A DNA stretch of 64,000 nt from Oligoflexia bacterium (lineage in GTDB: Bacteria; Bdellovibrionota; UBA1018). Of this stretch, positions 1-64,000 are shown piece by piece; within the stretch, counting starts at the first letter, position 1, and each line of letters begins with the position of its first letter. Under the pieces are notes generated by a model that saw only the letters and a program-made list of their open reading frames with translations, did not search any database and was not told where the DNA came from. The translations under genes and the position numbers were made by a program. The stretch lies in the NCBI GenBank assembly GCA_963758495.1, contig CAVWVI010000004.1, forward strand, positions 160,001 to 224,000. Reading direction: 5' to 3'.

Positions 1-376
1 ATGCAGCGACAGAAGGACTTTGTTCTTGCGCAGGCGCACAAAAACTATAGCCTTGGATAGAGCCCTTCTCTGTAAAAATGACCTGCCGAGCTTCAACAAT
101 CAATTGATATCCATGAGTGAATATGGGTCCATCAATCACGATTTGATCTGCTCGAATCACTTCGTCATTTTTAAGTACAAAGGAATGGGGTCCTAGTGTG
201 ATTTTATTTCCATAAATCAATAAAGACTGATTCAATAAATCCGACTCAACTTTAAAAGGATCGAAATCGGTATCTACTTCATCGCCTGAATGAGCACGAC
301 CCCCCAGAAATAATAGGCTCGTCATGATCAACAGCGGCGCTATCCGAGAAAATTTTTTAAATAAATATTTTTTCAT
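1..376 (-). CDS. Secreted hypothetical protein, 5' part only (runs off the window edge)
   Basis: Manual translation from ATG at 376 gives MKKYLFKKFSRIAPLLIMTSLLFLGGRAHSGDEVD..., open to position 1. Signal-peptide-like N-terminus; starts 22 bp after the stop of 399..1541. Confidence 0.75.
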   Translation of the reverse strand, partial: MKKYLFKKFSRIAPLLIMTSLLFLGGRAHSGDEVDTDFDPFKVESDLLNQSLLIYGNKITLGPHSFVLKNDEVIRADQIVIDGPIFTHGYQLIVEARQVIFTEKGSIQGYSFCAPAQEQSPSVAA

Positions 377-398
377 AAAAATACAAATCTTGAACGAC

Positions 399-1541
399 TT
401 ACAAATTGGCCCTAGCGTTAATTCTCGCAAGTATGCCTCCAGCATCGTTGATCTCTTCATCTAAAATATTCTGTAATTCTTCTTCCAGAATTAATTTTTC
501 CCTGGCAACATCATAAAAATCCTTCAATGCTTCCTTTGCCAAGACGTATTGACTGAGCATCTGCGCATATTGCTGCTTAGCTTCGGCTACTCGCTCTTTT
601 TTTACTCTCTCTGCAATTTTCTTTACGGTCTCATCTATTGCCTTAAATGGTCCAGACCTAAAAAACTCTAAAAATCTATTTTTCGGTTGAGCAGACTGCC
701 TTTGTTTTTCTAATAAAATACTTTCTAAAATGTCCCCCATGAGATCCTTGACGTCTTCACCAAACAATCCCGTATCATCGTCAACAATAGCCTTGATTCT
801 GTCCGTATCGAATCCACTTAATCCGGAAGTATAAGAAAATAACTTATCTGAGCTGGACTTAATTAATCCATAATCTGACTTTATTGCATCCAATGATTCT
901 AACAGTTTGTATTGATCTTTCAGTTTGGTGAGCTTTATTTTCAAATCTCTTCGCACCTTAACCGCGTCTTTTTTTGACTTCACTGCTAACACATTTAAAC
1001 TAACGCTAAAACTGATCCTACAATTTCTATCAAACTGCCCATCAGAAAAAGAAAGCCTGTTGATCGGCTCAATTTTTACTGTTCCAATTGCTTCATTTTC
1101 AGGCAAATAGATAATCTTTCGCACATCATTTAAATAATCCATACCCTCATACTTAATAAATTTTCCATGTACCGAATCAATCTCAAGTCTCAATAAGGAC
1201 GAACTACCTACACGCTTACTTTTTCCACATGAATCTGATCTTTTAAACTTAATTTCAGTCTGAAATGGAAGAAATGGAAGTAAGTTTCTATTTTCTCCTA
1301 TTTCGATTAAATCCAATTTACATTGACCCATTTTTCCAGAGTGCAGTACTCCACAGTTATCTTGAGAAACCAAGGTATAATCATTTATGATAGGCCTAAT
1401 GACTTCCGAAGCAGACCCTGAAGCTGACTCAACAACAGTAGAAGCCTGAGTAGATGACTCCGAAGGTGCCGCTTGGGTGCTCTGAGAAAGTAAAAAAACA
1501 CCCATTGAAATTTTTGCAATTAATACAACAAAAGTATTCAT
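399..1541 (-). CDS. Secreted hypothetical protein with C-terminal coiled-coil region
   Basis: 380-aa ORF with signal-peptide-like start (...STQA), Ser/Thr-rich linker, Cys-containing middle and helical charged C-terminus. Confidence 0.75.
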   Translation of the reverse strand: MNTFVVLIAKISMGVFLLSQSTQAAPSESSTQASTVVESASGSASEVIRPIINDYTLVSQDNCGVLHSGKMGQCKLDLIEIGENRNLLPFLPFQTEIKFKRSDSCGKSKRVGSSSLLRLEIDSVHGKFIKYEGMDYLNDVRKIIYLPENEAIGTVKIEPINRLSFSDGQFDRNCRISFSVSLNVLAVKSKKDAVKVRRDLKIKLTKLKDQYKLLESLDAIKSDYGLIKSSSDKLFSYTSGLSGFDTDRIKAIVDDDTGLFGEDVKDLMGDILESILLEKQRQSAQPKNRFLEFFRSGPFKAIDETVKKIAERVKKERVAEAKQQYAQMLSQYVLAKEALKDFYDVAREKLILEEELQNILDEEINDAGGILARINARANL

Positions 1542-1579
1542 ATAATTATATTTTTTATTAATGATGTTATTTTTAAGAA

Positions 1580-2302
1580 TTATTTCTTTGCACTTCTGGC
1601 ATTCAGTTTAGCTTCTATCGCATTATCAATATAAGCATCTAAAACTTTGAGCAGTGCCTTGTTCTTTATTAAAGCATTGGGTAGATCTTTTATTTCATCC
1701 ATAATGGCATTAATTTTTTTGGTTTGTTTATTTTTAGGTGTGAGATTTACCTTGATATAAGTATTAACAATAACACAACGCGGTCGCGTCTCTGCTCCAC
1801 CTGTAGGATCGATGAGAAACCAATGAGCATTTCGACCGGTATTCTCACCCCAACAAGGGCGATTACAGTGAATTGCGCTGTGACCTGATCCTTTATCATT
1901 GGCTACGGTAAAACGATCTGAGTCATGAGTATGGGATTTTAATAAATCCTGTTGGTAATTACCTACACATAGATTTCCTTCAGGATTACCGCGTTCGGCA
2001 CTTTGATCCCAATTAGAACTTCTAAGAAATACTCCCCTTGAATCTGGAAGAGGCCCTGTCCAAAGCTTTTCACTCATCAGGGCATCATCATCTTTTAATT
2101 TCTGGCCATTCATCAATACCCATCCATCACCGTAAATTCTCTGAAATGCATCTGGTGCAAGAATAGATTGGCGGATTTCACCTAAATTTCCAGTATCTCT
2201 TTCTGGAATAGCGTGGGCGGTAAGTGCCATTAAAAATATGAGTAAACCTAAATACATCTGTTTTTGAATTTTAAAAATCACTTCAAACTCCGTAATAAAC
2301 AA
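1580..2302 (-). CDS. Signal-peptide-bearing protein with phage tail-fibre/tail-collar-like domain (probable start ATG 2257)
   Basis: Motifs GWVLMNGQ, LPDSRGVFLR, VGNYQQDLLKSHTH and GGAETRPRCVIVNTYIK match the tail-collar/short tail-fibre pattern. MYLGLLIFLMALTAHA looks like a Sec signal. Confidence 0.75.
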   Translation of the reverse strand: MFITEFEVIFKIQKQMYLGLLIFLMALTAHAIPERDTGNLGEIRQSILAPDAFQRIYGDGWVLMNGQKLKDDDALMSEKLWTGPLPDSRGVFLRSSNWDQSAERGNPEGNLCVGNYQQDLLKSHTHDSDRFTVANDKGSGHSAIHCNRPCWGENTGRNAHWFLIDPTGGAETRPRCVIVNTYIKVNLTPKNKQTKKINAIMDEIKDLPNALIKNKALLKVLDAYIDNAIEAKLNARSAKK

Positions 2303-2693
2303 TTAACTTAAATTAAAGGTAGTTTGATACATCAACCAAGAGAATAAGTAAATATACGATATTTAAAACACCTGTAATTACAGCGTTTAAATTTTCTTAA
2401 CCATTATTTAAATTTATTTGATTAAAAATCGTAACCTTTTGAAAATAGCACTCTAAACTACAATCTTTTAAGTTTATTAATAAATATACTTAAAGCGAAT
2501 ACATTCTAAAAAACGGAGAATCGCCGTCCATAATGGACAAAATACAGCGATTACTGTGAAAATTTCTGTAAAAAATTAACAAAAATAACTGGTCAGAACT
2601 ATTAAAAACAAGTACTTAACTACAAAACAGACCAACGAATAACGAACTGAACTACCCTGAACTACTAAGGAAGAGAAGTCGAGCGCATTAAAA

Positions 2694-3767
2694 ATGCTAA
2701 AGAACGTAGGAATCAATAAAGTTAAGAGTATTATATTTGGACTTTGTATTGCCGGTGCAATTGGCTGTGGAAAAACCGACGAACATCGCCTAACTGATAC
2801 TGAAATCAAAGCAAAGGTACAGAGCTATCCCAAACGCGATATCACCTCTGACTCTCAGGTTCAAAAATACCTAAAGGACCATAAAGTCTATATCTCATTG
2901 ACGACTTCACCCACCCGTATCTCTAAGATTGATAATGTTTTAGATACACTGGAGCTTGAATATATAGAAAATATTCTCATCAATTTACCACTCCGCTTTG
3001 GAAGAGATGACTCAACCTACAAGGTCCCTTTCGAATTAATAAAAAAATATAATAACAAAGTACTTTTTCTTCGTCCTCCCAAGGACCTGGGTCCAATCAC
3101 CAAACTACTCCCCAGCACTCAATACATTAAGGAACAAGGCGATAAAGATGCAATTCTAATTTCCATTGACGACGATACGGCTTACCCAAGAGGAATGGTG
3201 AACGAAATGATTCAAAATATCGTACATCACCCTCATACAGTAATTGCTTCTTCAGGCCAAGATCTTCGCTTTTGGAACATTGATGACAAGAAAATGCCGA
3301 TTGCATCCAAAAATACCGGTAGACAATGTCGAGATGGAAAAGACTCCTACTGCGATGTCGTAGAAGGATTTGGAAGTATTGGATACCGCGTAGGCTTTAT
3401 CCATGTCGATCTGATGAAAAAGCTCTCTGCAAGTGAGTTCTCAAGGGACTGTTTCGTGTCTGATGATCTGGTCATCAGCTTTTCATTGGCTCTCTCCGGT
3501 ATAGATCGGTTGAAGATCTCAAACAAGTTCCTCGGACTCCACCGCATTCATCTATTTTCATATGGCTTCGAAGATGATGCATTACACAAAGGAGCAGGCT
3601 TGGACCCCTCAATGGCCAGCACTTCCGACATGAACAATATCAAGTATCAAAACTGTCATGCGAAATTAATTGAACTCACTTACAATAAGACAACTGCACA
3701 ATTTAACGATGTAAATCAAATCATTGCTGAATGGAATCAGAGGTATTTACCCACTACTCACCCCTAA
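2694..3767 (+). CDS. Putative lipoprotein glycosyltransferase (GT-A/GT2-like)
   Basis: Lipobox-like IAGAIGC, plus ISLTTSPTRI, DLGPITKLLP, IDDD (DxD) and SDDLVIS motifs. Confidence 0.65.
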   Translation: MLKNVGINKVKSIIFGLCIAGAIGCGKTDEHRLTDTEIKAKVQSYPKRDITSDSQVQKYLKDHKVYISLTTSPTRISKIDNVLDTLELEYIENILINLPLRFGRDDSTYKVPFELIKKYNNKVLFLRPPKDLGPITKLLPSTQYIKEQGDKDAILISIDDDTAYPRGMVNEMIQNIVHHPHTVIASSGQDLRFWNIDDKKMPIASKNTGRQCRDGKDSYCDVVEGFGSIGYRVGFIHVDLMKKLSASEFSRDCFVSDDLVISFSLALSGIDRLKISNKFLGLHRIHLFSYGFEDDALHKGAGLDPSMASTSDMNNIKYQNCHAKLIELTYNKTTAQFNDVNQIIAEWNQRYLPTTHP

Positions 3768-3790
3768 TGGTAAGCAGTTCCCTTAGGGCT
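3768..3790 (+). repeat. Dispersed intergenic repeat copy (TGGTAAGCAGTTCCCTTAGGGCT)
   Basis: Near-identical to copies at 26427, 27456, 47249 (rc), 53396 (rc) and 54730. Confidence 0.7.
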
Positions 3791-3940
3791 CGTATGCATG
3801 TTCAGCCGTCAAGACTAAAATGATCTTCCAAATCGATCTTTTTTTGGCTTTTTTTCGACGATCTCAACTTTTCCTAAAAAGAAATTTTCAAACCTTAGAC
3901 ATCCCGTGCTAAAAGACCCCTTTCGAAGGGGAGAATTCTT

Positions 3941-6133
3941 TTGAAATACATTCAATTACTACTGTGCACAGTTCTAATTAGCTCAAGCACCTTATTTGCA
4001 AATTCGACTTTAAAGGTTAGCACTGACTTAACGAATCGTGGCCCCTTTGAAATCACAAGTAGTGAATATCGGCTTCCCGCAGAAATTGACTATCATGTTT
4101 TAGCAGATCGAAAAACTGAGATCTGGGCAAGACTTTATCGCCCCACTGATTTATCGAATGGCCCGTATCCTTTGGTTGTTTTTCTTCATGGCAATCATGG
4201 AACCTGTGGCATTGGCTCACACCCAAGACAAGACTCGAATTGCGAATACACCATTACGGGAACTTGTCCAAGTGGTTACGTAGTCACACCTAATCACTTA
4301 GGTTATAGTTACCTTGCAGAAAATGTCGCATCCTGGGGTTTTCTAGTGATCTCCATCAATGCGAATCGCGGAATCACTTGTGGCGAGGGAGTTTCGGGTG
4401 ATTATGGACTCAATTTAGCAAGAGGTCGCCTTGTTTTAAAACATTTGAACATCCTCAGCTCCTGGGCCCACAACGGAGGAGCACCTCAATCACTTGGACT
4501 TGGGTCAGATGGACTTGTTGGTAAAATTGATTTCGCCCAAGTCGGGCTCATGGGACATTCACGTGGAGGAGAAGGCGTCAGGGCTGCTTATAATTTATAT
4601 CAAGATAGCGGCAGCCCATGGAAAGAGAGAATTCCTGAACTGCAAATTCGTGCGATTTTTGAAATTGGCGCCGTAGATGGTCAAACGAATCGAGTACTCA
4701 ATGCGAACGGAATTGCTTGGAACCAACTCCTTCCGATGTGTGACGGCGATGTCTCAGATCTACAAGGAAGGTATCCATTTGAGAGAATGCTTCTCAACTC
4801 CAATGAAGCAGAGATCGCTCAAAAATCAACTTATCAGGTTTGGGGAGCTAATCACAATTTTTTTAATACAGAATGGCAAACGAGCGATTCAGAGGGATGC
4901 TATCAACATAAGCCCATATTTAATCCTGATACATTCGAGTCCAAAGCTCAGCAGCTGATCGCACTAGCCAGTCTTCCTGCATTTTTTAGAAGTCATTTAA
5001 GCTCCTCCGCAGAGGAATTTAATCAAATCTTTAACCCCATTTCTCACCTTCCTGCTTCCATCCTTAACATTACCCACGTGACTAGAGACTTCACTGTCTC
5101 ACCCAGCCAAAAAGAGCAGATGCGCTTTGAAGAATTTGACCAAAATACAGGAATGGGCACTTATGGATTCCCTCATCTTTCTCAAGGACTCAAAATAATC
5201 CACATAAGAAGTGATCAAACTCTTCAGAGAGTAGCAAAGATCAGTTGGAATCTTGAGGGAGAAGATGTTTTTTTCCAGTCTGTTTGGTCTCGTGTAAACA
5301 ACGGACGTGATCTCCGTGATTTAAAAACATTGGACTTTAGAATCACTCGGCTCATTAACCCTCTCAACTCTAGCCCTTCTACAGACTTTTCAATTCAACT
5401 TTTAGGTGTTGGAGATCAGCTCTCTGAACCCGTTCAACTCAGTCGTTTTCTTAATTTGATCGGTCCAGCAATCCAAGGGAGTATCGTGCTTCAAACAGTG
5501 AGAATTCCTATTCAAGAATTTCGCAATATTGATTTGCAGCAGATCAGGGGCATCCGTTTTACATTTAACCGAACCCCATCTGGATCCATTGCTTTGGGAA
5601 ATATCCGATTTTCAAGATCTCTGGGTGCAGGTGGAGTAGGCTCAAGTCAGCTCAGCTTAGCAACGTCCAGGGAAACACCTAGAGAAATACGTAGAAAACC
5701 TATCTGGGAAACAATTTGGGGAACATCCAGACCCAATCATCTGTCATTTCCAAATAGAGCGATGAAGGAGTTTCCTCAACCTCGTATTCAAAAAATCGTC
5801 GCAAAAGAAAAAAAACGTATTCAAAGTATGAAAAGTATTCCAATGAGTTCCGCTCTTCATGGTCGTCCTTCAATTGAAATCCACATCAGCAGTGAAGTCC
5901 CCTTCGAAGTTAGGGATGCATTACCTCTGCTTAAAATAGGGAACTCTGAATTCAAACTGAGTCGATTTGGAGATCAGGGAGATCTTAAAAATTTGATATT
6001 CACTTTGGAAAATGAAAATTTTAACGAGCTTTCTCAAAACAGTCCTGTTCATATGTCGTATGATTCCACACCCGGCACAGAAATAGAGGAATCATACGAC
6101 TTAGGAAACCTAGATAAAAACATACTGCATTAA
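3941..6133 (+). CDS. Secreted alpha/beta-hydrolase with C-terminal accessory domains
   Basis: Signal peptide, PLVVFLHGNH, nucleophile elbow GHSRGG, CDGDV and GANHNFFNT. Confidence 0.85.
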   Translation: MKYIQLLLCTVLISSSTLFANSTLKVSTDLTNRGPFEITSSEYRLPAEIDYHVLADRKTEIWARLYRPTDLSNGPYPLVVFLHGNHGTCGIGSHPRQDSNCEYTITGTCPSGYVVTPNHLGYSYLAENVASWGFLVISINANRGITCGEGVSGDYGLNLARGRLVLKHLNILSSWAHNGGAPQSLGLGSDGLVGKIDFAQVGLMGHSRGGEGVRAAYNLYQDSGSPWKERIPELQIRAIFEIGAVDGQTNRVLNANGIAWNQLLPMCDGDVSDLQGRYPFERMLLNSNEAEIAQKSTYQVWGANHNFFNTEWQTSDSEGCYQHKPIFNPDTFESKAQQLIALASLPAFFRSHLSSSAEEFNQIFNPISHLPASILNITHVTRDFTVSPSQKEQMRFEEFDQNTGMGTYGFPHLSQGLKIIHIRSDQTLQRVAKISWNLEGEDVFFQSVWSRVNNGRDLRDLKTLDFRITRLINPLNSSPSTDFSIQLLGVGDQLSEPVQLSRFLNLIGPAIQGSIVLQTVRIPIQEFRNIDLQQIRGIRFTFNRTPSGSIALGNIRFSRSLGAGGVGSSQLSLATSRETPREIRRKPIWETIWGTSRPNHLSFPNRAMKEFPQPRIQKIVAKEKKRIQSMKSIPMSSALHGRPSIEIHISSEVPFEVRDALPLLKIGNSEFKLSRFGDQGDLKNLIFTLENENFNELSQNSPVHMSYDSTPGTEIEESYDLGNLDKNILH

Positions 6134-6138
6134 GCCTG

Positions 6139-7377
6139 TCACTGCTCGACGGCTTCTACAATAATTTTTAAAGTCTCTGCGTCCTTAATCTCTTCTGTCG
6201 ATGAGATATGAGAGATATAAAGATACTTTAACTCAGAAATATCTGTAAGAGTACCTTGACCAGAAAGAGGACCATAGACTTGAGATCGATCTGCTAGCCA
6301 GCCATCTTGGCCTACAAAAAAGGTAATGGATTGAGCTTGAGGATGGTCAATTCTCCAGTTAATTTTTTTAACGCGAATCGGAACTTCTCCTCCTAAATTA
6401 AAATTATTACTACCTCTGGGTTGATGGAGTGATACCGAAAGAGGAAAGGTATCTACAGAAAAAACCTGCAACTTTTGATCAGCAGCTATTCTCCACCAAT
6501 CTCTTTGAGTGGGTGCTGTATTCCCATCTACTCCCCATCTTCCTTTAAAACGAATCCATTCTTGCCCAGGTGTTGGATTCTCTAATGTACCGACGTTAAT
6601 TATATTTTCCCAACACTTCCATTGAGGTCCGTTACTGGCTGTTCTATCTAATATCCTATTAAAAAAATTGAAACTCTTCGGGTAACTCGCATGCCCATGA
6701 TACGCAGAGTAAACCACTGGATGGGTTTCTAATGCATACTCCAGTTCGTTTGCAGAATAGACTGCACCATAGCCATTTGAACCATGCCTATCGTAATAAG
6801 CATGATCGATTTTATATTGACCCCGCTCTTTTACTAAGTGGACATCAATATGTTCCCAATCTCCCTCATGAGTGCCAATAGGTCCTAAAATCCAAGTTAG
6901 ATTTCCATTGTATGTGTAAAAAAAAGAATATTGTATGACTGCCCCGTTTTCCTTCTGAATAAAGTTTGCATAACAAGGTGCCGTGACTGTTTGAATTTGC
7001 TCTTGGCCTACTAGAGAATGAATTCCTAAAGAAGGACCTTTTAAGGTTTTTAACCTGTCTTCCATACGAGGTGTGAGATAAGTATGTTCGTCAGAAATTT
7101 TTTCTAAATCCGCAATAGTCGGTTTATTTAAAATGAGTTCAGCTTCATTTTCATATTGAGTCGGATCTTTTTTCAAACTGCATCGCTCAATATACCAATC
7201 GACAGAACTCGGTAAATACTCTTCCCCTTTATAAAGCTTGACGAGAGGAGCAAATTTTTTAATCACATCATCCGCGAGTTCATGAGAAATTTCTTCTTCA
7301 GCCCCTAAAGCTGAACTGATTTGACTAAAAATAAAAAATAAAATTAGAATTTTTTTTTGAACTTCTTTTAACTTCAC
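6139..7377 (-). CDS. Secreted Vps62-related protein
   Basis: Signal peptide; KFAPLV..YLPSSVDWY, QYSFFYTYNG, HEGDWEH, HPVVYSAYHGHASY and WIRFKGRWG resemble the Vps62 domain. Confidence 0.7.
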   Translation of the reverse strand: MKLKEVQKKILILFFIFSQISSALGAEEEISHELADDVIKKFAPLVKLYKGEEYLPSSVDWYIERCSLKKDPTQYENEAELILNKPTIADLEKISDEHTYLTPRMEDRLKTLKGPSLGIHSLVGQEQIQTVTAPCYANFIQKENGAVIQYSFFYTYNGNLTWILGPIGTHEGDWEHIDVHLVKERGQYKIDHAYYDRHGSNGYGAVYSANELEYALETHPVVYSAYHGHASYPKSFNFFNRILDRTASNGPQWKCWENIINVGTLENPTPGQEWIRFKGRWGVDGNTAPTQRDWWRIAADQKLQVFSVDTFPLSVSLHQPRGSNNFNLGGEVPIRVKKINWRIDHPQAQSITFFVGQDGWLADRSQVYGPLSGQGTLTDISELKYLYISHISSTEEIKDAETLKIIVEAVEQ

Positions 7378-7469
7378 TGAAACACCCCCACTGTTTGACG
7401 CAGAAACCTACTTTTTTAAAAGACATTTGTCAATTTTTAGAATCAATGAATTTTTTAGAATCAGTGAGT

Positions 7470-8324
7470 TCACCTTAAACAAAATTGAGGTGACATTTGA
7501 AGGAGTTCGAAATCCAAGTCAGATATAGGGGCTTTAGAATAGGCTAAAGCCCTGAATGGTGCAGCATTGGTTGAGTTACGTACCCGTTCAAGCCAACGAT
7601 GATCAAGCGGATACTCGATGAGATCCATTTGATTTGAGGCAATCGTCGTTTCGGCTTTTTCACCGATTTCACAACCCCTACCCACAAAAAATCCTGCAAG
7701 TAAGAGGGTAGTACGCACCGCTGTAGAGCGCGTATAATTCGTAAGCAAACATGGGATATCAGACTTCAAACACTGCCGTACTCTGGAAAAATGCTCTAGC
7801 GTCCACATCTCCTGATTTCCTATAGGCGAATAGGGATCGTAAAAAATCGCATGGGGTGCCGAAGCATGCCCATTCTTGATTTGATCTCGAAAATCACCCA
7901 GATGAAGTTGCCATTGAATATGCGGTAAAATACTTACTTGATGACTTGTGAGTAATTCTCTTAAAACCTGCTCATAGGGAACTAAATAACCCAGCTCATG
8001 AGCATGTGAGAGTGCAAACTCAATCGGAGCAGTCGTTTGATCGAAACTATGAATCTCTACGTTCGTTTGACCCTGGCGAAGTGCTTCGATCGCTGCAAGT
8101 ACATTTGCAGCGGCTCCAAAACCCACATCCCAAATCACGAACTTCGGAGTCGTTTGACTACAGCGCTCAACTAAGCGTTGCTGTTCAACGTGAAGAACAT
8201 TGGCTTCAACCCACGGCCCTGTGACCGGATGAAAAGTCTCATGATGCGCCAAAGAGCGTAGACTCTTAATTCCAGTTTTGAGTGTAACAATTTCAAACTC
8301 GTTCAAAAATGATTGGCGTTCCAT
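7470..8324 (-). CDS. mnmD: tRNA (mnm5s2U34) methyltransferase, MnmD/MnmC-N-like
   Basis: ETFHP..GPWVEA, SAM-binding DVGFGAAAN and FYDPYSPIGNQEMWT. Confidence 0.75.
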   Translation of the reverse strand: MERQSFLNEFEIVTLKTGIKSLRSLAHHETFHPVTGPWVEANVLHVEQQRLVERCSQTTPKFVIWDVGFGAAANVLAAIEALRQGQTNVEIHSFDQTTAPIEFALSHAHELGYLVPYEQVLRELLTSHQVSILPHIQWQLHLGDFRDQIKNGHASAPHAIFYDPYSPIGNQEMWTLEHFSRVRQCLKSDIPCLLTNYTRSTAVRTTLLLAGFFVGRGCEIGEKAETTIASNQMDLIEYPLDHRWLERVRNSTNAAPFRALAYSKAPISDLDFELLQMSPQFCLR

Positions 8325-8402
8325 CTATCCATGAGTCTTTACCTGAGTGATCTACACGGGTCAATTACATTTCAGAGTTCAGAATTCGGGAGGCTGGATT
8401 CG

Positions 8403-8536
8403 GGGATCAGGTTCCTGGGATCAGGTTCCTGGAATCAGGTTCCTGGAATCAGGTACCCGGAATCAGGTACCCGGAATCAGGTACCCGGAATCAGGTTCCT
8501 GGAATCAGGTTCCTGGAATCAGGTTCCTGGAATCAG
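8403..8536 (+). repeat. 14-bp tandem array, 9 full units plus a partial (GGAATCAGGTTCCT; variants GGGATCAGGTTCCT x2, GGAATCAGGTACCC x3)
   Basis: Counted directly. No spacers. Confidence 0.95.
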
Positions 8537-8704
8537 CATTCTGAATCCTGCATCCCGGAGTCCCGGAATGACCGACTCCAGAAGATCTGCCTTACCCCTA
8601 TTTCCTGGAATTAGAGGTAAGGCTCCATCGCTCCTTTCTTTTTTCGAGAAACAGCCCCGTTGTCACTTGAGGGCTGTTCCTCAAAAATTCGAAAGGAGCT
8701 TATC
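8537..8704 (+). promoter_or_regulatory. Structured 5' leader; long hairpin 8630-8699 sequesters the Shine-Dalgarno of the four-helix-bundle gene
   Basis: Complementary pairs GCCTTACC (8589-8596)/GGTAAGGC (8616-8623), GCTCCTTTC (8630-8638)/GAAAGGAGC (8691-8699) and inner AACAGCCC/GGGCTGTT. Confidence 0.6.
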
Positions 8705-9010
8705 ATGGTCCATAATCAATTCAGGAGTTATCAGGTTGCCGTACAAGTCTTCAAAGAGTGTCGGTCACTCCAACTTCCATCGTATCTCAAGGATCAGTGT
8801 CTTCGTGCCGCATCCAGCGTTGTTCTCAACCTTGCAGAGGGTTCAGGCAAGGATTCCCCAGCTGATCGTAGACGCTTCTACCAGATCGCAATGGGTAGCA
8901 CTCGCGAAGTGCAAGCTATTTTAGATCTTGCTGATCGAGTTCCTGCTTCTCTCCGTGATCAAGCTGATCACCTCGGTGCTTGTGTCTACAAGCTCTGCCG
9001 GGCGCTCTAG
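8705..9010 (+). CDS. Four-helix-bundle protein (23S rRNA IVP / TIGR02436-like, Avd-related fold), copy 1, 101 aa
   Basis: Family signature LKDQCLRAASSVVLNLAEGSGK..ADRRRFYQIAMGSTREVQAILDL. AAGGAG RBS 6 nt upstream of ATG 8705. Confidence 0.9.
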   Translation: MVHNQFRSYQVAVQVFKECRSLQLPSYLKDQCLRAASSVVLNLAEGSGKDSPADRRRFYQIAMGSTREVQAILDLADRVPASLRDQADHLGACVYKLCRAL

Positions 9011-9024
9011 TTATTTTTCTATTC

Positions 9025-9058
9025 ATTCTCTCTTGAGAGTAAGTTCTCAAGAGAGAAT
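9025..9058. terminator. 14-bp perfect-stem hairpin between convergent genes
   Basis: ATTCTCTCTTGAGA-gtaagt-TCTCAAGAGAGAAT. A homologous stem with a different loop lies at 12692-12724. Confidence 0.7.
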
Positions 9059-9128
9059 TAGATTTTCTTTTATTGGAGTTGATCACGTCATTAATTAATA
9101 GGTTTCGTAAGGATAAATTATCCTCCAT

Positions 9129-9593
9129 TTAAAAATAAAATTTAATCCCTAAATTAAAACCAACCCCTCGTGCTAAATAACTCCAAAATGGTAGTGAGTA
9201 ACCCACCTCTGAAGACATTACAAAATGTCGAGAATCGTTTATCGCATATTCAGTTCCAATGGCATAATTTAAGCCAAGAATATTTGAACTCTCAAATACA
9301 ATAAAGGCACTAGACTTAAAATATGCAGCAAAGGAGGAAAAATCTATAAGTCTAGACATGGTTCCTAAAGTAAACATTGAATAAGCGGTACTTCCTTCAG
9401 GTGAAGGAAGTAATTCAGAAAATTGCGCAAACATAGAGATATGATTACGATCTGACAAAGGAGAATTTATTCCTACGGTGTAGCCGACTTCTGAATTAAT
9501 GGCACTAGGTCCAGCCATTAAAGAGAAAGTAGATGGAACTGAAGCCATACAGGTCGTAGAAAATATTAAACACAAAAATAAAATTTTTTTCAT
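9129..9593 (-). CDS. Small outer-membrane beta-barrel-like protein
   Basis: Signal peptide, alternating amphipathic strands and C-terminal aromatic BAM-type signal (GVGFNLGIKFYF). Confidence 0.65.
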   Translation of the reverse strand: MKKILFLCLIFSTTCMASVPSTFSLMAGPSAINSEVGYTVGINSPLSDRNHISMFAQFSELLPSPEGSTAYSMFTLGTMSRLIDFSSFAAYFKSSAFIVFESSNILGLNYAIGTEYAINDSRHFVMSSEVGYSLPFWSYLARGVGFNLGIKFYF

Positions 9594-9644
9594 AAAATTT
9601 CTATTAAACTTGAGGTTAGTTTTTATCTAGCCTCAAACATAAAA

Positions 9645-9926
9645 CTATCCAATTGATTTTAGAATCTCTTCTAATATCTGTACTAACGTGTCCTTTGTTG
9701 TAGTAACGCACTCACTTTCTCCACCCACTGACCACACTGAAACTTTGATCATTCCATCTTTTATGGGGGGATCAATACCAATTCGCTTTTCTCCTACACT
9801 GAAAATCCGCAATTGATAATCTTTAAATTCCTTTAAGAATTGTAAATTACTATGCCTTCTTGCGAACGTTTCAATCTCATGATCAATATCTTCAAATAAG
9901 TTTTTTTCTTCTGGCCAATCACTCAT
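9645..9926 (-). CDS. Probable cognate immunity protein (93 aa, MSDWPEEK...)
   Basis: GGAGGTG RBS before ATG 9926. The start overlaps the toxin stop (ATGAGTGA). Small cytoplasmic protein directly downstream of a toxin. Confidence 0.65.
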   Translation of the reverse strand: MSDWPEEKNLFEDIDHEIETFARRHSNLQFLKEFKDYQLRIFSVGEKRIGIDPPIKDGMIKVSVWSVGGESECVTTTKDTLVQILEEILKSIG

Positions 9927-11253
9927 AAAACACCTCCGGTAATTGTCTCGTATTTTTAAAATTTGAAGCATCAATGGACTTCTCTAGTCTGTATTGAATT
10001 GCACCGCTAGGAGCTTCAAGTGGCATTTCAGTAAAATCATTATGAAATTGCACACTCCCTCTACTCATGGGGGTTCCCGATGGAACATGCACATCTGAAA
10101 TAAGAGTTGGAGTTTTTGGTAGTGCATATTTAATTCGGATTCGTTCTGGAGTTAGTCCTTGAATCGAACTCTTCTTCATAACCCAAGCTTTAACCTTATT
10201 TTCTTCACAATGAACTCTTACCCATTTCGTCTTTTTCACGGTATCGAAGAAAACAACATAGGATCCATGTTCATAAGGCGGCAGATAAGTACCAGGTCCT
10301 TGTGTGAATGCAGCATTAACCTGCGTGGCCTCTCGAATGGAGGTTATGCGATGGCTTTTCTTCCAATCATTTAACAAATGTCCAGCGTGACCAATTAACC
10401 GCTCACCCTCACGTATCGCAATTTCAGCAGCATGCTTATCGGCTATCATGTGCGATGCACGTTGGAAAACCTTAGCCATACCACGTGTTGCCTGGACCAT
10501 GGATCGACCACCACCCGCAGTAACCGCTCCAACGAAGGCAAGGCTTCTTTCAACTAAGGAAAGCTGTAATCCAGTAACTAAGTTCTTCCCTGAGAATAAT
10601 TCATAAGTACTTCGGGCAAATCCAGATACGGGATCAAGACCAACCGCGATATCAAGAAACCCCTTAGCTAGTTCTTTATAAAAATTTGCATCCTCTCCGG
10701 CTCCACGTGAAGAAGACAGATCCGCCTCTTCTACTGAGATTAAACCAAACTCACGTGCCTGTTTTCGGTTTTCATAGTAGGGGTTAATTTTATAGAGGTC
10801 TGTATATATACGTTTTAATTCTTCCTTAATAACACCTTCATTTGCTGTAAACTTGTACGGAAGCTCTAGAGGGTCCGAAATAGAATTAACGTCGATATGC
10901 GGATTGGGCGCTTTTTCTAGCAAATCTTGAGTGAGTCGATTGAGCATATCGTCCACTGATTCTTCAACGGAAAAAGAGTGAATACTTTTCGATAGTTGAA
11001 TGGAAGCTTCAACTACCGCTCTCTTCTGTTCAAGTGCAAGTGCCTCACGTTTTGATGCCTCTGCCTGGTTGCGAATTCCTGAATAATCTATAGGTGCAGC
11101 AGGATGAAACACAGAATTCATATTAGAGGAGCCAATTGAATTACTTACCATTGGACCACCTCCTTCACCACCTATAGTCGTGTGAACATTAAAGCCATCA
11201 GTAGCGTAAACAGAACTAGAGAGTAACGACAATAAAACACTAATTAATCTCAT
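9919..11253 (-). CDS. Secreted polymorphic toxin: signal peptide + pre-toxin TG (PT-TG) domain + C-terminal toxin domain
   Basis: PT-TG-like FLDIAVGLDPVSGFARSTYELFSGKNLVTGLQLSLVERSL. C-terminus PPY..WVRV..WVM..GLTPERIRIKYALP..VHVPSGT..G.V..SGAIQY resembles polymorphic-toxin tips. Confidence 0.75.
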   Translation of the reverse strand: MRLISVLLSLLSSSVYATDGFNVHTTIGGEGGGPMVSNSIGSSNMNSVFHPAAPIDYSGIRNQAEASKREALALEQKRAVVEASIQLSKSIHSFSVEESVDDMLNRLTQDLLEKAPNPHIDVNSISDPLELPYKFTANEGVIKEELKRIYTDLYKINPYYENRKQAREFGLISVEEADLSSSRGAGEDANFYKELAKGFLDIAVGLDPVSGFARSTYELFSGKNLVTGLQLSLVERSLAFVGAVTAGGGRSMVQATRGMAKVFQRASHMIADKHAAEIAIREGERLIGHAGHLLNDWKKSHRITSIREATQVNAAFTQGPGTYLPPYEHGSYVVFFDTVKKTKWVRVHCEENKVKAWVMKKSSIQGLTPERIRIKYALPKTPTLISDVHVPSGTPMSRGSVQFHNDFTEMPLEAPSGAIQYRLEKSIDASNFKNTRQLPEVFYE

Positions 11254-11797
11254 GTTTGCGCTCCTCTGTTAATTTCTCTAGCTCAGCAGCAAGGTCTGTT
11301 TTCATTCTCTGAACTGTGTGTCTCAGGTCTGATTGAACTAAGGGATCTCTTAAGTTAAGACCCTGCTGCATATAGTTCTGCATTAGGTTACGCACATCAG
11401 CTGTATGTCTATCTTTAGCTTCATTTTCGAGGTGATCAAAACGAAAATTGACCTGCTCAACTCTCGTACGCTCAGCCTCAGCGGAGGCTAAATTTGCTTG
11501 TTGTCTTTGAAGTTCAGCAGCCTGTTGCGAGGCATAGTTACGTTCGCAATCAGCCAGATTTTTCTCCTTTTCCTGCCATATCCTATGTTGATTGTGAGCA
11601 ACTAATCCTGGAAATACTCCAAAAACCCCACCCCATCCACCAGTTGCAATGCCCCCGTACGTAGCTATACCTGTGGAAATGCCACTAAAAGTTAAACATA
11701 AGTTTCTAAACTTATCCCTTTCTTCTCTCTCTTTCTCACAAATTGCAAAGGCACTTGCACTATATGACAGCAACAATAAAACTATAATTTTCTTCAT
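11240..11797 (-). CDS. Secreted protein with glycine-rich hydrophobic segment and coiled coil
   Basis: Signal peptide (ASAFA) and GISTGIATYGGIATGGWGGVFGVFPGLVA. Its 3' end overlaps the toxin start. Confidence 0.75.
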   Translation of the reverse strand: MKKIIVLLLLSYSASAFAICEKEREERDKFRNLCLTFSGISTGIATYGGIATGGWGGVFGVFPGLVAHNQHRIWQEKEKNLADCERNYASQQAAELQRQQANLASAEAERTRVEQVNFRFDHLENEAKDRHTADVRNLMQNYMQQGLNLRDPLVQSDLRHTVQRMKTDLAAELEKLTEERKHEIN

Positions 11798-11799
11798 GA

Positions 11800-12327
11800 T
11801 TATTTGCGCCCAGTTAAATTATTAATTTCTTCCTGGGTCCATCCCCGAACATCACGAAGGAAAGTGATAGCTTCCTGATTATTGGGATCAAGCATAATAA
11901 CCATCGTGGCCCAATACTCTTTAAGAATTGGGTCCTGCTCCTGGTTCATAGCATTAAGAATTTCGTCAAGTGTCTCAACTCGATTTCTTGCTTCTTCTTC
12001 ACGTCTTTTCTGCTCAAACTCTCTACGCCTTTGAGCATCCCGGGTGACTTTCTCTTCCCATTCCCGCCTAGCTTTATCATTGGCTTCTCTAGCCTGCTGA
12101 CGTTCCCATTCTGCTTTCTCAATAATACTTCGTTCTAGCTCAAGCCTTCTTTGCTCTAAAATATGCCTTGCTTTATGCTCTTCTACTTCTACTTTCCTTC
12201 TATTACTCTCTACATCCATACGAACTTGTCGTTCACGTTGCTCTCTCATAGGGTCATGAGACATTCCACTTCCATTATTACCAGCTAAGGCGCTAGATGT
12301 TAATAATGTTAATAAAATGATATACAT
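11800..12327 (-). CDS. Secreted E/R/Q-rich coiled-coil protein, first gene of the toxin operon
   Basis: Signal peptide (SSALA), AGGAG RBS; its stop is 2 bp from the next start. Confidence 0.75.
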   Translation of the reverse strand: MYIILLTLLTSSALAGNNGSGMSHDPMREQRERQVRMDVESNRRKVEVEEHKARHILEQRRLELERSIIEKAEWERQQAREANDKARREWEEKVTRDAQRRREFEQKRREEEARNRVETLDEILNAMNQEQDPILKEYWATMVIMLDPNNQEAITFLRDVRGWTQEEINNLTGRK

Positions 12328-12691
12328 TTGTACTCCTAATGAATCCCTAATTCCTTAACTTCTAAAAAAATATTTTTAATCTTTTATTATAGAGTTATAT
12401 AGAATTCAATAATATTTATAAATATTTATAATAACGACAATACAGCCGTACAATTGTTATGATTGACTCTCAATTTGAGAAGCAAGATTTTATAATCCCT
12501 CATATCACTTTCATTTTTTAGCAATAATCGTGAGAAATTTACGATTCGCCTTTCACGGTACTCTGAGATATGGTTTTAAATATTATTAGGAAAATTGGAT
12601 TTTCAAATATAGTTAAAAGCATTCTTCTTTTTAACTTTGCTCTCAAAGACAGAATTCCCTGAGTGTTAGGATTTGCTAATTAACGCAATAC

Positions 12692-12724
12692 TTCTCTCCT
12701 GAGAGATTTGTTCTCAAGAGAGAA
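12692..12724. terminator. 3' hairpin of module copy 2
   Basis: TTCTCTCCTGAGA-gatttgt-TCTCAAGAGAGAA (one G-U pair on the minus-strand transcript). Confidence 0.65.
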
Positions 12725-12739
12725 TGAATAGAAAAATAA

Positions 12740-13045
12740 CTAGAGCGCCCGACAGAGCTTATAGACACAAGCACCAAGGTGATCAGCTTGATCACGGAGA
12801 GAAGCAGGAACTCGATCAGCAAGATCTAAAATAGCTTGTACTTCGCGAGTGCTGCCCATTGCGATCTGGTAGAAGCGTCTACGATCAGCCGGAGAATCCT
12901 TACCAGAACCCTCCGCAAGGTTGAGAACCACGCTGGATGCGGCACGAAGACACTGATCCTTGAGATACGATGGAAGTTGGAGTGACCGACACTCTTTGAA
13001 TACTTGTACTCCAACCTGATAACTCCTGAATTGATTATGGACCAT
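12740..13045 (-). CDS. Four-helix-bundle protein, copy 2, 101 aa
   Basis: 100/101 aa identical to copy 1 (A12G), with the same RBS and leader. Confidence 0.9.
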   Translation of the reverse strand: MVHNQFRSYQVGVQVFKECRSLQLPSYLKDQCLRAASSVVLNLAEGSGKDSPADRRRFYQIAMGSTREVQAILDLADRVPASLRDQADHLGACVYKLCRAL

Positions 13046-13229
13046 GATAAGCTCCTTTCGAATTTTTGAGGAACAGCCCTCAAGTGACAACGGGGCTGTT
13101 TCTCGAAAAAAGAAAGGAGCGATGGGGCCATACCTCTAATTCCAGGAAATAGGGGTAAGGCAGATCTTCTGGGGTCGGTCATTCCGGGACTCCGGGATGC
13201 AGGATTCAGAATGCTGGGCTCAGGTTCCA

Positions 13230-13425
13230 AGGAACCTGATTCCAGGAACCTGATCCCAGGAACCTGATTCCAGGAACCTGATTCCAGGAACCTGATTCCA
13301 GGAACCTGATTCCAGGAACCTGATCCCAGGAACCTGATTCCAGGAACCTGATTCCAGGAACCTGATTCCAGGAACCTGATTCCAGGAACCTGATTCCAGG
13401 AACCTGATTCCAGGAACCTGATTCC
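13230..13425 (-). repeat. 14-bp tandem array, 14 units (GGAATCAGGTTCCT on the minus strand; two GGGATC variants)
   Basis: Counted directly as AGGAACCTGATTCC units on the plus strand. Confidence 0.95.
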
Positions 13426-13451
13426 CGAATCCAGCCTCAAGCTCTATTTTG

Positions 13452-16400
13452 TCATTCAGCATCAACCAAATTAAGAGGAAGTTCTACTATAAAAGTGGAT
13501 CCTATGCCCAGCTTACTTTCGAGCAAAATACGCCCTCCGTGAGCTTGAACAATTTGTTGAGAAATATAGAGCCCCAATCCAAATCCACCGAAATGCCGAA
13601 CTGAGATCGCGCGCTCATAGCGACCAAAAATCCTTGCTTGATCCTTTTCATCAATCCCGATTCCAAAATCTTGAACTGTCAACTTTGCATGATGATTCTT
13701 TACTTCAACCTTAACTTTAATGGGCATTCCAGCCCCATATTTGATTGCATTCGTGAGCAAGTTGACGACAACTTGTTCAATTCGGAGATAGTCCCATCGA
13801 CCACTCACTTTCTCTTTCACCTCAAGCTCGACCTTGCAATTCGCCTGTGACCATTGTGTCTGGTAACGCTCTACTACTTCACAAACTAGCTTGGATAAAT
13901 CAATGACCTCAACATTGAGCCTCAGATGTCCGGTACTAATCCTTGAGACATCCAATAAATCTTCCACCAGTTTGGAAAGTCGGTCCACTTGCTGGTCTGA
14001 AGATTTAAAGAGGTTCAATAAACTCTTTTGAACTGTAGAAGTACCTAAGCTTGGGTCAAAGGTAGGCACTTTAGCAATCAGACCTTTTAAAAGGTGCAAC
14101 TGCATTTTCAGCGGTGTAAGAGGAGTTTTCAATTCGTGGGCAGCAATCATCATGAATTCATCCCGAATCTGAAGTGCTTTCTCGGCTACGGAACGGGCTT
14201 GTTGCTCTTGCTGAATCGAAAATGCAACTTCAAGTGAAATCGCCGCTTGCGAAGCAAGTAGATCAAGAACCGTAACATGTTCCGACGTAAATGCATGAGT
14301 CATGAGGTTATTCTCAAGGTAAAGCAATCCGACCACCCTCGTTCCACGAGTGATCGGGAGGCAAAGCACTGATTTAGGTTGAGCTTTTAAAAGATACCTA
14401 TCCGACTGGAACTTTCCACGTCCGGCGGGAGTGCGAGCATCTCCCAGAATCACCTTTTCTCGGGCGCGTAGAACGAATTGGATGATGGATTCTGAAACAA
14501 GCGAGGAATCTAGCGGAGTCACAGATGCTATTCTCATTTCAATGCCTATTTCGGTAGATAGAGCTTCCGCCTCGATTCGGGGTTTCCCATCGTGAATCAA
14601 AAACAGGTAACCTCTCTGTGCACCACTTTTCTCAATGACAACTTGGACAAGTCGACATATGAGATTTTTGAGCTCAATTTCCCCAGAAATACTCTGGGAC
14701 GCTTTAATCACTGAAAGTAGATCCAAGTGTTCAGGTCGAGTAGCAAAAGTACCTGTACGCTCGGCTTCTGGATGTTCCGCAAGTTGAGGGTAAATTCGCT
14801 CGAGTTGCTTCACTTTTCCGTCGGCCCCCCAACGAGCATAGCAAGCGCGAGCGTCCCTCAGGTAAACTTCTCCAATACGGGTGAAACCACGACCTAGATA
14901 ATAACGAGCAGCAAGATCAAAACCCAATGCTTCATTTTGCGTCAAGCCCTGCTCACGCGCTCTACTAATTGCTTGTTCATAGAGATGTTCAGCTTCAGGA
15001 TGATTCCCTTCGATACGAGCGATTTCAGCTGCTAGAAGTGCATATTTATACTGAAAGTTCTCTGGGGAGTACTCCGACCAAGCACGAAAATGCTCACATT
15101 CTTCACGAAGGGCATTGAGGTGAACTTCACGCTCAACAGACGTAGCTTGATTGAATAGCGCGGCCCTCGTAAGCCCATGAAAATAATGATACTCAGGAAC
15201 TTCCACAAAGGAAGGGGAAGCCCATAGTAATTCCTTAGCTTTCTGTGCGGCTTTAAGCGCCTCATCGTAATTATTTGATAGAAATCGCGCCATCAGTTTC
15301 CAAATGTAATACCAACAAATGCTAATCGCCAAAGAGGCCCGGTTCATTTCAAAATGAGCTTCATAGTGCTCTTCATTAAAATTCTCATCGTTGAACGTAG
15401 AAAAATGATCCGTACGTCCTTGAAGATTCATTATTAATCGTTGTTGGCTGGTAATGATGAGCTCGACCAGCCGAAGTTTTACTTTTCGAACGAATGCTAA
15501 CCCTTCTTCAGAAATACGGTAGACTTCTGAAAGTGGAGCACCTCGCACAATATGGAAGGTGACAAGATTATTATAGTAGTAGCAGACATAGGTCAGGTCT
15601 CCCGTTTGCAACGCTATTTGACGAGCCCTTTGTAAAATATCGTGATTGAGATCAAGGGGTTGTGTCCATGCACTCACTAAGGAAAAATTGATCTGTGCTC
15701 TAGCCTGGTAAACACTCAGCCCATTTCGACCGGTTAGGCTACAGCCGAGCTTTGCGAATCGATAGGCTTCACGATACCGTCCGAAAAAGTGTACTAATAC
15801 CATTCCGAGAAGAACATAACCATAGCCTGAATTGTTTACGTTGCCGAAAAGCACCATTAGATTGGCCACTCGACAAATAAGAAGACAGAGCAGGTTGCCG
15901 CTTGTAGTAAGCACTGTGGTATAGAGCGCAATCAGAACTTCCATAATAATGATTGCATCGGGATCAGTCATAAGAGGAAGATCAATCAGCTCTTCAATGG
16001 TTCGAGTGCCTATATTTCGCTCAAGTTGCTCGTATTCTGCCTGGGGCTCAGCCCAATTGGGATGAGGTAACCAGTGGATTCCGAAATGACGTAAAAAGGC
16101 TAGACCGATTTCGACCGCCTTACGATTATCACCCTGCACTCCACAAAGCACAATCTCGGCGCAAGCGACATCAGCGAGATGCCGCTTAGTCTGTCCCCGA
16201 TCCCGCAACTCAGCTAACAAATCCTTCGCTAATTCGAGATTTCCTATGAGAAATTCAGCCCGTGCTCGCTCCAAATGGAGTTCAAAAGTCAGCACATAAT
16301 GAGAACTCCAAGAGTCTGTTTGCAACAACAACATCCCCATAGAAAAGTAGTTCACTGCCGCAATATATGCAGCCGCAGCCTTAGCTTTGCGTCCTGCAAT

Positions 16401-18635
16401 CAGGCTCAATTCAGAAAGATGCTGACGCTCCTCTAATGTAAGGAGAGCATGCCCTGGCGTGAATTGATTGACGATTTCAAAGATACGATCATTCAGATCG
16501 GCTTCTGAGATGCTTTTCAACATCAGCCTTCCAATACGCAAATGATATCCTGGGCGCTCCTCTTGAGGAATGAAAGAGTAAGCTGCTTGTTGAATCCGAT
16601 CGTGAGCGAAAAGATAAGTATTTCCTGTCCGAAGGAGTAACCCTTCTTGAAGCGCTCCGAACAAGGATTGGTGAATAGCTCCCTCATCCTGTTCACTCAC
16701 TCTAGCTAGCAAACTCGCATCGGTAGAATTCCCTACGCTCGCTACTAGCTTTAATATTTCTTGTGTTTCGGGAGCTAAGTGACCAATTCTTGCGACCATC
16801 AGATCTACAACATTGTCAGTATATCCCTTGCTTCGAATTCGCTTTAAATCCCACTTCCATTGACTCAAAACATAATCAAAGAAAAGTAAGCCATCATGCT
16901 GCAATTCCGTTAAGAATTGGATGGCAAAGAATGGATTTCCCCCCGTTTTTTCAAACAGCAACTCTGCCAAATCCGACACTTGCTCTGGCAATTGTCGTAA
17001 CGTATTGGCAACAAGGTGTGTTAGGTGTGGAAGTGACAGGGGAAAAAGGACAATATGATCCACCAGACGTCTCGCAGCACGAATCTTTTCGATTGTGATC
17101 AGGAGCGGATGGGGAGACACGACCTCTTTGTCACGATAAGCACCGATAATAAAAAAGGGGACCGAACTCAGTTCGGTAATGAGATGTTCTAGAAGTTGCA
17201 AGCTTCCTTGATCGGTCCATTGAAGGTCATCTAAAAAAAGAACCAGCGGATGCTCGGCGCGTGCAAATACTCCGACAAAGCGTGTGAAAACCAATTGAAA
17301 TCGCTCTTGATCTTGCAATAATCCGAGCGTGGGTACTTTTGGCTGCGGTCCTAAGATCAGTTCGACTTCAGGAATCAGATCAGTAATAAGACGAGCATTA
17401 GCTTCCAGCGCAGCAACGAGTCGATTTCGCCACTGGGAGAGGGTTTGTTCGTTTTCTCCTAGAAATTCGCTTATGAGTGATCGAAACGCCTGAGCCAGAG
17501 TTGCATAAGGAATATTTCGTTTATATTGATCAAACTTGCCGCTCAAAAAGAAGCCTCGTACCCCGACGATCGAACTTAAAAGTTCTTGAACTAGAGCAGA
17601 TTTACCGATGCCAGAGTAGCCTGACACTAATGTAAGTTCCGCTCGATTCGTATTAACCACTCGATGAAAGGCATTTTTGAGCACACCGAGTTCCATCTCA
17701 CGGCCATAAAGGATCTGAGGAATTTGTAACTTATCGGAAATGTCATGCGTACCTAGTACAAAAGTTTCAATACACCCAGCGAGTAGAAGCTGAGTTCGGC
17801 AAAGATTTAGATCTTCCTTAACACCACTGGCTGTTTGATAACGATCCTCGGCCATTTTCGACAAAAGCTTGAGCACAATGTCAGAGATGGGCTGAGGAAT
17901 ATGAGGAATAACAGTTCTGGGTGAGGGGGCAGGACGAGCAACATGACAGTGAACCCATTCAAGCGGATCTTGCGCATCAAAGGGAAACCTCAGGGTCAGC
18001 ATCTTAAAGAAAACAACACCCAGTGAATAAAGATCACTTCGATTATCGATCACTCGATTCATGCCCCCCGTCTGCTCAGGTGACATGTAAGGAAAGGACC
18101 CTTCGATAATTCTGGACTTCTGAATAGGTCGTCGTTCACGTGGGAGCTGGGTGGCAATTCCAAAGCCCGTAATCTTGACCTCACCAGTGGTAGGATGAAT
18201 TAAGATGTTCTCGGGCTTAATATCTTTGTGAATGATGTTCTCACGGTGAATTTCGGAAAGTGCCTCAGCGATCTGTTCGCCCACACGCAAAAAATCCACA
18301 GACTCCATGGGTGAATTAAGTAAGCTGTTGAGTGAAATTCCATCAAAATCTTCGTAAACTAATGCGGGTAATCCTTCATAAACTGTTCTCTCCAGGGGCT
18401 TCAAGACAGCTCGAACACTCAATTCACGAGCGAATTCATACTCGCGGGTGAGCAATTCAACATCACTTTGAGATCGAAAAGATGAGAGCACTTTAAGAAG
18501 TACAAGGTGTTGATGATCACGCCAAAAGCCCCGATAAAGAACCATTCGATCATCTCGATAGACCGTCTGGCGAGGAGTAAATCGTCCAAAATTTGGAACC
18601 ACATTTTCGCCTGCTTGTTTAATCAGCGGATACAT
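13452..18635 (-). CDS. Hybrid Ser/Thr kinase - AAA ATPase - GAF - histidine kinase sensor (ORF open to 18680)
   Basis: HKDIKPENIL, YMSPEQTG, Walker A GYSGIGKS, LFLDDLQW, GAF (SVLCLPI..LYLEN), H-box AHELKTPL, NLLTNAIKY and GFGLGL. Confidence 0.92.
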   Translation of the reverse strand: MYPLIKQAGENVVPNFGRFTPRQTVYRDDRMVLYRGFWRDHQHLVLLKVLSSFRSQSDVELLTREYEFARELSVRAVLKPLERTVYEGLPALVYEDFDGISLNSLLNSPMESVDFLRVGEQIAEALSEIHRENIIHKDIKPENILIHPTTGEVKITGFGIATQLPRERRPIQKSRIIEGSFPYMSPEQTGGMNRVIDNRSDLYSLGVVFFKMLTLRFPFDAQDPLEWVHCHVARPAPSPRTVIPHIPQPISDIVLKLLSKMAEDRYQTASGVKEDLNLCRTQLLLAGCIETFVLGTHDISDKLQIPQILYGREMELGVLKNAFHRVVNTNRAELTLVSGYSGIGKSALVQELLSSIVGVRGFFLSGKFDQYKRNIPYATLAQAFRSLISEFLGENEQTLSQWRNRLVAALEANARLITDLIPEVELILGPQPKVPTLGLLQDQERFQLVFTRFVGVFARAEHPLVLFLDDLQWTDQGSLQLLEHLITELSSVPFFIIGAYRDKEVVSPHPLLITIEKIRAARRLVDHIVLFPLSLPHLTHLVANTLRQLPEQVSDLAELLFEKTGGNPFFAIQFLTELQHDGLLFFDYVLSQWKWDLKRIRSKGYTDNVVDLMVARIGHLAPETQEILKLVASVGNSTDASLLARVSEQDEGAIHQSLFGALQEGLLLRTGNTYLFAHDRIQQAAYSFIPQEERPGYHLRIGRLMLKSISEADLNDRIFEIVNQFTPGHALLTLEERQHLSELSLIAGRKAKAAAAYIAAVNYFSMGMLLLQTDSWSSHYVLTFELHLERARAEFLIGNLELAKDLLAELRDRGQTKRHLADVACAEIVLCGVQGDNRKAVEIGLAFLRHFGIHWLPHPNWAEPQAEYEQLERNIGTRTIEELIDLPLMTDPDAIIIMEVLIALYTTVLTTSGNLLCLLICRVANLMVLFGNVNNSGYGYVLLGMVLVHFFGRYREAYRFAKLGCSLTGRNGLSVYQARAQINFSLVSAWTQPLDLNHDILQRARQIALQTGDLTYVCYYYNNLVTFHIVRGAPLSEVYRISEEGLAFVRKVKLRLVELIITSQQRLIMNLQGRTDHFSTFNDENFNEEHYEAHFEMNRASLAISICWYYIWKLMARFLSNNYDEALKAAQKAKELLWASPSFVEVPEYHYFHGLTRAALFNQATSVEREVHLNALREECEHFRAWSEYSPENFQYKYALLAAEIARIEGNHPEAEHLYEQAISRAREQGLTQNEALGFDLAARYYLGRGFTRIGEVYLRDARACYARWGADGKVKQLERIYPQLAEHPEAERTGTFATRPEHLDLLSVIKASQSISGEIELKNLICRLVQVVIEKSGAQRGYLFLIHDGKPRIEAEALSTEIGIEMRIASVTPLDSSLVSESIIQFVLRAREKVILGDARTPAGRGKFQSDRYLLKAQPKSVLCLPITRGTRVVGLLYLENNLMTHAFTSEHVTVLDLLASQAAISLEVAFSIQQEQQARSVAEKALQIRDEFMMIAAHELKTPLTPLKMQLHLLKGLIAKVPTFDPSLGTSTVQKSLLNLFKSSDQQVDRLSKLVEDLLDVSRISTGHLRLNVEVIDLSKLVCEVVERYQTQWSQANCKVELEVKEKVSGRWDYLRIEQVVVNLLTNAIKYGAGMPIKVKVEVKNHHAKLTVQDFGIGIDEKDQARIFGRYERAISVRHFGGFGLGLYISQQIVQAHGGRILLESKLGIGSTFIVELPLNLVDAE

Positions 18636-18996
18636 GACCGCAATACTCTCGAACGATCTTATAAAGGACATCCAGCTCAACAGGCTTTTTAATAATACAT
18701 TTGGCTTTGATACCTTGAGTTCGATCGCTAAATGCCGTTACAACAACCACAGGGATAGAAGCAAGAGTCACATCACTGTCAAGCGCTTTCACAAAGCCCC
18801 AGCCATCCATAACGGGCATCATTAAGTCGACCAAAACTAAACAGGGACGCGGAATTTTAAGTAACGCTTCAATACCTTCTTTTCCGTTGTTTGCAGTAAA
18901 AACGACGTATCCCTCTAACTCTAAAGCGACTTGTAATGTCTCGCAGATTGCTTGATCGTCTTCAACAATTAGAACACTAGCGCATCGCACCGTCAT
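18619..18996 (-). CDS. Single-domain response regulator (receiver)
   Basis: VLIVEDD, DLMMPVMDG, VVVVTA and IKKP motifs. Overlaps the kinase start. Confidence 0.9.
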   Translation of the reverse strand: MTVRCASVLIVEDDQAICETLQVALELEGYVVFTANNGKEGIEALLKIPRPCLVLVDLMMPVMDGWGFVKALDSDVTLASIPVVVVTAFSDRTQGIKAKCIIKKPVELDVLYKIVREYCGHVSAD

Positions 18997-19203
18997 TCTC
19001 CTCGTAAACAACTCGATAATTAATAAAGGCGAACTACCTCATTTGTCTTAATATCTCAGAACAATCCATAGCATAATCCGTTCTCAAATTGGCCTAAAGA
19101 ATGAGCTCAGGAATTTTAACTCTATAAACGATTCAATAATGCAAGTACATAGCTGATCTCATTTAAATCCTTATTCCTAATAATCAAACAAAAATAGAGC
19201 CCA

Positions 19204-22200
19204 CTACCCCACTAGTTTTTTCTTTTTCCATTGGATTTTTACAGTTTTAGGAGGTACTTCACCTAACTCCACTAATGCCTCTTGCAATTCTTTTTGATGT
19301 TTTTGTCCTTCAAACCGAGAAAGCAAACTATACGCACAAGGTACGACAAACAACGTAAGAAGAGTTGAAAATAATATCCCCCCCACCACTACAATAGCCA
19401 TCGGTCGAATCACCTCTGCTCCGGGTCCGACTGCGATAGCTTCAGGAAAAGCTCCGGCAATTGTAGCGATAGAGGTCATGAGAATCGGGCGGAGTCGGAT
19501 AGGACACGCCTCAAGTAACGCCTCTTTGACTCCCATCCCTTCTCGGCGTCTTGCATTAGTAAAATCCACTAACAAGATCGAATTTTTTTTTACGATTCCC
19601 ATCAATAGCAAAATACCAATCAGGCTATAAATATTCAACGAAGTGTTACTAATCTGCATTGCCCAAATCGCTCCAGTCACACTAAATGGAAGTGCCAATA
19701 GAATTGCGAAAGGATGTAGAAAGCTATTAAACTGGCTAGCAAGAACCATAAAGGCCACTAAAATCCCCAAAACCAATGCCCCAAATAAACTTCTAAAAGA
19801 CTCTCCGAAAGCTTGGGAACTACCAGTCAATGTAATAAAATAACCTACGGGCAGTATTTCTTTAGCTAGTTTTTGAATAAATTCAATGACTGTTGATTGT
19901 GATAGATTAGATGGAAAATTTCCAAAAATTCCAATTCCGCGTTCACGATTATACCGAGTGATTGTAAGAAGACTTTTAGAGAGCTGAGATGAAATAACAC
20001 TTTTCAAAGATACAATTTCTCCTTGAACATTATGTACCGCTATCTTATTTATATCTAAAATATCCTGATTTTCATTCTCAACCAACTTGATCTGAATATC
20101 ATCACGATGGCCTGATGAGTCGGTATACTTATTTGGAAGCAATTTAAGACCGCCTACCATTGCGGCGATTCCCTCGGAAATCGTAGAAATAGGAACTCCA
20201 TGTTTTCCCGCCGCTACTCGATCTGGAGTGATCTTGACTTCGGGCATATTGGGGTTAAAGTCTGTATCAATATCTGTCATCATTCCTGATTGTTCGAGTC
20301 GATTCCTGAATTGAATGGAAAACTGACTCAATTTTTCCCAGTCTGGTCCTTGGATTTCAAATTCGATCGGATACCCTCGCTGCGCACTAAAGCCGGTCAA
20401 CGAAAGATCTAAGAGCGCCACTCGCTCTACGCCGGGAATATGAGCAACTTGTTTTCGAACGTATTCCATGAATTGTTGCTGGGAAGGGCGTTTTCTAAAA
20501 GGCTCGTGTATCGGACGCTCATTGGGATCCTTCATAGTAAGCAACATAATCCCTTGATTCACCAATCCCCCACCAAACCCTCCCACGGCGGTATAGTAAG
20601 TTTCAATTTCTGGACGAGATGCAAAAAAAATTTCGGCTTTTTTAAAAACCCTATCAGTGAACGCAAGCGAAGACCCCATGGGGGTATAAAGCGTTCCTAG
20701 AAATCGACTTTGGTCTTGTGGAGGAATAAATTCCTTCCTCAATGTCCTCGCCATAAATATCGATAGAATAAAAATTGCAAGGGTAGACAGAAGAACGCTC
20801 CATCTCCAGTTCAATGCAATCCCTAGCCCCTTCCGATAAGTTTTCGACAGCCGTCCCATCACTCTATTCACCCCACGGGTCACTCTATTCTCACCTCCCG
20901 TGCGGAGAAATTGCGAACAGCGCATAGGAGTGAGGGTAAGAGCTTCTAATAAAGATAGTAGAACAGCGACCGAGAGAGTAACTCCAAATTGATAAAAGAA
21001 TTTTCCGACTATACCTTGCATGAAAATAACGGGAACAAAAATAGCTAAGATCGCAAGCGATGCAGCAATTGCAGCAGTGGTAATTTCACGGGCGCCCACA
21101 AGCGCTGCCTGTACCCGATTTACCCCTTCTTCATGGTGTCTCACTATATTTTCCAAAACCATAATGGCGTCATCGACAACAATTCCTATCGAGAGTGACA
21201 ATCCCATAAGGGTAAAGCTATTGAGCGTAAATCCAAGAAAATGAAGAAAGATCATGGATCCAACCAGAGAAACGGGAATCGCTATAATTACATTCAACGA
21301 CGAACTCCAGGTCCCTAAAAACAGATAGCAAACCAGCGAAGTAAGCAGAACTGCAATACATAATGTATACAAGATAGCTGTAATAGACTGTTTGATAAAA
21401 ACAGTAGCATCTGCAACAATGCCCATATTCATCCCCTGAGGAAGGAACCCTTTCCGAAGCTGGTCAATTTTTAATTTCACGTTATCTGCGATTGCGACAG
21501 CATTAGTTCCGTGTTGTTTAATAACCCCCACTCCGATCGTGGGCTGGATACCTTCGTAGCGGGAGATTCGACGAACTTCATCGGTTCCCTCTTTACACTC
21601 AGCCACATCCTTGAGTTGAACCGTCTTCCAAATCGGATGACCCGCGCGTACAGGGATTTCCAGCGCATTGCATTCCTCTGCATTCTTAAACTCAGAATAA
21701 ACACGAACATAGGTTTCTTGAGGACCCTTGTCTTGATATCCAGTAGGCGAGAGTTGGTTTCCATAATTTACCGCATCAATCACATCCTTAAATGTAATTT
21801 GCTGACTCACCAACTGATTATTGTGCAGCCAAATTCTCATCTGAGGATCAACGTAGCCACCCAGTGCGACATCACCTACTCCATTTACGGAAGTGATACT
21901 ATCTTTCAGGTGATCTCTGACGAACAATGCTAGGTCACGCAGTGTGTCTTTGACACTATAGACAGCTACCCAAAGAATAGGCTGATCTTCTGGATTGGTC
22001 TTCGTTATAACAGGGGGATCTATATTCTGTGGAAGATTTTTTTGAGCTTGGGAAACTTTAGTCTGTACCTCTTCCAATGCAACGTTAATATCCTGGTTTA
22101 AATTGAATTGAATACGAATTTGAGTACTGCCTTCCTGCGAGGTAGATTGCACCAGTTGAGATCCATCCACACTCATGACTGCATCTTCAATAATATCTGC

Positions 22201-22389
22201 AACCGCTGACTCCATAACATCAGGAGATGCGCCCGCCCATGTTACAGTTACGGTGATCACCGGAAAATCTACATCCGGAAGCTGACTGATGCCCATATTC
22301 GTAAATGAAATGGCACCAAAGACAATCAACCCCATCATTAACATCCAAGAAAATACTGGATTTTTGATGGAGATATCGGAAAGCGTCAT
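19204..22389 (-). CDS. RND efflux transporter permease (AcrB/AcrD/AcrF family)
   Basis: PDVDFPVITV, GIVVDDAIMVLENI, GIVKKNSILLVDF and RLRPILMTS. Confidence 0.95.
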   Translation of the reverse strand: MTLSDISIKNPVFSWMLMMGLIVFGAISFTNMGISQLPDVDFPVITVTVTWAGASPDVMESAVADIIEDAVMSVDGSQLVQSTSQEGSTQIRIQFNLNQDINVALEEVQTKVSQAQKNLPQNIDPPVITKTNPEDQPILWVAVYSVKDTLRDLALFVRDHLKDSITSVNGVGDVALGGYVDPQMRIWLHNNQLVSQQITFKDVIDAVNYGNQLSPTGYQDKGPQETYVRVYSEFKNAEECNALEIPVRAGHPIWKTVQLKDVAECKEGTDEVRRISRYEGIQPTIGVGVIKQHGTNAVAIADNVKLKIDQLRKGFLPQGMNMGIVADATVFIKQSITAILYTLCIAVLLTSLVCYLFLGTWSSSLNVIIAIPVSLVGSMIFLHFLGFTLNSFTLMGLSLSIGIVVDDAIMVLENIVRHHEEGVNRVQAALVGAREITTAAIAASLAILAIFVPVIFMQGIVGKFFYQFGVTLSVAVLLSLLEALTLTPMRCSQFLRTGGENRVTRGVNRVMGRLSKTYRKGLGIALNWRWSVLLSTLAIFILSIFMARTLRKEFIPPQDQSRFLGTLYTPMGSSLAFTDRVFKKAEIFFASRPEIETYYTAVGGFGGGLVNQGIMLLTMKDPNERPIHEPFRKRPSQQQFMEYVRKQVAHIPGVERVALLDLSLTGFSAQRGYPIEFEIQGPDWEKLSQFSIQFRNRLEQSGMMTDIDTDFNPNMPEVKITPDRVAAGKHGVPISTISEGIAAMVGGLKLLPNKYTDSSGHRDDIQIKLVENENQDILDINKIAVHNVQGEIVSLKSVISSQLSKSLLTITRYNRERGIGIFGNFPSNLSQSTVIEFIQKLAKEILPVGYFITLTGSSQAFGESFRSLFGALVLGILVAFMVLASQFNSFLHPFAILLALPFSVTGAIWAMQISNTSLNIYSLIGILLLMGIVKKNSILLVDFTNARRREGMGVKEALLEACPIRLRPILMTSIATIAGAFPEAIAVGPGAEVIRPMAIVVVGGILFSTLLTLFVVPCAYSLLSRFEGQKHQKELQEALVELGEVPPKTVKIQWKKKKLVG

Positions 22390-22504
22390 AGCCGATCCCC
22401 TACCCGAAAGGTCTACCTGCTAGACTCATTCCATAATACTTGAATCATTTGTAGCACTCAGGTTTACTCTAAAGGTCGCCCTAAGTTGGCTTGAGGTAGA
22501 AAAA

Positions 22505-22708
22505 ATGAAAAAGGAAATGCACCCAATTATCTTTTTTGATGGGATGTGTTCAGTCTGTAATCACTTTGTAGATTTTGTCTTAAAAAGAGATACTCGGGTG
22601 TTTTTATTTGCATCTCTTCAAGGAAGCACAGCTCAAGAGAAACTCAACCCCTCTCTTGCGGGAACCGAACCCAACTCAATGGTTTTATTGAGGGTGAACT
22701 TTGGATGA
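22505..22708 (+). pseudogene. Truncated DCC-family (DUF393) thiol-disulfide oxidoreductase
   Basis: IIFFDGMCSVCNHFVDFV..FASLQ N-terminus, but only 67 aa. Homology stops near 22686. Confidence 0.7.
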
Positions 22709-22830
22709 GTATGATTCAAAGCAGATTACAAACTGCTCACATATACAACGAGGAAACAGCAAGAGAGGTGGCAAAGGTCATTACTGAAAATTATTTTATT
22801 TTATTTCAGAAACTCAGAGCTAAGTCGTAA
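22687..22830 (+). pseudogene. 3' remnant of HI0074-type HEPN (nucleotidyltransferase substrate-binding) gene
   Basis: Manual translation IEGELWMSMIQSRLQTAHIYNEETAREVAKVITENYFILFQKLRAKS*, containing the Rx4HxY motif. Not in the ORF track. Confidence 0.65.
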
Positions 22831-23051
22831 TCTACGGATCGCGAGCAAAAGGGACATTCAAAAACGGGTCAGATATTGATTTCACCTTAAAAGGAAAAGA
22901 TCTTGACCTCGCTGCTGTTAATCGCATCCGATTGAAATTGGATGACCTTTTACTTCCTTACACCTTCGATATCTCCATCTTTTGTCAAATTGACAACCCA
23001 GCTTTGCTGGATCATATCCAGCGTATAGGCATAGTCTTTTATAAAAAATGA
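22824..23051 (+). pseudogene. 5'-truncated minimal nucleotidyltransferase (MNT antitoxin)
   Basis: Manual translation VVIYGSRAKGTFKNGSDIDFTLKG...LDDLLLPYTFDISIFCQIDNPALLDHIQRIGIVFYKK*. In-frame TAA immediately upstream and no start codon. Confidence 0.75.
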
Positions 23052-23246
23052 ACTCATATTTCTTCATGACTGCTCTCCAAATATTTTAGTTGAATTATTG
23101 GGTAACCCTGAGGAACTCAAAGTCAAATAGGAAAGGTTCCCCTCCTTAAAAACATTTTCTGAAGCGCCCTACATGCTGTTGACTATCATCTCTAAACATT
23201 GGATCATTAAATTCGCACTAGGCACGAAGCCTGGAAAGTTGAGATT

Positions 23247-24071
23247 ATGGACTTATCAAGAAATATTGGATTAATTTCCCAAAAGCAACAAGACCGGATG
23301 CTCGGGGCTTCAGTTTTAATCTGCGGCTGTGGAGGAATGGGTGGAGTTTGTGCCGAAGTTCTGGTTCGCATGGGAATCCAAAAACTCACCTTAATTGACC
23401 ACGATAAATTTGAACCTAGCAACAGCAATCGACAAATTCACTGCAATCAATCTAATATGGGAAAGTATAAAGCCGATGTTCTGAAAAAAGAATTTCTGAA
23501 GATCAATCCCAAAGCCAAAATCAAGGTATTTAGAGAGCCAGTTGGCCTTAAAAACGTGAAAAAGATTCTCGAAGGTGTCGATGTAGTTGTTAATGGAATG
23601 GATCAGATGCTTCCCAGCATTTGTCTCGAAAGAGAAGCGAGACGAAGGGGAATCGCAATCGTGGACGCCTGGATTACTCCATTTGCAAGCGTATTTACTA
23701 TGAAACCCACTGATCCCCACTGGGAAGAGTTTCTCGGATTTCCTACTCATACTAAACGTGAAGAAGAAATTACAAAGGAGGATTGCTTAAACGCTCTGAG
23801 AAAAGAAGTTTCATATACCTTCGATCACTTCGATCCTTATAGTCATATTAAAAAAGGATTGGTAAAAAGGATTGTTGAAGATAAGCAGAAACGCCCGAGC
23901 TTGGCACCCGTCGTATGGCTCAGCGGCGTACTCATGGCAAATGAGGTATTCAAATTGGTTGTTGGACTTCCAGATATTGGTCCTGCTGGAATTTTCTACG
24001 ATCAATATAAGCACAGGCTCATGGCAGGAAAAATAAGGAGCCCTCGCTCTCCCAGAAAGAATAGGACATAA
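23247..24071 (+). CDS. ThiF/MoeB/E1-like adenylyltransferase
   Basis: SRNIG, VLICGCGGMG, LIDHDKFEPSNSNRQ, GKYKA and VVNGMD. Confidence 0.9.
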   Translation: MDLSRNIGLISQKQQDRMLGASVLICGCGGMGGVCAEVLVRMGIQKLTLIDHDKFEPSNSNRQIHCNQSNMGKYKADVLKKEFLKINPKAKIKVFREPVGLKNVKKILEGVDVVVNGMDQMLPSICLEREARRRGIAIVDAWITPFASVFTMKPTDPHWEEFLGFPTHTKREEEITKEDCLNALRKEVSYTFDHFDPYSHIKKGLVKRIVEDKQKRPSLAPVVWLSGVLMANEVFKLVVGLPDIGPAGIFYDQYKHRLMAGKIRSPRSPRKNRT

Positions 24072-24074
24072 TTC

Positions 24075-25328
24075 ATGGATGAGTCTCTTGGAAAAAAGGG
24101 AATACTCATTACATCATTAATTTATGTTTTATTTCCCCTTTTGATGGGACTCAAAGAATACCCCCTCCTTTTGCCTTCAGAGCAGACCTTATACCTCATT
24201 GGAAGGATCGGAGTCATACTCGTTTCTTGGGTCTATTTTGTACTAGCGCTTTTCGATAAGCAGCCATCTCATTATCCAGCCGCCTTTTATTTAATAGGGC
24301 TAGTCTATGCCATTCATGGCCAGTACTTTCAGCCTAATTACTGGTTGGCTATGATTGAACTGAACTCACTTTTTCCCCTCTTCTTCCTTCTTAAGCAGCG
24401 AATCATGTATATTTTATACGGAATCGGATTATTCTTCTTTGACATCACCTTTTATTTTTTTTCTGAACGATTTATTAAGTCCGGCGCCTTCAGTGAACCT
24501 CTGAGAGGCGACATCTTAATCGGTACTATAATCACTGCAATGATTGCATTAGTCACATACAATAATCTCATCGTCGCCAGAAGCGCAAAAAATCGCTTAC
24601 TCCATCGCTTCGTAGATGTCGGAAAGAATTTCAGTTTTATTATTCATGACCTTAAGGGAATGATAGCCACTCCAGCGATTTATGCGACACTCCTTCAAAG
24701 ATCCATTGAATCGAACGGACCCGTAGAAAAAGAAAAAGGTCTCGTTCGCCAACTCACCGAAGATCTGCAATCAATCAAAGTCTTCGTGACTGAGACGACA
24801 CGGCTGGTTGCAGCTGAATTTTCCCCTGAAAACACTGAACGGGTAAAATTCGTGAAAATCAGTGACTCCACCGAGCTCGTAAAGACCTTGCTGAGGTCCA
24901 AACTCAAATCCATCCAGGTTTCCCAGGAGGGTGATTTAGAGATAGCAGCCAAGCTTGAGCTCATTAATCGAATCCTGATTAATATATTTAGCAACGCAGT
25001 AGATGCCATCCTCAAGAATAAAGCAGAAGCAAGCGAAATCAAGATTACCTGTCGAGAGAATGAAGTCCAGGTCACAGATAATAGCGGATCACACCTTTCA
25101 TCGGAAACTCTTAAAAAGCTAAATAGCCAAAGCACATCATTTACTGATAAACCTCAAGGCAGTGGACTTGGAACTCTTATTATCAAGGACTATATTGCAT
25201 CAATCGGTGGTAAGGTACGGTATACGAACGGCGAAACCGGAGTGAAAGTAACTCTTTATTTTCCTAAGAAAATCGTAAAATCTCCTGAACGAATGGTTAA
25301 TGCGCCCACTGGCCTTGAAATGAGCTAA
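24075..25328 (+). CDS. Multi-pass membrane sensor histidine kinase
   Basis: About 6 N-terminal TM segments, HDLKG H-box, NIFSNAVDA and GSGLG. Confidence 0.88.
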   Translation: MDESLGKKGILITSLIYVLFPLLMGLKEYPLLLPSEQTLYLIGRIGVILVSWVYFVLALFDKQPSHYPAAFYLIGLVYAIHGQYFQPNYWLAMIELNSLFPLFFLLKQRIMYILYGIGLFFFDITFYFFSERFIKSGAFSEPLRGDILIGTIITAMIALVTYNNLIVARSAKNRLLHRFVDVGKNFSFIIHDLKGMIATPAIYATLLQRSIESNGPVEKEKGLVRQLTEDLQSIKVFVTETTRLVAAEFSPENTERVKFVKISDSTELVKTLLRSKLKSIQVSQEGDLEIAAKLELINRILINIFSNAVDAILKNKAEASEIKITCRENEVQVTDNSGSHLSSETLKKLNSQSTSFTDKPQGSGLGTLIIKDYIASIGGKVRYTNGETGVKVTLYFPKKIVKSPERMVNAPTGLEMS

Positions 25329-25351
25329 GTGAACGAGACGAGGTATTTGAG

Positions 25352-26431
25352 ATGTTGAAACAAGTCACGATTGACCCGGTAGGTGAACAACAAGGGATTC
25401 TTATTGTAGATGACGATCCAGCTATTTTACGAGCACTCTCAACTCTTTTGGAACCTTACGGAAAAATTAAAACTGCCAGCAATGTAAGCAAAGCTCTGGC
25501 CATTCTCGAATCAAACTCGTTTGGTGTCGTGGTCACTGACTATGATCTGGGTGATGGAAATGGGATCGATTTACTGGAATCTGTGCGTTCAAAGAACCCC
25601 GAACTGCCAGTGATTATGATAACCGCATTTGGAAGCAAGAACCTAGTCATTGATACTCTGAATCGTCATGTGTTTGGGTTTGTTGAAAAGCCTTTTGACC
25701 CGCAGGAGGTCGAAGAACTCATTCAGCGTGCACTTAAAAAAAAACAAAAAGAGGATATTCTTAACAAGTTTGCTACCTTAGGTGAATCTGCTGGCAACCT
25801 TGTCCATGAGATCGCCAATCCCTTGTCCATCATTTCTCTCAAAATTGAGCTTCTGCAAGAATTGGCAAGCCGCGAGGGTAATTCGGAACTTATGGATTCG
25901 GCTAACAAACTGTCGGAATCGACTAGACGAATCAGCGAAATCATCAACTGGACTAAGGGTAGCCTTAAGAAATCTCTTTCATTGACGGCTGAGACTTTTC
26001 AAATGCGAGAGACCTTGAATAGACTACGACAAGAGTGCCTTGCGAAAGCAGTAGCACAGAAGGTCCAGGTCATCATAACGCCGGGTAGTGATGTCTTGGT
26101 AAAAGGAAATAAAGATCAGCTACTCGAGGTTTTTGTTAATCTCGTTAACAATGGAATTGAGGCAGCTGCATCCTGCGATGAGAAATGGGTCAAAGTTGAT
26201 GTACAAAATCAGGAGAAAGGGCTCCAAATTACCGTAACGGACAGCGGCCCCGGCATTCCAGAGGTAGTTCGTAGAAAATTATTTACCCCTCTTTTTACAA
26301 CAAAAGGGGAAGCTGGAACGGGGCTTGGCCTTGTCATTGTTCGAAAGATCCTCCATGCTCATGGCGGCAGTATTTCGCTCAACGAACAAACTTCGAATAC
26401 CCAATTTGTAATTCAACTTCCTTCAATGTAA
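25352..26431 (+). CDS. Hybrid receiver-histidine kinase
   Basis: N-terminal receiver (ILIVDDD, TDY, KP), then HEIANPL, NLVNN, DSGPG and GTGLGL. Confidence 0.92.
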   Translation: MLKQVTIDPVGEQQGILIVDDDPAILRALSTLLEPYGKIKTASNVSKALAILESNSFGVVVTDYDLGDGNGIDLLESVRSKNPELPVIMITAFGSKNLVIDTLNRHVFGFVEKPFDPQEVEELIQRALKKKQKEDILNKFATLGESAGNLVHEIANPLSIISLKIELLQELASREGNSELMDSANKLSESTRRISEIINWTKGSLKKSLSLTAETFQMRETLNRLRQECLAKAVAQKVQVIITPGSDVLVKGNKDQLLEVFVNLVNNGIEAAASCDEKWVKVDVQNQEKGLQITVTDSGPGIPEVVRRKLFTPLFTTKGEAGTGLGLVIVRKILHAHGGSISLNEQTSNTQFVIQLPSM

Positions 26432-26450
26432 GTAGGTCCTTTAGGGCTGT
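26427..26450 (+). repeat. Dispersed intergenic repeat copy (TGTAAGTAGGTCCTTTAGGGCTGT)
   Basis: Direct repeat of 27456-27480. Confidence 0.7.
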
Positions 26451-26483
26451 AGAACTCCAGAATAAATGATCTGAATATTTAGA

Positions 26484-27434
26484 TTATGACACCTTTGAGT
26501 GGTGATCTTGCTGGTTTTGACCCTCGGCCCGAGGCAATGATTTTGTGTTCACATGAATGAGGTGAGGTTTAGAAGGTAACTTGGAGGGCAACTTGGAAGG
26601 TAAATGCGGTTGCACCTTTCCCTCAAAGATTCGAGAAAAGTGATTACGAAAGCCGATCCAAAATAACTGAAGATTCATTCTCATCGCAAATTTGAGATCA
26701 ACTCTTCCGACCTGAACGATATCCTCACCTTTAGAATAGTCTAACCAATAGATACAAAAGAGATTTGCTTCAAGCTTGTGATAACGCGAAAGCTTTCGCG
26801 GGTCCTGCTCAAAACCCATCTCTTTCTGTGGAGATTTCATAACGAATCTCCTCGAATCGATCTCAACCTTATCTTTAGGAAAATACTTGTCGACATATTC
26901 TCGAGCAAGAAGATTTAAGACTTTAACATATTCTTTTTTAGGAGGTTTAACCAAACTTCCCTTATAATTAGGCCAAACATCACTAAAAAGATCACTGAAC
27001 GTGCCAATGATCGAAGGAGTTGAGGATATATTAGTGTAATAATAGCTCCCGAACTTTCGTCTCTGCAATACCGCCATATAGGCATAGGGTACTCTCAATA
27101 GGTCAACCCCCTTGTTTTTAGCAATCATCACCAATCCGGCGTGAATCGAAGGCATAGGCTTCTCCTCCAAAATCACGTTGTAAAAAAAACCTACAGTTTC
27201 GCCTGCCAAGCGCATCAAACAAAAAGTGGAGGTGGCAAAAAAATTCTTGATACTCTCGAAGTCGTTTTCCGGGTCAAAGATCCCATACTGGAGATTGTTG
27301 CCAGAAATTTCATTGACGTGATCTAACCGGGCTTTCAGATTCTGAATTTCCTCCTGACTCATCCACTGACCCGGCTGAAGGAGATACTCAAGTTCATAAT
27401 TTGCAAACTTCTTCACGACTTTATTCATGCTCAT
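26484..27434 (-). CDS. Hypothetical protein, possibly GNAT-like acyltransferase fold
   Basis: 316-aa ORF. VGFFYN..SIHAGLVMIAKNKGVDLL loosely resembles GNAT motif A; LPSK x3 repeat at the C-terminus. Confidence 0.6.
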   Translation of the reverse strand: MSMNKVVKKFANYELEYLLQPGQWMSQEEIQNLKARLDHVNEISGNNLQYGIFDPENDFESIKNFFATSTFCLMRLAGETVGFFYNVILEEKPMPSIHAGLVMIAKNKGVDLLRVPYAYMAVLQRRKFGSYYYTNISSTPSIIGTFSDLFSDVWPNYKGSLVKPPKKEYVKVLNLLAREYVDKYFPKDKVEIDSRRFVMKSPQKEMGFEQDPRKLSRYHKLEANLFCIYWLDYSKGEDIVQVGRVDLKFAMRMNLQLFWIGFRNHFSRIFEGKVQPHLPSKLPSKLPSKPHLIHVNTKSLPRAEGQNQQDHHSKVS

Positions 27435-27455
27435 ATCCTCATTCCGAAAGATGCT

Positions 27456-27556
27456 TGGTAAGTAGTTCCTTTAGGGCTGTTGACAATCACAGCAAGGAGT
27501 CCTGTTGCGCCGTAAAGATTTGGATTCCCAGTGCAACAGGACTCCTTGCTGTGATT
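27456..27556 (+). repeat. About 100-bp structured repeat: dispersed motif plus 24-bp perfect inverted repeat (27485-27508/27533-27556)
   Basis: Homologous to 53321-53419 in reverse orientation, including the loop sequence. Confidence 0.85.
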
Positions 27557-27761
27557 AAGTTTAACCTAGGTCTCACTTCGCCCCATAAGAACTATTACAC
27601 ATTAACCAATTAAATTGGTCAACTAAAATCGGTGTGCATAGTGTCCATTTAAAAAATGTTACACTACCAAAGTACACTTAATCAGGTACACTTAAGCATA
27701 ATCAGCATAAGGGGTATCTTTGCTTGTTAATTATCAAGAAGAATGGATACTTAGAGGGATA

Positions 27762-28022
27762 ATGAGGTCGGACAAATCAAGTCGCGCTACTATTGAAAAA
27801 GCCCTTAAACTACTCGAAGAACACGGATATTCTGTTAAAAAACAAATTCAATACACAAAGAAAACTTTTGAAATATCCGTTCAGACTTTGGAACAGGTTC
27901 GCCAAGTGCAGGGAGCTCTTGGATATAAATTAAAAGACATTGTAGAAGAAGCCTTTACTCAGTGGCTTGAGGTCAAGAATAAGGAATATATGAAGGTCAT
28001 AAAAGCGAAAGAGAATAATTGA
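27762..28022 (+). CDS. Small hypothetical protein, possible ribbon-helix-helix-like regulator (ORF open from 27720)
   Basis: KKTFEISVQTLEQVRQVQGALGYKLKDIVEEAFTQWL strand-helix-helix pattern; AGAGGG RBS. Confidence 0.55.
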   Translation: MRSDKSSRATIEKALKLLEEHGYSVKKQIQYTKKTFEISVQTLEQVRQVQGALGYKLKDIVEEAFTQWLEVKNKEYMKVIKAKENN

Positions 28023-28058
28023 CTGCCCCCTCAATAACTGAGAGATAATCGCCTAGTC

Positions 28059-28724
28059 ATGAGAGAATTTTGTTGGACCTGCCATCGCCCCACCGTGGCG
28101 TGCTTTTGCGCGCTGACCCGTCCATTTGTAAGCTTTGCCGACTTTGCGCTGATTGTGCATCCTGACGAAGCCAGAAGTACTGTCGGTACTGCTTGGATCT
28201 TGCGTCGATCGATTTCCAATATCAAGTGGTTCCGAAGCAAAGGAATTGGACTTGACTCAGACCCAGGTTTTCTCGAGATGCTCAGCGCACCTGGGAGCGT
28301 CCCACTGCTTCTTTTTCCGGGTCCAAAAGTGTTTAATCTCAGTCAGGATTCTACTGAGGCCTGGGAAAGTCTCGTTTCAAATTCACAGCGTCCACTCTTT
28401 ATCGTCATTGATGGTACTTGGACCCAAGCGCATGCGATGCTAAGAAAAAGCATGCTTCTTCACGCACTGCCTCGAGTGAGCTTTGAAACGATACAGCTCT
28501 CGGAATATGGCTTTAAAAAACAACCCCACCAGTTCTGTTTGTCGAGCGTCGAGGGAGTACATCGAGTGATTGAAGTCCTTGCGTCTCGCGGATGGGGGCA
28601 ACTTCCAGCTTTGCGCGAACATGATCAAATGATTGAGATATTTAGAAATATGGTTAAATTTCAGATCAAACAGAATAGGAATCCACAGGCGGACTCTCGC
28701 GTGATGGGCCGTACTCTCGATTAA
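28059..28724 (+). CDS. DTW-domain tRNA-uridine aminocarboxypropyltransferase (TapT-like)
   Basis: CxxC..CxC N-terminus, HPDE, LLFPG, IDGTW and LSSVE. Confidence 0.88.
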   Translation: MREFCWTCHRPTVACFCALTRPFVSFADFALIVHPDEARSTVGTAWILRRSISNIKWFRSKGIGLDSDPGFLEMLSAPGSVPLLLFPGPKVFNLSQDSTEAWESLVSNSQRPLFIVIDGTWTQAHAMLRKSMLLHALPRVSFETIQLSEYGFKKQPHQFCLSSVEGVHRVIEVLASRGWGQLPALREHDQMIEIFRNMVKFQIKQNRNPQADSRVMGRTLD

Positions 28725-28729
28725 ATGAT

Positions 28730-30187
28730 TTAAAGAACTGTTTCATCTCCAAAATTAGAAAGTGCTTCGAGAGATTTTCCTTCTGCAGAGACGCCAAAAA
28801 TCACAGCTACAAGTGATCCTAGAAGCATCAGAACAGCACCCATGAGATATCCGTAGAAGATGCTTTGGCGACTTCCAGATTCAATCAATGCTCCAAAAAT
28901 AGTGGGTGCTGCTACCCCTCCTACAGCCGTACCTACAGAATAGAACAAAGCAATTGCTAATCCTCTCATTTCAACAGGAAAGAGTTCGCTTACTGTAAGG
29001 TATGCTGCACTCGCCGCAGCTGATGCCACGAAGAAGACTACGCACCAAAGAACTGTCTGAGAAATTGCGGTGAGCCACCCTTGTGCAAATATATAGCCAG
29101 TGAAGGCGAGCAAGACCCCAGAAATTCCATATGTGATAGCAATCATTACCTTCCTACCGATAGTGTCAAATAGAGGTCCCAATATCAGAGGTCCCAGCCA
29201 ATTCCCTATCGCAAAAGGAATCAAAAAAAAGCCTACCTTATCGGATTTAACTCCATAAAAACGTCCGAGAATTAAGGCGTAGGTAAAAAAAATAGCATTA
29301 TACGCAAACGCCTGGGTTATCACTAGGGAAAGCCCAAGAATAGCTCGTCTTCGATATCGACCTAGTATGGATTTAATAATATACTGATAATGAACCGTTC
29401 CTCTGACCAGGAGACTTTGACTCATTTTTACGGTGGAGAGCGGCTTTCCAATTTGTTTCTCAATTTGTTCTTCAATTTGCTTCATGACGGCGTCTGCTTC
29501 TGAAATTCTTCCATGAAGAATGAGCCAACGTGGACTCTCAGGCAAATTGCGTCTTAGAAACAGAATGACTGAACCCAAGAGAGATCCTAGTCCGAAGCAA
29601 GCCCTCCATCCAATGGAGTGTGGCAAAACCGATTCATTCAATAATAGAAGTGAAAGCGCTGCCCCGAGAAGAGTCCCTAACCAGTAGCTGCCATTCAAAG
29701 AAATTCCGACTCGTCCTCGAAAACGTGCAGGCAAAAGTTCGTCAATTGCTGAACTCATGGCTGAGCCTTCTCCTCCAATCCCTGTACCCGTGAGAGCACG
29801 AAAACACGAGAAGCTGTAGAAGTTCCATGAAAATGCCGTTGCGAGAGTACCCAATAAATAGATTGTCAGGGTAACTAGAAAAAGTTTTTTTCTTCCGAAG
29901 CGGTCTGTCAATCGACCAAAAAGCAGTGAGCCAAGAATCGCCCCTAAAAGGTAAGCACTGGCAGAAGCTCCTATTTGCGTTTCACTCAGATGCAGTGTGT
30001 CCGGCTCAATCAATACACCCGAAAGAGCACTGACAATTGTCACCTCAAGACCGTCTAGAATCCAAGTAATTCCAAGAGTGGTAATGATGCGCCAATGCCA
30101 AAAAGACCATGGCAATCGATCGAGCCTTTGCGGTATATTTGTTTGAATGCATGATCCGGGTGGAAGGACTTTAAAATTTTGAGCCAT
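28730..30187 (-). CDS. MFS transporter (sugar-porter-like)
   Basis: GRLTDRFGRK, ELLPARFRG, PESPRWL and SELFPVEMRG; about 12 TM segments. Confidence 0.93.
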   Translation of the reverse strand: MAQNFKVLPPGSCIQTNIPQRLDRLPWSFWHWRIITTLGITWILDGLEVTIVSALSGVLIEPDTLHLSETQIGASASAYLLGAILGSLLFGRLTDRFGRKKLFLVTLTIYLLGTLATAFSWNFYSFSCFRALTGTGIGGEGSAMSSAIDELLPARFRGRVGISLNGSYWLGTLLGAALSLLLLNESVLPHSIGWRACFGLGSLLGSVILFLRRNLPESPRWLILHGRISEADAVMKQIEEQIEKQIGKPLSTVKMSQSLLVRGTVHYQYIIKSILGRYRRRAILGLSLVITQAFAYNAIFFTYALILGRFYGVKSDKVGFFLIPFAIGNWLGPLILGPLFDTIGRKVMIAITYGISGVLLAFTGYIFAQGWLTAISQTVLWCVVFFVASAAASAAYLTVSELFPVEMRGLAIALFYSVGTAVGGVAAPTIFGALIESGSRQSIFYGYLMGAVLMLLGSLVAVIFGVSAEGKSLEALSNFGDETVL

Positions 30188-30256
30188 GCAAGACTGGTGA
30201 TATCCGAAAAAACTTCCGTATATACATCGCGCTGCATATTCAATGAATCATTGTCG

Positions 30257-30303
30257 AATAATAAAAACCCGAACTTGCTCACGCAAGTCAGGTTTTTATT
30301 ATT
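30257..30303. terminator. Intrinsic terminator downstream of GST
   Basis: AATAATAAAAACC..ACTTGC-tcac-GCAAGT..GGTTTTTATTATT inverted repeat with A/T tails. Confidence 0.6.
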
Positions 30304-30371
30304 GACTAGGCAACCTAGACAAATTTAGAATTTTGTACTTTTGTCAAATCGCTCATAGCTTTTGAATCTCA

Positions 30372-30998
30372 CTAGCTTAATCCTTCGACCTTAAGAACCT
30401 TGGCAACCGCCGGGCGCGAAGCAACTCGTGTCACGAACCTCTGAATATTCGCATACGGGGCCAATGAAACTTCTAGCCATTGTGCCCACCCCACAACAAC
30501 ATAAGCATAGGCATCTGCCGGACTAAACACTTTTCCCATTAAATAATCTTTTCCAGCTAATTTGGAATCCATATAGCTAAGATATTCGTTAACCCTAGCA
30601 AGCATAGAGTTGCGAATCACTTCCTGCACAGATTTATCTGGCGAAAAACTTGGGATCATGAACATGCCACCTAATGCTTTGTGTAAATCGGAGGCGACAA
30701 AAGAAAGCCAATTTAAGGCCTCCGCACGTTCAACGGTTCCTACAGTGGGCAAGAGCTTTTTATCAGGGACTTTGTCTGAAATATAAGTGTGGATTGCGAT
30801 GTTTTGATCCAACTGTTTGCCTTCATCCGTAATTAAAATAGGCAACGTTCCAAGAGGATTTAGACTTGTGACCAAAGGAATATTTGGATCTGAAGCATTG
30901 TCCCAATCCACTTCAATCGCTTCATATTTGAGTCCAGACTCCTCAAGAATGATGTGGCAAGATGTCGAACACGAACCTGCTGAATAGTATAGCTTCAT
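30372..30998 (-). CDS. Glutathione S-transferase (beta class)
   Basis: MKLYYSAGSCS, NPLGTLP, WLSFVASDLHK and SPADAY. Confidence 0.92.
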   Translation of the reverse strand: MKLYYSAGSCSTSCHIILEESGLKYEAIEVDWDNASDPNIPLVTSLNPLGTLPILITDEGKQLDQNIAIHTYISDKVPDKKLLPTVGTVERAEALNWLSFVASDLHKALGGMFMIPSFSPDKSVQEVIRNSMLARVNEYLSYMDSKLAGKDYLMGKVFSPADAYAYVVVGWAQWLEVSLAPYANIQRFVTRVASRPAVAKVLKVEGLS

Positions 30999-31151
30999 AG
31001 TGTCTCCTTGTTGAATAAACTTCTGGCTCCAGAATATATTTCATTTCACTCTGATAAGGAAGACTGACTTTATACTGCTGCAAATATGAAGCTCGCTAGC
31101 TACCCTGTAGTGATCTTGCGCAGGGGCTTTAGATTTGCATAACACGCCGCC

Positions 31152-31994
31152 ATGTGGAAACATTGGGTCATTCGCGCAAGCACTCCTCGAAAGCCTTTTT
31201 TACATTTTGAGTCGTCCAGAATTGCATGGACTCGGCTGAAGGTCCTATTTCCAAACTTACTCTCTGCGGTTCTCATGCCGAATCATTTGCATATTATTTT
31301 ACCGAACTCAAAAAAAGATGAAGAAATTCGTCGTAAAATGAGGGGATTTCTGGGAGGAATGAGCAAGTCCCTTAAAATTAAGAATCTTTGGCAAATAGTC
31401 CCTCCGCCTGCGGAAATTCCAGATCAGTTTCATCTTCGTAGGCAAGTTCGTTACATTGCCCTAAATCCATGTCGTAAGAAGCTCTGCTCGGATCCGCTGG
31501 AATGGTACTGGTCAACCTACAGAGAAGTCATAGGTGCCACAGTAGAAAAACCTTCCGTCGATTTAGCTCAATCATTAGGTGATTCACAAAAGAATTTCCA
31601 AATCCGATTTCACAACTATGTGTCCGGCGATCCATCAGTAAACATTGCCGGCACGAAATATCCCCAGCCCGCAGTTCCGAAAACACTAGCTGAATGCGGC
31701 ATTGGAGAAATCCTTGCTGCGGCAGCCAGCGCTCTTCGAATTTCGCCCCATGAAATAAAGAAGGATCGGGCAGCACTCCGACAGCTCTTTATCCACCTTG
31801 CCTACCGCCATAAATGGCAACAAATTTCCTTACTTGCTCAGATCTGTGGAATGAGTCCTCGAGGTGTCCATTATATTCTTAATCAAGAAGCCCCCGAAGG
31901 CATGTCCGCTGCAGAACTCTGCCTTGGAGATTGCAGGCTTCGCCGGACAACAGCGGAGCTGCCTAATAAAGGAACCTCGCAAGTTACCTTATAG
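31152..31994 (+). CDS. REP-associated tyrosine transposase (RAYT/Y1 HUH) with C-terminal DnaA-C-like helical domain
   Basis: HUH motif LMPNHLH, catalytic YIALNP and LEWYWSTY; 10-bp stem AAGTTACCTT/AAGGTAACTT over the stop codon. Confidence 0.8.
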   Translation: MWKHWVIRASTPRKPFLHFESSRIAWTRLKVLFPNLLSAVLMPNHLHIILPNSKKDEEIRRKMRGFLGGMSKSLKIKNLWQIVPPPAEIPDQFHLRRQVRYIALNPCRKKLCSDPLEWYWSTYREVIGATVEKPSVDLAQSLGDSQKNFQIRFHNYVSGDPSVNIAGTKYPQPAVPKTLAECGIGEILAAAASALRISPHEIKKDRAALRQLFIHLAYRHKWQQISLLAQICGMSPRGVHYILNQEAPEGMSAAELCLGDCRLRRTTAELPNKGTSQVTL

Positions 31995-32070
31995 GAAGGT
32001 AACTTCTTTATTTCAGAATTTTTGAAGGCCCCGACAATAAAATCAAAGCACTCACCGCTTTCGGATAGCG

Positions 32071-32493
32071 CTACTCATCATGCCTGGGATTTCGACGCAG
32101 CAATTTCTTTTGGGATTGCTTGCCTTTGTTCTCTTTCACTCGACGTTGGCTGGATCGGGAGGGCTGAGTCCTCCATCGAATTTTTGGGACTTCCACCGCC
32201 CGAGAAAGGCAGATTTGAAGTTTTTCTAAGCAATCCTCCCGATTTTTCCCCTGATCTCGAAAACGATCGCTGGAAATGACAATTTCACCTTCAGAGGTAA
32301 TCTTCGAGGCAAGCTTACTCAAGAGACGTGCTCGCGTATTCTCAGTAAGACTGGGGCTTGTTAATATATTCCAGCGCAGAATAGCCTTGCTATTGACCTT
32401 ATTCACATTTTGACCACCAGGGCCCGAACTCCGTGCATAAGTCAACTCAATCTCAGAAAACGGGATCTTGATCTCTAATGTGATAGCCAACAT
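32071..32493 (-). CDS. arfB: Alternative ribosome-rescue peptidyl-tRNA hydrolase ArfB
   Basis: RSSGPGGQNVNKVNSK, RDQGKNR and basic C-terminal tail. Confidence 0.93.
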   Translation of the reverse strand: MLAITLEIKIPFSEIELTYARSSGPGGQNVNKVNSKAILRWNILTSPSLTENTRARLLSKLASKITSEGEIVISSDRFRDQGKNREDCLEKLQICLSRAVEVPKIRWRTQPSRSSQRRVKENKGKQSQKKLLRRNPRHDE

Positions 32494-32607
32494 AGAACGC
32501 TCTCTCCGTCTCGGCTCAGGTTTCAGAGAAATAAATGCAACAGTATCCCCAAAACGGGCATTAAAAATAATGAATTTTTCTAAGGGACCTTATGTTATTC
32601 ATTATTA

Positions 32608-32769
32608 ATGAATCCTACGTGTTTTTTCTGTCGACGGGAGCCTTCCGAACAACAATGTAGCACATGCAAACGCTGGGTGTGTATCCAGTGCTCCGATTGT
32701 CACAACTGTTACCCCAGAGAAGGCCGCCACGCCCTTCTTAAACTTTGGTATAGGCTTGCCCAGAAATAG
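32608..32769 (+). CDS. 53-aa Cys-rich microprotein with four CxxC motifs (B-box-like zinc finger)
   Basis: Manual translation MNPTCFFCRREPSEQQCSTCKRWVCIQCSDCHNCYPREGRHALLKLWYRLAQK*. Fills the gap between arfB and the ArsC-family gene; below the ORF-track length cutoff. Confidence 0.6.
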   Translation: MNPTCFFCRREPSEQQCSTCKRWVCIQCSDCHNCYPREGRHALLKLWYRLAQK

Positions 32770-32838
32770 AGACGTACAAGTTAACCACGACTAAGCAATT
32801 ATTGCACCCAACACCCTTCCCTGATAGAAGCGATAGAA

Positions 32839-33186
32839 ATGAAAGTCTATGAATATTCAAAGTGCAGTACTTGTCGAAAGGCTCTAAAATTTCTGGACAA
32901 GAGAAAAATTGCCTATAAAAAATTTCCCATAGTGGAAAATCCTCCTAGCCTGAGCGATCTTAAGAAGATGCTTTCGTACTTAGGTGGCGATATTAAAAAG
33001 CTCTTCAATACCTCTGGAGTTCTCTATCGCGAAATGGGATTGAGCCAAAAGCTAGACTCCCTCTCCGTTTCGGAAGCACTGAAACTCTTGTCAGAAAATG
33101 GGAAATTAATCAAACGCCCATTTCTGCTGACCTCAAATCAGGGTGTTGTTGGTTTCAGCGAAATGGAATGGATAAAGATTTTATAA
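32839..33186 (+). CDS. ArsC/Spx/YffB-family protein
   Basis: YSKCSTCRKA, LFNTSG and LIKRPFL. Confidence 0.9.
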   Translation: MKVYEYSKCSTCRKALKFLDKRKIAYKKFPIVENPPSLSDLKKMLSYLGGDIKKLFNTSGVLYREMGLSQKLDSLSVSEALKLLSENGKLIKRPFLLTSNQGVVGFSEMEWIKIL

Positions 33187-33268
33187 AACTGGAATACTGT
33201 AAATGAGCAGATAGTCAAAACCTAGACCTAGGCTTCAGCAATCGAGCATCATTTAAAGACTTTAAGTC

Positions 33269-33493
33269 CTAAAAGACGATTCTCCAATTCCCACCATCTG
33301 GAAGAAATGTAGATCGCAGGTCCGGTAACACTCCCTTGAGGTCAATTTCTACTGGAGAAAGATCACTGAGGTTAATTTTTTTAGCTAATTCAGGAATTGG
33401 ATTTGCGACCCTTCCAGCCCAAGCAAGGGTACAACAGAACGTCAATACTAAGCATAGAGAAGGCACAAAAATACGAGCTTTTCTAGTCATCAT
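33269..33493 (-). CDS. Small putative secreted protein or gene fragment
   Basis: 74 aa with signal-peptide-like N-terminus (..TLAWA); fills an intergenic gap. Confidence 0.35.
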   Translation of the reverse strand: MMTRKARIFVPSLCLVLTFCCTLAWAGRVANPIPELAKKINLSDLSPVEIDLKGVLPDLRSTFLPDGGNWRIVF

Positions 33494-33576
33494 TCGACGA
33501 CATCATAACACGTTGAGTCACTTAGTGAATTATTCTCAGAGCTTCTTTAACCCAATTCCTGTACGCCTTAACTAAG

Positions 33577-34659
33577 ATGAATCCTTTCAAACTAAAGCAA
33601 AATTTAAAAAGGTATCCAGGTGATCAGCAAAGTACCTTGCAAGCATGGGACAGCGCGGACGAACTCATTTTACAGCACTTGAGTCAGCTCGACTTAACAG
33701 ACAAAAGAATCTTAATTCTCAATGACTCGTTTGGAGCATTGAGCTGCGCACTAGAAGGTTATAACATCACTTCTTACACGGACTCCTATTTGAGTTTCAA
33801 AAGTATCCAACTCAATAGTGAGAAAAGGATACAGCCTTTGAATCAAATCAATGGCCTTTCCGGAATGTACGATTATGTATTGATTAGGATTCCAAAAAAC
33901 ATGTCGTTTTTTGAAGACCTCCTTTGTCATTTGAGCCACCATCTTCCTTTAAATTCGAAAATCATTTGTGGTTATAGGGTCAAGCACCAAGCTAAAGCGA
34001 GTTTTGATCTCCTGAATAAATACATAGGAGAAACAAGTACAAGCCTTGCACAAAAAAAAGCGCGCCTTATTTTTGCCAGCTTTCAACGAAGTGCTGTTCC
34101 ATCCCCCTATCCGTTGCAGGTTTCCATCGATCCCTTTGAGACCTCTTTTGTAAATCACTCAAATCTCTTCAGTCGTGAGAAATTAGATATAGGGACCCGA
34201 TTCTTTCTTAATCATATTCCCAAAGGAGATTATCCGATCATCTTGGACCTCGGTTGTGCGAATGGAGTGGTTGGAGTCGCAGCAAAAAGGCTAAATCCGT
34301 CGGCAAAACTGATCTTCAGTGATGAATCCAAAATGGCAATTCAAAGTGCCACGACAAATTATAAAAATTTCTTTTCAGACGAGGCAGAGTTCCACTGGAC
34401 CCATTGCTTCGAAAATCAACCCCCTGGAAATGTGAATCTCGTCCTTTGCAATCCGCCTTTTCATCAAGGCCATACTTTAGGAGACTCGATCGCACGACAG
34501 ATGTTCACCGATGCCCATCGCGCTTTGGTAGCCGGAGGGATCCTACAAGTGATCGGAAACTCACACCTCCCCTACTCAGCGCTGCTCAAAAGGTTATTTG
34601 GAAACAGCCAAATGGTTGCTGCTAACCACAAATTCATAATTGCTAGGGCGATTAAATAA
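33577..34659 (+). CDS. rlmG: RlmG-like 23S rRNA m2G methyltransferase
   Basis: LQAWDSADE, LNDSFGAL, FSREKLDIGTRF, DLGCANG and LCNPPFHQ. Confidence 0.85.
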   Translation: MNPFKLKQNLKRYPGDQQSTLQAWDSADELILQHLSQLDLTDKRILILNDSFGALSCALEGYNITSYTDSYLSFKSIQLNSEKRIQPLNQINGLSGMYDYVLIRIPKNMSFFEDLLCHLSHHLPLNSKIICGYRVKHQAKASFDLLNKYIGETSTSLAQKKARLIFASFQRSAVPSPYPLQVSIDPFETSFVNHSNLFSREKLDIGTRFFLNHIPKGDYPIILDLGCANGVVGVAAKRLNPSAKLIFSDESKMAIQSATTNYKNFFSDEAEFHWTHCFENQPPGNVNLVLCNPPFHQGHTLGDSIARQMFTDAHRALVAGGILQVIGNSHLPYSALLKRLFGNSQMVAANHKFIIARAIK

Positions 34660-34665
34660 TATCAA

Positions 34666-35130
34666 TTGGCACAACTCTCTCATAGGCTTCGTATTGAATA
34701 TGATGAAGGACCGGTCCAATCTTCCTTGATCCACTTAAAAGCCCATACTAATTTCAGTCCGGGCACACAATTCATCAACGACAAGGCTATCGGTCTCTTA
34801 GTAGATTCAATGATTCAGTTCTATCTCAAGCAGACCCCGATCCTCAAAAGCATACCAGCCCGTTCTTTAGCCTTCAGAGATCACCTGGGAAAATGGCGCC
34901 CCGATAGAAGACTCATGACTCACATTTCAAGGAAAAAGAATCGCTTCGTAATTAAGCATGTCGATAAGGATGGAGGAAGAGGAGTCTTGATTGGGATCAA
35001 AAGTACTCAGAAAGAACTAGCGGAACTGATGAGCATTGTTTCTTTTCAACCCGAACTCTATATTGCCCAGGAATTCGAACATCTTTCCGTTCTTGAGGAT
35101 AGAATAGTTGATTTGAGAATCCATATCCCG
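34666..35130 (+). pseudogene. Internal fragment of circularly permuted ATP-grasp protein
   Basis: PGTQFINDK..MIQFYL..PIL, FVIKHVDKDGGRGVLIG, YIAQ..LS..VDLRI. Both termini are missing, and the rest of the ORF runs antisense into the next gene. Confidence 0.6.
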
Positions 35131-35142
35131 CTCTGCCTAGAC

Positions 35143-35733
35143 TCACTCAGAACAAATTTGAACTTCATCGCAATCGCCTTTACGATAGGAATAGCAACCC
35201 GATTTGGTCTTGAACTTTTTCCACATCCAAAGGTAAGCGAATCTGGAAATACCGTTGACCTTCTCAGTTATTTCGCCATCATTTTCCCCATCAATACATA
35301 CAAACTTCTGAGACTTGGTTAATTTTTTCCATTCTCTCAAAAAAGAGCGACAGTATTCCACTGGATGCGCACGCGGAGCAGAAAAAATGTGAAGGTCACC
35401 GTCTCGTTCAGCCCAAACTTCAAGATCGCACATTGTGATTATCGGATCAGTGGAAGGCCCTTGCCCTTGATGGCCCTTCCATGTGTGATATTTGTTCTTT
35501 ACATTTTTCACTGGAAAACATTGCCAAAATAAAGAACCCGGCTGAAACTTCTTAGGAATGTAGGGTTCTGGCCTTCTTCGACATGTGTCATTGGCGAGAT
35601 CATTCTCAGTCAATATCCCATAGTGTGGAGTAATGAGTCCATGAGGATACTTTTTCGAGTAGGGTGGAGTTTCAGGCAGTGGAAGAGCGAACGCTAGCTC
35701 GAAGGAAAGAAGAAGAACTAATGAAAACAACAT
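35143..35733 (-). CDS. Secreted Cys-containing hypothetical protein
   Basis: Signal peptide (ELAFA), several Cys; starts 4 bp after the SLT-like gene stop. Confidence 0.75.
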   Translation of the reverse strand: MLFSLVLLLSFELAFALPLPETPPYSKKYPHGLITPHYGILTENDLANDTCRRRPEPYIPKKFQPGSLFWQCFPVKNVKNKYHTWKGHQGQGPSTDPIITMCDLEVWAERDGDLHIFSAPRAHPVEYCRSFLREWKKLTKSQKFVCIDGENDGEITEKVNGISRFAYLWMWKKFKTKSGCYSYRKGDCDEVQICSE

Positions 35734-35737
35734 CGAA

Positions 35738-36619
35738 TTATTCCTTCAACTCTTTTAGACGTTTGGTAAAATTTTCCATTCCTTTTGGATTTAGATCTTT
35801 TCCAGAAAGCATATCATCAAGATATCCCTTGTAATTGGCAATCGTTTCTTCCCAGGTCGCCGACCTTTCAAGATCATTTGAAGTTAGTTTTCTTTTTTGA
35901 AACAACCATCGAATACCGGCACAGACAATGATGTTAGGATCTAAAGTATCCTTTTTGTCGATCATTACTAGATGATCTGTCAGCTCTCCTTTTGGATTGG
36001 CAAGAGCCTTGATCGCTTGGTCCGTCAATTGAAAAAGACCGTGAGTCATTCCCGCTTTTCCAGCAGGCATTTCCTTAGGGTTTACTTTGAAGGCTGATTC
36101 TGATGCGATGAGCGCTTTCACTATATCTGGGTCCAGTAAAATATCTGGCTTGAAGACTTCATTCCAATACCGGGTCCATCCACGAATAAAATTATCGTAT
36201 TTATCGGCGTCCGCGTAATCTTTTATCTTCCCAGCAGCTGGAGACCCACTAAGACCTGCAAAATGATCTGATGCGATCTGACGAATTTCATCAGGATGAA
36301 TGACGTCTTTATACACTCGCTTTTTGGTTCGATTCGGATTCTTGCAGCATCCGACAACACGGGTGGTGATTCCAGTGGGATTTTTTTCGCTGGGAGGTAC
36401 ATGCATGGGATGTGTACGCCTCCAATGTTGTCCAATTGGGCACGTTCTCCAGGGGTGAACTTTCTCCTCCACTGGTTCAGAAGGCGAGGGTTTCGGCTTC
36501 GATACCGAGGGCTTTTTCTTATCCTCTTTCTTTCCTTCCTTCTTGATACGCTTTACGACTTCCCTTATTCCACGGGTCAAAGCTAATTTGGCCAATCGTT
36601 CAAAAATATTATTCGCCAT
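35738..36619 (-). CDS. Lytic-transglycosylase (SLT)-like protein with N-terminal Cys/His motif and no signal peptide
   Basis: DPDIVKALIASESAF, GLFQLT, DPNIIVCAGIRWL and IANYKG; N-terminal CPIGQHWRRTH..CC. Confidence 0.7.
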   Translation of the reverse strand: MANNIFERLAKLALTRGIREVVKRIKKEGKKEDKKKPSVSKPKPSPSEPVEEKVHPWRTCPIGQHWRRTHPMHVPPSEKNPTGITTRVVGCCKNPNRTKKRVYKDVIHPDEIRQIASDHFAGLSGSPAAGKIKDYADADKYDNFIRGWTRYWNEVFKPDILLDPDIVKALIASESAFKVNPKEMPAGKAGMTHGLFQLTDQAIKALANPKGELTDHLVMIDKKDTLDPNIIVCAGIRWLFQKRKLTSNDLERSATWEETIANYKGYLDDMLSGKDLNPKGMENFTKRLKELKE

Positions 36620-36625
36620 CGCCGA

Positions 36626-37099
36626 TTATCCTTTAGACGCTTTACTAAGGACTGCTTTAGGAACCAAGTCCGGATATTTACGTGCCAAGTATTCAATCAC
36701 ATCATGCTTTAGACTTTGACTGTAATTGATGAGTTCAATTGTGTCGTCTTCAGTAGCACCATCAACGTGATCGTATTCCACTGTATTTCGCTGGGTTCGG
36801 CACGTATTCAGATAATCTGCATCTGATTTACGTTTTTCTCCTAGTATTTCCGAAAGCGCCTGCAACGTCCTAAAGTGAGCATTGACGTTCTCAGGTCGAT
36901 AGCCTTCAGCATAAAGCAAAACTGTACAAAGCTTGAGCGCTGCATTGTAGGCAATGCCAAACTTCCAATCTGGAGAAAGCCCAGGGGTTTGAGCCGCTTT
37001 CAGATCTCTTTCCACAATTTCAAAAAGATCAGAAATCTCTGCGGGACTTGTCCTATGCTTCTTCAGCCAGCCGTAACTTTCCCAGTCTTTCAAGCTCAT
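36626..37099 (-). CDS. HEPN-like protein, partner of upstream MNT (ORF open to 37111)
   Basis: IAYNAAL, GYRP..H and RTQRNTVEYD; overlaps the MNT gene. Confidence 0.7.
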   Translation of the reverse strand: MSLKDWESYGWLKKHRTSPAEISDLFEIVERDLKAAQTPGLSPDWKFGIAYNAALKLCTVLLYAEGYRPENVNAHFRTLQALSEILGEKRKSDADYLNTCRTQRNTVEYDHVDGATEDDTIELINYSQSLKHDVIEYLARKYPDLVPKAVLSKASKG

Positions 37100-37664
37100 T
37101 CTCACTCCCAATAATGAATTGCTTTTTTGTCTCTAATACCCGAGTTAAGAAATGGTCTTGGGACTGAATACGCTTTATATATTCTTTTTGTGAATAGACA
37201 TGCGGATTAATCTCTCTGCCAAGTTTGTCGGAAACACCGCTCAAAAGAGAAGTTACTTTCCTCAGTCCCAAATCTCCGATAATGATCAAATCAACGTCAC
37301 TGGTAGCCTTTGCTTCTCCCCGAGCTATGGAGCCAAATATGAATGCTACCTGTATTCGGTCACTCCTGAGAGCTTCCTTCAAAACAGGTACGGGCCCCAC
37401 TAGCCTGAGAACAATATTTTTCAAATCTATATAAATGGGATGTGCGGAATTTGCCATATAATAGACACGATTCCCGTCACGGGCTTCCTGAACAAGGTCT
37501 TGAGATTTGAGATTTTTGATCTCTTTTTGTACTGCGTGGGCAGTCACGCCCGCTTGTCTCGCAATGTCTCTTAAATGAAGCCTAGCGGGTGGTTCCGAGA
37601 ACAAAAGCCTGAATATTTCGGCCCTTACTTTAGAGGTAAATAATAACTCAAGAGCTTTCTTCAT
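37053..37664 (-). CDS. wHTH-nucleotidyltransferase (MNT) fusion
   Basis: N-terminal HTH (HLRDIARQAG..VQKEIKNL) plus FIFGSIARG..TSDVDLIIIG and REINP. Confidence 0.88.
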   Translation of the reverse strand: MKKALELLFTSKVRAEIFRLLFSEPPARLHLRDIARQAGVTAHAVQKEIKNLKSQDLVQEARDGNRVYYMANSAHPIYIDLKNIVLRLVGPVPVLKEALRSDRIQVAFIFGSIARGEAKATSDVDLIIIGDLGLRKVTSLLSGVSDKLGREINPHVYSQKEYIKRIQSQDHFLTRVLETKKQFIIGSENELERLGKLRLAEEA

Positions 37665-37915
37665 ATTTTTGTTTGGAACCTCTATGTCTACTTATAGTAT
37701 ACATTCGTATACCTGAAGTATACATTTAAATTGGGCCCTGAGGAAAATTCGGACGAAAAAAACCCGAGAGGGACTCGACTTCCGGTCGTTTCGCTTCGCA
37801 AAACGCCTACAGTCTGAGCTCCTTCGCGGCCCAGCATAGCTGGGCACCCCGCTCAATCCGCTTTTCTCGTCCTAGTCAGATGTACAAAACGCTTCGCGTT
37901 TTTTATATTTTTATA

Positions 37916-37965
37916 CCAGCCAAATAAAAAAGGCCGGTAAGCTTACGCTTCCGGCCTTTTATTAT
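37916..37965. terminator. Hairpin/terminator 3' of tRNA-Gln
   Basis: AAAAAAGGCCGG..AAGC-ttac-GCTT-CCGGCCTTTT. The stem extends to pair with the tRNA 3' end. Confidence 0.7.
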
Positions 37966-38039
37966 TGGCTGGGGGACTAGGACTCGAACCTAGATAGCCA
38001 GAGTCAGAGTCTGGAGTCCTACCATTAGACGATCCCCCA
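37966..38039 (-). tRNA. tRNA-Gln (anticodon CTG)
   Basis: Reverse complement TGGGGGATCGTCTAATGGTAGGACTCCAGACTCTGACTCTGGCTATCTAGGTTCGAGTCCTAGTCCCCCAGCCA folds as a cloverleaf with GTTCGA T-loop and encoded CCA. Confidence 0.97.
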
Positions 38040-38150
38040 ATATTTTAGGTCAAATTACAATCTAACAAAATGAGACTCAAATGAGACCAACGGCTTCGGT
38101 ATAACTTATCCAGGATTCTAATGTCCATCGAAAATAAAATGGACGCAATG

Positions 38151-39659
38151 CTAGAGTGTTTCCACTTTTCGCAATCGTGCCTCGACGACATCCCACGGCA
38201 AAATAGCTAAAAGCTCAAAAAGTCCTGCACTTACAAGACGCCCTGTAACGGTAAGCCGCATAGGTTGAGCAAGGTCTCCTAATTTAACTCCATGTTGCTC
38301 ACTGATCTGGCGCAATATCCCATCTAAATCTGTAGGAGTCATTCCATGATCCGCTAAGGATGGAGACTCACCCCACACCTCTTCAATGCCATTTCGTAAA
38401 ACCCCTGCTGAATTCCTCACCTTCTCACTCAAAGTCTCCTGCACATGTTTAACAGCAGTTTGAATAGGAGTTTTAAGGCTTGGATCTTTCTCCCATTTTA
38501 ATCCAGTCGTCTCTACTTCCACAACGCCTGGTGTACAAAGGGGAACCAATTGCTCAACAAGCTCTGGTAATAGTTTCACTTTAGGCTGAATTAAACTCAC
38601 CAATTGAGTACCCAGATGCGTCTTGACGCGTTTCAAAGCTTCAGGTGAAAAGTGGTGCGCGTAGTCTTCAATCACAATTCCCAAGAGTCGATCAGGAGAA
38701 GTCTGACGAATATGTGCTCCATTCAACCAAAGAAGCTTTTCCATATTAAATACCGCAGGGCTTTTTTGGACATGATCAAAAGAGAAATAATTTACCATTT
38801 CTGCAATTGAAAAAATCTCCTGATCTCCATGACTCCATCCTAATCGAGCTAGAAAATTCAGAAGGGCTTCTGGAAGATAACCCTCTGCGCGATAGACGTT
38901 AGCGGAAACTGCACCATGGCGCTTAGAAAGTTTCTTTTTATCTGCACCTAAAATCATAGGGAGATGCGCAAATTGGGGCACTGGATAATCAAAAAACCGG
39001 TAAAGATGCATTTGCTTAGGCGTATTATTAATATGATCGTCACCGCGCAAAATATGAGTCATTCGAGAATGCACATCATCTACTACGACAGAAAGATTAT
39101 AGGTAGGTGCACCGTTAGAACGAATTAAAACAAAATCATCAATATCAGGATTTTCGAATCGAATCGTGCCCCGAATTAAATCATGAAACTCAATAGATCC
39201 GTCTAAGGGGATCTTCGCACGAATCACATAGGCAGTACCTTCTGGATGATCTTTTCGATCTCTACAACGACGATCGTACTGTGGCTTTTTCCCCTCTTTT
39301 GTTGCCTTTTCACGCATGATCTCGACTTCTTGCTCGGTACAATAACAACGATAGGCATGTCCTAATGAGATCAGCTCTTCTGCCTTTTCCTTATAAACTT
39401 CCAATCTCTTACTTTGATAAATGGGCTCTTCATCCCAATTCAAACCCAGCCACTTCATTGAAGCCAAAATATCCTTTGTATACTGTTCTTCCGATCTTTC
39501 TAGGTCTGTATCTTCAATTCGAAGCAAGAACTGGCCGTTGTGCTTTTTAGCATAAAGCCAATTAAAAAGAGCGACTCGCACTCCTCCAATATGAAGAAAT
39601 CCAGTAGGTGAAGGTGCGAATCGAACACGAACAGGCTGATGATTTGAAGTATTTGCCAT
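38151..39659 (-). CDS. gltX: Glutamate-tRNA ligase (ORF open to 39686)
   Basis: RFAPSPTGFLHIGG, LRIEDTD, RGDDH and KLSKR. Confidence 0.97.
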   Translation of the reverse strand: MANTSNHQPVRVRFAPSPTGFLHIGGVRVALFNWLYAKKHNGQFLLRIEDTDLERSEEQYTKDILASMKWLGLNWDEEPIYQSKRLEVYKEKAEELISLGHAYRCYCTEQEVEIMREKATKEGKKPQYDRRCRDRKDHPEGTAYVIRAKIPLDGSIEFHDLIRGTIRFENPDIDDFVLIRSNGAPTYNLSVVVDDVHSRMTHILRGDDHINNTPKQMHLYRFFDYPVPQFAHLPMILGADKKKLSKRHGAVSANVYRAEGYLPEALLNFLARLGWSHGDQEIFSIAEMVNYFSFDHVQKSPAVFNMEKLLWLNGAHIRQTSPDRLLGIVIEDYAHHFSPEALKRVKTHLGTQLVSLIQPKVKLLPELVEQLVPLCTPGVVEVETTGLKWEKDPSLKTPIQTAVKHVQETLSEKVRNSAGVLRNGIEEVWGESPSLADHGMTPTDLDGILRQISEQHGVKLGDLAQPMRLTVTGRLVSAGLFELLAILPWDVVEARLRKVETL

Positions 39660-39697
39660 AGGATGCTTATATATCAACAATTGCAACGAACAAGGCT

Positions 39698-40525
39698 TTA
39701 TTGAGAGGAATGGAGATGAGTTTGTATGAATGGAGCTTCTGTGGAAACGGAAAGTGGGTTCTCCATCCGATAAGCATCTAAATACCTCACAATAGAGTGT
39801 CGATCCCGATCTGATAGTTTGAGCTTCACCTTGACCTCAGGGTGCCCTCCTGAGGCAAACTTGACTTCTTGTTGTTTATCTCTCACGCCTAGTAGGGAGG
39901 AACTTTGGCCTGAACTATGGCAGCTAGCACAATTCTGAACAAACAGCTTTTCGCCTCTCATAGCGGATGGATCGGTTCTACGCTTCAGAAATAAAAAACT
40001 GTAGCGATCCCTATAATTGCTCAACTCAATCCTGGCAATTTGCGGGAGGAAGAATTTTTCCAACGGCAGATCTTCTTTAAGAATTTTTGAATTAGAACTC
40101 CATGGTATTATTGAATAAATTGGGCCTCGATGATCTTGGGACTTACCAGCCCAATTGAGCGCAAGGAGAATAGGGTATTTTGAAATCATTGATCTAGGAA
40201 TCAGGGCAGACTCACCCGACGAGTTCTTCAATATGACAAGATCGATTTGAGCCCGTTGCTCACTGGGTAACTCGCTCAATCCCTTTTCGACGATTGTAGA
40301 AAGCAAAATGCCATCCCATTTTACAAGCTTCCCAGAAGAAGGGTCTTTTTCTCGGCTCGCTATCCTTTTAAATTGATTTAACTCGCCTAAAGCCCAATTT
40401 CTAAGCTCAAGACTACGACCTGAAGTAGCCCAGGAAACAGTCAATCGACCTGACTCTGTTGTCCATTGTCCGGCCTGAGCAAATTGTGAAAAAATAGCAA
40501 TAAAACCAAATACTATACACTTCAT
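39698..40525 (-). CDS. Secreted c-type cytochrome fused to an N-terminal oxidoreductase-like domain
   Basis: Signal peptide, WDGILLS..GPIYSIIP-type N-domain and GEKLFVQNCASCH heme motif. Confidence 0.75.
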   Translation of the reverse strand: MKCIVFGFIAIFSQFAQAGQWTTESGRLTVSWATSGRSLELRNWALGELNQFKRIASREKDPSSGKLVKWDGILLSTIVEKGLSELPSEQRAQIDLVILKNSSGESALIPRSMISKYPILLALNWAGKSQDHRGPIYSIIPWSSNSKILKEDLPLEKFFLPQIARIELSNYRDRYSFLFLKRRTDPSAMRGEKLFVQNCASCHSSGQSSSLLGVRDKQQEVKFASGGHPEVKVKLKLSDRDRHSIVRYLDAYRMENPLSVSTEAPFIQTHLHSSQ

Positions 40526-40710
40526 ACTCTACCTATAATTATTTAATTTTCTTGTTCGGCTTAGCATCTCTCTGTAAAGCATTCATAGAAATAAGGAACT
40601 ACTTACGAAATAATAGCCTATTTACCTTCATTGTATCTAGTTATACCCGACCCCTAGAAAAGTATATTGGCTTCAAAAACTATTTATGCTAACAATTGTC
40701 CAGTTTTTAA

Positions 40711-40754
40711 GGTCACACAAAGGGTGGGCCATGAGCTCGCTCTTTTTTTTGACC
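40711..40754 (+). promoter_or_regulatory. rimP-leader-like attenuator hairpin
   Basis: AGGGTGGGC/GCTCGCTCT stem followed by T8 about 60 nt upstream of rimP, where such leaders are known. Confidence 0.55.
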
Positions 40755-40811
40755 AGAAAGTGACTTTGAGTCTGATTTACAATTATATAAAGAATTTCAG
40801 GGATTTACTAA

Positions 40812-41471
40812 ATGGGTAACCCAACATCTGATTTGATTTCTACAGGACGGGCGGACGATCAACTTATTCAGTTGATTTCCAAGTGGATCTTCCCATTAGG
40901 TTATCAAGTCATTCATCTAGAGATTCAGTCTCACCGACAAAAAACTTTACGGGTCTATATTGATTTTTTAGAATTTAACGAAGAAAAGACCATTGGAATT
41001 GAAGATTGTGTTAAAGTCTCTCGAGCGATCGATGAACTTCTTGACCAGAGCCCTGAAGTTGGGACTGTACTGTCAGACGCATATGAACTAGAAGTTTCCT
41101 CACCGGGAGTCGATCGGCCCTTGCGTACAATGGGCGATTTTCAAAGGTTTGCGGGACGAGAGGTCCGCATTCATGTTTACCGTGCTCTAACAAGCGAAGA
41201 GCTTGATAATGCAGTGTATCATGAGAAGAACTCCAAGCAAAAGAATTTCATCGGCACTTTAATGGGTGCTGACGAGAACAAAGTTGTCCTGGCAATTTCT
41301 TCGAAAGATAAGAAATCCCAAGCGGCGGGGAAGAAGAGTGCGGCAAAGAAAAAAGCCAATCTCAAGACAAACAGCGTGGAAGGAATAGAAATCAGGATTC
41401 CCCTTCCCCTCATATCAAAAGCAAACCTCGAACCTGAGTTTAATTTCGAGGGAAGCGACGAAAGAGAGTAA
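40812..41471 (+). CDS. rimP: Ribosome maturation factor RimP
   Basis: LRVYID, EDCVKVSR and YELEVSSPGVDRPL; precedes nusA. Confidence 0.95.
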   Translation: MGNPTSDLISTGRADDQLIQLISKWIFPLGYQVIHLEIQSHRQKTLRVYIDFLEFNEEKTIGIEDCVKVSRAIDELLDQSPEVGTVLSDAYELEVSSPGVDRPLRTMGDFQRFAGREVRIHVYRALTSEELDNAVYHEKNSKQKNFIGTLMGADENKVVLAISSKDKKSQAAGKKSAAKKKANLKTNSVEGIEIRIPLPLISKANLEPEFNFEGSDERE

Positions 41472-41480
41472 GAGAAGTTT

Positions 41481-42905
41481 ATGAACCCATCTGAATTAAG
41501 CAGGGTAATTGAAGCAGTTGGCAAAGATCGTGGAATAAAAAAAGAAATCATCATCAGCGCGCTCGAACAGGCTGTTCTCATGGCTGCGCAGAAGAAGTAT
41601 GGTGCTCATGCGGTTCTTGAAGCACATTACAACAATGAATCGGGGGAGATAGATCTTTTTCATTTTAAAAAAGTAGTCCAGAGTGAACCCGAAATGCTGG
41701 ATGATTCAGAAGAAATCGAACTTGAGGAAGCTCGTAAACTGGATTCAGAAGCAGTCGTAGGTGATGAGCTTGGAATTAAAGTTGAAGGAGCTGGTTTCGG
41801 ACGAATTGATGCTCAAACTGCAAAGCAAGTTATTTTCCAAAAAGTTCGCGATGCCGAACGTGAGATTATCTACAATGAATATGTTCATCGTAAAGGAGAA
41901 ATCATCACAGGTATTGCTCGAAGAATTGAAAGAGGCAATCTAGTCATCGACTTAGGAAAGACGGACGCTCTCTTGCCTCGCTCTGAGATTATTCCAAGTG
42001 AACAATTTAAACCCGGAGACCGAGTTCAGGCCTATCTTTCAGAAGTAGCATTGACGCCTCGGGGTCCACAGCTTTACTTAACACGAACTTCACCTAAATA
42101 TCTGATGAAGTTATTTGAAGTTGAAGTACCCGAAATCCGAGAAGGAATCGTCGAGATCAAACTTTGCGCTCGTGAACCTGGCGCCCGATCCAAGATTTCT
42201 GTCACTTCCAAAGATAGAGACGTAGATCCTGTTGGTGCTTGTGTAGGAATGAAAGGCATTCGAGTTCAAAATGTCATTCAGGAGCTAAAAGGTGAAAAGA
42301 TAGACATTATACCTTGGTCAGATAATCCAGTTATTTTTGTAAGATCGGCACTCGCTCCAGCTGAAATCTCCTCAGTACGAATGGATGAAAGAAATCGAAC
42401 CATGGAAATCATGGTGGAAGACGATCAGCTTTCATTGGCTATCGGAAGAAAAGGACAAAACGTACGTTTGGCTGCACAGCTAACAGGCTGGAGGCTGGAT
42501 ATTATTTCGAAAACAAAACTTCAAAAACGTACGGCTGAAGCTACCTTCAATTTACAACATATTGAAGGCGTCAATGAAACGATCGCTCAAGGTATTTACC
42601 AAGCAGGTTATTTAAATGTTCGACAGGTAGCAGAAGCCTCGATTGAGAATCTTCAAAAGATTCCTAGTTACGACTCTGCTGAAGCTGCTGCTAGCCTAAA
42701 AGAACGTGCAGCTGCTGTAGTTGAAAAAGCGGGCGACATGCTTTCTGTAGGCACTCCAAAAGATGATGGTAAAGGAACATTTACCGCTCAGCCTGTGGCA
42801 CTTAAGGATGCAAAAACTCTTGCAGAGGAACGCCTACGTGAGATGATGCGTCAAGCTGGATCAACTCCAGAAAACGCAAACGACAACAAGGGAAAGTCGG
42901 AATAG
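41481..42905 (+). CDS. nusA: Transcription factor NusA
   Basis: [30 protein letters not shown] and [12 protein letters not shown]. Confidence 0.97.
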
Positions 42906-42945
42906 TCGGATGCCAAATTTTGGATGGATCGAGGGAGACAATCAA

Positions 42946-45816
42946 ATGTCTGAGCAGGAAATGGTAAAAGTTTACGAACTCGCAAAGGAACTTGGAATTG
43001 ACTCCATTTCTTTGCTGGATAAGCTTAAAAGCTTAAATATTAATGTAAAGAATCACATGAGCGAACTACGCAATGAGGAAGTTCAAATTGCGCGCAGTTC
43101 TCTTCGAAAAGGTTTGGATTCTTCTGATAAGTCTGCAAAAAGGGTTTCTACAAAAACCCGGAAAAAGGCGGGAGAAACCACAAGCACCTTACCTCACCCC
43201 ACTGTTGATACATCATCATCGGGAGAAAAGAGGTCTTCTTCACCTATTATTAGACGTCGAAATAAGTCTGAGAGTGGTGCGGAGTTCGTACCTCCTTCTT
43301 CTGCCTCGCCTGTATTGAAGCATACCCATCAGGCAACAGAAGCGGTGCACACACCTGTCACTGCAGAAGCTGATACAGAACATTTAAAAGTGCAGCAAAC
43401 TGAAGTTACAACTGAAATTGAAGAACAAGAGCAGACATTAACTTCTTCGCAAGCTCAGGAAGAACAGAGCGCAAGCGAGCCTATTCTAGAAACTGAAACT
43501 ATTTCAACAGAAGCCGCTTCTGCAACGATAGCTACTTCTGTGATTGAAACTCCAACAACACAAACGACTGAAACTGGGCCTATCCAAGGAACACATGTGA
43601 CTCCTTCATCTCTTTCCACTGGTACTCCAACAACACCAGAGACAACTCCTCCAGCAGCTCCAAAGCCAACTCGACCTCCTGTTGTTTTAACTCCACGCCC
43701 AGTTGCTCCGCGGCGTAGTATTCTTAAAATCGTTGAACCTACTGCCCCTCCGCCTAGGCCTATGATTAAGCCAGCGCCAGTCGCAGTTACAACGCCTGCT
43801 AAACCTGCTGTAAAAGGAACAACAACTACCCAAGATAAAGATGGTTTCCGAATCATTAAGATGACCAAGGAAAATCTAGATCAAATGGTAGAAGAAGAAG
43901 CCGCTAAAAAACGAGGTGGTGGAAGAGAAGCAGAAATTCGTCCGGAAGACGTTCGCTTTGCAGACTATAGAAAAAAAGAGCTCGTATTTTTACCTAAGAA
44001 GAAAAAGCTTCCTTTAGGAAAAGAAATTAAGAAGACTCAAAAAACTGTAGCAAAGGCACAAAAGCGGATAGTCACTCTTAAGGATGCTATTTCAGTTCAA
44101 GACCTTGCCAATCAGCTCGGCGCAAAAGTACCTGAAGTCATTCGTAAGTTAATGGCATTAGGACATATGGCTTCAATCCATCAGTCCTTGGACTTAGATA
44201 CAGCCACTCTGATTGCAAATGAGTATCAGTACGAGATCAGAAACGTTGCATTCAATGAAGGTGCTTTAATTAATAATTCTGATGATCAGCCAGAACAACT
44301 CAAGTCACGTCCTCCTGTAGTCACTATTATGGGACACGTTGACCATGGAAAAACGACTCTTCTAGACTCTCTACGTGAAGCAAACGTAGCGGCAGGGGAA
44401 GCCGGTGGTATCACTCAGCACATTGGTGCCTATACTGTAGAAAAAAATGGCAAGCTCATTACCTTCATTGATACACCTGGACACGAAGCGTTCACCGTGA
44501 TGCGTGCTCGAGGTGCAAACGTAACGGATATTGTTATCCTTGTCGTTTCTGCTGACGATGGAGTCATGCCTCAAACACGTGAAGCACTCAGTCATGCTCA
44601 AGCAGCCAAGGTCCCCATTATCGTAGCCGTCAATAAAATTGATAAGCCTGGAGCCAATCCAGAGAAGATCAAACAATCTTTAGCTGAACTGAACTTGTTA
44701 GCCGAAGATTGGGGTGGAGACACCATCTTCGTACCTGTGTCTGCTTTGAAGAAAACCAATCTAGATAAACTTCTAGATGCAATTTTACTCCAAGCTGAAC
44801 TCTTAGATGTTAAAGCAAATCCAGATGCACGCGCCGTGGGAACTATCCTTGAAGCCCGATTAGAAAAGGGAAGAGGTCCTGTCGTGAGCGTTCTGATTAA
44901 TCGAGGCACACTCCGAGTTGGAGACCCTATTGTTTCTGGATCTTACTCTGGAAAAGTGAAAGCAATGACAGACGATAAAGGGCGCACAGTTAAAACAACT
45001 ACGCCAGGTATTGCTGTTGAGGTGTTAGGATTTGAAGGCTTACCTAATGCAGGTGAAACTTTCCATGTGACTGAGAAAGAATCAGACGCGAGAGATATTG
45101 CCGAAAATCGCACCGATAAAAATAGAGCGAAGATTGCTGGAGCACAGGGAAAACTCAGCCTAGATGAGCTTTTCTCGAAGATTCAATCAGGCGATGTAAA
45201 AGAGTTGAATGTCATTCTAAAAGCAGACGCTTTTGGATCAGTAGAAGCAATTCGGGATAGCTTAGTTAAACTTTCAACCGATAAAGTCAAGGTTAAGCCG
45301 ATTCTTGCTTCTCCAGGTGGAATTACTGAAAGCGACGTTCTATTAGCCAGTGCATCGAATGCAATTATTATTGGATTCAATGTTCGCCCAGAGACAAAAG
45401 CACGTCAGCTTGCAGAAGCTGAGCACGTCGAAGTCAAATGCTATGCCATCATTTATGAATTATTGGATGATGTAAAGAAGGCCATGACTGGATTACTCGA
45501 TAAGAAAAAGGTCGAGAAATTCTTGGGTCGCGCAGAAGTTCGACAGACCTTCACTGTACCTAAAATCGGTACGATTGCTGGTTCTGCTGTGATTGATGGT
45601 AAGATTATCCGAGGTGCTAATGTACGGCTCTTGCGGGATAGTCGCATAGTCTTTGAAGGAAAAATGTCGTCACTCAGACGCTTTAAAGATGATGCAAAAG
45701 AAGTTGCTACCGGATTTGAATGCGGAATCGGAATTGAAAACTATAACGACCTTAAACAGGGCGATATTATTGAAGCCTATCAAATTGAAATGGTTTCTCC
45801 AGAACTGCATCATTAG
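42946..45816 (+). CDS. infB: Translation initiation factor IF-2 (ORF open from 42910)
   Basis: [30 protein letters not shown] and NKID. Confidence 0.97.
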
Positions 45817-45879
45817 TTCTGACAGAACTACCGGCTTTGAGCAAATCAGTGAGCACGTGTTAGCGTGAGGTATTAGTTT

Positions 45880-46275
45880 ATGCAAAAAACTCGAAGAATG
45901 AGGCTGCAAGCCGTTATCCAAGAGGAACTTTCAAGTATTGTCCCACGAGAGATCAAAGATCCTCGAGTTCCCTCGGTAACGTTTACAGCAGTTGAAGTCA
46001 CTCAAGACGGCAGCCAAGCTACTGTCTTTGTAGCCATCTTGGGCGGTGCTCAGGGTGGTCATGATGGTGCTCCGCCTTTGTCAGAAAAGGGCGCAAAGCT
46101 GAGAATGAAGGACTGTCTTGATGGTTTGACTTCAGCTTCCGGTTACCTCCGAAGACATCTTGCGCGCATACTCAGTGTACGACATATTCCAACATTGATT
46201 TTTCGTGAAGATGATGGCTTTGAAAATGCCATTCGCGTTCAAGAACTCTTAAGTAAGATTTCTCATACAGAATGA
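45880..46275 (+). CDS. rbfA: Ribosome-binding factor A
   Basis: IKDPRV..VTFTAVEVTQD and RHIPTLIF; synteny. Confidence 0.93.
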   Translation: MQKTRRMRLQAVIQEELSSIVPREIKDPRVPSVTFTAVEVTQDGSQATVFVAILGGAQGGHDGAPPLSEKGAKLRMKDCLDGLTSASGYLRRHLARILSVRHIPTLIFREDDGFENAIRVQELLSKISHTE

Positions 46276-47228
46276 GTATCAACGGCGCTCTTTTAATTAA
46301 TAAACACGCAGGTGTCAGTTCCTTTGGCGTGATTGAGATCCTGCAACGCCAACTCGTGGAGAAGCAAGGCATTAAGCGACAGCAGCTTCCAAAATTAGGC
46401 CATGGGGGTACCCTCGATCCTTTTGCGACAGGTACTTTAATTGTTCTCGTAGGACATGCTGTCAAATTGGCCCGTTACTTTCTTGGAGCGACAAAATCTT
46501 ACGAAGGGGTCATCCTTTTTGGAGAAACAACCATTCCGGGTGATCCCACGGAGGCTATTTCTGAAACCTGTGAACACTTACCGACATCGATTGACGAACT
46601 GAATGATTTAGCTCATCGACTCACTCTTCAACCCTATTTACAAACCCCTCCCATGCATTCAGCAAAGAAAAAAAATGGGAAACCTCTGTATGAATTGGCT
46701 CGGGCTGGAATTGACATTGAGAGAGAAGCTAAAGAATGCCAACTGTATGATTTTTCCTTTAGTCAATACCACGCGCCAGAAGCTCACTTTAAACTCAAAT
46801 GCAGCTCGGGAACTTACGTTCGCACACTTGCTCAAGACTTTGCTAAACTCCTAAACACTGTTGCATTAGTTAAAACGCTTCATCGAACTTCATCAGGCAT
46901 CTTTGAAATCGCTCAGGCGTGGAGCGCTCAAAAAATTTCGGAAGCGACTCAAGCAGGTACGGCTTGGGATCAACTTCCATGCTGGGTTCCTTTTGATCGG
47001 CTTTTGAATGGCTACGATCGTGCCGAAGCAACGACTGAAGAACGAGAAGCCCTGATTCAAGGTAAGCAAAATGTGCTTTTGAATATTTTACGACGTACTC
47101 AATCCCCCACCCATAAATCTTCTGAACGAGATGACTGTATTACAATTTACACTCAGGATTCCCTGGTTGCGATTGCTCGTAAAACAGCGGAAGTTTGGCA
47201 TATTGAAAGAGTCTTCGTTCGCTCCTGA
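46272..47228 (+). CDS. truB: tRNA pseudouridine(55) synthase
   Basis: GHGGTLDPFATG, QTPPMHSA, GKPLYELAR and CSSGTYVRTL. Confidence 0.96.
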   Translation: MSINGALLINKHAGVSSFGVIEILQRQLVEKQGIKRQQLPKLGHGGTLDPFATGTLIVLVGHAVKLARYFLGATKSYEGVILFGETTIPGDPTEAISETCEHLPTSIDELNDLAHRLTLQPYLQTPPMHSAKKKNGKPLYELARAGIDIEREAKECQLYDFSFSQYHAPEAHFKLKCSSGTYVRTLAQDFAKLLNTVALVKTLHRTSSGIFEIAQAWSAQKISEATQAGTAWDQLPCWVPFDRLLNGYDRAEATTEEREALIQGKQNVLLNILRRTQSPTHKSSERDDCITIYTQDSLVAIARKTAEVWHIERVFVRS

Positions 47229-47248
47229 TTGATTGTAAGCACTGTAAG

Positions 47249-47272
47249 GAGTCCTAAAGGAACTGCTTACCA
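47249..47272 (-). repeat. Dispersed intergenic repeat copy (rc TGGTAAGCAGTTCCTTTAGGACTC)
   Basis: Between convergent genes; matches the repeat family. Confidence 0.7.
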
Positions 47273-47273
47273 T

Positions 47274-49148
47274 CTAGTTCCGAACCTTGAGCGGAGCCAT
47301 CTTCAGCATATCGCGAGCTTGCCATTGCAAGCTTACCGTATCGCCGTAATTTCCTGCTAATCTCTGTTCCACTTCCCAGAGATCAATATCAGAGGGGGAT
47401 TTTGAATCAATTTGGGTGATGATCATCCCAGGTTTTAATCCGGCTTCAATCAAGTTCTGAGCACGAGACTGAGCTTGAATCGATTTTACCTTGAGAACAC
47501 GATCTCCTCTCACCATAACGTAGACTAAACTCAGCCCGGAATGATTGTGCCTAGGAGGTCCCTTTGCTAGCATATCTTTTGAAAACCACAATCTTCCATG
47601 AGGCAAATCAAAGGTAAATTTCCCTCGAGAGAGCAGCGGCATCCCGACACTCACCGCGGGAATCTGGGAAGCAAGAGGACCTTCTGCTTGAACGCCTGCA
47701 GGAGGTTTTGGAAAACTGGCTACCACATCATGAGCAAAATCAAACGTATCGCAGCCAATTTTCCATAAGTTGGGTTTCACTTGCTCTGCAGCACTCCTCC
47801 AGGGAGTGTGAATACTCAGGGCGTCTTCATTTCCAGTGTCCCATCGTACCCCCGCCAAACGAGATACTGAAAACTTTTTCGAAACTTCACTCGGAGTAGT
47901 CATACAAGAGCTGACCAAATCACCTGGGTGAGCTTCTGTCACTTCAACCCATGGGTTATCTGGACCCCAGTGAAAGTTTTGACGTGGCCAAACTCTCACT
48001 TCAGCAGGAGCCTCAGATTGAAATTCCATCGGAAATAGTCTCAGAAAATCTGTACCTAAAACACCATCACAACAGGAACCCGCATTCTCTGGAGCATTAA
48101 AAAGTGGGGTACTTAAAAGTAAAAATTGATTCATAGGAATCACAAGACCGCCCAATTCCACTCGATCCACAATCGCTCGACGCGCTAAACCCTTTTCACC
48201 ACTCCATAGCCCGCTCCACATCACTCGCTCCAGAGGGGCTCCCGGCATTTCAATCCAAGCTGGATAGATTCCTTGACTTTCTAACCACGAAGGAGAGATC
48301 ACACTCACTCCTGCTCCCGTATCAATCAGAAAACGGCCATTTAAATTCCGACCCGCAATATTGAGAGTGAGTCGAATCGAGAACAACCCATTCCACAACC
48401 GGGCTGGCGCACGAGCTAAAACTTGGGTAATGGAAGGCGGCTCGCCTGTGATGGGCTCCATCATAGATCTCCAGGTGGGAGGTACGGGAAGACGGAGAGA
48501 ATTTAAATCTTGAGCCTTTTTAGTCTGCTGACAAAGCCCCTGAGAAGCTGCTTCTTCCTGGTAATATTTCCACTCTGCTGATCTCACTTTCAAATGACAT
48601 TGAGCTCTCCATTTGACCTCAACTGATTCGAGCCAATTTTTAAATACAAGACGTGCTTCATCTTCAGCAGATTTCTCAACATTACCTTTGACTCGGCTCA
48701 AACGAAAGCTGAGTTCATCTAACGAATTCTTAAGAGTCTCAGACCAAAGCTCCGCAGCAATTGCCATCGCCCGTTTTGCACCCTCAGGAGTTTCAAATTC
48801 TACTTGAGGTTCCTGATGACATGGAAATTCGGAAATTGGCCGATACCAAGGTCCAGGACCTCGAATATAACCCTGAGCATTCGATAGGATTCCTGATGCT
48901 TTTGCCCCATACTTGCCATCCGAGCGAAGGAATGGCTTCAGTCCTGAAGGTTTGACTTGGCGACTGACTATCCAGCGCTGAAGATGCGGATTGGATTGTT
49001 GAGGGTCAAGAGTCCAAATTTTCTCTGTCGTTAAAGAGTCATTTTCAAATCGATAATCTGTTTGAATTTGAAGATCAGAAATCGAAGAACCAGCAAGAGC
49101 ATGCGGTAAAAAATTCAGGCATAATGCAAGCCATAAAAATCTCATCAT
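47274..49148 (-). CDS. Secreted retropepsin-like aspartyl protease with C-terminal PDZ domain (ORF open to 49184)
   Basis: Signal peptide, FLIDTGAG, DGVLGTDFL, second WDTG and PDZ-like AGLKPGMIITQID. Confidence 0.8.
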   Translation of the reverse strand: MMRFLWLALCLNFLPHALAGSSISDLQIQTDYRFENDSLTTEKIWTLDPQQSNPHLQRWIVSRQVKPSGLKPFLRSDGKYGAKASGILSNAQGYIRGPGPWYRPISEFPCHQEPQVEFETPEGAKRAMAIAAELWSETLKNSLDELSFRLSRVKGNVEKSAEDEARLVFKNWLESVEVKWRAQCHLKVRSAEWKYYQEEAASQGLCQQTKKAQDLNSLRLPVPPTWRSMMEPITGEPPSITQVLARAPARLWNGLFSIRLTLNIAGRNLNGRFLIDTGAGVSVISPSWLESQGIYPAWIEMPGAPLERVMWSGLWSGEKGLARRAIVDRVELGGLVIPMNQFLLLSTPLFNAPENAGSCCDGVLGTDFLRLFPMEFQSEAPAEVRVWPRQNFHWGPDNPWVEVTEAHPGDLVSSCMTTPSEVSKKFSVSRLAGVRWDTGNEDALSIHTPWRSAAEQVKPNLWKIGCDTFDFAHDVVASFPKPPAGVQAEGPLASQIPAVSVGMPLLSRGKFTFDLPHGRLWFSKDMLAKGPPRHNHSGLSLVYVMVRGDRVLKVKSIQAQSRAQNLIEAGLKPGMIITQIDSKSPSDIDLWEVEQRLAGNYGDTVSLQWQARDMLKMAPLKVRN

Positions 49149-50425
49149 AAAAGATATTTTTCCAAACCTAGTTTTTTTGCCCATCCTTTTTCAATTCTTA
49201 AACGATAGAAAGTCCCCTTTTCCATATGACGTTTGACTTCGATATTTCCATAAACATAAAGCTGAGACTCTAATTTACTTTCACTATAAGGTAGCAATAT
49301 TTCCATGGGTTCGAGTTTACTATGAAAATGCTCTAAAATAAGATCTCTCAACTTTCGAACGTCATGAGAGTCAAAAGCAGAAACTGCCAAAGCGCCAGGA
49401 GCCAATAATTTAGAGAGATTTCTAGAAGGACCTTTTTCTACCTGATCTGATTTATTTAAAACCGTGATTCGTGGCTTATCACCTACGCCCAGCTCTTCAA
49501 GTACGGATTCTGTAACCTCGAGCTGTTCACGTGCTTGCGCGTGACTGGCATCTACCACATGAACTAAAAGATCAGCTTGCTCTAACTCTTCCAGGGTAGA
49601 CCGAAATGAGGCCACCAAAGAGTGCGGCAACTGACTGATAAATCCGACTGTATCAATAGCCACAATAGGGGGATGACTATTAGGATCCAGCATTCGAACA
49701 CTTGAATCTAAAGTTGCAAAGAGCTTATCTTCTGCACGAACGGAGCTATGAGTCAAAGCATTGAGTAAAGTGGACTTACCCGCATTTGTATAACCTACCA
49801 ACGCCACCTTAAGAATATCTTTTCGACCTGCCCTCTGAACTGTTCTCTCGCGCTCAATGGCAGCAAGACGTTGACGTAGAATTGCAATCCTATCTTTAAC
49901 TAATCGACGATCCACTTCAATTTGCTTTTCACCCATACCCCGACTCGCAGTACCGCCCCCCCTCTGTCGCTCAAAATGGGTCCAAAAGTGAGTCAAACGG
50001 GGAAGTAAATACTGAAGTCGTGCGAGAGCAACCTGAGTTTTAGATTCTTTAGTCCGTGCGTGCCGGGAAAATATTTCAATAATCACCCCTGGACGGTCCA
50101 GAATGGGAAGGTTCAATTCTTTTTCTAAATTTCTTAACTGGTTAGGCGAAAGTTCTACATCCAAGATGACCGCCTGAGCTTGAGATTCCTCTATAGCTCT
50201 CTTCACTTCATCAATTTTTCCTTTTCCAATAAAGGTAGCTGGATTGACTTTTTTTGAGACCACATGGACCCGAACGACCGGCACCACCCCTAAAGTAGTT
50301 AGCAATCGAAAAAGCTCGTCTAATGAGTCGTCATTAAATCCGACACATACAATACGAGGTTCTTTATTTTCAGATAAAAAAGGTAAAAGCGACTCTGTAC
50401 TCTCTATCATTCCTGGCAACTCCAA
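49145..50425 (-). CDS. hflX: Ribosome-associated GTPase HflX
   Basis: GYTNAGKSTL, DKLFATLD, DTVGFI, FRSTLEE and NKSD. Confidence 0.95.
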   Translation of the reverse strand: MELPGMIESTESLLPFLSENKEPRIVCVGFNDDSLDELFRLLTTLGVVPVVRVHVVSKKVNPATFIGKGKIDEVKRAIEESQAQAVILDVELSPNQLRNLEKELNLPILDRPGVIIEIFSRHARTKESKTQVALARLQYLLPRLTHFWTHFERQRGGGTASRGMGEKQIEVDRRLVKDRIAILRQRLAAIERERTVQRAGRKDILKVALVGYTNAGKSTLLNALTHSSVRAEDKLFATLDSSVRMLDPNSHPPIVAIDTVGFISQLPHSLVASFRSTLEELEQADLLVHVVDASHAQAREQLEVTESVLEELGVGDKPRITVLNKSDQVEKGPSRNLSKLLAPGALAVSAFDSHDVRKLRDLILEHFHSKLEPMEILLPYSESKLESQLYVYGNIEVKRHMEKGTFYRLRIEKGWAKKLGLEKYLL

Positions 50426-50442
50426 TAGATACTATCTTTATT

Positions 50443-51384
50443 ATGAACACTCTTGCTCATCCAATAGATAATCAGCATATAATCAAACTACCTATGGAAA
50501 ACGCTATAATAAACCTTAACGGTAAAATTCTAGCTCCTCAAGAAGCAAAAGTCTCGGTGTTTGATCGCGGATACCTTTATGGAGATAGCCTCTATGAGGT
50601 AGTTCGCTCTTATCATGGAGAGTTCTTTTTAATAGACGAACATCTCAAAAGACTCGAAAAATCAGCGAAACTCTGCCAAATAACACTAGGACAAAGCACA
50701 AAAACCTATAGAGATGAAATTTACCGTACTTTTCACAACTTTAGGGCCCAGCCTCAAAATAAAACAACAGAGGCCTATGCCCGAATCATTGTCAGCCGAG
50801 GGACAGGCCGCATTGGATTTGGTCTGTCATGTCTTTCATCTCCGACCCTTTATACGATCATTATCCAACCCGTAGAAGCGCCCACCGAGGCACAATTTAA
50901 AAATGGCATAAAATTAAAAATTTCCGAACGACTCAGAAATGATCAAAGAGCACTCGATCCTGCTATGAAATCTGGAAATTATCTCAATAGTCTGTTAGCT
51001 TATCTTGACGCAGTGACAGAAGACTATGCTGATGCCCTCCTTTGTAATTCGGAAGGCCATATTACTGAAGGCACTACCTTTAATATCTTCTATGTCCGTC
51101 GTGGAATCATTGCGACACCTCCTTTAAGTATTGGCATTTTGGAAGGGATCACTCGACACCATGTGATTCAACTTGCAAGAAAATTGCAACTCCCCGTTCG
51201 GGAAGTTCGGTTTCCCAAGGAAAGACTTTATGAGGCTGACGAAGTGTTTATAACGAGCTCCATCAAAGAAGTTTTTCCTATTTCTCAAATTGATCAAAAA
51301 GTCATAGGTCAAGGTTGTCCGGGAAAATTCACTCAAAAACTTCATACTGCTTATCGGAAATCACTCAAAGGGGCCGAACCGTGA
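50443..51384 (+). CDS. Class IV PLP aminotransferase (BCAT/D-amino-acid type)
   Basis: DRGYLYGDSLYE, HLKRL, KSGNYL, EGTTFNIF, ILEGITR and ADEVF. Confidence 0.92.
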   Translation: MNTLAHPIDNQHIIKLPMENAIINLNGKILAPQEAKVSVFDRGYLYGDSLYEVVRSYHGEFFLIDEHLKRLEKSAKLCQITLGQSTKTYRDEIYRTFHNFRAQPQNKTTEAYARIIVSRGTGRIGFGLSCLSSPTLYTIIIQPVEAPTEAQFKNGIKLKISERLRNDQRALDPAMKSGNYLNSLLAYLDAVTEDYADALLCNSEGHITEGTTFNIFYVRRGIIATPPLSIGILEGITRHHVIQLARKLQLPVREVRFPKERLYEADEVFITSSIKEVFPISQIDQKVIGQGCPGKFTQKLHTAYRKSLKGAEP

Positions 51385-52187
51385 AAAGAAAAGCGAAAGA
51401 AACAGCGCCCGATTTTTCAATTCTTCAAAAAAATGCAATCGACGCAGCTCAGGCTGGGGGCAAAATACTGCTTCGTCATTTTCGAAAGAAATTAAAAATC
51501 GCCGAGAAAAAGGGTGCTGGACTCGTCACAAATGCAGATTTTGAGTCTCAAAATAAAATTGTTGCCCTACTTAAAAAAGCACGCCCAGACTTTGGCTTCT
51601 TGACAGAAGAAGCGGATCCAGTCCTCTCTAAAAGCCTGGGAAGATGGATTATCGACCCCCTGGATGGAACCACTAATTACGCACATGGCTTTCCTCTCTT
51701 CTGTGTCTCCATTGCTGCAGAGTGGGATGGTAAAATCGTGACAGGAGTGATCTATCATCCCATCCTCGCTGAACTCTTCACAGCTATTCGAGGTCAAGGT
51801 GCACAGCTGAATGGGCGCCCCATCCATGTTTCCAAAACTAAAAAACTAGAAAAAGCTCTCCTCACAACAGGATTTACTTACAATAAGGACGAATTTTTGG
51901 ATTTTGAAATCGATGCATTTCAAAAACTCAGTGGCAAAGCCCAAGCGATTCGACGCCCAGGAAGCGCAGCGTTAGATCTGGCTTATACCGCCTGTGGTAT
52001 ATTTGATGGCTTTTGGGAAAGAAGACTCTCCCCTTGGGATGTAGCGGCTGGCTTACTCCTAGTCACCGAAGCAGGCGGTAAAATAACTGACTTTCAAGGA
52101 AATCCCTACAACCTTGGGTCTCGTGAATTTGTAGCCTCCAATTCAAAGCTTCACTCTCAATTACTAAAAGAAATTGTAAATCAATAG
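51381..52187 (+). CDS. suhB: Inositol monophosphatase family protein
   Basis: WIIDPLDGTTNYAHG, RRPGSAALDL and WDVAAG; GTG start overlapping the upstream stop. Confidence 0.9.
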   Translation: MKRKAKETAPDFSILQKNAIDAAQAGGKILLRHFRKKLKIAEKKGAGLVTNADFESQNKIVALLKKARPDFGFLTEEADPVLSKSLGRWIIDPLDGTTNYAHGFPLFCVSIAAEWDGKIVTGVIYHPILAELFTAIRGQGAQLNGRPIHVSKTKKLEKALLTTGFTYNKDEFLDFEIDAFQKLSGKAQAIRRPGSAALDLAYTACGIFDGFWERRLSPWDVAAGLLLVTEAGGKITDFQGNPYNLGSREFVASNSKLHSQLLKEIVNQ

Positions 52188-52299
52188 CACCTTTAAATCT
52201 TAACAATACCAATCACTTACCGCAACGCGCAAGTCAAAAACTTCATCAGAACAAATGTAATGTAGACACAGGATCGGATATTTTCTACAATAAAGATAT

Positions 52300-52947
52300 A
52301 TGACATCCTGGGTCTATCTCTTCTCCCAGTTTACACCGGAAGCACTCCTTTTTGAGACGCTCATCATATTTTTATTATGTTGTGGATATACCGCCTTTTG
52401 GATTTTAAAAAAGAGAAAATATGGCGTCATAGACAACGATCTTCCCTCTGGACCTGTTCAATCCTACTTAAACGAGCTGATTGGTACTGCTGAACAACTC
52501 CGTTTACAGCTTTTTGGACTCCTCGCGCCGACTGATTACTCAGCGAGGCAGTATAAGGTGCCTTCTGATGCAACTCGAACACCCGATCCAAACCTCTTAG
52601 CATTAGAAGCAAAGCTACAAGAACAAACAAAAGCATTTGCGGCGCTCACTGCAGAAAAAAATCAATTAGTAAAAAACCTAGCTGAACTCAAATCTCAATC
52701 TGCAGGAAATTCACAGGGAAATCCAAAAGAAGCTGACCCTGTTGTAGTTAAAAAGATGCAAGACATGGAAAGTCGATTAGCTGAATACAGTGTAATCGAA
52801 GACGACTTAGCAAACTTAAAAAGGCTTCAGCAAGAAAATATCGCATTAAAAGCCGCGCTTACCGCCAAAGGCATTCCGATACCTATCGTAGAAACCCCTT
52901 CTTTCGGAGCGTCCGCCCCCCCCCCTCTCAGGAGAGTGGGCCTATGA
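52300..52947 (+). CDS. Membrane-anchored coiled-coil protein, 5' part of a probably frameshifted gene
   Basis: N-terminal TM and coiled coil (RLAEYSVIEDDLANLKRLQQEN); ends just after a C10 tract. Confidence 0.7.
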   Translation: MTSWVYLFSQFTPEALLFETLIIFLLCCGYTAFWILKKRKYGVIDNDLPSGPVQSYLNELIGTAEQLRLQLFGLLAPTDYSARQYKVPSDATRTPDPNLLALEAKLQEQTKAFAALTAEKNQLVKNLAELKSQSAGNSQGNPKEADPVVVKKMQDMESRLAEYSVIEDDLANLKRLQQENIALKAALTAKGIPIPIVETPSFGASAPPPLRRVGL

Positions 52948-53315
52948 GTGAACCCGCTAGTGAACCTACGAGTGAACCTGCTAGCGAACCTCCAACCGCT
53001 CACCCGACTGCTCCCAAAATAGGTTCAGATGCATCTGCCGAACCTGCTCTTTCTCACCCTGACCCCAATCCGACTTCTGAGCCTCTGCAGGAACCCGTAA
53101 TGGATACTTTTCATGAACCTTCATCCCCTGAAACTCCTGCTTCTGATCTAGCTTCTGATCTAGCTTCTGATCTAGCTTCTGATCTAGCTTCTGATCTAGC
53201 CTCTGATCTAGCTTCTAATACGACTCAACCTGAAGCACCGGTGGCTTCTGAAGGTGAAAATAGTAAAGCCGAAGCTGATCTTGTTGCTGAATTTGAGAAA
53301 ATGTTAAAAGGATAA
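52944..53315 (+). CDS. Low-complexity Pro/Ser/Glu protein, probable 3' part of the preceding gene
   Basis: Frame is open from the C10 tract (52916-52925); ends EADLVAEFEKMLKG. Confidence 0.6.
   Translation: MSEPASEPTSEPASEPPTAHPTAPKIGSDASAEPALSHPDPNPTSEPLQEPVMDTFHEPSSPETPASDLASDLASDLASDLASDLASDLASNTTQPEAPVASEGENSKAEADLVAEFEKMLKG
53139..53216 (+). repeat. Coding 12-bp tandem repeat GCTTCTGATCTA x6.5 (ASDL)
   Basis: Counted directly. Confidence 0.93.
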
Positions 53316-53320
53316 AGGGT

Positions 53321-53436
53321 AGCATTGCAAGGAGCCCTGTTGCGCCGGGAATCCAAAGCTTTACGACTCAACAGGGCTCCTTGCAATGCTTGTCCACAAC
53401 CCTAAAGGAACAACTTACGATAAAGGAACTGCTTCC
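53321..53436 (-). repeat. Second structured repeat: 22-bp perfect inverted repeat (53321-53342/53369-53390) plus dispersed motif and an extra partial motif
   Basis: Homologous to 27456-27556. Confidence 0.85.
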
Positions 53437-53530
53437 TTAAATAATAGAATTTTACGTTGCATCTCCTGAGTCGAAGCTTTACGATAAAAACCGAGAAAAC
53501 CTGTTTAAACAATTATTTCTCCGATTAGAA

Positions 53531-54637
53531 ATGGGGATGGAGGTAACAGCCGTGAGTTATTCTGAATTTCGAAAAAAGTATTGTTCTTTGAGTTTAGTTT
53601 CCACTTTTGCAACTGTTTTGTCGTTTGTCATACTTACTGCTTGCACCGATCAAGCTAAAGCAAAACCTAATTTTGTATACAAAGATGCACCTAATCCCAA
53701 TGTAGTTGCAAAGATTGGGGATACAGAAATCACTCGAGATGCTCTCATCGGAAGTGATAAGTTAGACTTTTTTGAACTTGAGAAGCGTGAATACGATTTA
53801 AAGATGGATCGCTTAAATAAACTTCTCGTAGACACTTTAGTGGGCGCAGAAGCAAAAAAAGTGAATATGAGCCTGGATGACTTTATTAGCAAGAAAGTTG
53901 TCGGTGGCGAGCTTAAGATTAGCGATAAGGAATACAAGAATTTCGTAGCTGAAAAGCACATCCCTGAAACACAGATTAATCCACAAATTAAGGAACGTAT
54001 TATTTCTTATCTTCAAAACATAAAGAAACAAGATAAGTTGACTGAATATGTAGCTAAGCTCACTAAAGGCCAAGCCGTAGAAGTGTATTTCAAGAAGCCT
54101 AAAATGCAAGTCAATGTGGAGGCTGGCCAAGCACCCGCATTTGGAGGACAGGGCGCCCCTGTTACAGTCGTAGAGTTCTCAGATTTTCAATGTCCTTTTT
54201 GCTCACGCGGAGCAGAAACTGTAACATTATTAAAAAAGAAGTATGGGAATAAAATTAAACTTGCTTTCAAGCATTTCCCACTTCCTATGCATCATGATGC
54301 ACGCCCAGCCGCTGAAGCTTCTATGTGTGTCAATGAGCAAAGTTCAGATAAATTTTGGAAATTTCATGACCTCGCATTCAAAAATCAAGACAAGCTAGAT
54401 AAAGCCAGTATTGATAAATATGCTAAAGACTCTGGCGCTGATATGAAGAAATTCGCTGAATGTGTCACTGCAAAGAAATATTCAGACTATGTACAAACTG
54501 ATATCAGTTACGGGGAAAAAATCGGTGTGAAATCAACTCCCACATTCTTCGTCAATGGACAACTGATTAGTGGTGCTGTTCCCATTGAGTCTTTCTCTGA
54601 AATTATTGATGAAGAGTTAGAAGCGAAAAAGAATTAA
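53531..54637 (+). CDS. DsbA/thioredoxin-domain lipoprotein with SurA-like N-terminal region
   Basis: ILTAC lipobox, EFSDFQCPFC, KHFPL and STPTFFVNG. Confidence 0.9.
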   Translation: MGMEVTAVSYSEFRKKYCSLSLVSTFATVLSFVILTACTDQAKAKPNFVYKDAPNPNVVAKIGDTEITRDALIGSDKLDFFELEKREYDLKMDRLNKLLVDTLVGAEAKKVNMSLDDFISKKVVGGELKISDKEYKNFVAEKHIPETQINPQIKERIISYLQNIKKQDKLTEYVAKLTKGQAVEVYFKKPKMQVNVEAGQAPAFGGQGAPVTVVEFSDFQCPFCSRGAETVTLLKKKYGNKIKLAFKHFPLPMHHDARPAAEASMCVNEQSSDKFWKFHDLAFKNQDKLDKASIDKYAKDSGADMKKFAECVTAKKYSDYVQTDISYGEKIGVKSTPTFFVNGQLISGAVPIESFSEIIDEELEAKKN

Positions 54638-54667
54638 TTTCTTTCACTTGCTCTCAATCTGGTCTTT

Positions 54668-54708
54668 AAAAACGTCTCTCCGGTTTCTACCGCAGAGACG
54701 TTTTTTTT
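54668..54708 (+). terminator. Intrinsic (probably bidirectional) terminator
   Basis: AAAAACGTCTCT..CGG/CCG..AGAGACGTTTTTTTT between convergent genes. Confidence 0.8.
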
Positions 54709-54729
54709 AGTCTTTTTTTCAAAATGAAA

Positions 54730-54750
54730 GTCAGTAGTTCCTTGAGGGCT
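54730..54750 (+). repeat. Dispersed intergenic repeat copy (GTCAGTAGTTCCTTGAGGGCT)
   Basis: Matches the family core AGTAGTTCCTT.AGGGCT. Confidence 0.6.
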
Positions 54751-54756
54751 ATTACG

Positions 54757-55749
54757 TCAAAATGCTCTCACTAAATCATGCAATCGAAGCAATCCTTGCC
54801 AATTTCCAAACTCATCCACGACTGGAAGAACTCCAATTTGACTGGGTCGATCCTCCATCAACTTGAGTGCCGCTTGAGCCATCATCTTGGGCTGAGCAGT
54901 CACGGGATTCCGCGTCATAACCTCGTCTGCCCTCATTTTAAAAATCTTTTCTCGGTACTGAAGCGCTCGACGCAAATCCCCATCTGTAATGATGCCTAGC
55001 AACTTAGAACCATTAACAACCAATACTGCACCTTGCTTTTTATGGGTGGAAACCCCAATGACCTCTTCCATCAATACATCAGGCTGAACGAAAGGTACGG
55101 AATCACCTCGATGCATTAAGTCTTCAACCTTAAGGCTCAAACGTCTCCCTAAAGATCCACCAGGATGATTTTCGGCAAAGGACTTTTGATCAAATCCTCT
55201 CAGCTGCATCAAAGTAATAGCAAGAGAGTCTCCTAAAGCTAACGCTAACGTAGTACTCGTAGTAGGCGCCAAATTATGAGGACAAGCTTCATTCCTGACC
55301 CAAGCATCAATCCATGCATCACACTCTGTCGCCAACCTTGACTGAGAATTTCCCCCCATTCCAATGACGGGAACACCTCGACTTCTAAAAGAAGGCAAAA
55401 GCTGAAGCAGCTCCTCTGTATTACCTGTATAACTGAGAGCGAGCACAGAATCAGAAGTACGCACTAAGCCTACGTCACCATGAAGACCCTCTGTGGGATG
55501 TACATAAATTGCTAATGTTCCCGTACTACAAAGCGTAGCTGCTATTTTCTGAGCTACTTTTCCAGACTTCCCGAGCCCAGTCACAACGATCTTCCCACCT
55601 TTTTCCAATGAGCCCTGAAAATACCCTATCGCTTTCTCCCATTCCTCCGCATGAGCCCCCTGAGATAATCGTTCCGAGCACTCCAGAATCGCCTCGCCTT
55701 CCATCCTTAACACTCTCATGATTTCCGGCAGGACTTTAATTTTGTTCAT
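54757..55749 (-). CDS. kdsD: Arabinose-5-phosphate isomerase, KpsF/GutQ family (ORF open to 55767)
   Basis: GLGKSG, HPTEGLHGD, EACPHNLAPTTST, HPGGSLG and CBS pair. Confidence 0.93.
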   Translation of the reverse strand: MNKIKVLPEIMRVLRMEGEAILECSERLSQGAHAEEWEKAIGYFQGSLEKGGKIVVTGLGKSGKVAQKIAATLCSTGTLAIYVHPTEGLHGDVGLVRTSDSVLALSYTGNTEELLQLLPSFRSRGVPVIGMGGNSQSRLATECDAWIDAWVRNEACPHNLAPTTSTTLALALGDSLAITLMQLRGFDQKSFAENHPGGSLGRRLSLKVEDLMHRGDSVPFVQPDVLMEEVIGVSTHKKQGAVLVVNGSKLLGIITDGDLRRALQYREKIFKMRADEVMTRNPVTAQPKMMAQAALKLMEDRPSQIGVLPVVDEFGNWQGLLRLHDLVRAF

Positions 55750-55866
55750 TTTCAATTTCTCGCACAACCTTTAAATCCCTGCAAGCCCACAGAAACAGTA
55801 AGCACGATAAGGACTTACTTCTAAGCTTTACGGATTTTTTCACTTAAGTAACAATCATTCATACCT

Positions 55867-56439
55867 ATGAAATTTTCAAACTTATCTCTCCGGATTCGCC
55901 CAAGATTGAAATGCTGTAGTACCCAGTCCGTCTTCTTAGGACTTTTAATGATGACTACAGTACTAACATCCTGCATTAAGGCATTTAATGAAACGGTGGG
56001 AGGTGACACCAGTCAAGTCTTTGAACGAATTTACTACACCGACTTTAATACAGCCTGGCAAGGAGTGCTAGATACTCTGAAAAAAAACCAGCTTGATATT
56101 TCTAACTCTGAAGCTGGCTATATTCAAACCAAGTGGACTGAAAATACCGCTGAGAAAAATTTTACAGATTCCTTTGGAGGTGCGGATTCATATTTGAAAG
56201 CTCAATATCGACTCAAAATAAATGTCTCTAAAGGAATCAATAATCATCATTCCACAGTCAAAGTCAGGGTGCAAAAAGAGCAGCTAATTCAAAGAGATGT
56301 TTTAGAAGGCTGGCGCCCTATCGAATCAGACGCCATTGATGAATCTACCCTCCTTTATCGAATTGGCCGAGTTATTTATATCCGAATGAAGCTCGCTCGA
56401 ATTGAAGAACTCAAGACCAAGAAGGAATTAGAAAATTAA
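55867..56439 (+). CDS. Hypothetical lipoprotein (BamC/NlpB-like helix-grip pattern)
   Basis: VLTSC lipobox and AWQGVL..SEAGYIQTKW pattern. Confidence 0.6.
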   Translation: MKFSNLSLRIRPRLKCCSTQSVFLGLLMMTTVLTSCIKAFNETVGGDTSQVFERIYYTDFNTAWQGVLDTLKKNQLDISNSEAGYIQTKWTENTAEKNFTDSFGGADSYLKAQYRLKINVSKGINNHHSTVKVRVQKEQLIQRDVLEGWRPIESDAIDESTLLYRIGRVIYIRMKLARIEELKTKKELEN

Positions 56440-56606
56440 TTAACTTTGTCTAGTTAAACTTTACCTAGTTAAACTTGCCACAACGGAACTAATTGCCGAT
56501 ACCTTTATACTTAATAAAAAACCTATTCATTTTGAATTTGAAATTCTCGTTATATTTTAAATCATTATCAAACTACATTTTAATTATTTAACCGACCAAC
56601 CATGGT

Positions 56607-58409
56607 ATGAAGTTTGCTCTATCTCTTCAAGAGGCTATAGGCATGTCCACCGTATCTTCATCTTCCGACACTACTCCTGCTAATTTTTATCACTACGATA
56701 TGGCAAAACTTGAGGATCAGATTCAAAGCGAGGCAAAAAAAACTCGCGAAAGAAATGATGAACAGATCCAAAAAGTACAAGATCATTATGATGAGGTGAT
56801 CACCAAAAAAAATGAAGAACATGAAAAAGCACTCAACGCTGCTAAATCTTCTTCAAATGAAGCACTCACCCAGGAAAGAGAAAACCACCGAGCCGATTTA
56901 GAAAAACTAAAGAGCAACCTCTACAATAATAAAGGACAACTTGCTGGAAATGTCTCTAATGATGTTTATAAAAAGCAAATCCAGGACCTTTATGACTCCT
57001 CTCAACAAAGACACGAAAAAGATGTCCAAAACATTGAAGATAAAGATTCCACGAACGCTGATAAATTAAGGGCTATCGGCAATAAGCACCGAGAAGAAAT
57101 TAATGGCCTCACAAATCAACACGCCGACGAAACCCGTCATCTGAATGACGAAATAAAAACATTATCAAACTATAATCATACCTTAGGCAAAGAAAAAGAT
57201 GATGAAATCGCAAAATGGATTCAAGACAACGAAGGAGCAAACCGAGCCACTCAACAGCAGTTGAGTGAAAGCTTCGATAGTAATATCAAAAAACTACAAC
57301 ACGAAAGGGATCAAAAAGACACTTACTATATCAATAGAACAAACGAGGCTTTAAAACAAAACGATGAAAAATATTCAACCCTATTCACTCAACAAGGTGC
57401 TGAAAATCACCAAAACTTGAAAGAAGCGGAAAACCGCTTCCAATCCGAACTTGGAGAAATCAACAAAGGAAGAAAGCAAGATCAGCTCAAAGCAGAAGAA
57501 TCGCGTAATAATCAACTCGATCAAGCTCATCAAGAACACGCTCGGGCGCTCGTGAATCAAGCTGAACAATACCAGAATTCATTTGGGCGTTCGAAACAAG
57601 CAGATCGAGCGCAAATTGAATCTTTGGAAGCCACACTTCAAAAGATGAAAACCACTCAAGATTCCTCTCTGGTCTCACCTGCTATTGAAACTAACATCAG
57701 AAAAAATATTGTTAATGAATACGAAAAGACCTTAAAAACTGAAATCGATAAAAACAAGAACTTAACAGATCATTTACAACAAAATAATGCAGAAGCAATC
57801 AGAAAAACTCTCAATGAGCGTGCAGATAAAGAAACCGCCATTCATCAACAAAACGCCCGCGATCAATTATTTGAACGCTCTCAGTATACGAATTCTCTTC
57901 AAGAGAATGATGACCAGATCAACACCAAACTTCGTGACATAGACAAAACTCATGAACAAGAAAAAGAAACGCTTTATCGTCAATTTAGTAACGTTGTCGA
58001 CCAACAAAAGCGCCAATACGAATACAGTGCAGAATCCAATCGAACTGATATAGAAGGAAAGCTACTCGCTACACGCCAGGAGGCAAACTTTAATTTAAAA
58101 CAGTTACAGAGGACTTTAAATACAAAACAAAATGAGCTAGTTCATGATTATGAAAAGAAACTCTCAGACCAAAAAAACAGCTATGAATCTCAAATAGAAG
58201 AATTGAAAGCACAATCTCAAATCGACCTCAGAGAGTCAGAAAGAAGAATGAAGCAGGAACTTGATATACAAGCAAAGAACTATGATCAAAGAATGATTCA
58301 AACAGAAGCTCAAACGAAAGAGCACGAACAACTCTTAGCGCAAAACTACCAGAACGAATTAGATAGGACAAAACGTTCTTATGAGATCATTAATAAAAAG
58401 AAGAGTTAA
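56607..58409 (+). CDS. Long coiled-coil hypothetical protein
   Basis: 600 aa, Q/E/K/N-rich, no TM segment or signal peptide. Confidence 0.8.
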   Translation: MKFALSLQEAIGMSTVSSSSDTTPANFYHYDMAKLEDQIQSEAKKTRERNDEQIQKVQDHYDEVITKKNEEHEKALNAAKSSSNEALTQERENHRADLEKLKSNLYNNKGQLAGNVSNDVYKKQIQDLYDSSQQRHEKDVQNIEDKDSTNADKLRAIGNKHREEINGLTNQHADETRHLNDEIKTLSNYNHTLGKEKDDEIAKWIQDNEGANRATQQQLSESFDSNIKKLQHERDQKDTYYINRTNEALKQNDEKYSTLFTQQGAENHQNLKEAENRFQSELGEINKGRKQDQLKAEESRNNQLDQAHQEHARALVNQAEQYQNSFGRSKQADRAQIESLEATLQKMKTTQDSSLVSPAIETNIRKNIVNEYEKTLKTEIDKNKNLTDHLQQNNAEAIRKTLNERADKETAIHQQNARDQLFERSQYTNSLQENDDQINTKLRDIDKTHEQEKETLYRQFSNVVDQQKRQYEYSAESNRTDIEGKLLATRQEANFNLKQLQRTLNTKQNELVHDYEKKLSDQKNSYESQIEELKAQSQIDLRESERRMKQELDIQAKNYDQRMIQTEAQTKEHEQLLAQNYQNELDRTKRSYEIINKKKS

Positions 58410-59859
58410 AATTGTCTGTACTTTAGGCCCCTCTACGCAATCGACTGAACAAATTTCATCCCTGATTACGGCGGGCATGGATTTAGCTCGACTGAATTTT
58501 AGTCATGGCACTCATGAGTTTCATAAAAATCTCATCACGGCAGTACGAGAAGCTTCTTTGAGAGCAAACCGTCCTGTAGGAATTATGCAAGACCTTCAAG
58601 GACCCAAACTCCGAGTAGGGCTTTTACCCAAAGGAGGCGTCGAGCTAAAAGCAGGAGACACTGTTCTTCTTTTTCCAGAGGGTGCTACTCCCAAAACATC
58701 AACTCACGGTAAAATCCTCATTCCCATTTCTGCTGAGATTGCCCAGTCCGTTGCTTCAGACGCTGAGAAGGGAGCCCGGATCCTCTTTGATGATGGCAAG
58801 ATCGCAACTCGTGCAGTTCAAGTTTCTGCACCCGAAATTGTAGTAGAAGTGGAAGTAGGCGGTAGATTAACGAGTCAAAAGGGGATGAATCTACCCGGCA
58901 CCCCTTTATCTATCCCCTGCCTCACGGAGAAGGACTTAGAAGACTTAAAATTTGGACTTTCACAGGGTGTGGATGCTGTAGCGCTCTCTTTTGTGAGAAC
59001 AGCTCAAGACATTGAGAAGCTCAAACAGATCATGAAAAAAGTGACCCACGACCCACCCATCGTGATCCCCAAAATTGAACGTGAAGAAGCCATTGAAAAC
59101 CAAGATTCAATTATTGAAATTTCAGATGGGCTTCTGATTGCGCGTGGAGACATGGCCGTAGAAATAGGAGCGGAACGTGTCCCTACGATTCAAAAGGAGC
59201 TGATTTACGGCTGCAATCAGCGGGGCGTACCTGTCATTACTGCAACCCAAATGCTGGAATCTATGATTTCCTGTCCCACCCCCACTCGAGCTGAAGCCAG
59301 TGATGTGGCTAATGCAGTGTTTGATGGGACAGATGCTGTCATGCTTTCAGGAGAAACTGCATCGGGACAATACCCCATTGAGACAGTACAGACCATGGCT
59401 CGAATTATTTTAGAAGCTGAACGAGCCCATGGCCTTTATTCACGACATTCCCCAGTTGAGCCCATGCCCGGATCTGTAGTCGATGCCATTGAAAGCAGCG
59501 CGGCTCTTATTGCTGAACAGGTCGATGCTGTGGCCATTGCTTGTTTGACTCACTCAGGTATGGCAGCTCGGACTTTAGCTAAATACCGACCTCGTGCCCC
59601 CATTGTAGCTATTATGGATAAAGAATCGATGCTCAGACGCTTATCCTTGGTTTGGGGAGTACGAGGAGTTGTCATTCCTAAAATCGTCGCAACGGATGAT
59701 CTCTTTTCCATGGTAGAAAGTGTTCTTAAAGTCAATGGTTGGGCTGATGCTGAAGACCTGATTGTGGTCACTGCCGGTGTTCCAACGCTAAGAAGAGGAA
59801 CAACCAATATGATTCAAGTCCATCGGGTTGGAGTTCATCCTGAGAGAAAGATAAAATAG
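58381..59859 (+). CDS. pyk: Pyruvate kinase
   Basis: KIVCTLGP, RLNFSHG, DLQGPK, ARGDM and ATQMLESM..PTRAE. Confidence 0.97.
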   Translation: MRSLIKRRVKIVCTLGPSTQSTEQISSLITAGMDLARLNFSHGTHEFHKNLITAVREASLRANRPVGIMQDLQGPKLRVGLLPKGGVELKAGDTVLLFPEGATPKTSTHGKILIPISAEIAQSVASDAEKGARILFDDGKIATRAVQVSAPEIVVEVEVGGRLTSQKGMNLPGTPLSIPCLTEKDLEDLKFGLSQGVDAVALSFVRTAQDIEKLKQIMKKVTHDPPIVIPKIEREEAIENQDSIIEISDGLLIARGDMAVEIGAERVPTIQKELIYGCNQRGVPVITATQMLESMISCPTPTRAEASDVANAVFDGTDAVMLSGETASGQYPIETVQTMARIILEAERAHGLYSRHSPVEPMPGSVVDAIESSAALIAEQVDAVAIACLTHSGMAARTLAKYRPRAPIVAIMDKESMLRRLSLVWGVRGVVIPKIVATDDLFSMVESVLKVNGWADAEDLIVVTAGVPTLRRGTTNMIQVHRVGVHPERKIK

Positions 59860-59913
59860 CGATTCCTTTCCTTGCCCAGTCTTCACAGACCTGATAATTC
59901 CCTGGGTACCCCT

Positions 59914-62595
59914 ATGTCAACTCATCTACCTTCAAATTTAGACGATCAAACGCCCTTAATGAAACAATACTGGGAACTCAAAGCTCAAGTCCCTAATGCT
60001 CTGCTCTTCTTTAGAATGGGAGACTTCTATGAGCTCTTCGGCGATGACGCAGTCATGGCAGCCAGCCTTCTTGAAATCACGCTAACAAGTCGGGATAAAA
60101 ATAAGGCAAATCCAATGCCCATGGCAGGAGTTCCTTATCACAGCGTACAAGGTTATATTCAAAAGCTGCTCAAATCTGGAAAGAAAGTCGCCATCGGCGA
60201 ACAGATGGAAGATCCAGAATCGATTCAGGGTACGGGCAAAGGTGCGGGTAAAATCGTACGCCGCGAAATTGTAAGGATTCTTACGCCAGGTGTTCAATTC
60301 GATGCTGAAGGCTCTGAAGCCAATTACTTGGCAACCATCACCCCTCATAAAGATCATTTCTGGGTACTTTCATGCTTGGATGCTTCTACCGGCGAAGCCC
60401 TGGTGAGTGCCCCCCTCCCTCTATCTGACCTGTTTAATGAAGTGCGACGCCTTCCCATCCTCCACTTTCTGCACCTCTATCCTCAGTTTGATTTGAATCA
60501 GCTCGGTTTTTCCGACTCTGTTTTAATCGAGAATCTTCCAAAAAATTATCTCTCTCTCGACAAAGCAACAGCAACCCTTAAATCCCATTACGACCTCGAA
60601 AATCTTCATGCCTTTATTGAAAGCGAAGCAGGTTCTCTGGCTTTGGGAATTTTAGTGACTTATGCCTTACGTACTCAACATCAAGAGAAGCTCGCTCACC
60701 TCAGACTTCCTGAGCCTCTTCAAAGACCCAAATCTTTGGTTTTGGGTCCCAATACAGCTCAACATCTTGATCTCTTCGATCTTTTTCAGCTCATCAATCG
60801 AACTCGGTGCACTTTAGGCGCAAGGCAACTGAAACGCTGGATGCATGCACCGCTTCGTGGCGCATCAGAAATTGCAGTTCGCCAAGAAGCCGTAAAAGAG
60901 CTCGGATCTCTCTGGACCGGGGTCGGCGAAAAACTTTCAGTTCAACTTTCTCATGTTTATGACATCGAAAGAATCTGTGGACGAATTAACACAAAGCTTG
61001 CCAATCCGAGAGATACTTTAGCATTGGGTCAATCCCTGTCTCGCCTCAAAACACTTGAGAACACCGTATCAGCATGCCAATCTAAACCTCTTACGGAGCT
61101 GAGAGCAAAAATTTCTAAGCTCTTCGAGAATCTGGGGCCCTTAGCTGAAAAAATTATAAAAAATCAGCGAGAAGACGCTCCACTCACCTCAAGAGATGGA
61201 GGAATTTTTAAAGCAGGAACGACCCCTGACTTGGATCACCTTCTCTCTTTGTCAGAAAATGGACAACGCTGGCTAATTGATTTAGAAACTCGGGAGCGTA
61301 CTTCAACAGGAATTTCCTCGCTTAAAGTTCGGTATAATCGAGTCTTTGGATATTATATTGAAATTACCCAGGCTCATTTAAAAAATGTTCCTTCTCATTA
61401 CCAACGAAAACAGACGATGGTTGGTGCCGAGCGTTTCTTTACGGATGAGCTCAAAAAATTCGAAGAAGAAATTCTCACCGCTTCAACAAAGCTCAAGTCC
61501 ATGGAGCAGGAACTATTCAATCAGCTCTTGGAAGAAATTCAAACACAGACGACTCAAATCATGGAAGCCGCTCGGGTCTTGGGTGACCTGGATTCGTTAA
61601 CCTCCTTAGCGAACTTATCCCAACAGCCCGGCTGGTGTTTTCCAGAAATTACTGAGTCTTTGGAACTTGAAATTCACGCCGGTCGTCACCCCGTAGTCGA
61701 TCAAGCTAAACGAGGAAGCTTTGTCCCCAATGATTTATTTTTGTCTCCTGATACACGCCTTACTCTGATGGTGACCGGCCCCAATATGGGCGGTAAATCG
61801 ACAGTCATGCGACAGACCGCTCTCATGATTCTTTTAGGTCAAATGGGAGCTCCCGTTCCTGCTCGCCAGGCAAAATGGGGGGCAGTCTCATCCCTCTACA
61901 CTCGCATTGGAGCACAGGATGCCATTGCACGAGGTCAAAGTACATTCATGGTGGAAATGAGTGAGCTTGCTCACATCCTCCACCATGCCGATCAACGATC
62001 TCTGATTATTCTAGATGAGATTGGAAGAGGCACCAGCACTTACGATGGAATTAGCGTCGCTTGGGCGACCTTAGAATGGATCTGCACGAAGATTCGTGCT
62101 CGTACACTTTTTGCGACCCATTATCACGAACTCATTCATTTAAACTCGACTCTTCCTCTCCTTGCCAATGCTCATATGGCAGTAGAAGAAGGTGCGAAAG
62201 GCTCTCAGCAAAAGAGCTTAAGATTCCTTTATGAATTGAGAGAAGGCCCCACAAATGAAAGCTTCGGAATTCATGTTGCTCAACTCGCAGGATTGCCAAA
62301 ACCAGTGACCGACCGAGCGTGGAAAGTTCTCGCTGATTTAGAAGCGCATTCCACCGGCAGTATCCACGCGCTTTCTTCTGATCAACTTTCTTTATTCGGC
62401 GCCCCCACAGCTCGATATGAACCCATACCCGATCCTATTCCAGAACCTCCTCAAGAAGAACCTCACCCCGTTCTTAAAGAGTTAGAGTGTACCAATGTGA
62501 ATGAAATGACTCCTATTCAGGCACTGAACTTTGTCGTAAAATTGCAGACACTGAGGGAAGCAGCTGGCGCGGAAGGAACAGCAATCAGCTCATAA
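59914..62595 (+). CDS. mutS: DNA mismatch repair protein MutS (ORF open from 59872)
   Basis: TPLMKQY, FRMGDFYELF, TGPNMGGKST, STFMVEM, DEIGRGT and ATHYHEL. Confidence 0.97.
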   Translation: MSTHLPSNLDDQTPLMKQYWELKAQVPNALLFFRMGDFYELFGDDAVMAASLLEITLTSRDKNKANPMPMAGVPYHSVQGYIQKLLKSGKKVAIGEQMEDPESIQGTGKGAGKIVRREIVRILTPGVQFDAEGSEANYLATITPHKDHFWVLSCLDASTGEALVSAPLPLSDLFNEVRRLPILHFLHLYPQFDLNQLGFSDSVLIENLPKNYLSLDKATATLKSHYDLENLHAFIESEAGSLALGILVTYALRTQHQEKLAHLRLPEPLQRPKSLVLGPNTAQHLDLFDLFQLINRTRCTLGARQLKRWMHAPLRGASEIAVRQEAVKELGSLWTGVGEKLSVQLSHVYDIERICGRINTKLANPRDTLALGQSLSRLKTLENTVSACQSKPLTELRAKISKLFENLGPLAEKIIKNQREDAPLTSRDGGIFKAGTTPDLDHLLSLSENGQRWLIDLETRERTSTGISSLKVRYNRVFGYYIEITQAHLKNVPSHYQRKQTMVGAERFFTDELKKFEEEILTASTKLKSMEQELFNQLLEEIQTQTTQIMEAARVLGDLDSLTSLANLSQQPGWCFPEITESLELEIHAGRHPVVDQAKRGSFVPNDLFLSPDTRLTLMVTGPNMGGKSTVMRQTALMILLGQMGAPVPARQAKWGAVSSLYTRIGAQDAIARGQSTFMVEMSELAHILHHADQRSLIILDEIGRGTSTYDGISVAWATLEWICTKIRARTLFATHYHELIHLNSTLPLLANAHMAVEEGAKGSQQKSLRFLYELREGPTNESFGIHVAQLAGLPKPVTDRAWKVLADLEAHSTGSIHALSSDQLSLFGAPTARYEPIPDPIPEPPQEEPHPVLKELECTNVNEMTPIQALNFVVKLQTLREAAGAEGTAISS

Positions 62596-62743
62596 GCTAT
62601 TTTATTGAGGCGCTGAGGTAGAGAACAATGACATCAATTAATTCGATTCACCATTAAAGTGTTAAAGTGTAGTTAATTTCATCTTTCGTTGACACGGTAA
62701 GTCAACTTTAGTAAGATCTCCAAACTCTGGAGATAGAATTTTT

Positions 62744-63811
62744 ATGTTCAAGCAAAGTTTTTTTATAGCACTTATAACTGGAATCATGAGTTGTCAATGG
62801 CTCGCAACGACCGCGTGTTATGCGGGAAATGATGAAAGTAATTCGCAAAATTCTCACTCTTTACCTCGTTCTTCAAAAGAAACGAGCTTGGACTCTAGTC
62901 AGTTATATCTTCAGATACTTCATGAAAATGCACTTAAAGCTTCCAAACTCTCTTGCGAGACTATCGAAGCTTTAAAGCCTATCGCAGATCAATTGAACTA
63001 TCCGCCCTCTCAAGTGGCTTTAGGTAGACTTTTACATTGGAATAATAATGATATCGTTAACGCAGAAAAATATTATCAGAAAGCCGCTGATGAACATGGC
63101 TTTGCACCAGCCATGTTTAGGCTCTCCTTTTTCTATATAATGAAAGGCCAAGTGATAAAGGCCGAAGAGTATCTTAAAAAAGCGGCGGCACTCAATCACC
63201 TTCGATCTAAGACCGCACTTGCTGATATGTATATATTGGAAGGACGCCTTAAAGAAGCTGAGGTGCTTTATCGAGAAGTTGCGAATCAACCGAATGACTC
63301 GGAAGATAGTGCTATCGAAGCTCAAATTAAATTGGGTATTTTCCTTGAAAATTTAGGACGACTGAAAGGAGCTGAGAAATTCCTCAGAAAAGCTGCAGAT
63401 GAAAATCAACATAAAGGAGCCTATTATTTTCTTAAAGAATTTCTGATTCTCTATAACCGTCCTGAGGAAGCTAAATTATATGACTCTGATTGGTGGGCAG
63501 ACACTTGGGGAGAAGACTTAACAGTTCGATATATCAAACCTGCTTTTTTCAAGAACCTAAAATCCCATGCTCCAATCTGGTGGTTTGCTGAACTTCGCCT
63601 AGGAATGATCTTTAAAAACTGGGGTAAAAATAAAGTCTCTGAAAGATACTTAAGAGAAGCATATTTCAATGGAACTGCTCGCCCATTTCTAGAGATTTAT
63701 TTAAAAAGAATAGGTGAGAAACGAGACATGCTATATAATCTAGTATCTTCCGATAAGCAAAACTCGACTGCAGATATTAATAAAACATTAAAATTAACTT
63801 CTAAGCTTTGA
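62744..63811 (+). CDS. Secreted Sel1-like/TPR repeat protein
   Basis: Signal peptide and repeated AEKYYQKAA / AEEYLKKAA / AEKFLRKAA units. Confidence 0.8.
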   Translation: MFKQSFFIALITGIMSCQWLATTACYAGNDESNSQNSHSLPRSSKETSLDSSQLYLQILHENALKASKLSCETIEALKPIADQLNYPPSQVALGRLLHWNNNDIVNAEKYYQKAADEHGFAPAMFRLSFFYIMKGQVIKAEEYLKKAAALNHLRSKTALADMYILEGRLKEAEVLYREVANQPNDSEDSAIEAQIKLGIFLENLGRLKGAEKFLRKAADENQHKGAYYFLKEFLILYNRPEEAKLYDSDWWADTWGEDLTVRYIKPAFFKNLKSHAPIWWFAELRLGMIFKNWGKNKVSERYLREAYFNGTARPFLEIYLKRIGEKRDMLYNLVSSDKQNSTADINKTLKLTSKL

Positions 63812-63892
63812 ATAATTAATATTCTATTTATCTGGAGTATCACCATTTGTTACAAGTAACTTTCGCTAAAGACAGCTGGAGATAGAATCTTT

Positions 63893-64000
63893 ATGTTCAA
63901 GCAAAGTTTTTTTATAGCACTTATAACTGGAATCATGAGTTGTCAATGGCTCGCAACGACCGCATCCTATGCGGGAAATGATGAAAGTAATTCGCAAAAT
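63893..64000 (+). CDS. Tandem paralogue of 62744..63811, 5' end only
   Basis: 63876-64000 matches 62727-62851 at all but 4 positions; MFKQSFFIALITGIMSCQWLATTASYAGNDESNSQN... Confidence 0.8.
   Translation, partial: MFKQSFFIALITGIMSCQWLATTASYAGNDESNSQN

Follow-up and report, generated by a model that had tools for sequence, protein, structure and literature searches.

Organization of the locus

In the genome of an Oligoflexia bacterium (G000; assembly GCA_963758495.1; 3.66 Mb, 92% complete), two inward-facing modules of 0.67 kb, mirror images of one another and 94–96% identical, flank a PT-TG toxin operon. Positions refer to the window, the whole 64,000-nt stretch analysed (contig CAVWVI010000004.1, positions 160,001–224,000 of the forward strand). 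Each module comprises a repeat tail in 7-bp phase, a palindrome presumed to mask the ribosome site, a TIGR02436/PF05635 gene and a 3' hairpin (Table 1). The arms (8403–9060 and 12689–13355) form an inverted alignment of 667 nt with 93.7% identity, rising to 95.6% across a 527-nt core. The twin-module structure at 8374–13438, which the original prediction had described as two inverted copies of about 0.7 kb around an operon, is therefore confirmed as real.

By whole-genome search these are the only two full copies in G000, relatives carrying further matches; the chance of two copies lying less than 5 kb apart is about 0.003. The right repeat tail starts 13 nt past the stop codon of a kinase-AAA-GAF-histidine-kinase gene. 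Five genes are enclosed, none of them a transposase by segment annotation and profile matches. As predicted, no transposase or recombinase was found among the open reading frames and profile matches of the segment, nor was there a target duplication, the longest word common to the outer flanks being 5 nt.

Table 1. Features of the twin-module segment (positions in the window)
Feature	Position	Strand	Details
Left repeat tail	8374..8533	+	Outer arm of unit; nine 14-bp units with CNG every 7 bp
Structured spacer	8534..8629	+	Two small hairpins; part of 171-nt leader
Leader palindrome, copy 1	8630..8699	+	Ribosome-binding site AAGGAG in 3' arm, paired with 5' arm
Four-helix-bundle gene, copy 1	8705..9010	+	101 aa; TIGR02436/PF05635
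3' hairpin, copy 1	9025..9058	+	Terminator-like
154-aa protein	9129..9593	-	Signal-peptide-like start; 29% paralogue after toxin locus on C1
Putative immunity protein, 93 aa	9645..9926	-	Position behind toxin
Polymorphic toxin, 444 aa	9919..11253	-	Signal-peptide-like start, PT-TG domain, predicted NAD(P)+ glycohydrolase-fold C-terminal tip
185-aa protein	11240..11797	-	Signal-peptide-like start; 28% paralogue before toxin locus on C3
175-aa charged helical protein	11800..12327	-	Signal-peptide-like start; operon's first gene
AT-rich non-coding stretch	12328..12690	-	Promoter-like sites; probable operon promoter
3' hairpin, copy 2	12692..12724	-	Loop unlike copy 1
Four-helix-bundle gene, copy 2	12740..13045	-	One residue changed, A12G
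Leader palindrome, copy 2	13051..13120	-	
Right repeat tail	13217..13438	-	Fourteen 14-bp units

The repeated module

The predicted 14-bp arrays are present, with 9 units on the left and 14 on the right, but the unit is really a dimer of 7-mers with CNG recurring every 7 bp, and the left tract begins near 8374. Likewise, the leader is structured, but mainly as one palindrome that holds the ribosome-binding site (8630–8699, z -3.9); its loop and arm contain a weak promoter-like match (9/12, 8660–8688). At the core of the palindrome, GTGA/TCAC was present in 32 of 66 hairpins, where 14 were expected. A scan of 7500–14500 with Rfam returned no family at gathering score, the sub-threshold matches being of miRNA-type hairpins. 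The left palindrome arm, with its 5-codon frame behind a reverse ribosome site, might point to a divergent partner gene since lost; this reading is dispensable, as the clade commonly has single-gene builds that carry the same palindrome.

The two gene copies differ at 13 of 72 synonymous sites versus 1 of 231 non-synonymous sites (p 4e-8), and by this comparison the four-helix-bundle protein is kept by purifying selection. The 171-nt leader differs at only three positions (p 1.5e-5 against synonymous sites). The protein exceeds the curated cut-offs of both TIGR02436 (64 bits, cut-off 24) and PF05635 (61 bits, cut-off 33.8), which bears out its earlier assignment to the 23S-intervening-sequence family, and it matches Xcc0516 (PDB 2GSC) by profile at E 1.2e-9. 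PF05635 resembles Avd of diversity-generating retroelements, according to passages of PMC10053308. By analogy with Xcc0516 and Avd, its fold makes a ring the most probable form, and such a ring would bind the structured RNA of the module or single-stranded DNA. In the literature covered (main texts, with few subscription papers), no description was found of TIGR02436/PF05635 modules within IS ends or as paired brackets; the main text of a paper on heptamer repeats (PMC4679880) is without the term four-helix bundle.

The enclosed toxin operon

The cargo had been described as visibly AT-richer; it is so only modestly, with a GC content of 0.382 versus 0.422 +/- 0.025, 5.9% of same-size genome windows being equally low.

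Folding of the toxin tip from its single sequence gave a pLDDT of 33, and an alignment-based fold was used instead (pLDDT 93). This model aligned with 6B12 (Z 10.0, rmsd 2.3 over 105), 6XTD (Z 8.6, rmsd 3.0 over 113) and 4ZV4 (Z 7.3). Foldseek returned nothing at E <=0.001, the best being Tne2 at 0.011, and a PDB sequence search with the tip profile gave no match. The assignment of the 9919..11253 product as a toxin, with a predicted tip of the Tne2/Tse6-like NADase fold, thus holds by fold. The locus has a secreted carrier, a pre-toxin domain and a tip common to unrelated carriers, as polymorphic toxin loci do; proteins as long as 5,964 aa terminate in this tip, which marks a large family (717 relatives) without a fitting Pfam model.

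The toxin half of the predicted toxin-immunity cassette therefore stands by fold, while an immunity role for the gene behind it receives weak support from modelling. Its product has 93 aa from an ATG with a good ribosome site, or 109 aa from an upstream TTG, and a homologue search recovered only the protein itself. The predicted complex of the 93-aa protein with the toxin tip scored 0.50 versus 0.02 for the best control. Of 157 solved pairs 116 attained the mark, as did 2 of 215 mismatched ones, but the range up to 0.60 holds 18 of the 157 together with both mismatches. The toxin paralogues have differing downstream genes. Paralogous toxin loci without a module occur at three sites in G000, one of them between rplI and dnaB, and at one in G020. 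Given the three in G000, a special tie of modules to polymorphic toxins is not supported.

Twin modules in related genomes

The module is dispersed, as had been proposed: 39 of 116 genomes of the order carry it, and some genomes have 14–24 matches. Introns, ISs and palindromes accumulate around modules. Viral contigs yielded one distant locus, and at this sensitivity nothing pointed to carriage by phages. Inward-facing twin copies enclose differing contents at several places, one unit occurring at two loci, so the idea of paired copies with cargo is supported, but a special link to polymorphic toxins is not. Kilobase-scale inward pairs are rare (1 among the 150 matches listed in the order).

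A quick tree of 96 columns was used only for the clade of the window modules with L147–L149 and L237 (support 93, not starred). In the nearest relative, L149, whose protein is 86% identical, two copies face inward across a spacer of 300 bp. These copies are 96% alike; within the window locus and within L149 pairs are about 95–96% alike, and between the two loci 76%. L237, a single-gene sister, has mirror-image tails of about 75 bp. Neither L149 nor L237 has a CAGGG end, the sequence with which ISAs1 ends begin (PMC11946415). In L147 and L148 such an end adjoins an intact module of 88% identity. L148 also has an ISAs1 transposase (78 bits, cut-off 70), which stops a few bases from the 3' hairpin of the module. 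ISAs1-type CAGGG ends are also found in L347 and L348.

A second inward-facing pair in G000 is an eroded relic on contig C3 (G000:C3:229879-231098) around an MNT-HEPN pair. It has 55-bp inverted ends that are 93% alike, one starting with the same CAGGG as in L147 and L148, along with CNG-repeat remnants and a 35-nt piece of the four-helix-bundle gene (86%). Its flanks match at 7 of 9 positions, a weak duplication signal. The genes on either side of it, FHA-GGDEF and mutL, are no more than 100 bp apart in 11 of 29 family relatives; excision of the relic leaves 47 bp between them. The relic thus has the hallmarks of a mobile insertion cassette: IS-type ends, a (weak) duplication, passenger genes and an empty site.

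L270 is a 2,451-bp IS4-like element with an intact transposase between two inward-facing modules; the terminal repeats of the IS4 family lie directly outside the modules, with flanks that agree at 10 of 11 positions. L046, in the same genome with other flanks, is an internally deleted version with one recognisable IS end only. Inward pairs with spacers of 27–87 bp occur at L151/L247 (counted once), L152, L166, L310 and L311. Among 14 pairs of sister copies, the common ends are IS-like with a duplication in one (L004/L022) and adjoin a CAGGG end in one more (L147/L148); most end in repeat tails.

Mobility signs at the window locus

The outer ends of the window unit show no IS tip and no CAGGG end, and the IS4-like end of G000 is unmatched there within 4 mismatches. 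The inner end of the C3 relic agrees with the left flank at 17 of 30 positions at best, a value equalled at 4,092 genome sites. The left flank CAGAATTCGGGAGG was considered as a relic IS4-like end and rejected, as it continues the 7-bp phase and fails the 4-mismatch scan. G000, at 92% completeness, yielded no ISAs1 transposase; it has six other DDE_Tnp_1 matches. The predicted empty site beside mnmD was sought and not found among genomes that included no close relative, the 7 mnmD orthologues having other neighbours within 1.5 kb. Measured as a mobile insertion cassette, the window unit has passenger genes in place of a transposase and lacks both IS terminal inverted repeats and a target duplication.

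Origin of the unit

Our preferred reading, held tentatively and at slightly less than even confidence, is that the window segment is the remnant of a non-autonomous element resembling a mobile insertion cassette, with four-helix-bundle modules as its long arms. Given the twin modules with IS ends at the C3 relic and at L270/L046, the likeliest vehicle is ordinary DDE transposition and not an RNA route. In a first step, seen in relatives, a module would settle just inside an IS end, pointing inward; both ends would end up with one, either through the inverted-repeat nature of IS ends or through copying of one arm from the other. DDE transposition, of which we see the product once, would then move the unit plus everything between the arms. 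Thirdly, the transposase gene would be replaced by cargo or removed by deletion, leaving the NADase toxin operon here and MNT-HEPN at C3. Finally, in the window copy the outer IS tips, probably of the ISAs1 type in this lineage, would have eroded, so that the unit would now be fixed. During read-through transcription the leader palindrome may keep the ribosome site masked; the 3' hairpins may insulate the cargo.

A bolder version, which we consider unlikely, makes the module an active hairpin-targeting element: an Avd-like ring would recognise structured single-stranded ends (IS tips, terminators) and put or copy the module just inside both ends of ISs of unrelated families, making gene-capturing cassettes for toxin or toxin-antitoxin operons among predatory bacteria.

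A doubtful but serious alternative is that a symmetric twin module was already resident and served as a landing pad, a self-spreading toxin operon having dropped into the neutral gap between the 3' hairpins, with gene conversion keeping the arms alike and no joint movement. The 300-bp spacer of L149 and the short-spacer pairs provide such gaps, toxin loci sit at three other, module-free sites, introns, ISs and palindromes gather around modules, and arms alike within a locus with 76% identity between the window and L149 are what concerted evolution would give. However, the short-spacer pairs are old paralogues with blocks of 67–86% identity, unlike the window pair, and a landing pad leaves unexplained both the IS ends directly outside inward modules at L270 and C3 and the L270/L046 duplication.

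It is rather improbable that two separate events, insertion of a module beside a resident operon and a second copy by local hop or inverted duplication, produced a bracket without meaning. At L080, in a genome with 24 matches, two modules do lie 3.4 kb apart around ordinary genes, and G000 has 24 inverted-repeat alignments with spacers below 15 kb; but the L080 copies have a 3' repeat tail that both window copies lack, the tail-outside build recurs in L149, L046, L270 and C3, and with two full copies in G000 their proximity by chance is scarcely expected.

Self-driven mobility, with the Avd-like protein and module RNA acting together with a reverse transcriptase or HUH nuclease of the host, and with capture, exchange or inversion of toxin cargo as the function of paired copies, we regard as improbable to at least the same degree. 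The strong selection on protein and leader, the excess of GTGA/TCAC at palindrome cores and the lack of IS ends at most dispersed copies fit with it. The suggested enzyme search did detect 5 reverse-transcriptase matches and one Y1 transposase match in G000, but no reverse transcriptase or HUH nuclease is linked to modules; both units with readable ends bear DDE signatures, IS ends and target duplications, which leaves the RNA-based or new route first suggested unsupported. Further, toxins are not tied to modules, and flipping the operon would probably change little, as it has its own promoter region between the two hairpins. An assembly artefact through fold-back of reads is next to negligible: palindromic modules often lie at contig ends in relatives, but nearly all differences between the gene copies are synonymous, the arrays vary in length and the hairpins in their loops, and genomes assembled independently show this build too.

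The spread and role of 23S-intervening-sequence/Avd-like genes is an old question. If the preferred reading holds, IS ends of two or more families come to include an orphan module, and conflict genes such as the NADase toxin operon and MNT-HEPN can lie within these units. L270 is a natural and complete test object, with IS ends, target duplication, intact transposase, a module in each arm and a deleted copy in the same genome. For the window locus, probably an immobile remnant, the gain is smaller.

Comparison with known systems

Mobile insertion cassettes of the MIC231 type consist of IS ends around passenger DNA and are moved in trans. L270 and the C3 relic fit that build and that of passenger-carrying IS231/IS4 elements; in passages of PMC2266710, IS231 elements carry passenger genes beside their left end, and duplications in the IS4 family measure about 10 bp. 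In contrast to these, both sub-terminal regions here hold the same module, as 0.45–0.67-kb arms with a gene each, and the window copy is without IS tips. As in composite transposons and the MITE-bounded TIME-COMP composites outlined in parts of PMC13367494, two small inverted elements bracket unrelated cargo. However, composite transposons have complete IS or MITE arms, whereas these arms encode a four-helix-bundle protein and no transposase and have no ends or duplications of their own, and the window unit has no target duplication.

With the ORF-bearing 23S rRNA intervening sequences (Coxiella IVS/S23p; sections of PMC4990558) the unit shares a PF05635 gene inside complementary ends, and the mirror-image tails of the single-gene sister L237 are a further likeness, but the unit lies outside rRNA and holds two genes and 3.6 kb of cargo in the loop. 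Unlike in diversity-generating retroelements, no reverse transcriptase, template or variable repeat was found beside the module (3000–20000), and the reverse-transcriptase matches of G000 lie away from it. The modelled toxin tip resembles the NAD(P)+ glycohydrolase effectors Tne2, Rhs1-CT and Tse6 in fold, at 9–15% identity, and its carrier has a signal-peptide-like start and PT-TG instead of PAAR or Rhs.

Structure and constraint of the paired arms

The inverted module pair that the original prediction placed around a cargo operon is real: in inverted orientation the two arms are 93.7% identical across 667 nt (95.6% for the core without the arrays), and each runs inwards from a repeat tail through small hairpins and a 70-nt palindrome to a 101-codon gene and a 3' hairpin. 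The gene product matches the TIGR02436/PF05635 four-helix-bundle profile, and a profile of its subfamily finds Xcc0516 (PDB 2GSC). The predicted 14-bp array is present in both arms, with a unit that resolves into two 7-mers with CNG in phase. The gene copies differ at 13/72 synonymous sites and 1/231 non-synonymous sites, and the leaders at 3/171 positions; protein and leader are thus both under constraint, unless the leader was recently converted.

The leader palindrome pairs with the ribosome-binding site and may silence read-through translation. Across the subfamily there are 66 distinct upstream hairpins, of which 60 have a ribosome-site word near the start and 51 have its complement on the 5' arm, both counts being of loose 4-letter words and without a control. 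RecA-type inversion between the 0.67-kb arms is possible in principle and would probably have little effect, because the probable promoter region of the operon lies between the arms.

Distribution and builds of the module

As predicted, the module is dispersed: 39 of the order's 116 genomes have a match, as do 87 of the phylum's 401, and three of the five genomes searched individually gave 14, 20 and 24 matches. The proposed check of copy number returned many copies in some relatives; in the source genome only the two window copies are full. Among the 150 matches listed (of 162) in a census of neighbour pairs across the order, in which fragmented assemblies conceal long pairs, 38 pairs were divergent within 400 bp; the others were one inward pair with 29 bp between its members, the window pair, one outward pair at 3.5 kb and one tandem pair. 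Divergent pairs have one palindrome in common, with a ribosome site on each arm. At 15 of 54 single-gene loci (both window copies included), complementarity of the upstream and downstream tails lay beyond the 99th percentile of mismatched pairs. Mirror-image tails were strongest at locus L237 (about 75 bp), which clusters with the window module (support 93, quick tree). As tails are outermost in every module build, the most natural reading of the window arrays is that they form the outer arms of a single symmetric unit.

Inward-facing twin modules also occur elsewhere. At locus L149, 300 bp separate a module from a second copy that is truncated where the contig stops, and the L149 protein is 86% identical to that of the window; its paired copies differ at 11/273 nt and those of the window at 14/273, against 64–65 between the two genomes. 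In a separate genome (G116), one chromosome carries 14 closely similar modules at dispersed sites, of which 12 (L272–L283) sit among other long palindromic repeats that sometimes break into them.

Features of the window, the source genome and relatives (plain positions are those of the window; C1 to C4 are contigs of the source genome)
Feature	Location	Remarks
Module arms	8403-9060; 12689-13355	
Toxin gene	9919..11253 (-)	444 aa
Putative immunity gene	9645..9926 (-)	
Toxin tip	9922-10437	with P0002-P0151, no fitting Pfam model; Tne2/Tse6-like NADase fold
Paralogous PT-TG toxin locus	C3:1638993-1641813	downstream genes differ among the three loci
Paralogous PT-TG toxin locus	C4:1071024-1073292	between rplI and dnaB; internal stop
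Paralogous PT-TG toxin locus	C1:88577-91026	downstream genes differ among the three loci
Eroded inward-facing module pair (L314)	C3:229879-231098	
IS4-like element (L291, L315)	C1:532941-535279	same family as L270 element; 230-bp inverted ends, unusually long, 99% identical; inner 63-bp inverted repeat; exact 10-bp duplication; one internal stop in transposase gene
L270 unit	G120:C59	IS4-like element; module inside each end; intact 471-aa DDE transposase between modules
Group II intron	L148:10-2030	
Short-spacer inward pairs	L151/L247, L152, L166, L310, L311	
Four-gene row	L074:939-2491	divergent-convergent-divergent, around two long palindromes
Distant inward-facing pair	L115:2536-4469	outside Bdellovibrionota; spacer 1.55 kb
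Vps62-domain (PF06101) protein	6139-7377	secreted-looking; adjoins mnmD
Second dispersed intergenic palindrome family	26418-26453; 27458-27567; 53309-53428; 54730-54755	common flanking motif
Inverted pairs of related copies	C2:17026; C3:732446	
12-bp tandem repeat	53127-53234	within short ORF 52944-53315
125-bp direct repeat	62727-62851; 63876-64000	97% identical; spans starts of two adjacent genes
Inverted pair	C3:1349024-1356312	2.66 kb, 91% identical; one of 24 inverted-repeat alignments genome-wide with spacers <15 kb

The cargo operon

All five cargo genes are encoded on the minus strand, and judged by eye the products of four of them begin like signal peptides. The AT-richness of the cargo stood (GC 0.382), at a modest 6th percentile of the genome. 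For the predicted toxin–immunity cassette, the toxin half was upheld by a PT-TG domain in the 444-aa protein and by the fold of its tip, which has 717 relatives and terminates carriers as long as 5,964 aa. A model of the tip built on 80 sequences (pLDDT 93) aligned with Tne2 (Z 10.0, rmsd 2.3, 105 residues), Rhs1-CT (Z 8.6) and Tse6 (Z 7.3), the next row being well below at 4.9, and by this fold the tip is likely to be an NAD(P)+ glycohydrolase. Complex prediction lent the putative immunity partner weak support: a score of 0.50 against 0.02 for the best control (contact agreement between runs at least 53%, partner pLDDT at least 80), where scores of 0.60 or lower were given by only 18 of 157 solved pairs and by both of the two passing mismatches.

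Three paralogous toxin loci with related neighbours lie elsewhere in the genome without a module, so the operon family spreads independently of modules.

Modules just inside insertion sequence ends

The transposase of the L270 unit has IS4 as its best NCBIfam match, below the cut-off. Stand-alone members of its IS family measure about 1.75 kb, with duplications of 9–11 bp and, in at least one genome, terminal repeats of about 27 bp; homologous repeats lie directly outside the two inward-facing L270 modules, with flanks alike at 10/11. We class L270 as an IS that carries modules as passengers. A second locus of that genome, L046, has other flanks and keeps both modules, both ends of the transposase gene and one recognisable IS end, its middle being deleted. 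Thus a doubled unit, contents included, was copied.

Loci L147 and L148, of the window's own clade, carry the same module (98.9% alike) in different surroundings, with a CAGGG-starting end outside the tail in both; in L148 this end is broken by a group II intron, right behind a T-rich stretch and ahead of the module, and an ISAs1 transposase stops within a few bases of the 3' hairpin. ISAs1 ends are described as beginning CAGGG (PMC11946415), a start seen also at L347 and L348.

In the eroded pair on C3 the same ISAs1-type end (55 bp) occurs twice, inverted, and inside it lies what is left of the repeats, joined in one arm by a 35-nt stretch of the four-helix-bundle gene. This relic encloses an MNT-HEPN pair and is inserted between FHA-GGDEF and mutL genes, which lie within 100 bp of each other in 11 of 29 relatives; mutL was within the flank in 15 of the 29 and scored as none in 14, although one of those 14, L343, seems on inspection by eye to overlap mutL. 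With the relic taken out, 47 bp remain. Other repeat-rich inserts lie behind the same gene at L318, L319 and L323.

In a further genome (G035), a 0.95-kb divergent-pair cassette occurs at two loci (L004 and L022, 97.7% alike) with imperfect inverted ends starting GG and 8-bp flanks alike at 7/8; we take this unit to be ISL3-like.

Origin of the window unit

The reading we put first, tentatively, is that the window copy is a non-autonomous cassette moved by DDE transposition: it would share its origin with the IS-ended module units, its IS tips since lost, and the cargo would have taken the transposase's place between the modules. Modules lie just inside the ends of two IS families, one IS-ended unit is present at two loci (L270/L046), and the source genome holds a second module-bracketed cargo, the C3 relic, at a site empty in relatives. 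The counter-evidence is substantial. Comparison of the outer flanks revealed no IS tip and, as predicted, no target duplication; the genome search found no ISAs1 transposase; and the proposed search for an empty site found none in the relatives examined. Of 14 sister pairs, just 2 had IS-like ends, which leaves most module dispersal unaccounted for. A somewhat doubtful alternative, nearly as good for this copy, is that the twin module came first and the operon was dropped in later.

That paired copies capture cargo, as originally proposed, fits the recurrence of twin pairs with other contents (L270/L046 and C3), while the toxin paralogues spread without modules. An RNA-based route has nothing in its favour beyond the protein fold; the five reverse-transcriptase matches and one Y1 match in the genome are unlinked to modules. 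An assembly artefact is very unlikely given the mainly synonymous differences between the arms. The original prediction is partly supported, and most of the interest lies in the L270/L046 and C3 units, through which the spread of the orphan gene family can be tested directly.

Comparison with known systems

We take the MIC231-type mobile insertion cassette to be the comparison class for the module units. None of the papers listed by a literature search described such modules outside rRNA. The window unit is neither an rRNA intervening sequence, of which ORF-bearing 23S examples are described (PMC4990558), nor a diversity-generating retroelement, for all the likeness of PF05635 to Avd (PMC10053308); heptamer repeats (PMC4679880) and passenger-carrying IS231/IS4-family elements (PMC2266710) are also on record. 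Functionally it resembles a mobile insertion cassette or MITE-bounded composite (PMC13367494), but the window copy shows neither IS ends nor a duplication and is therefore not classed as a mobile insertion cassette, whereas the C3 relic shows both, weakly.
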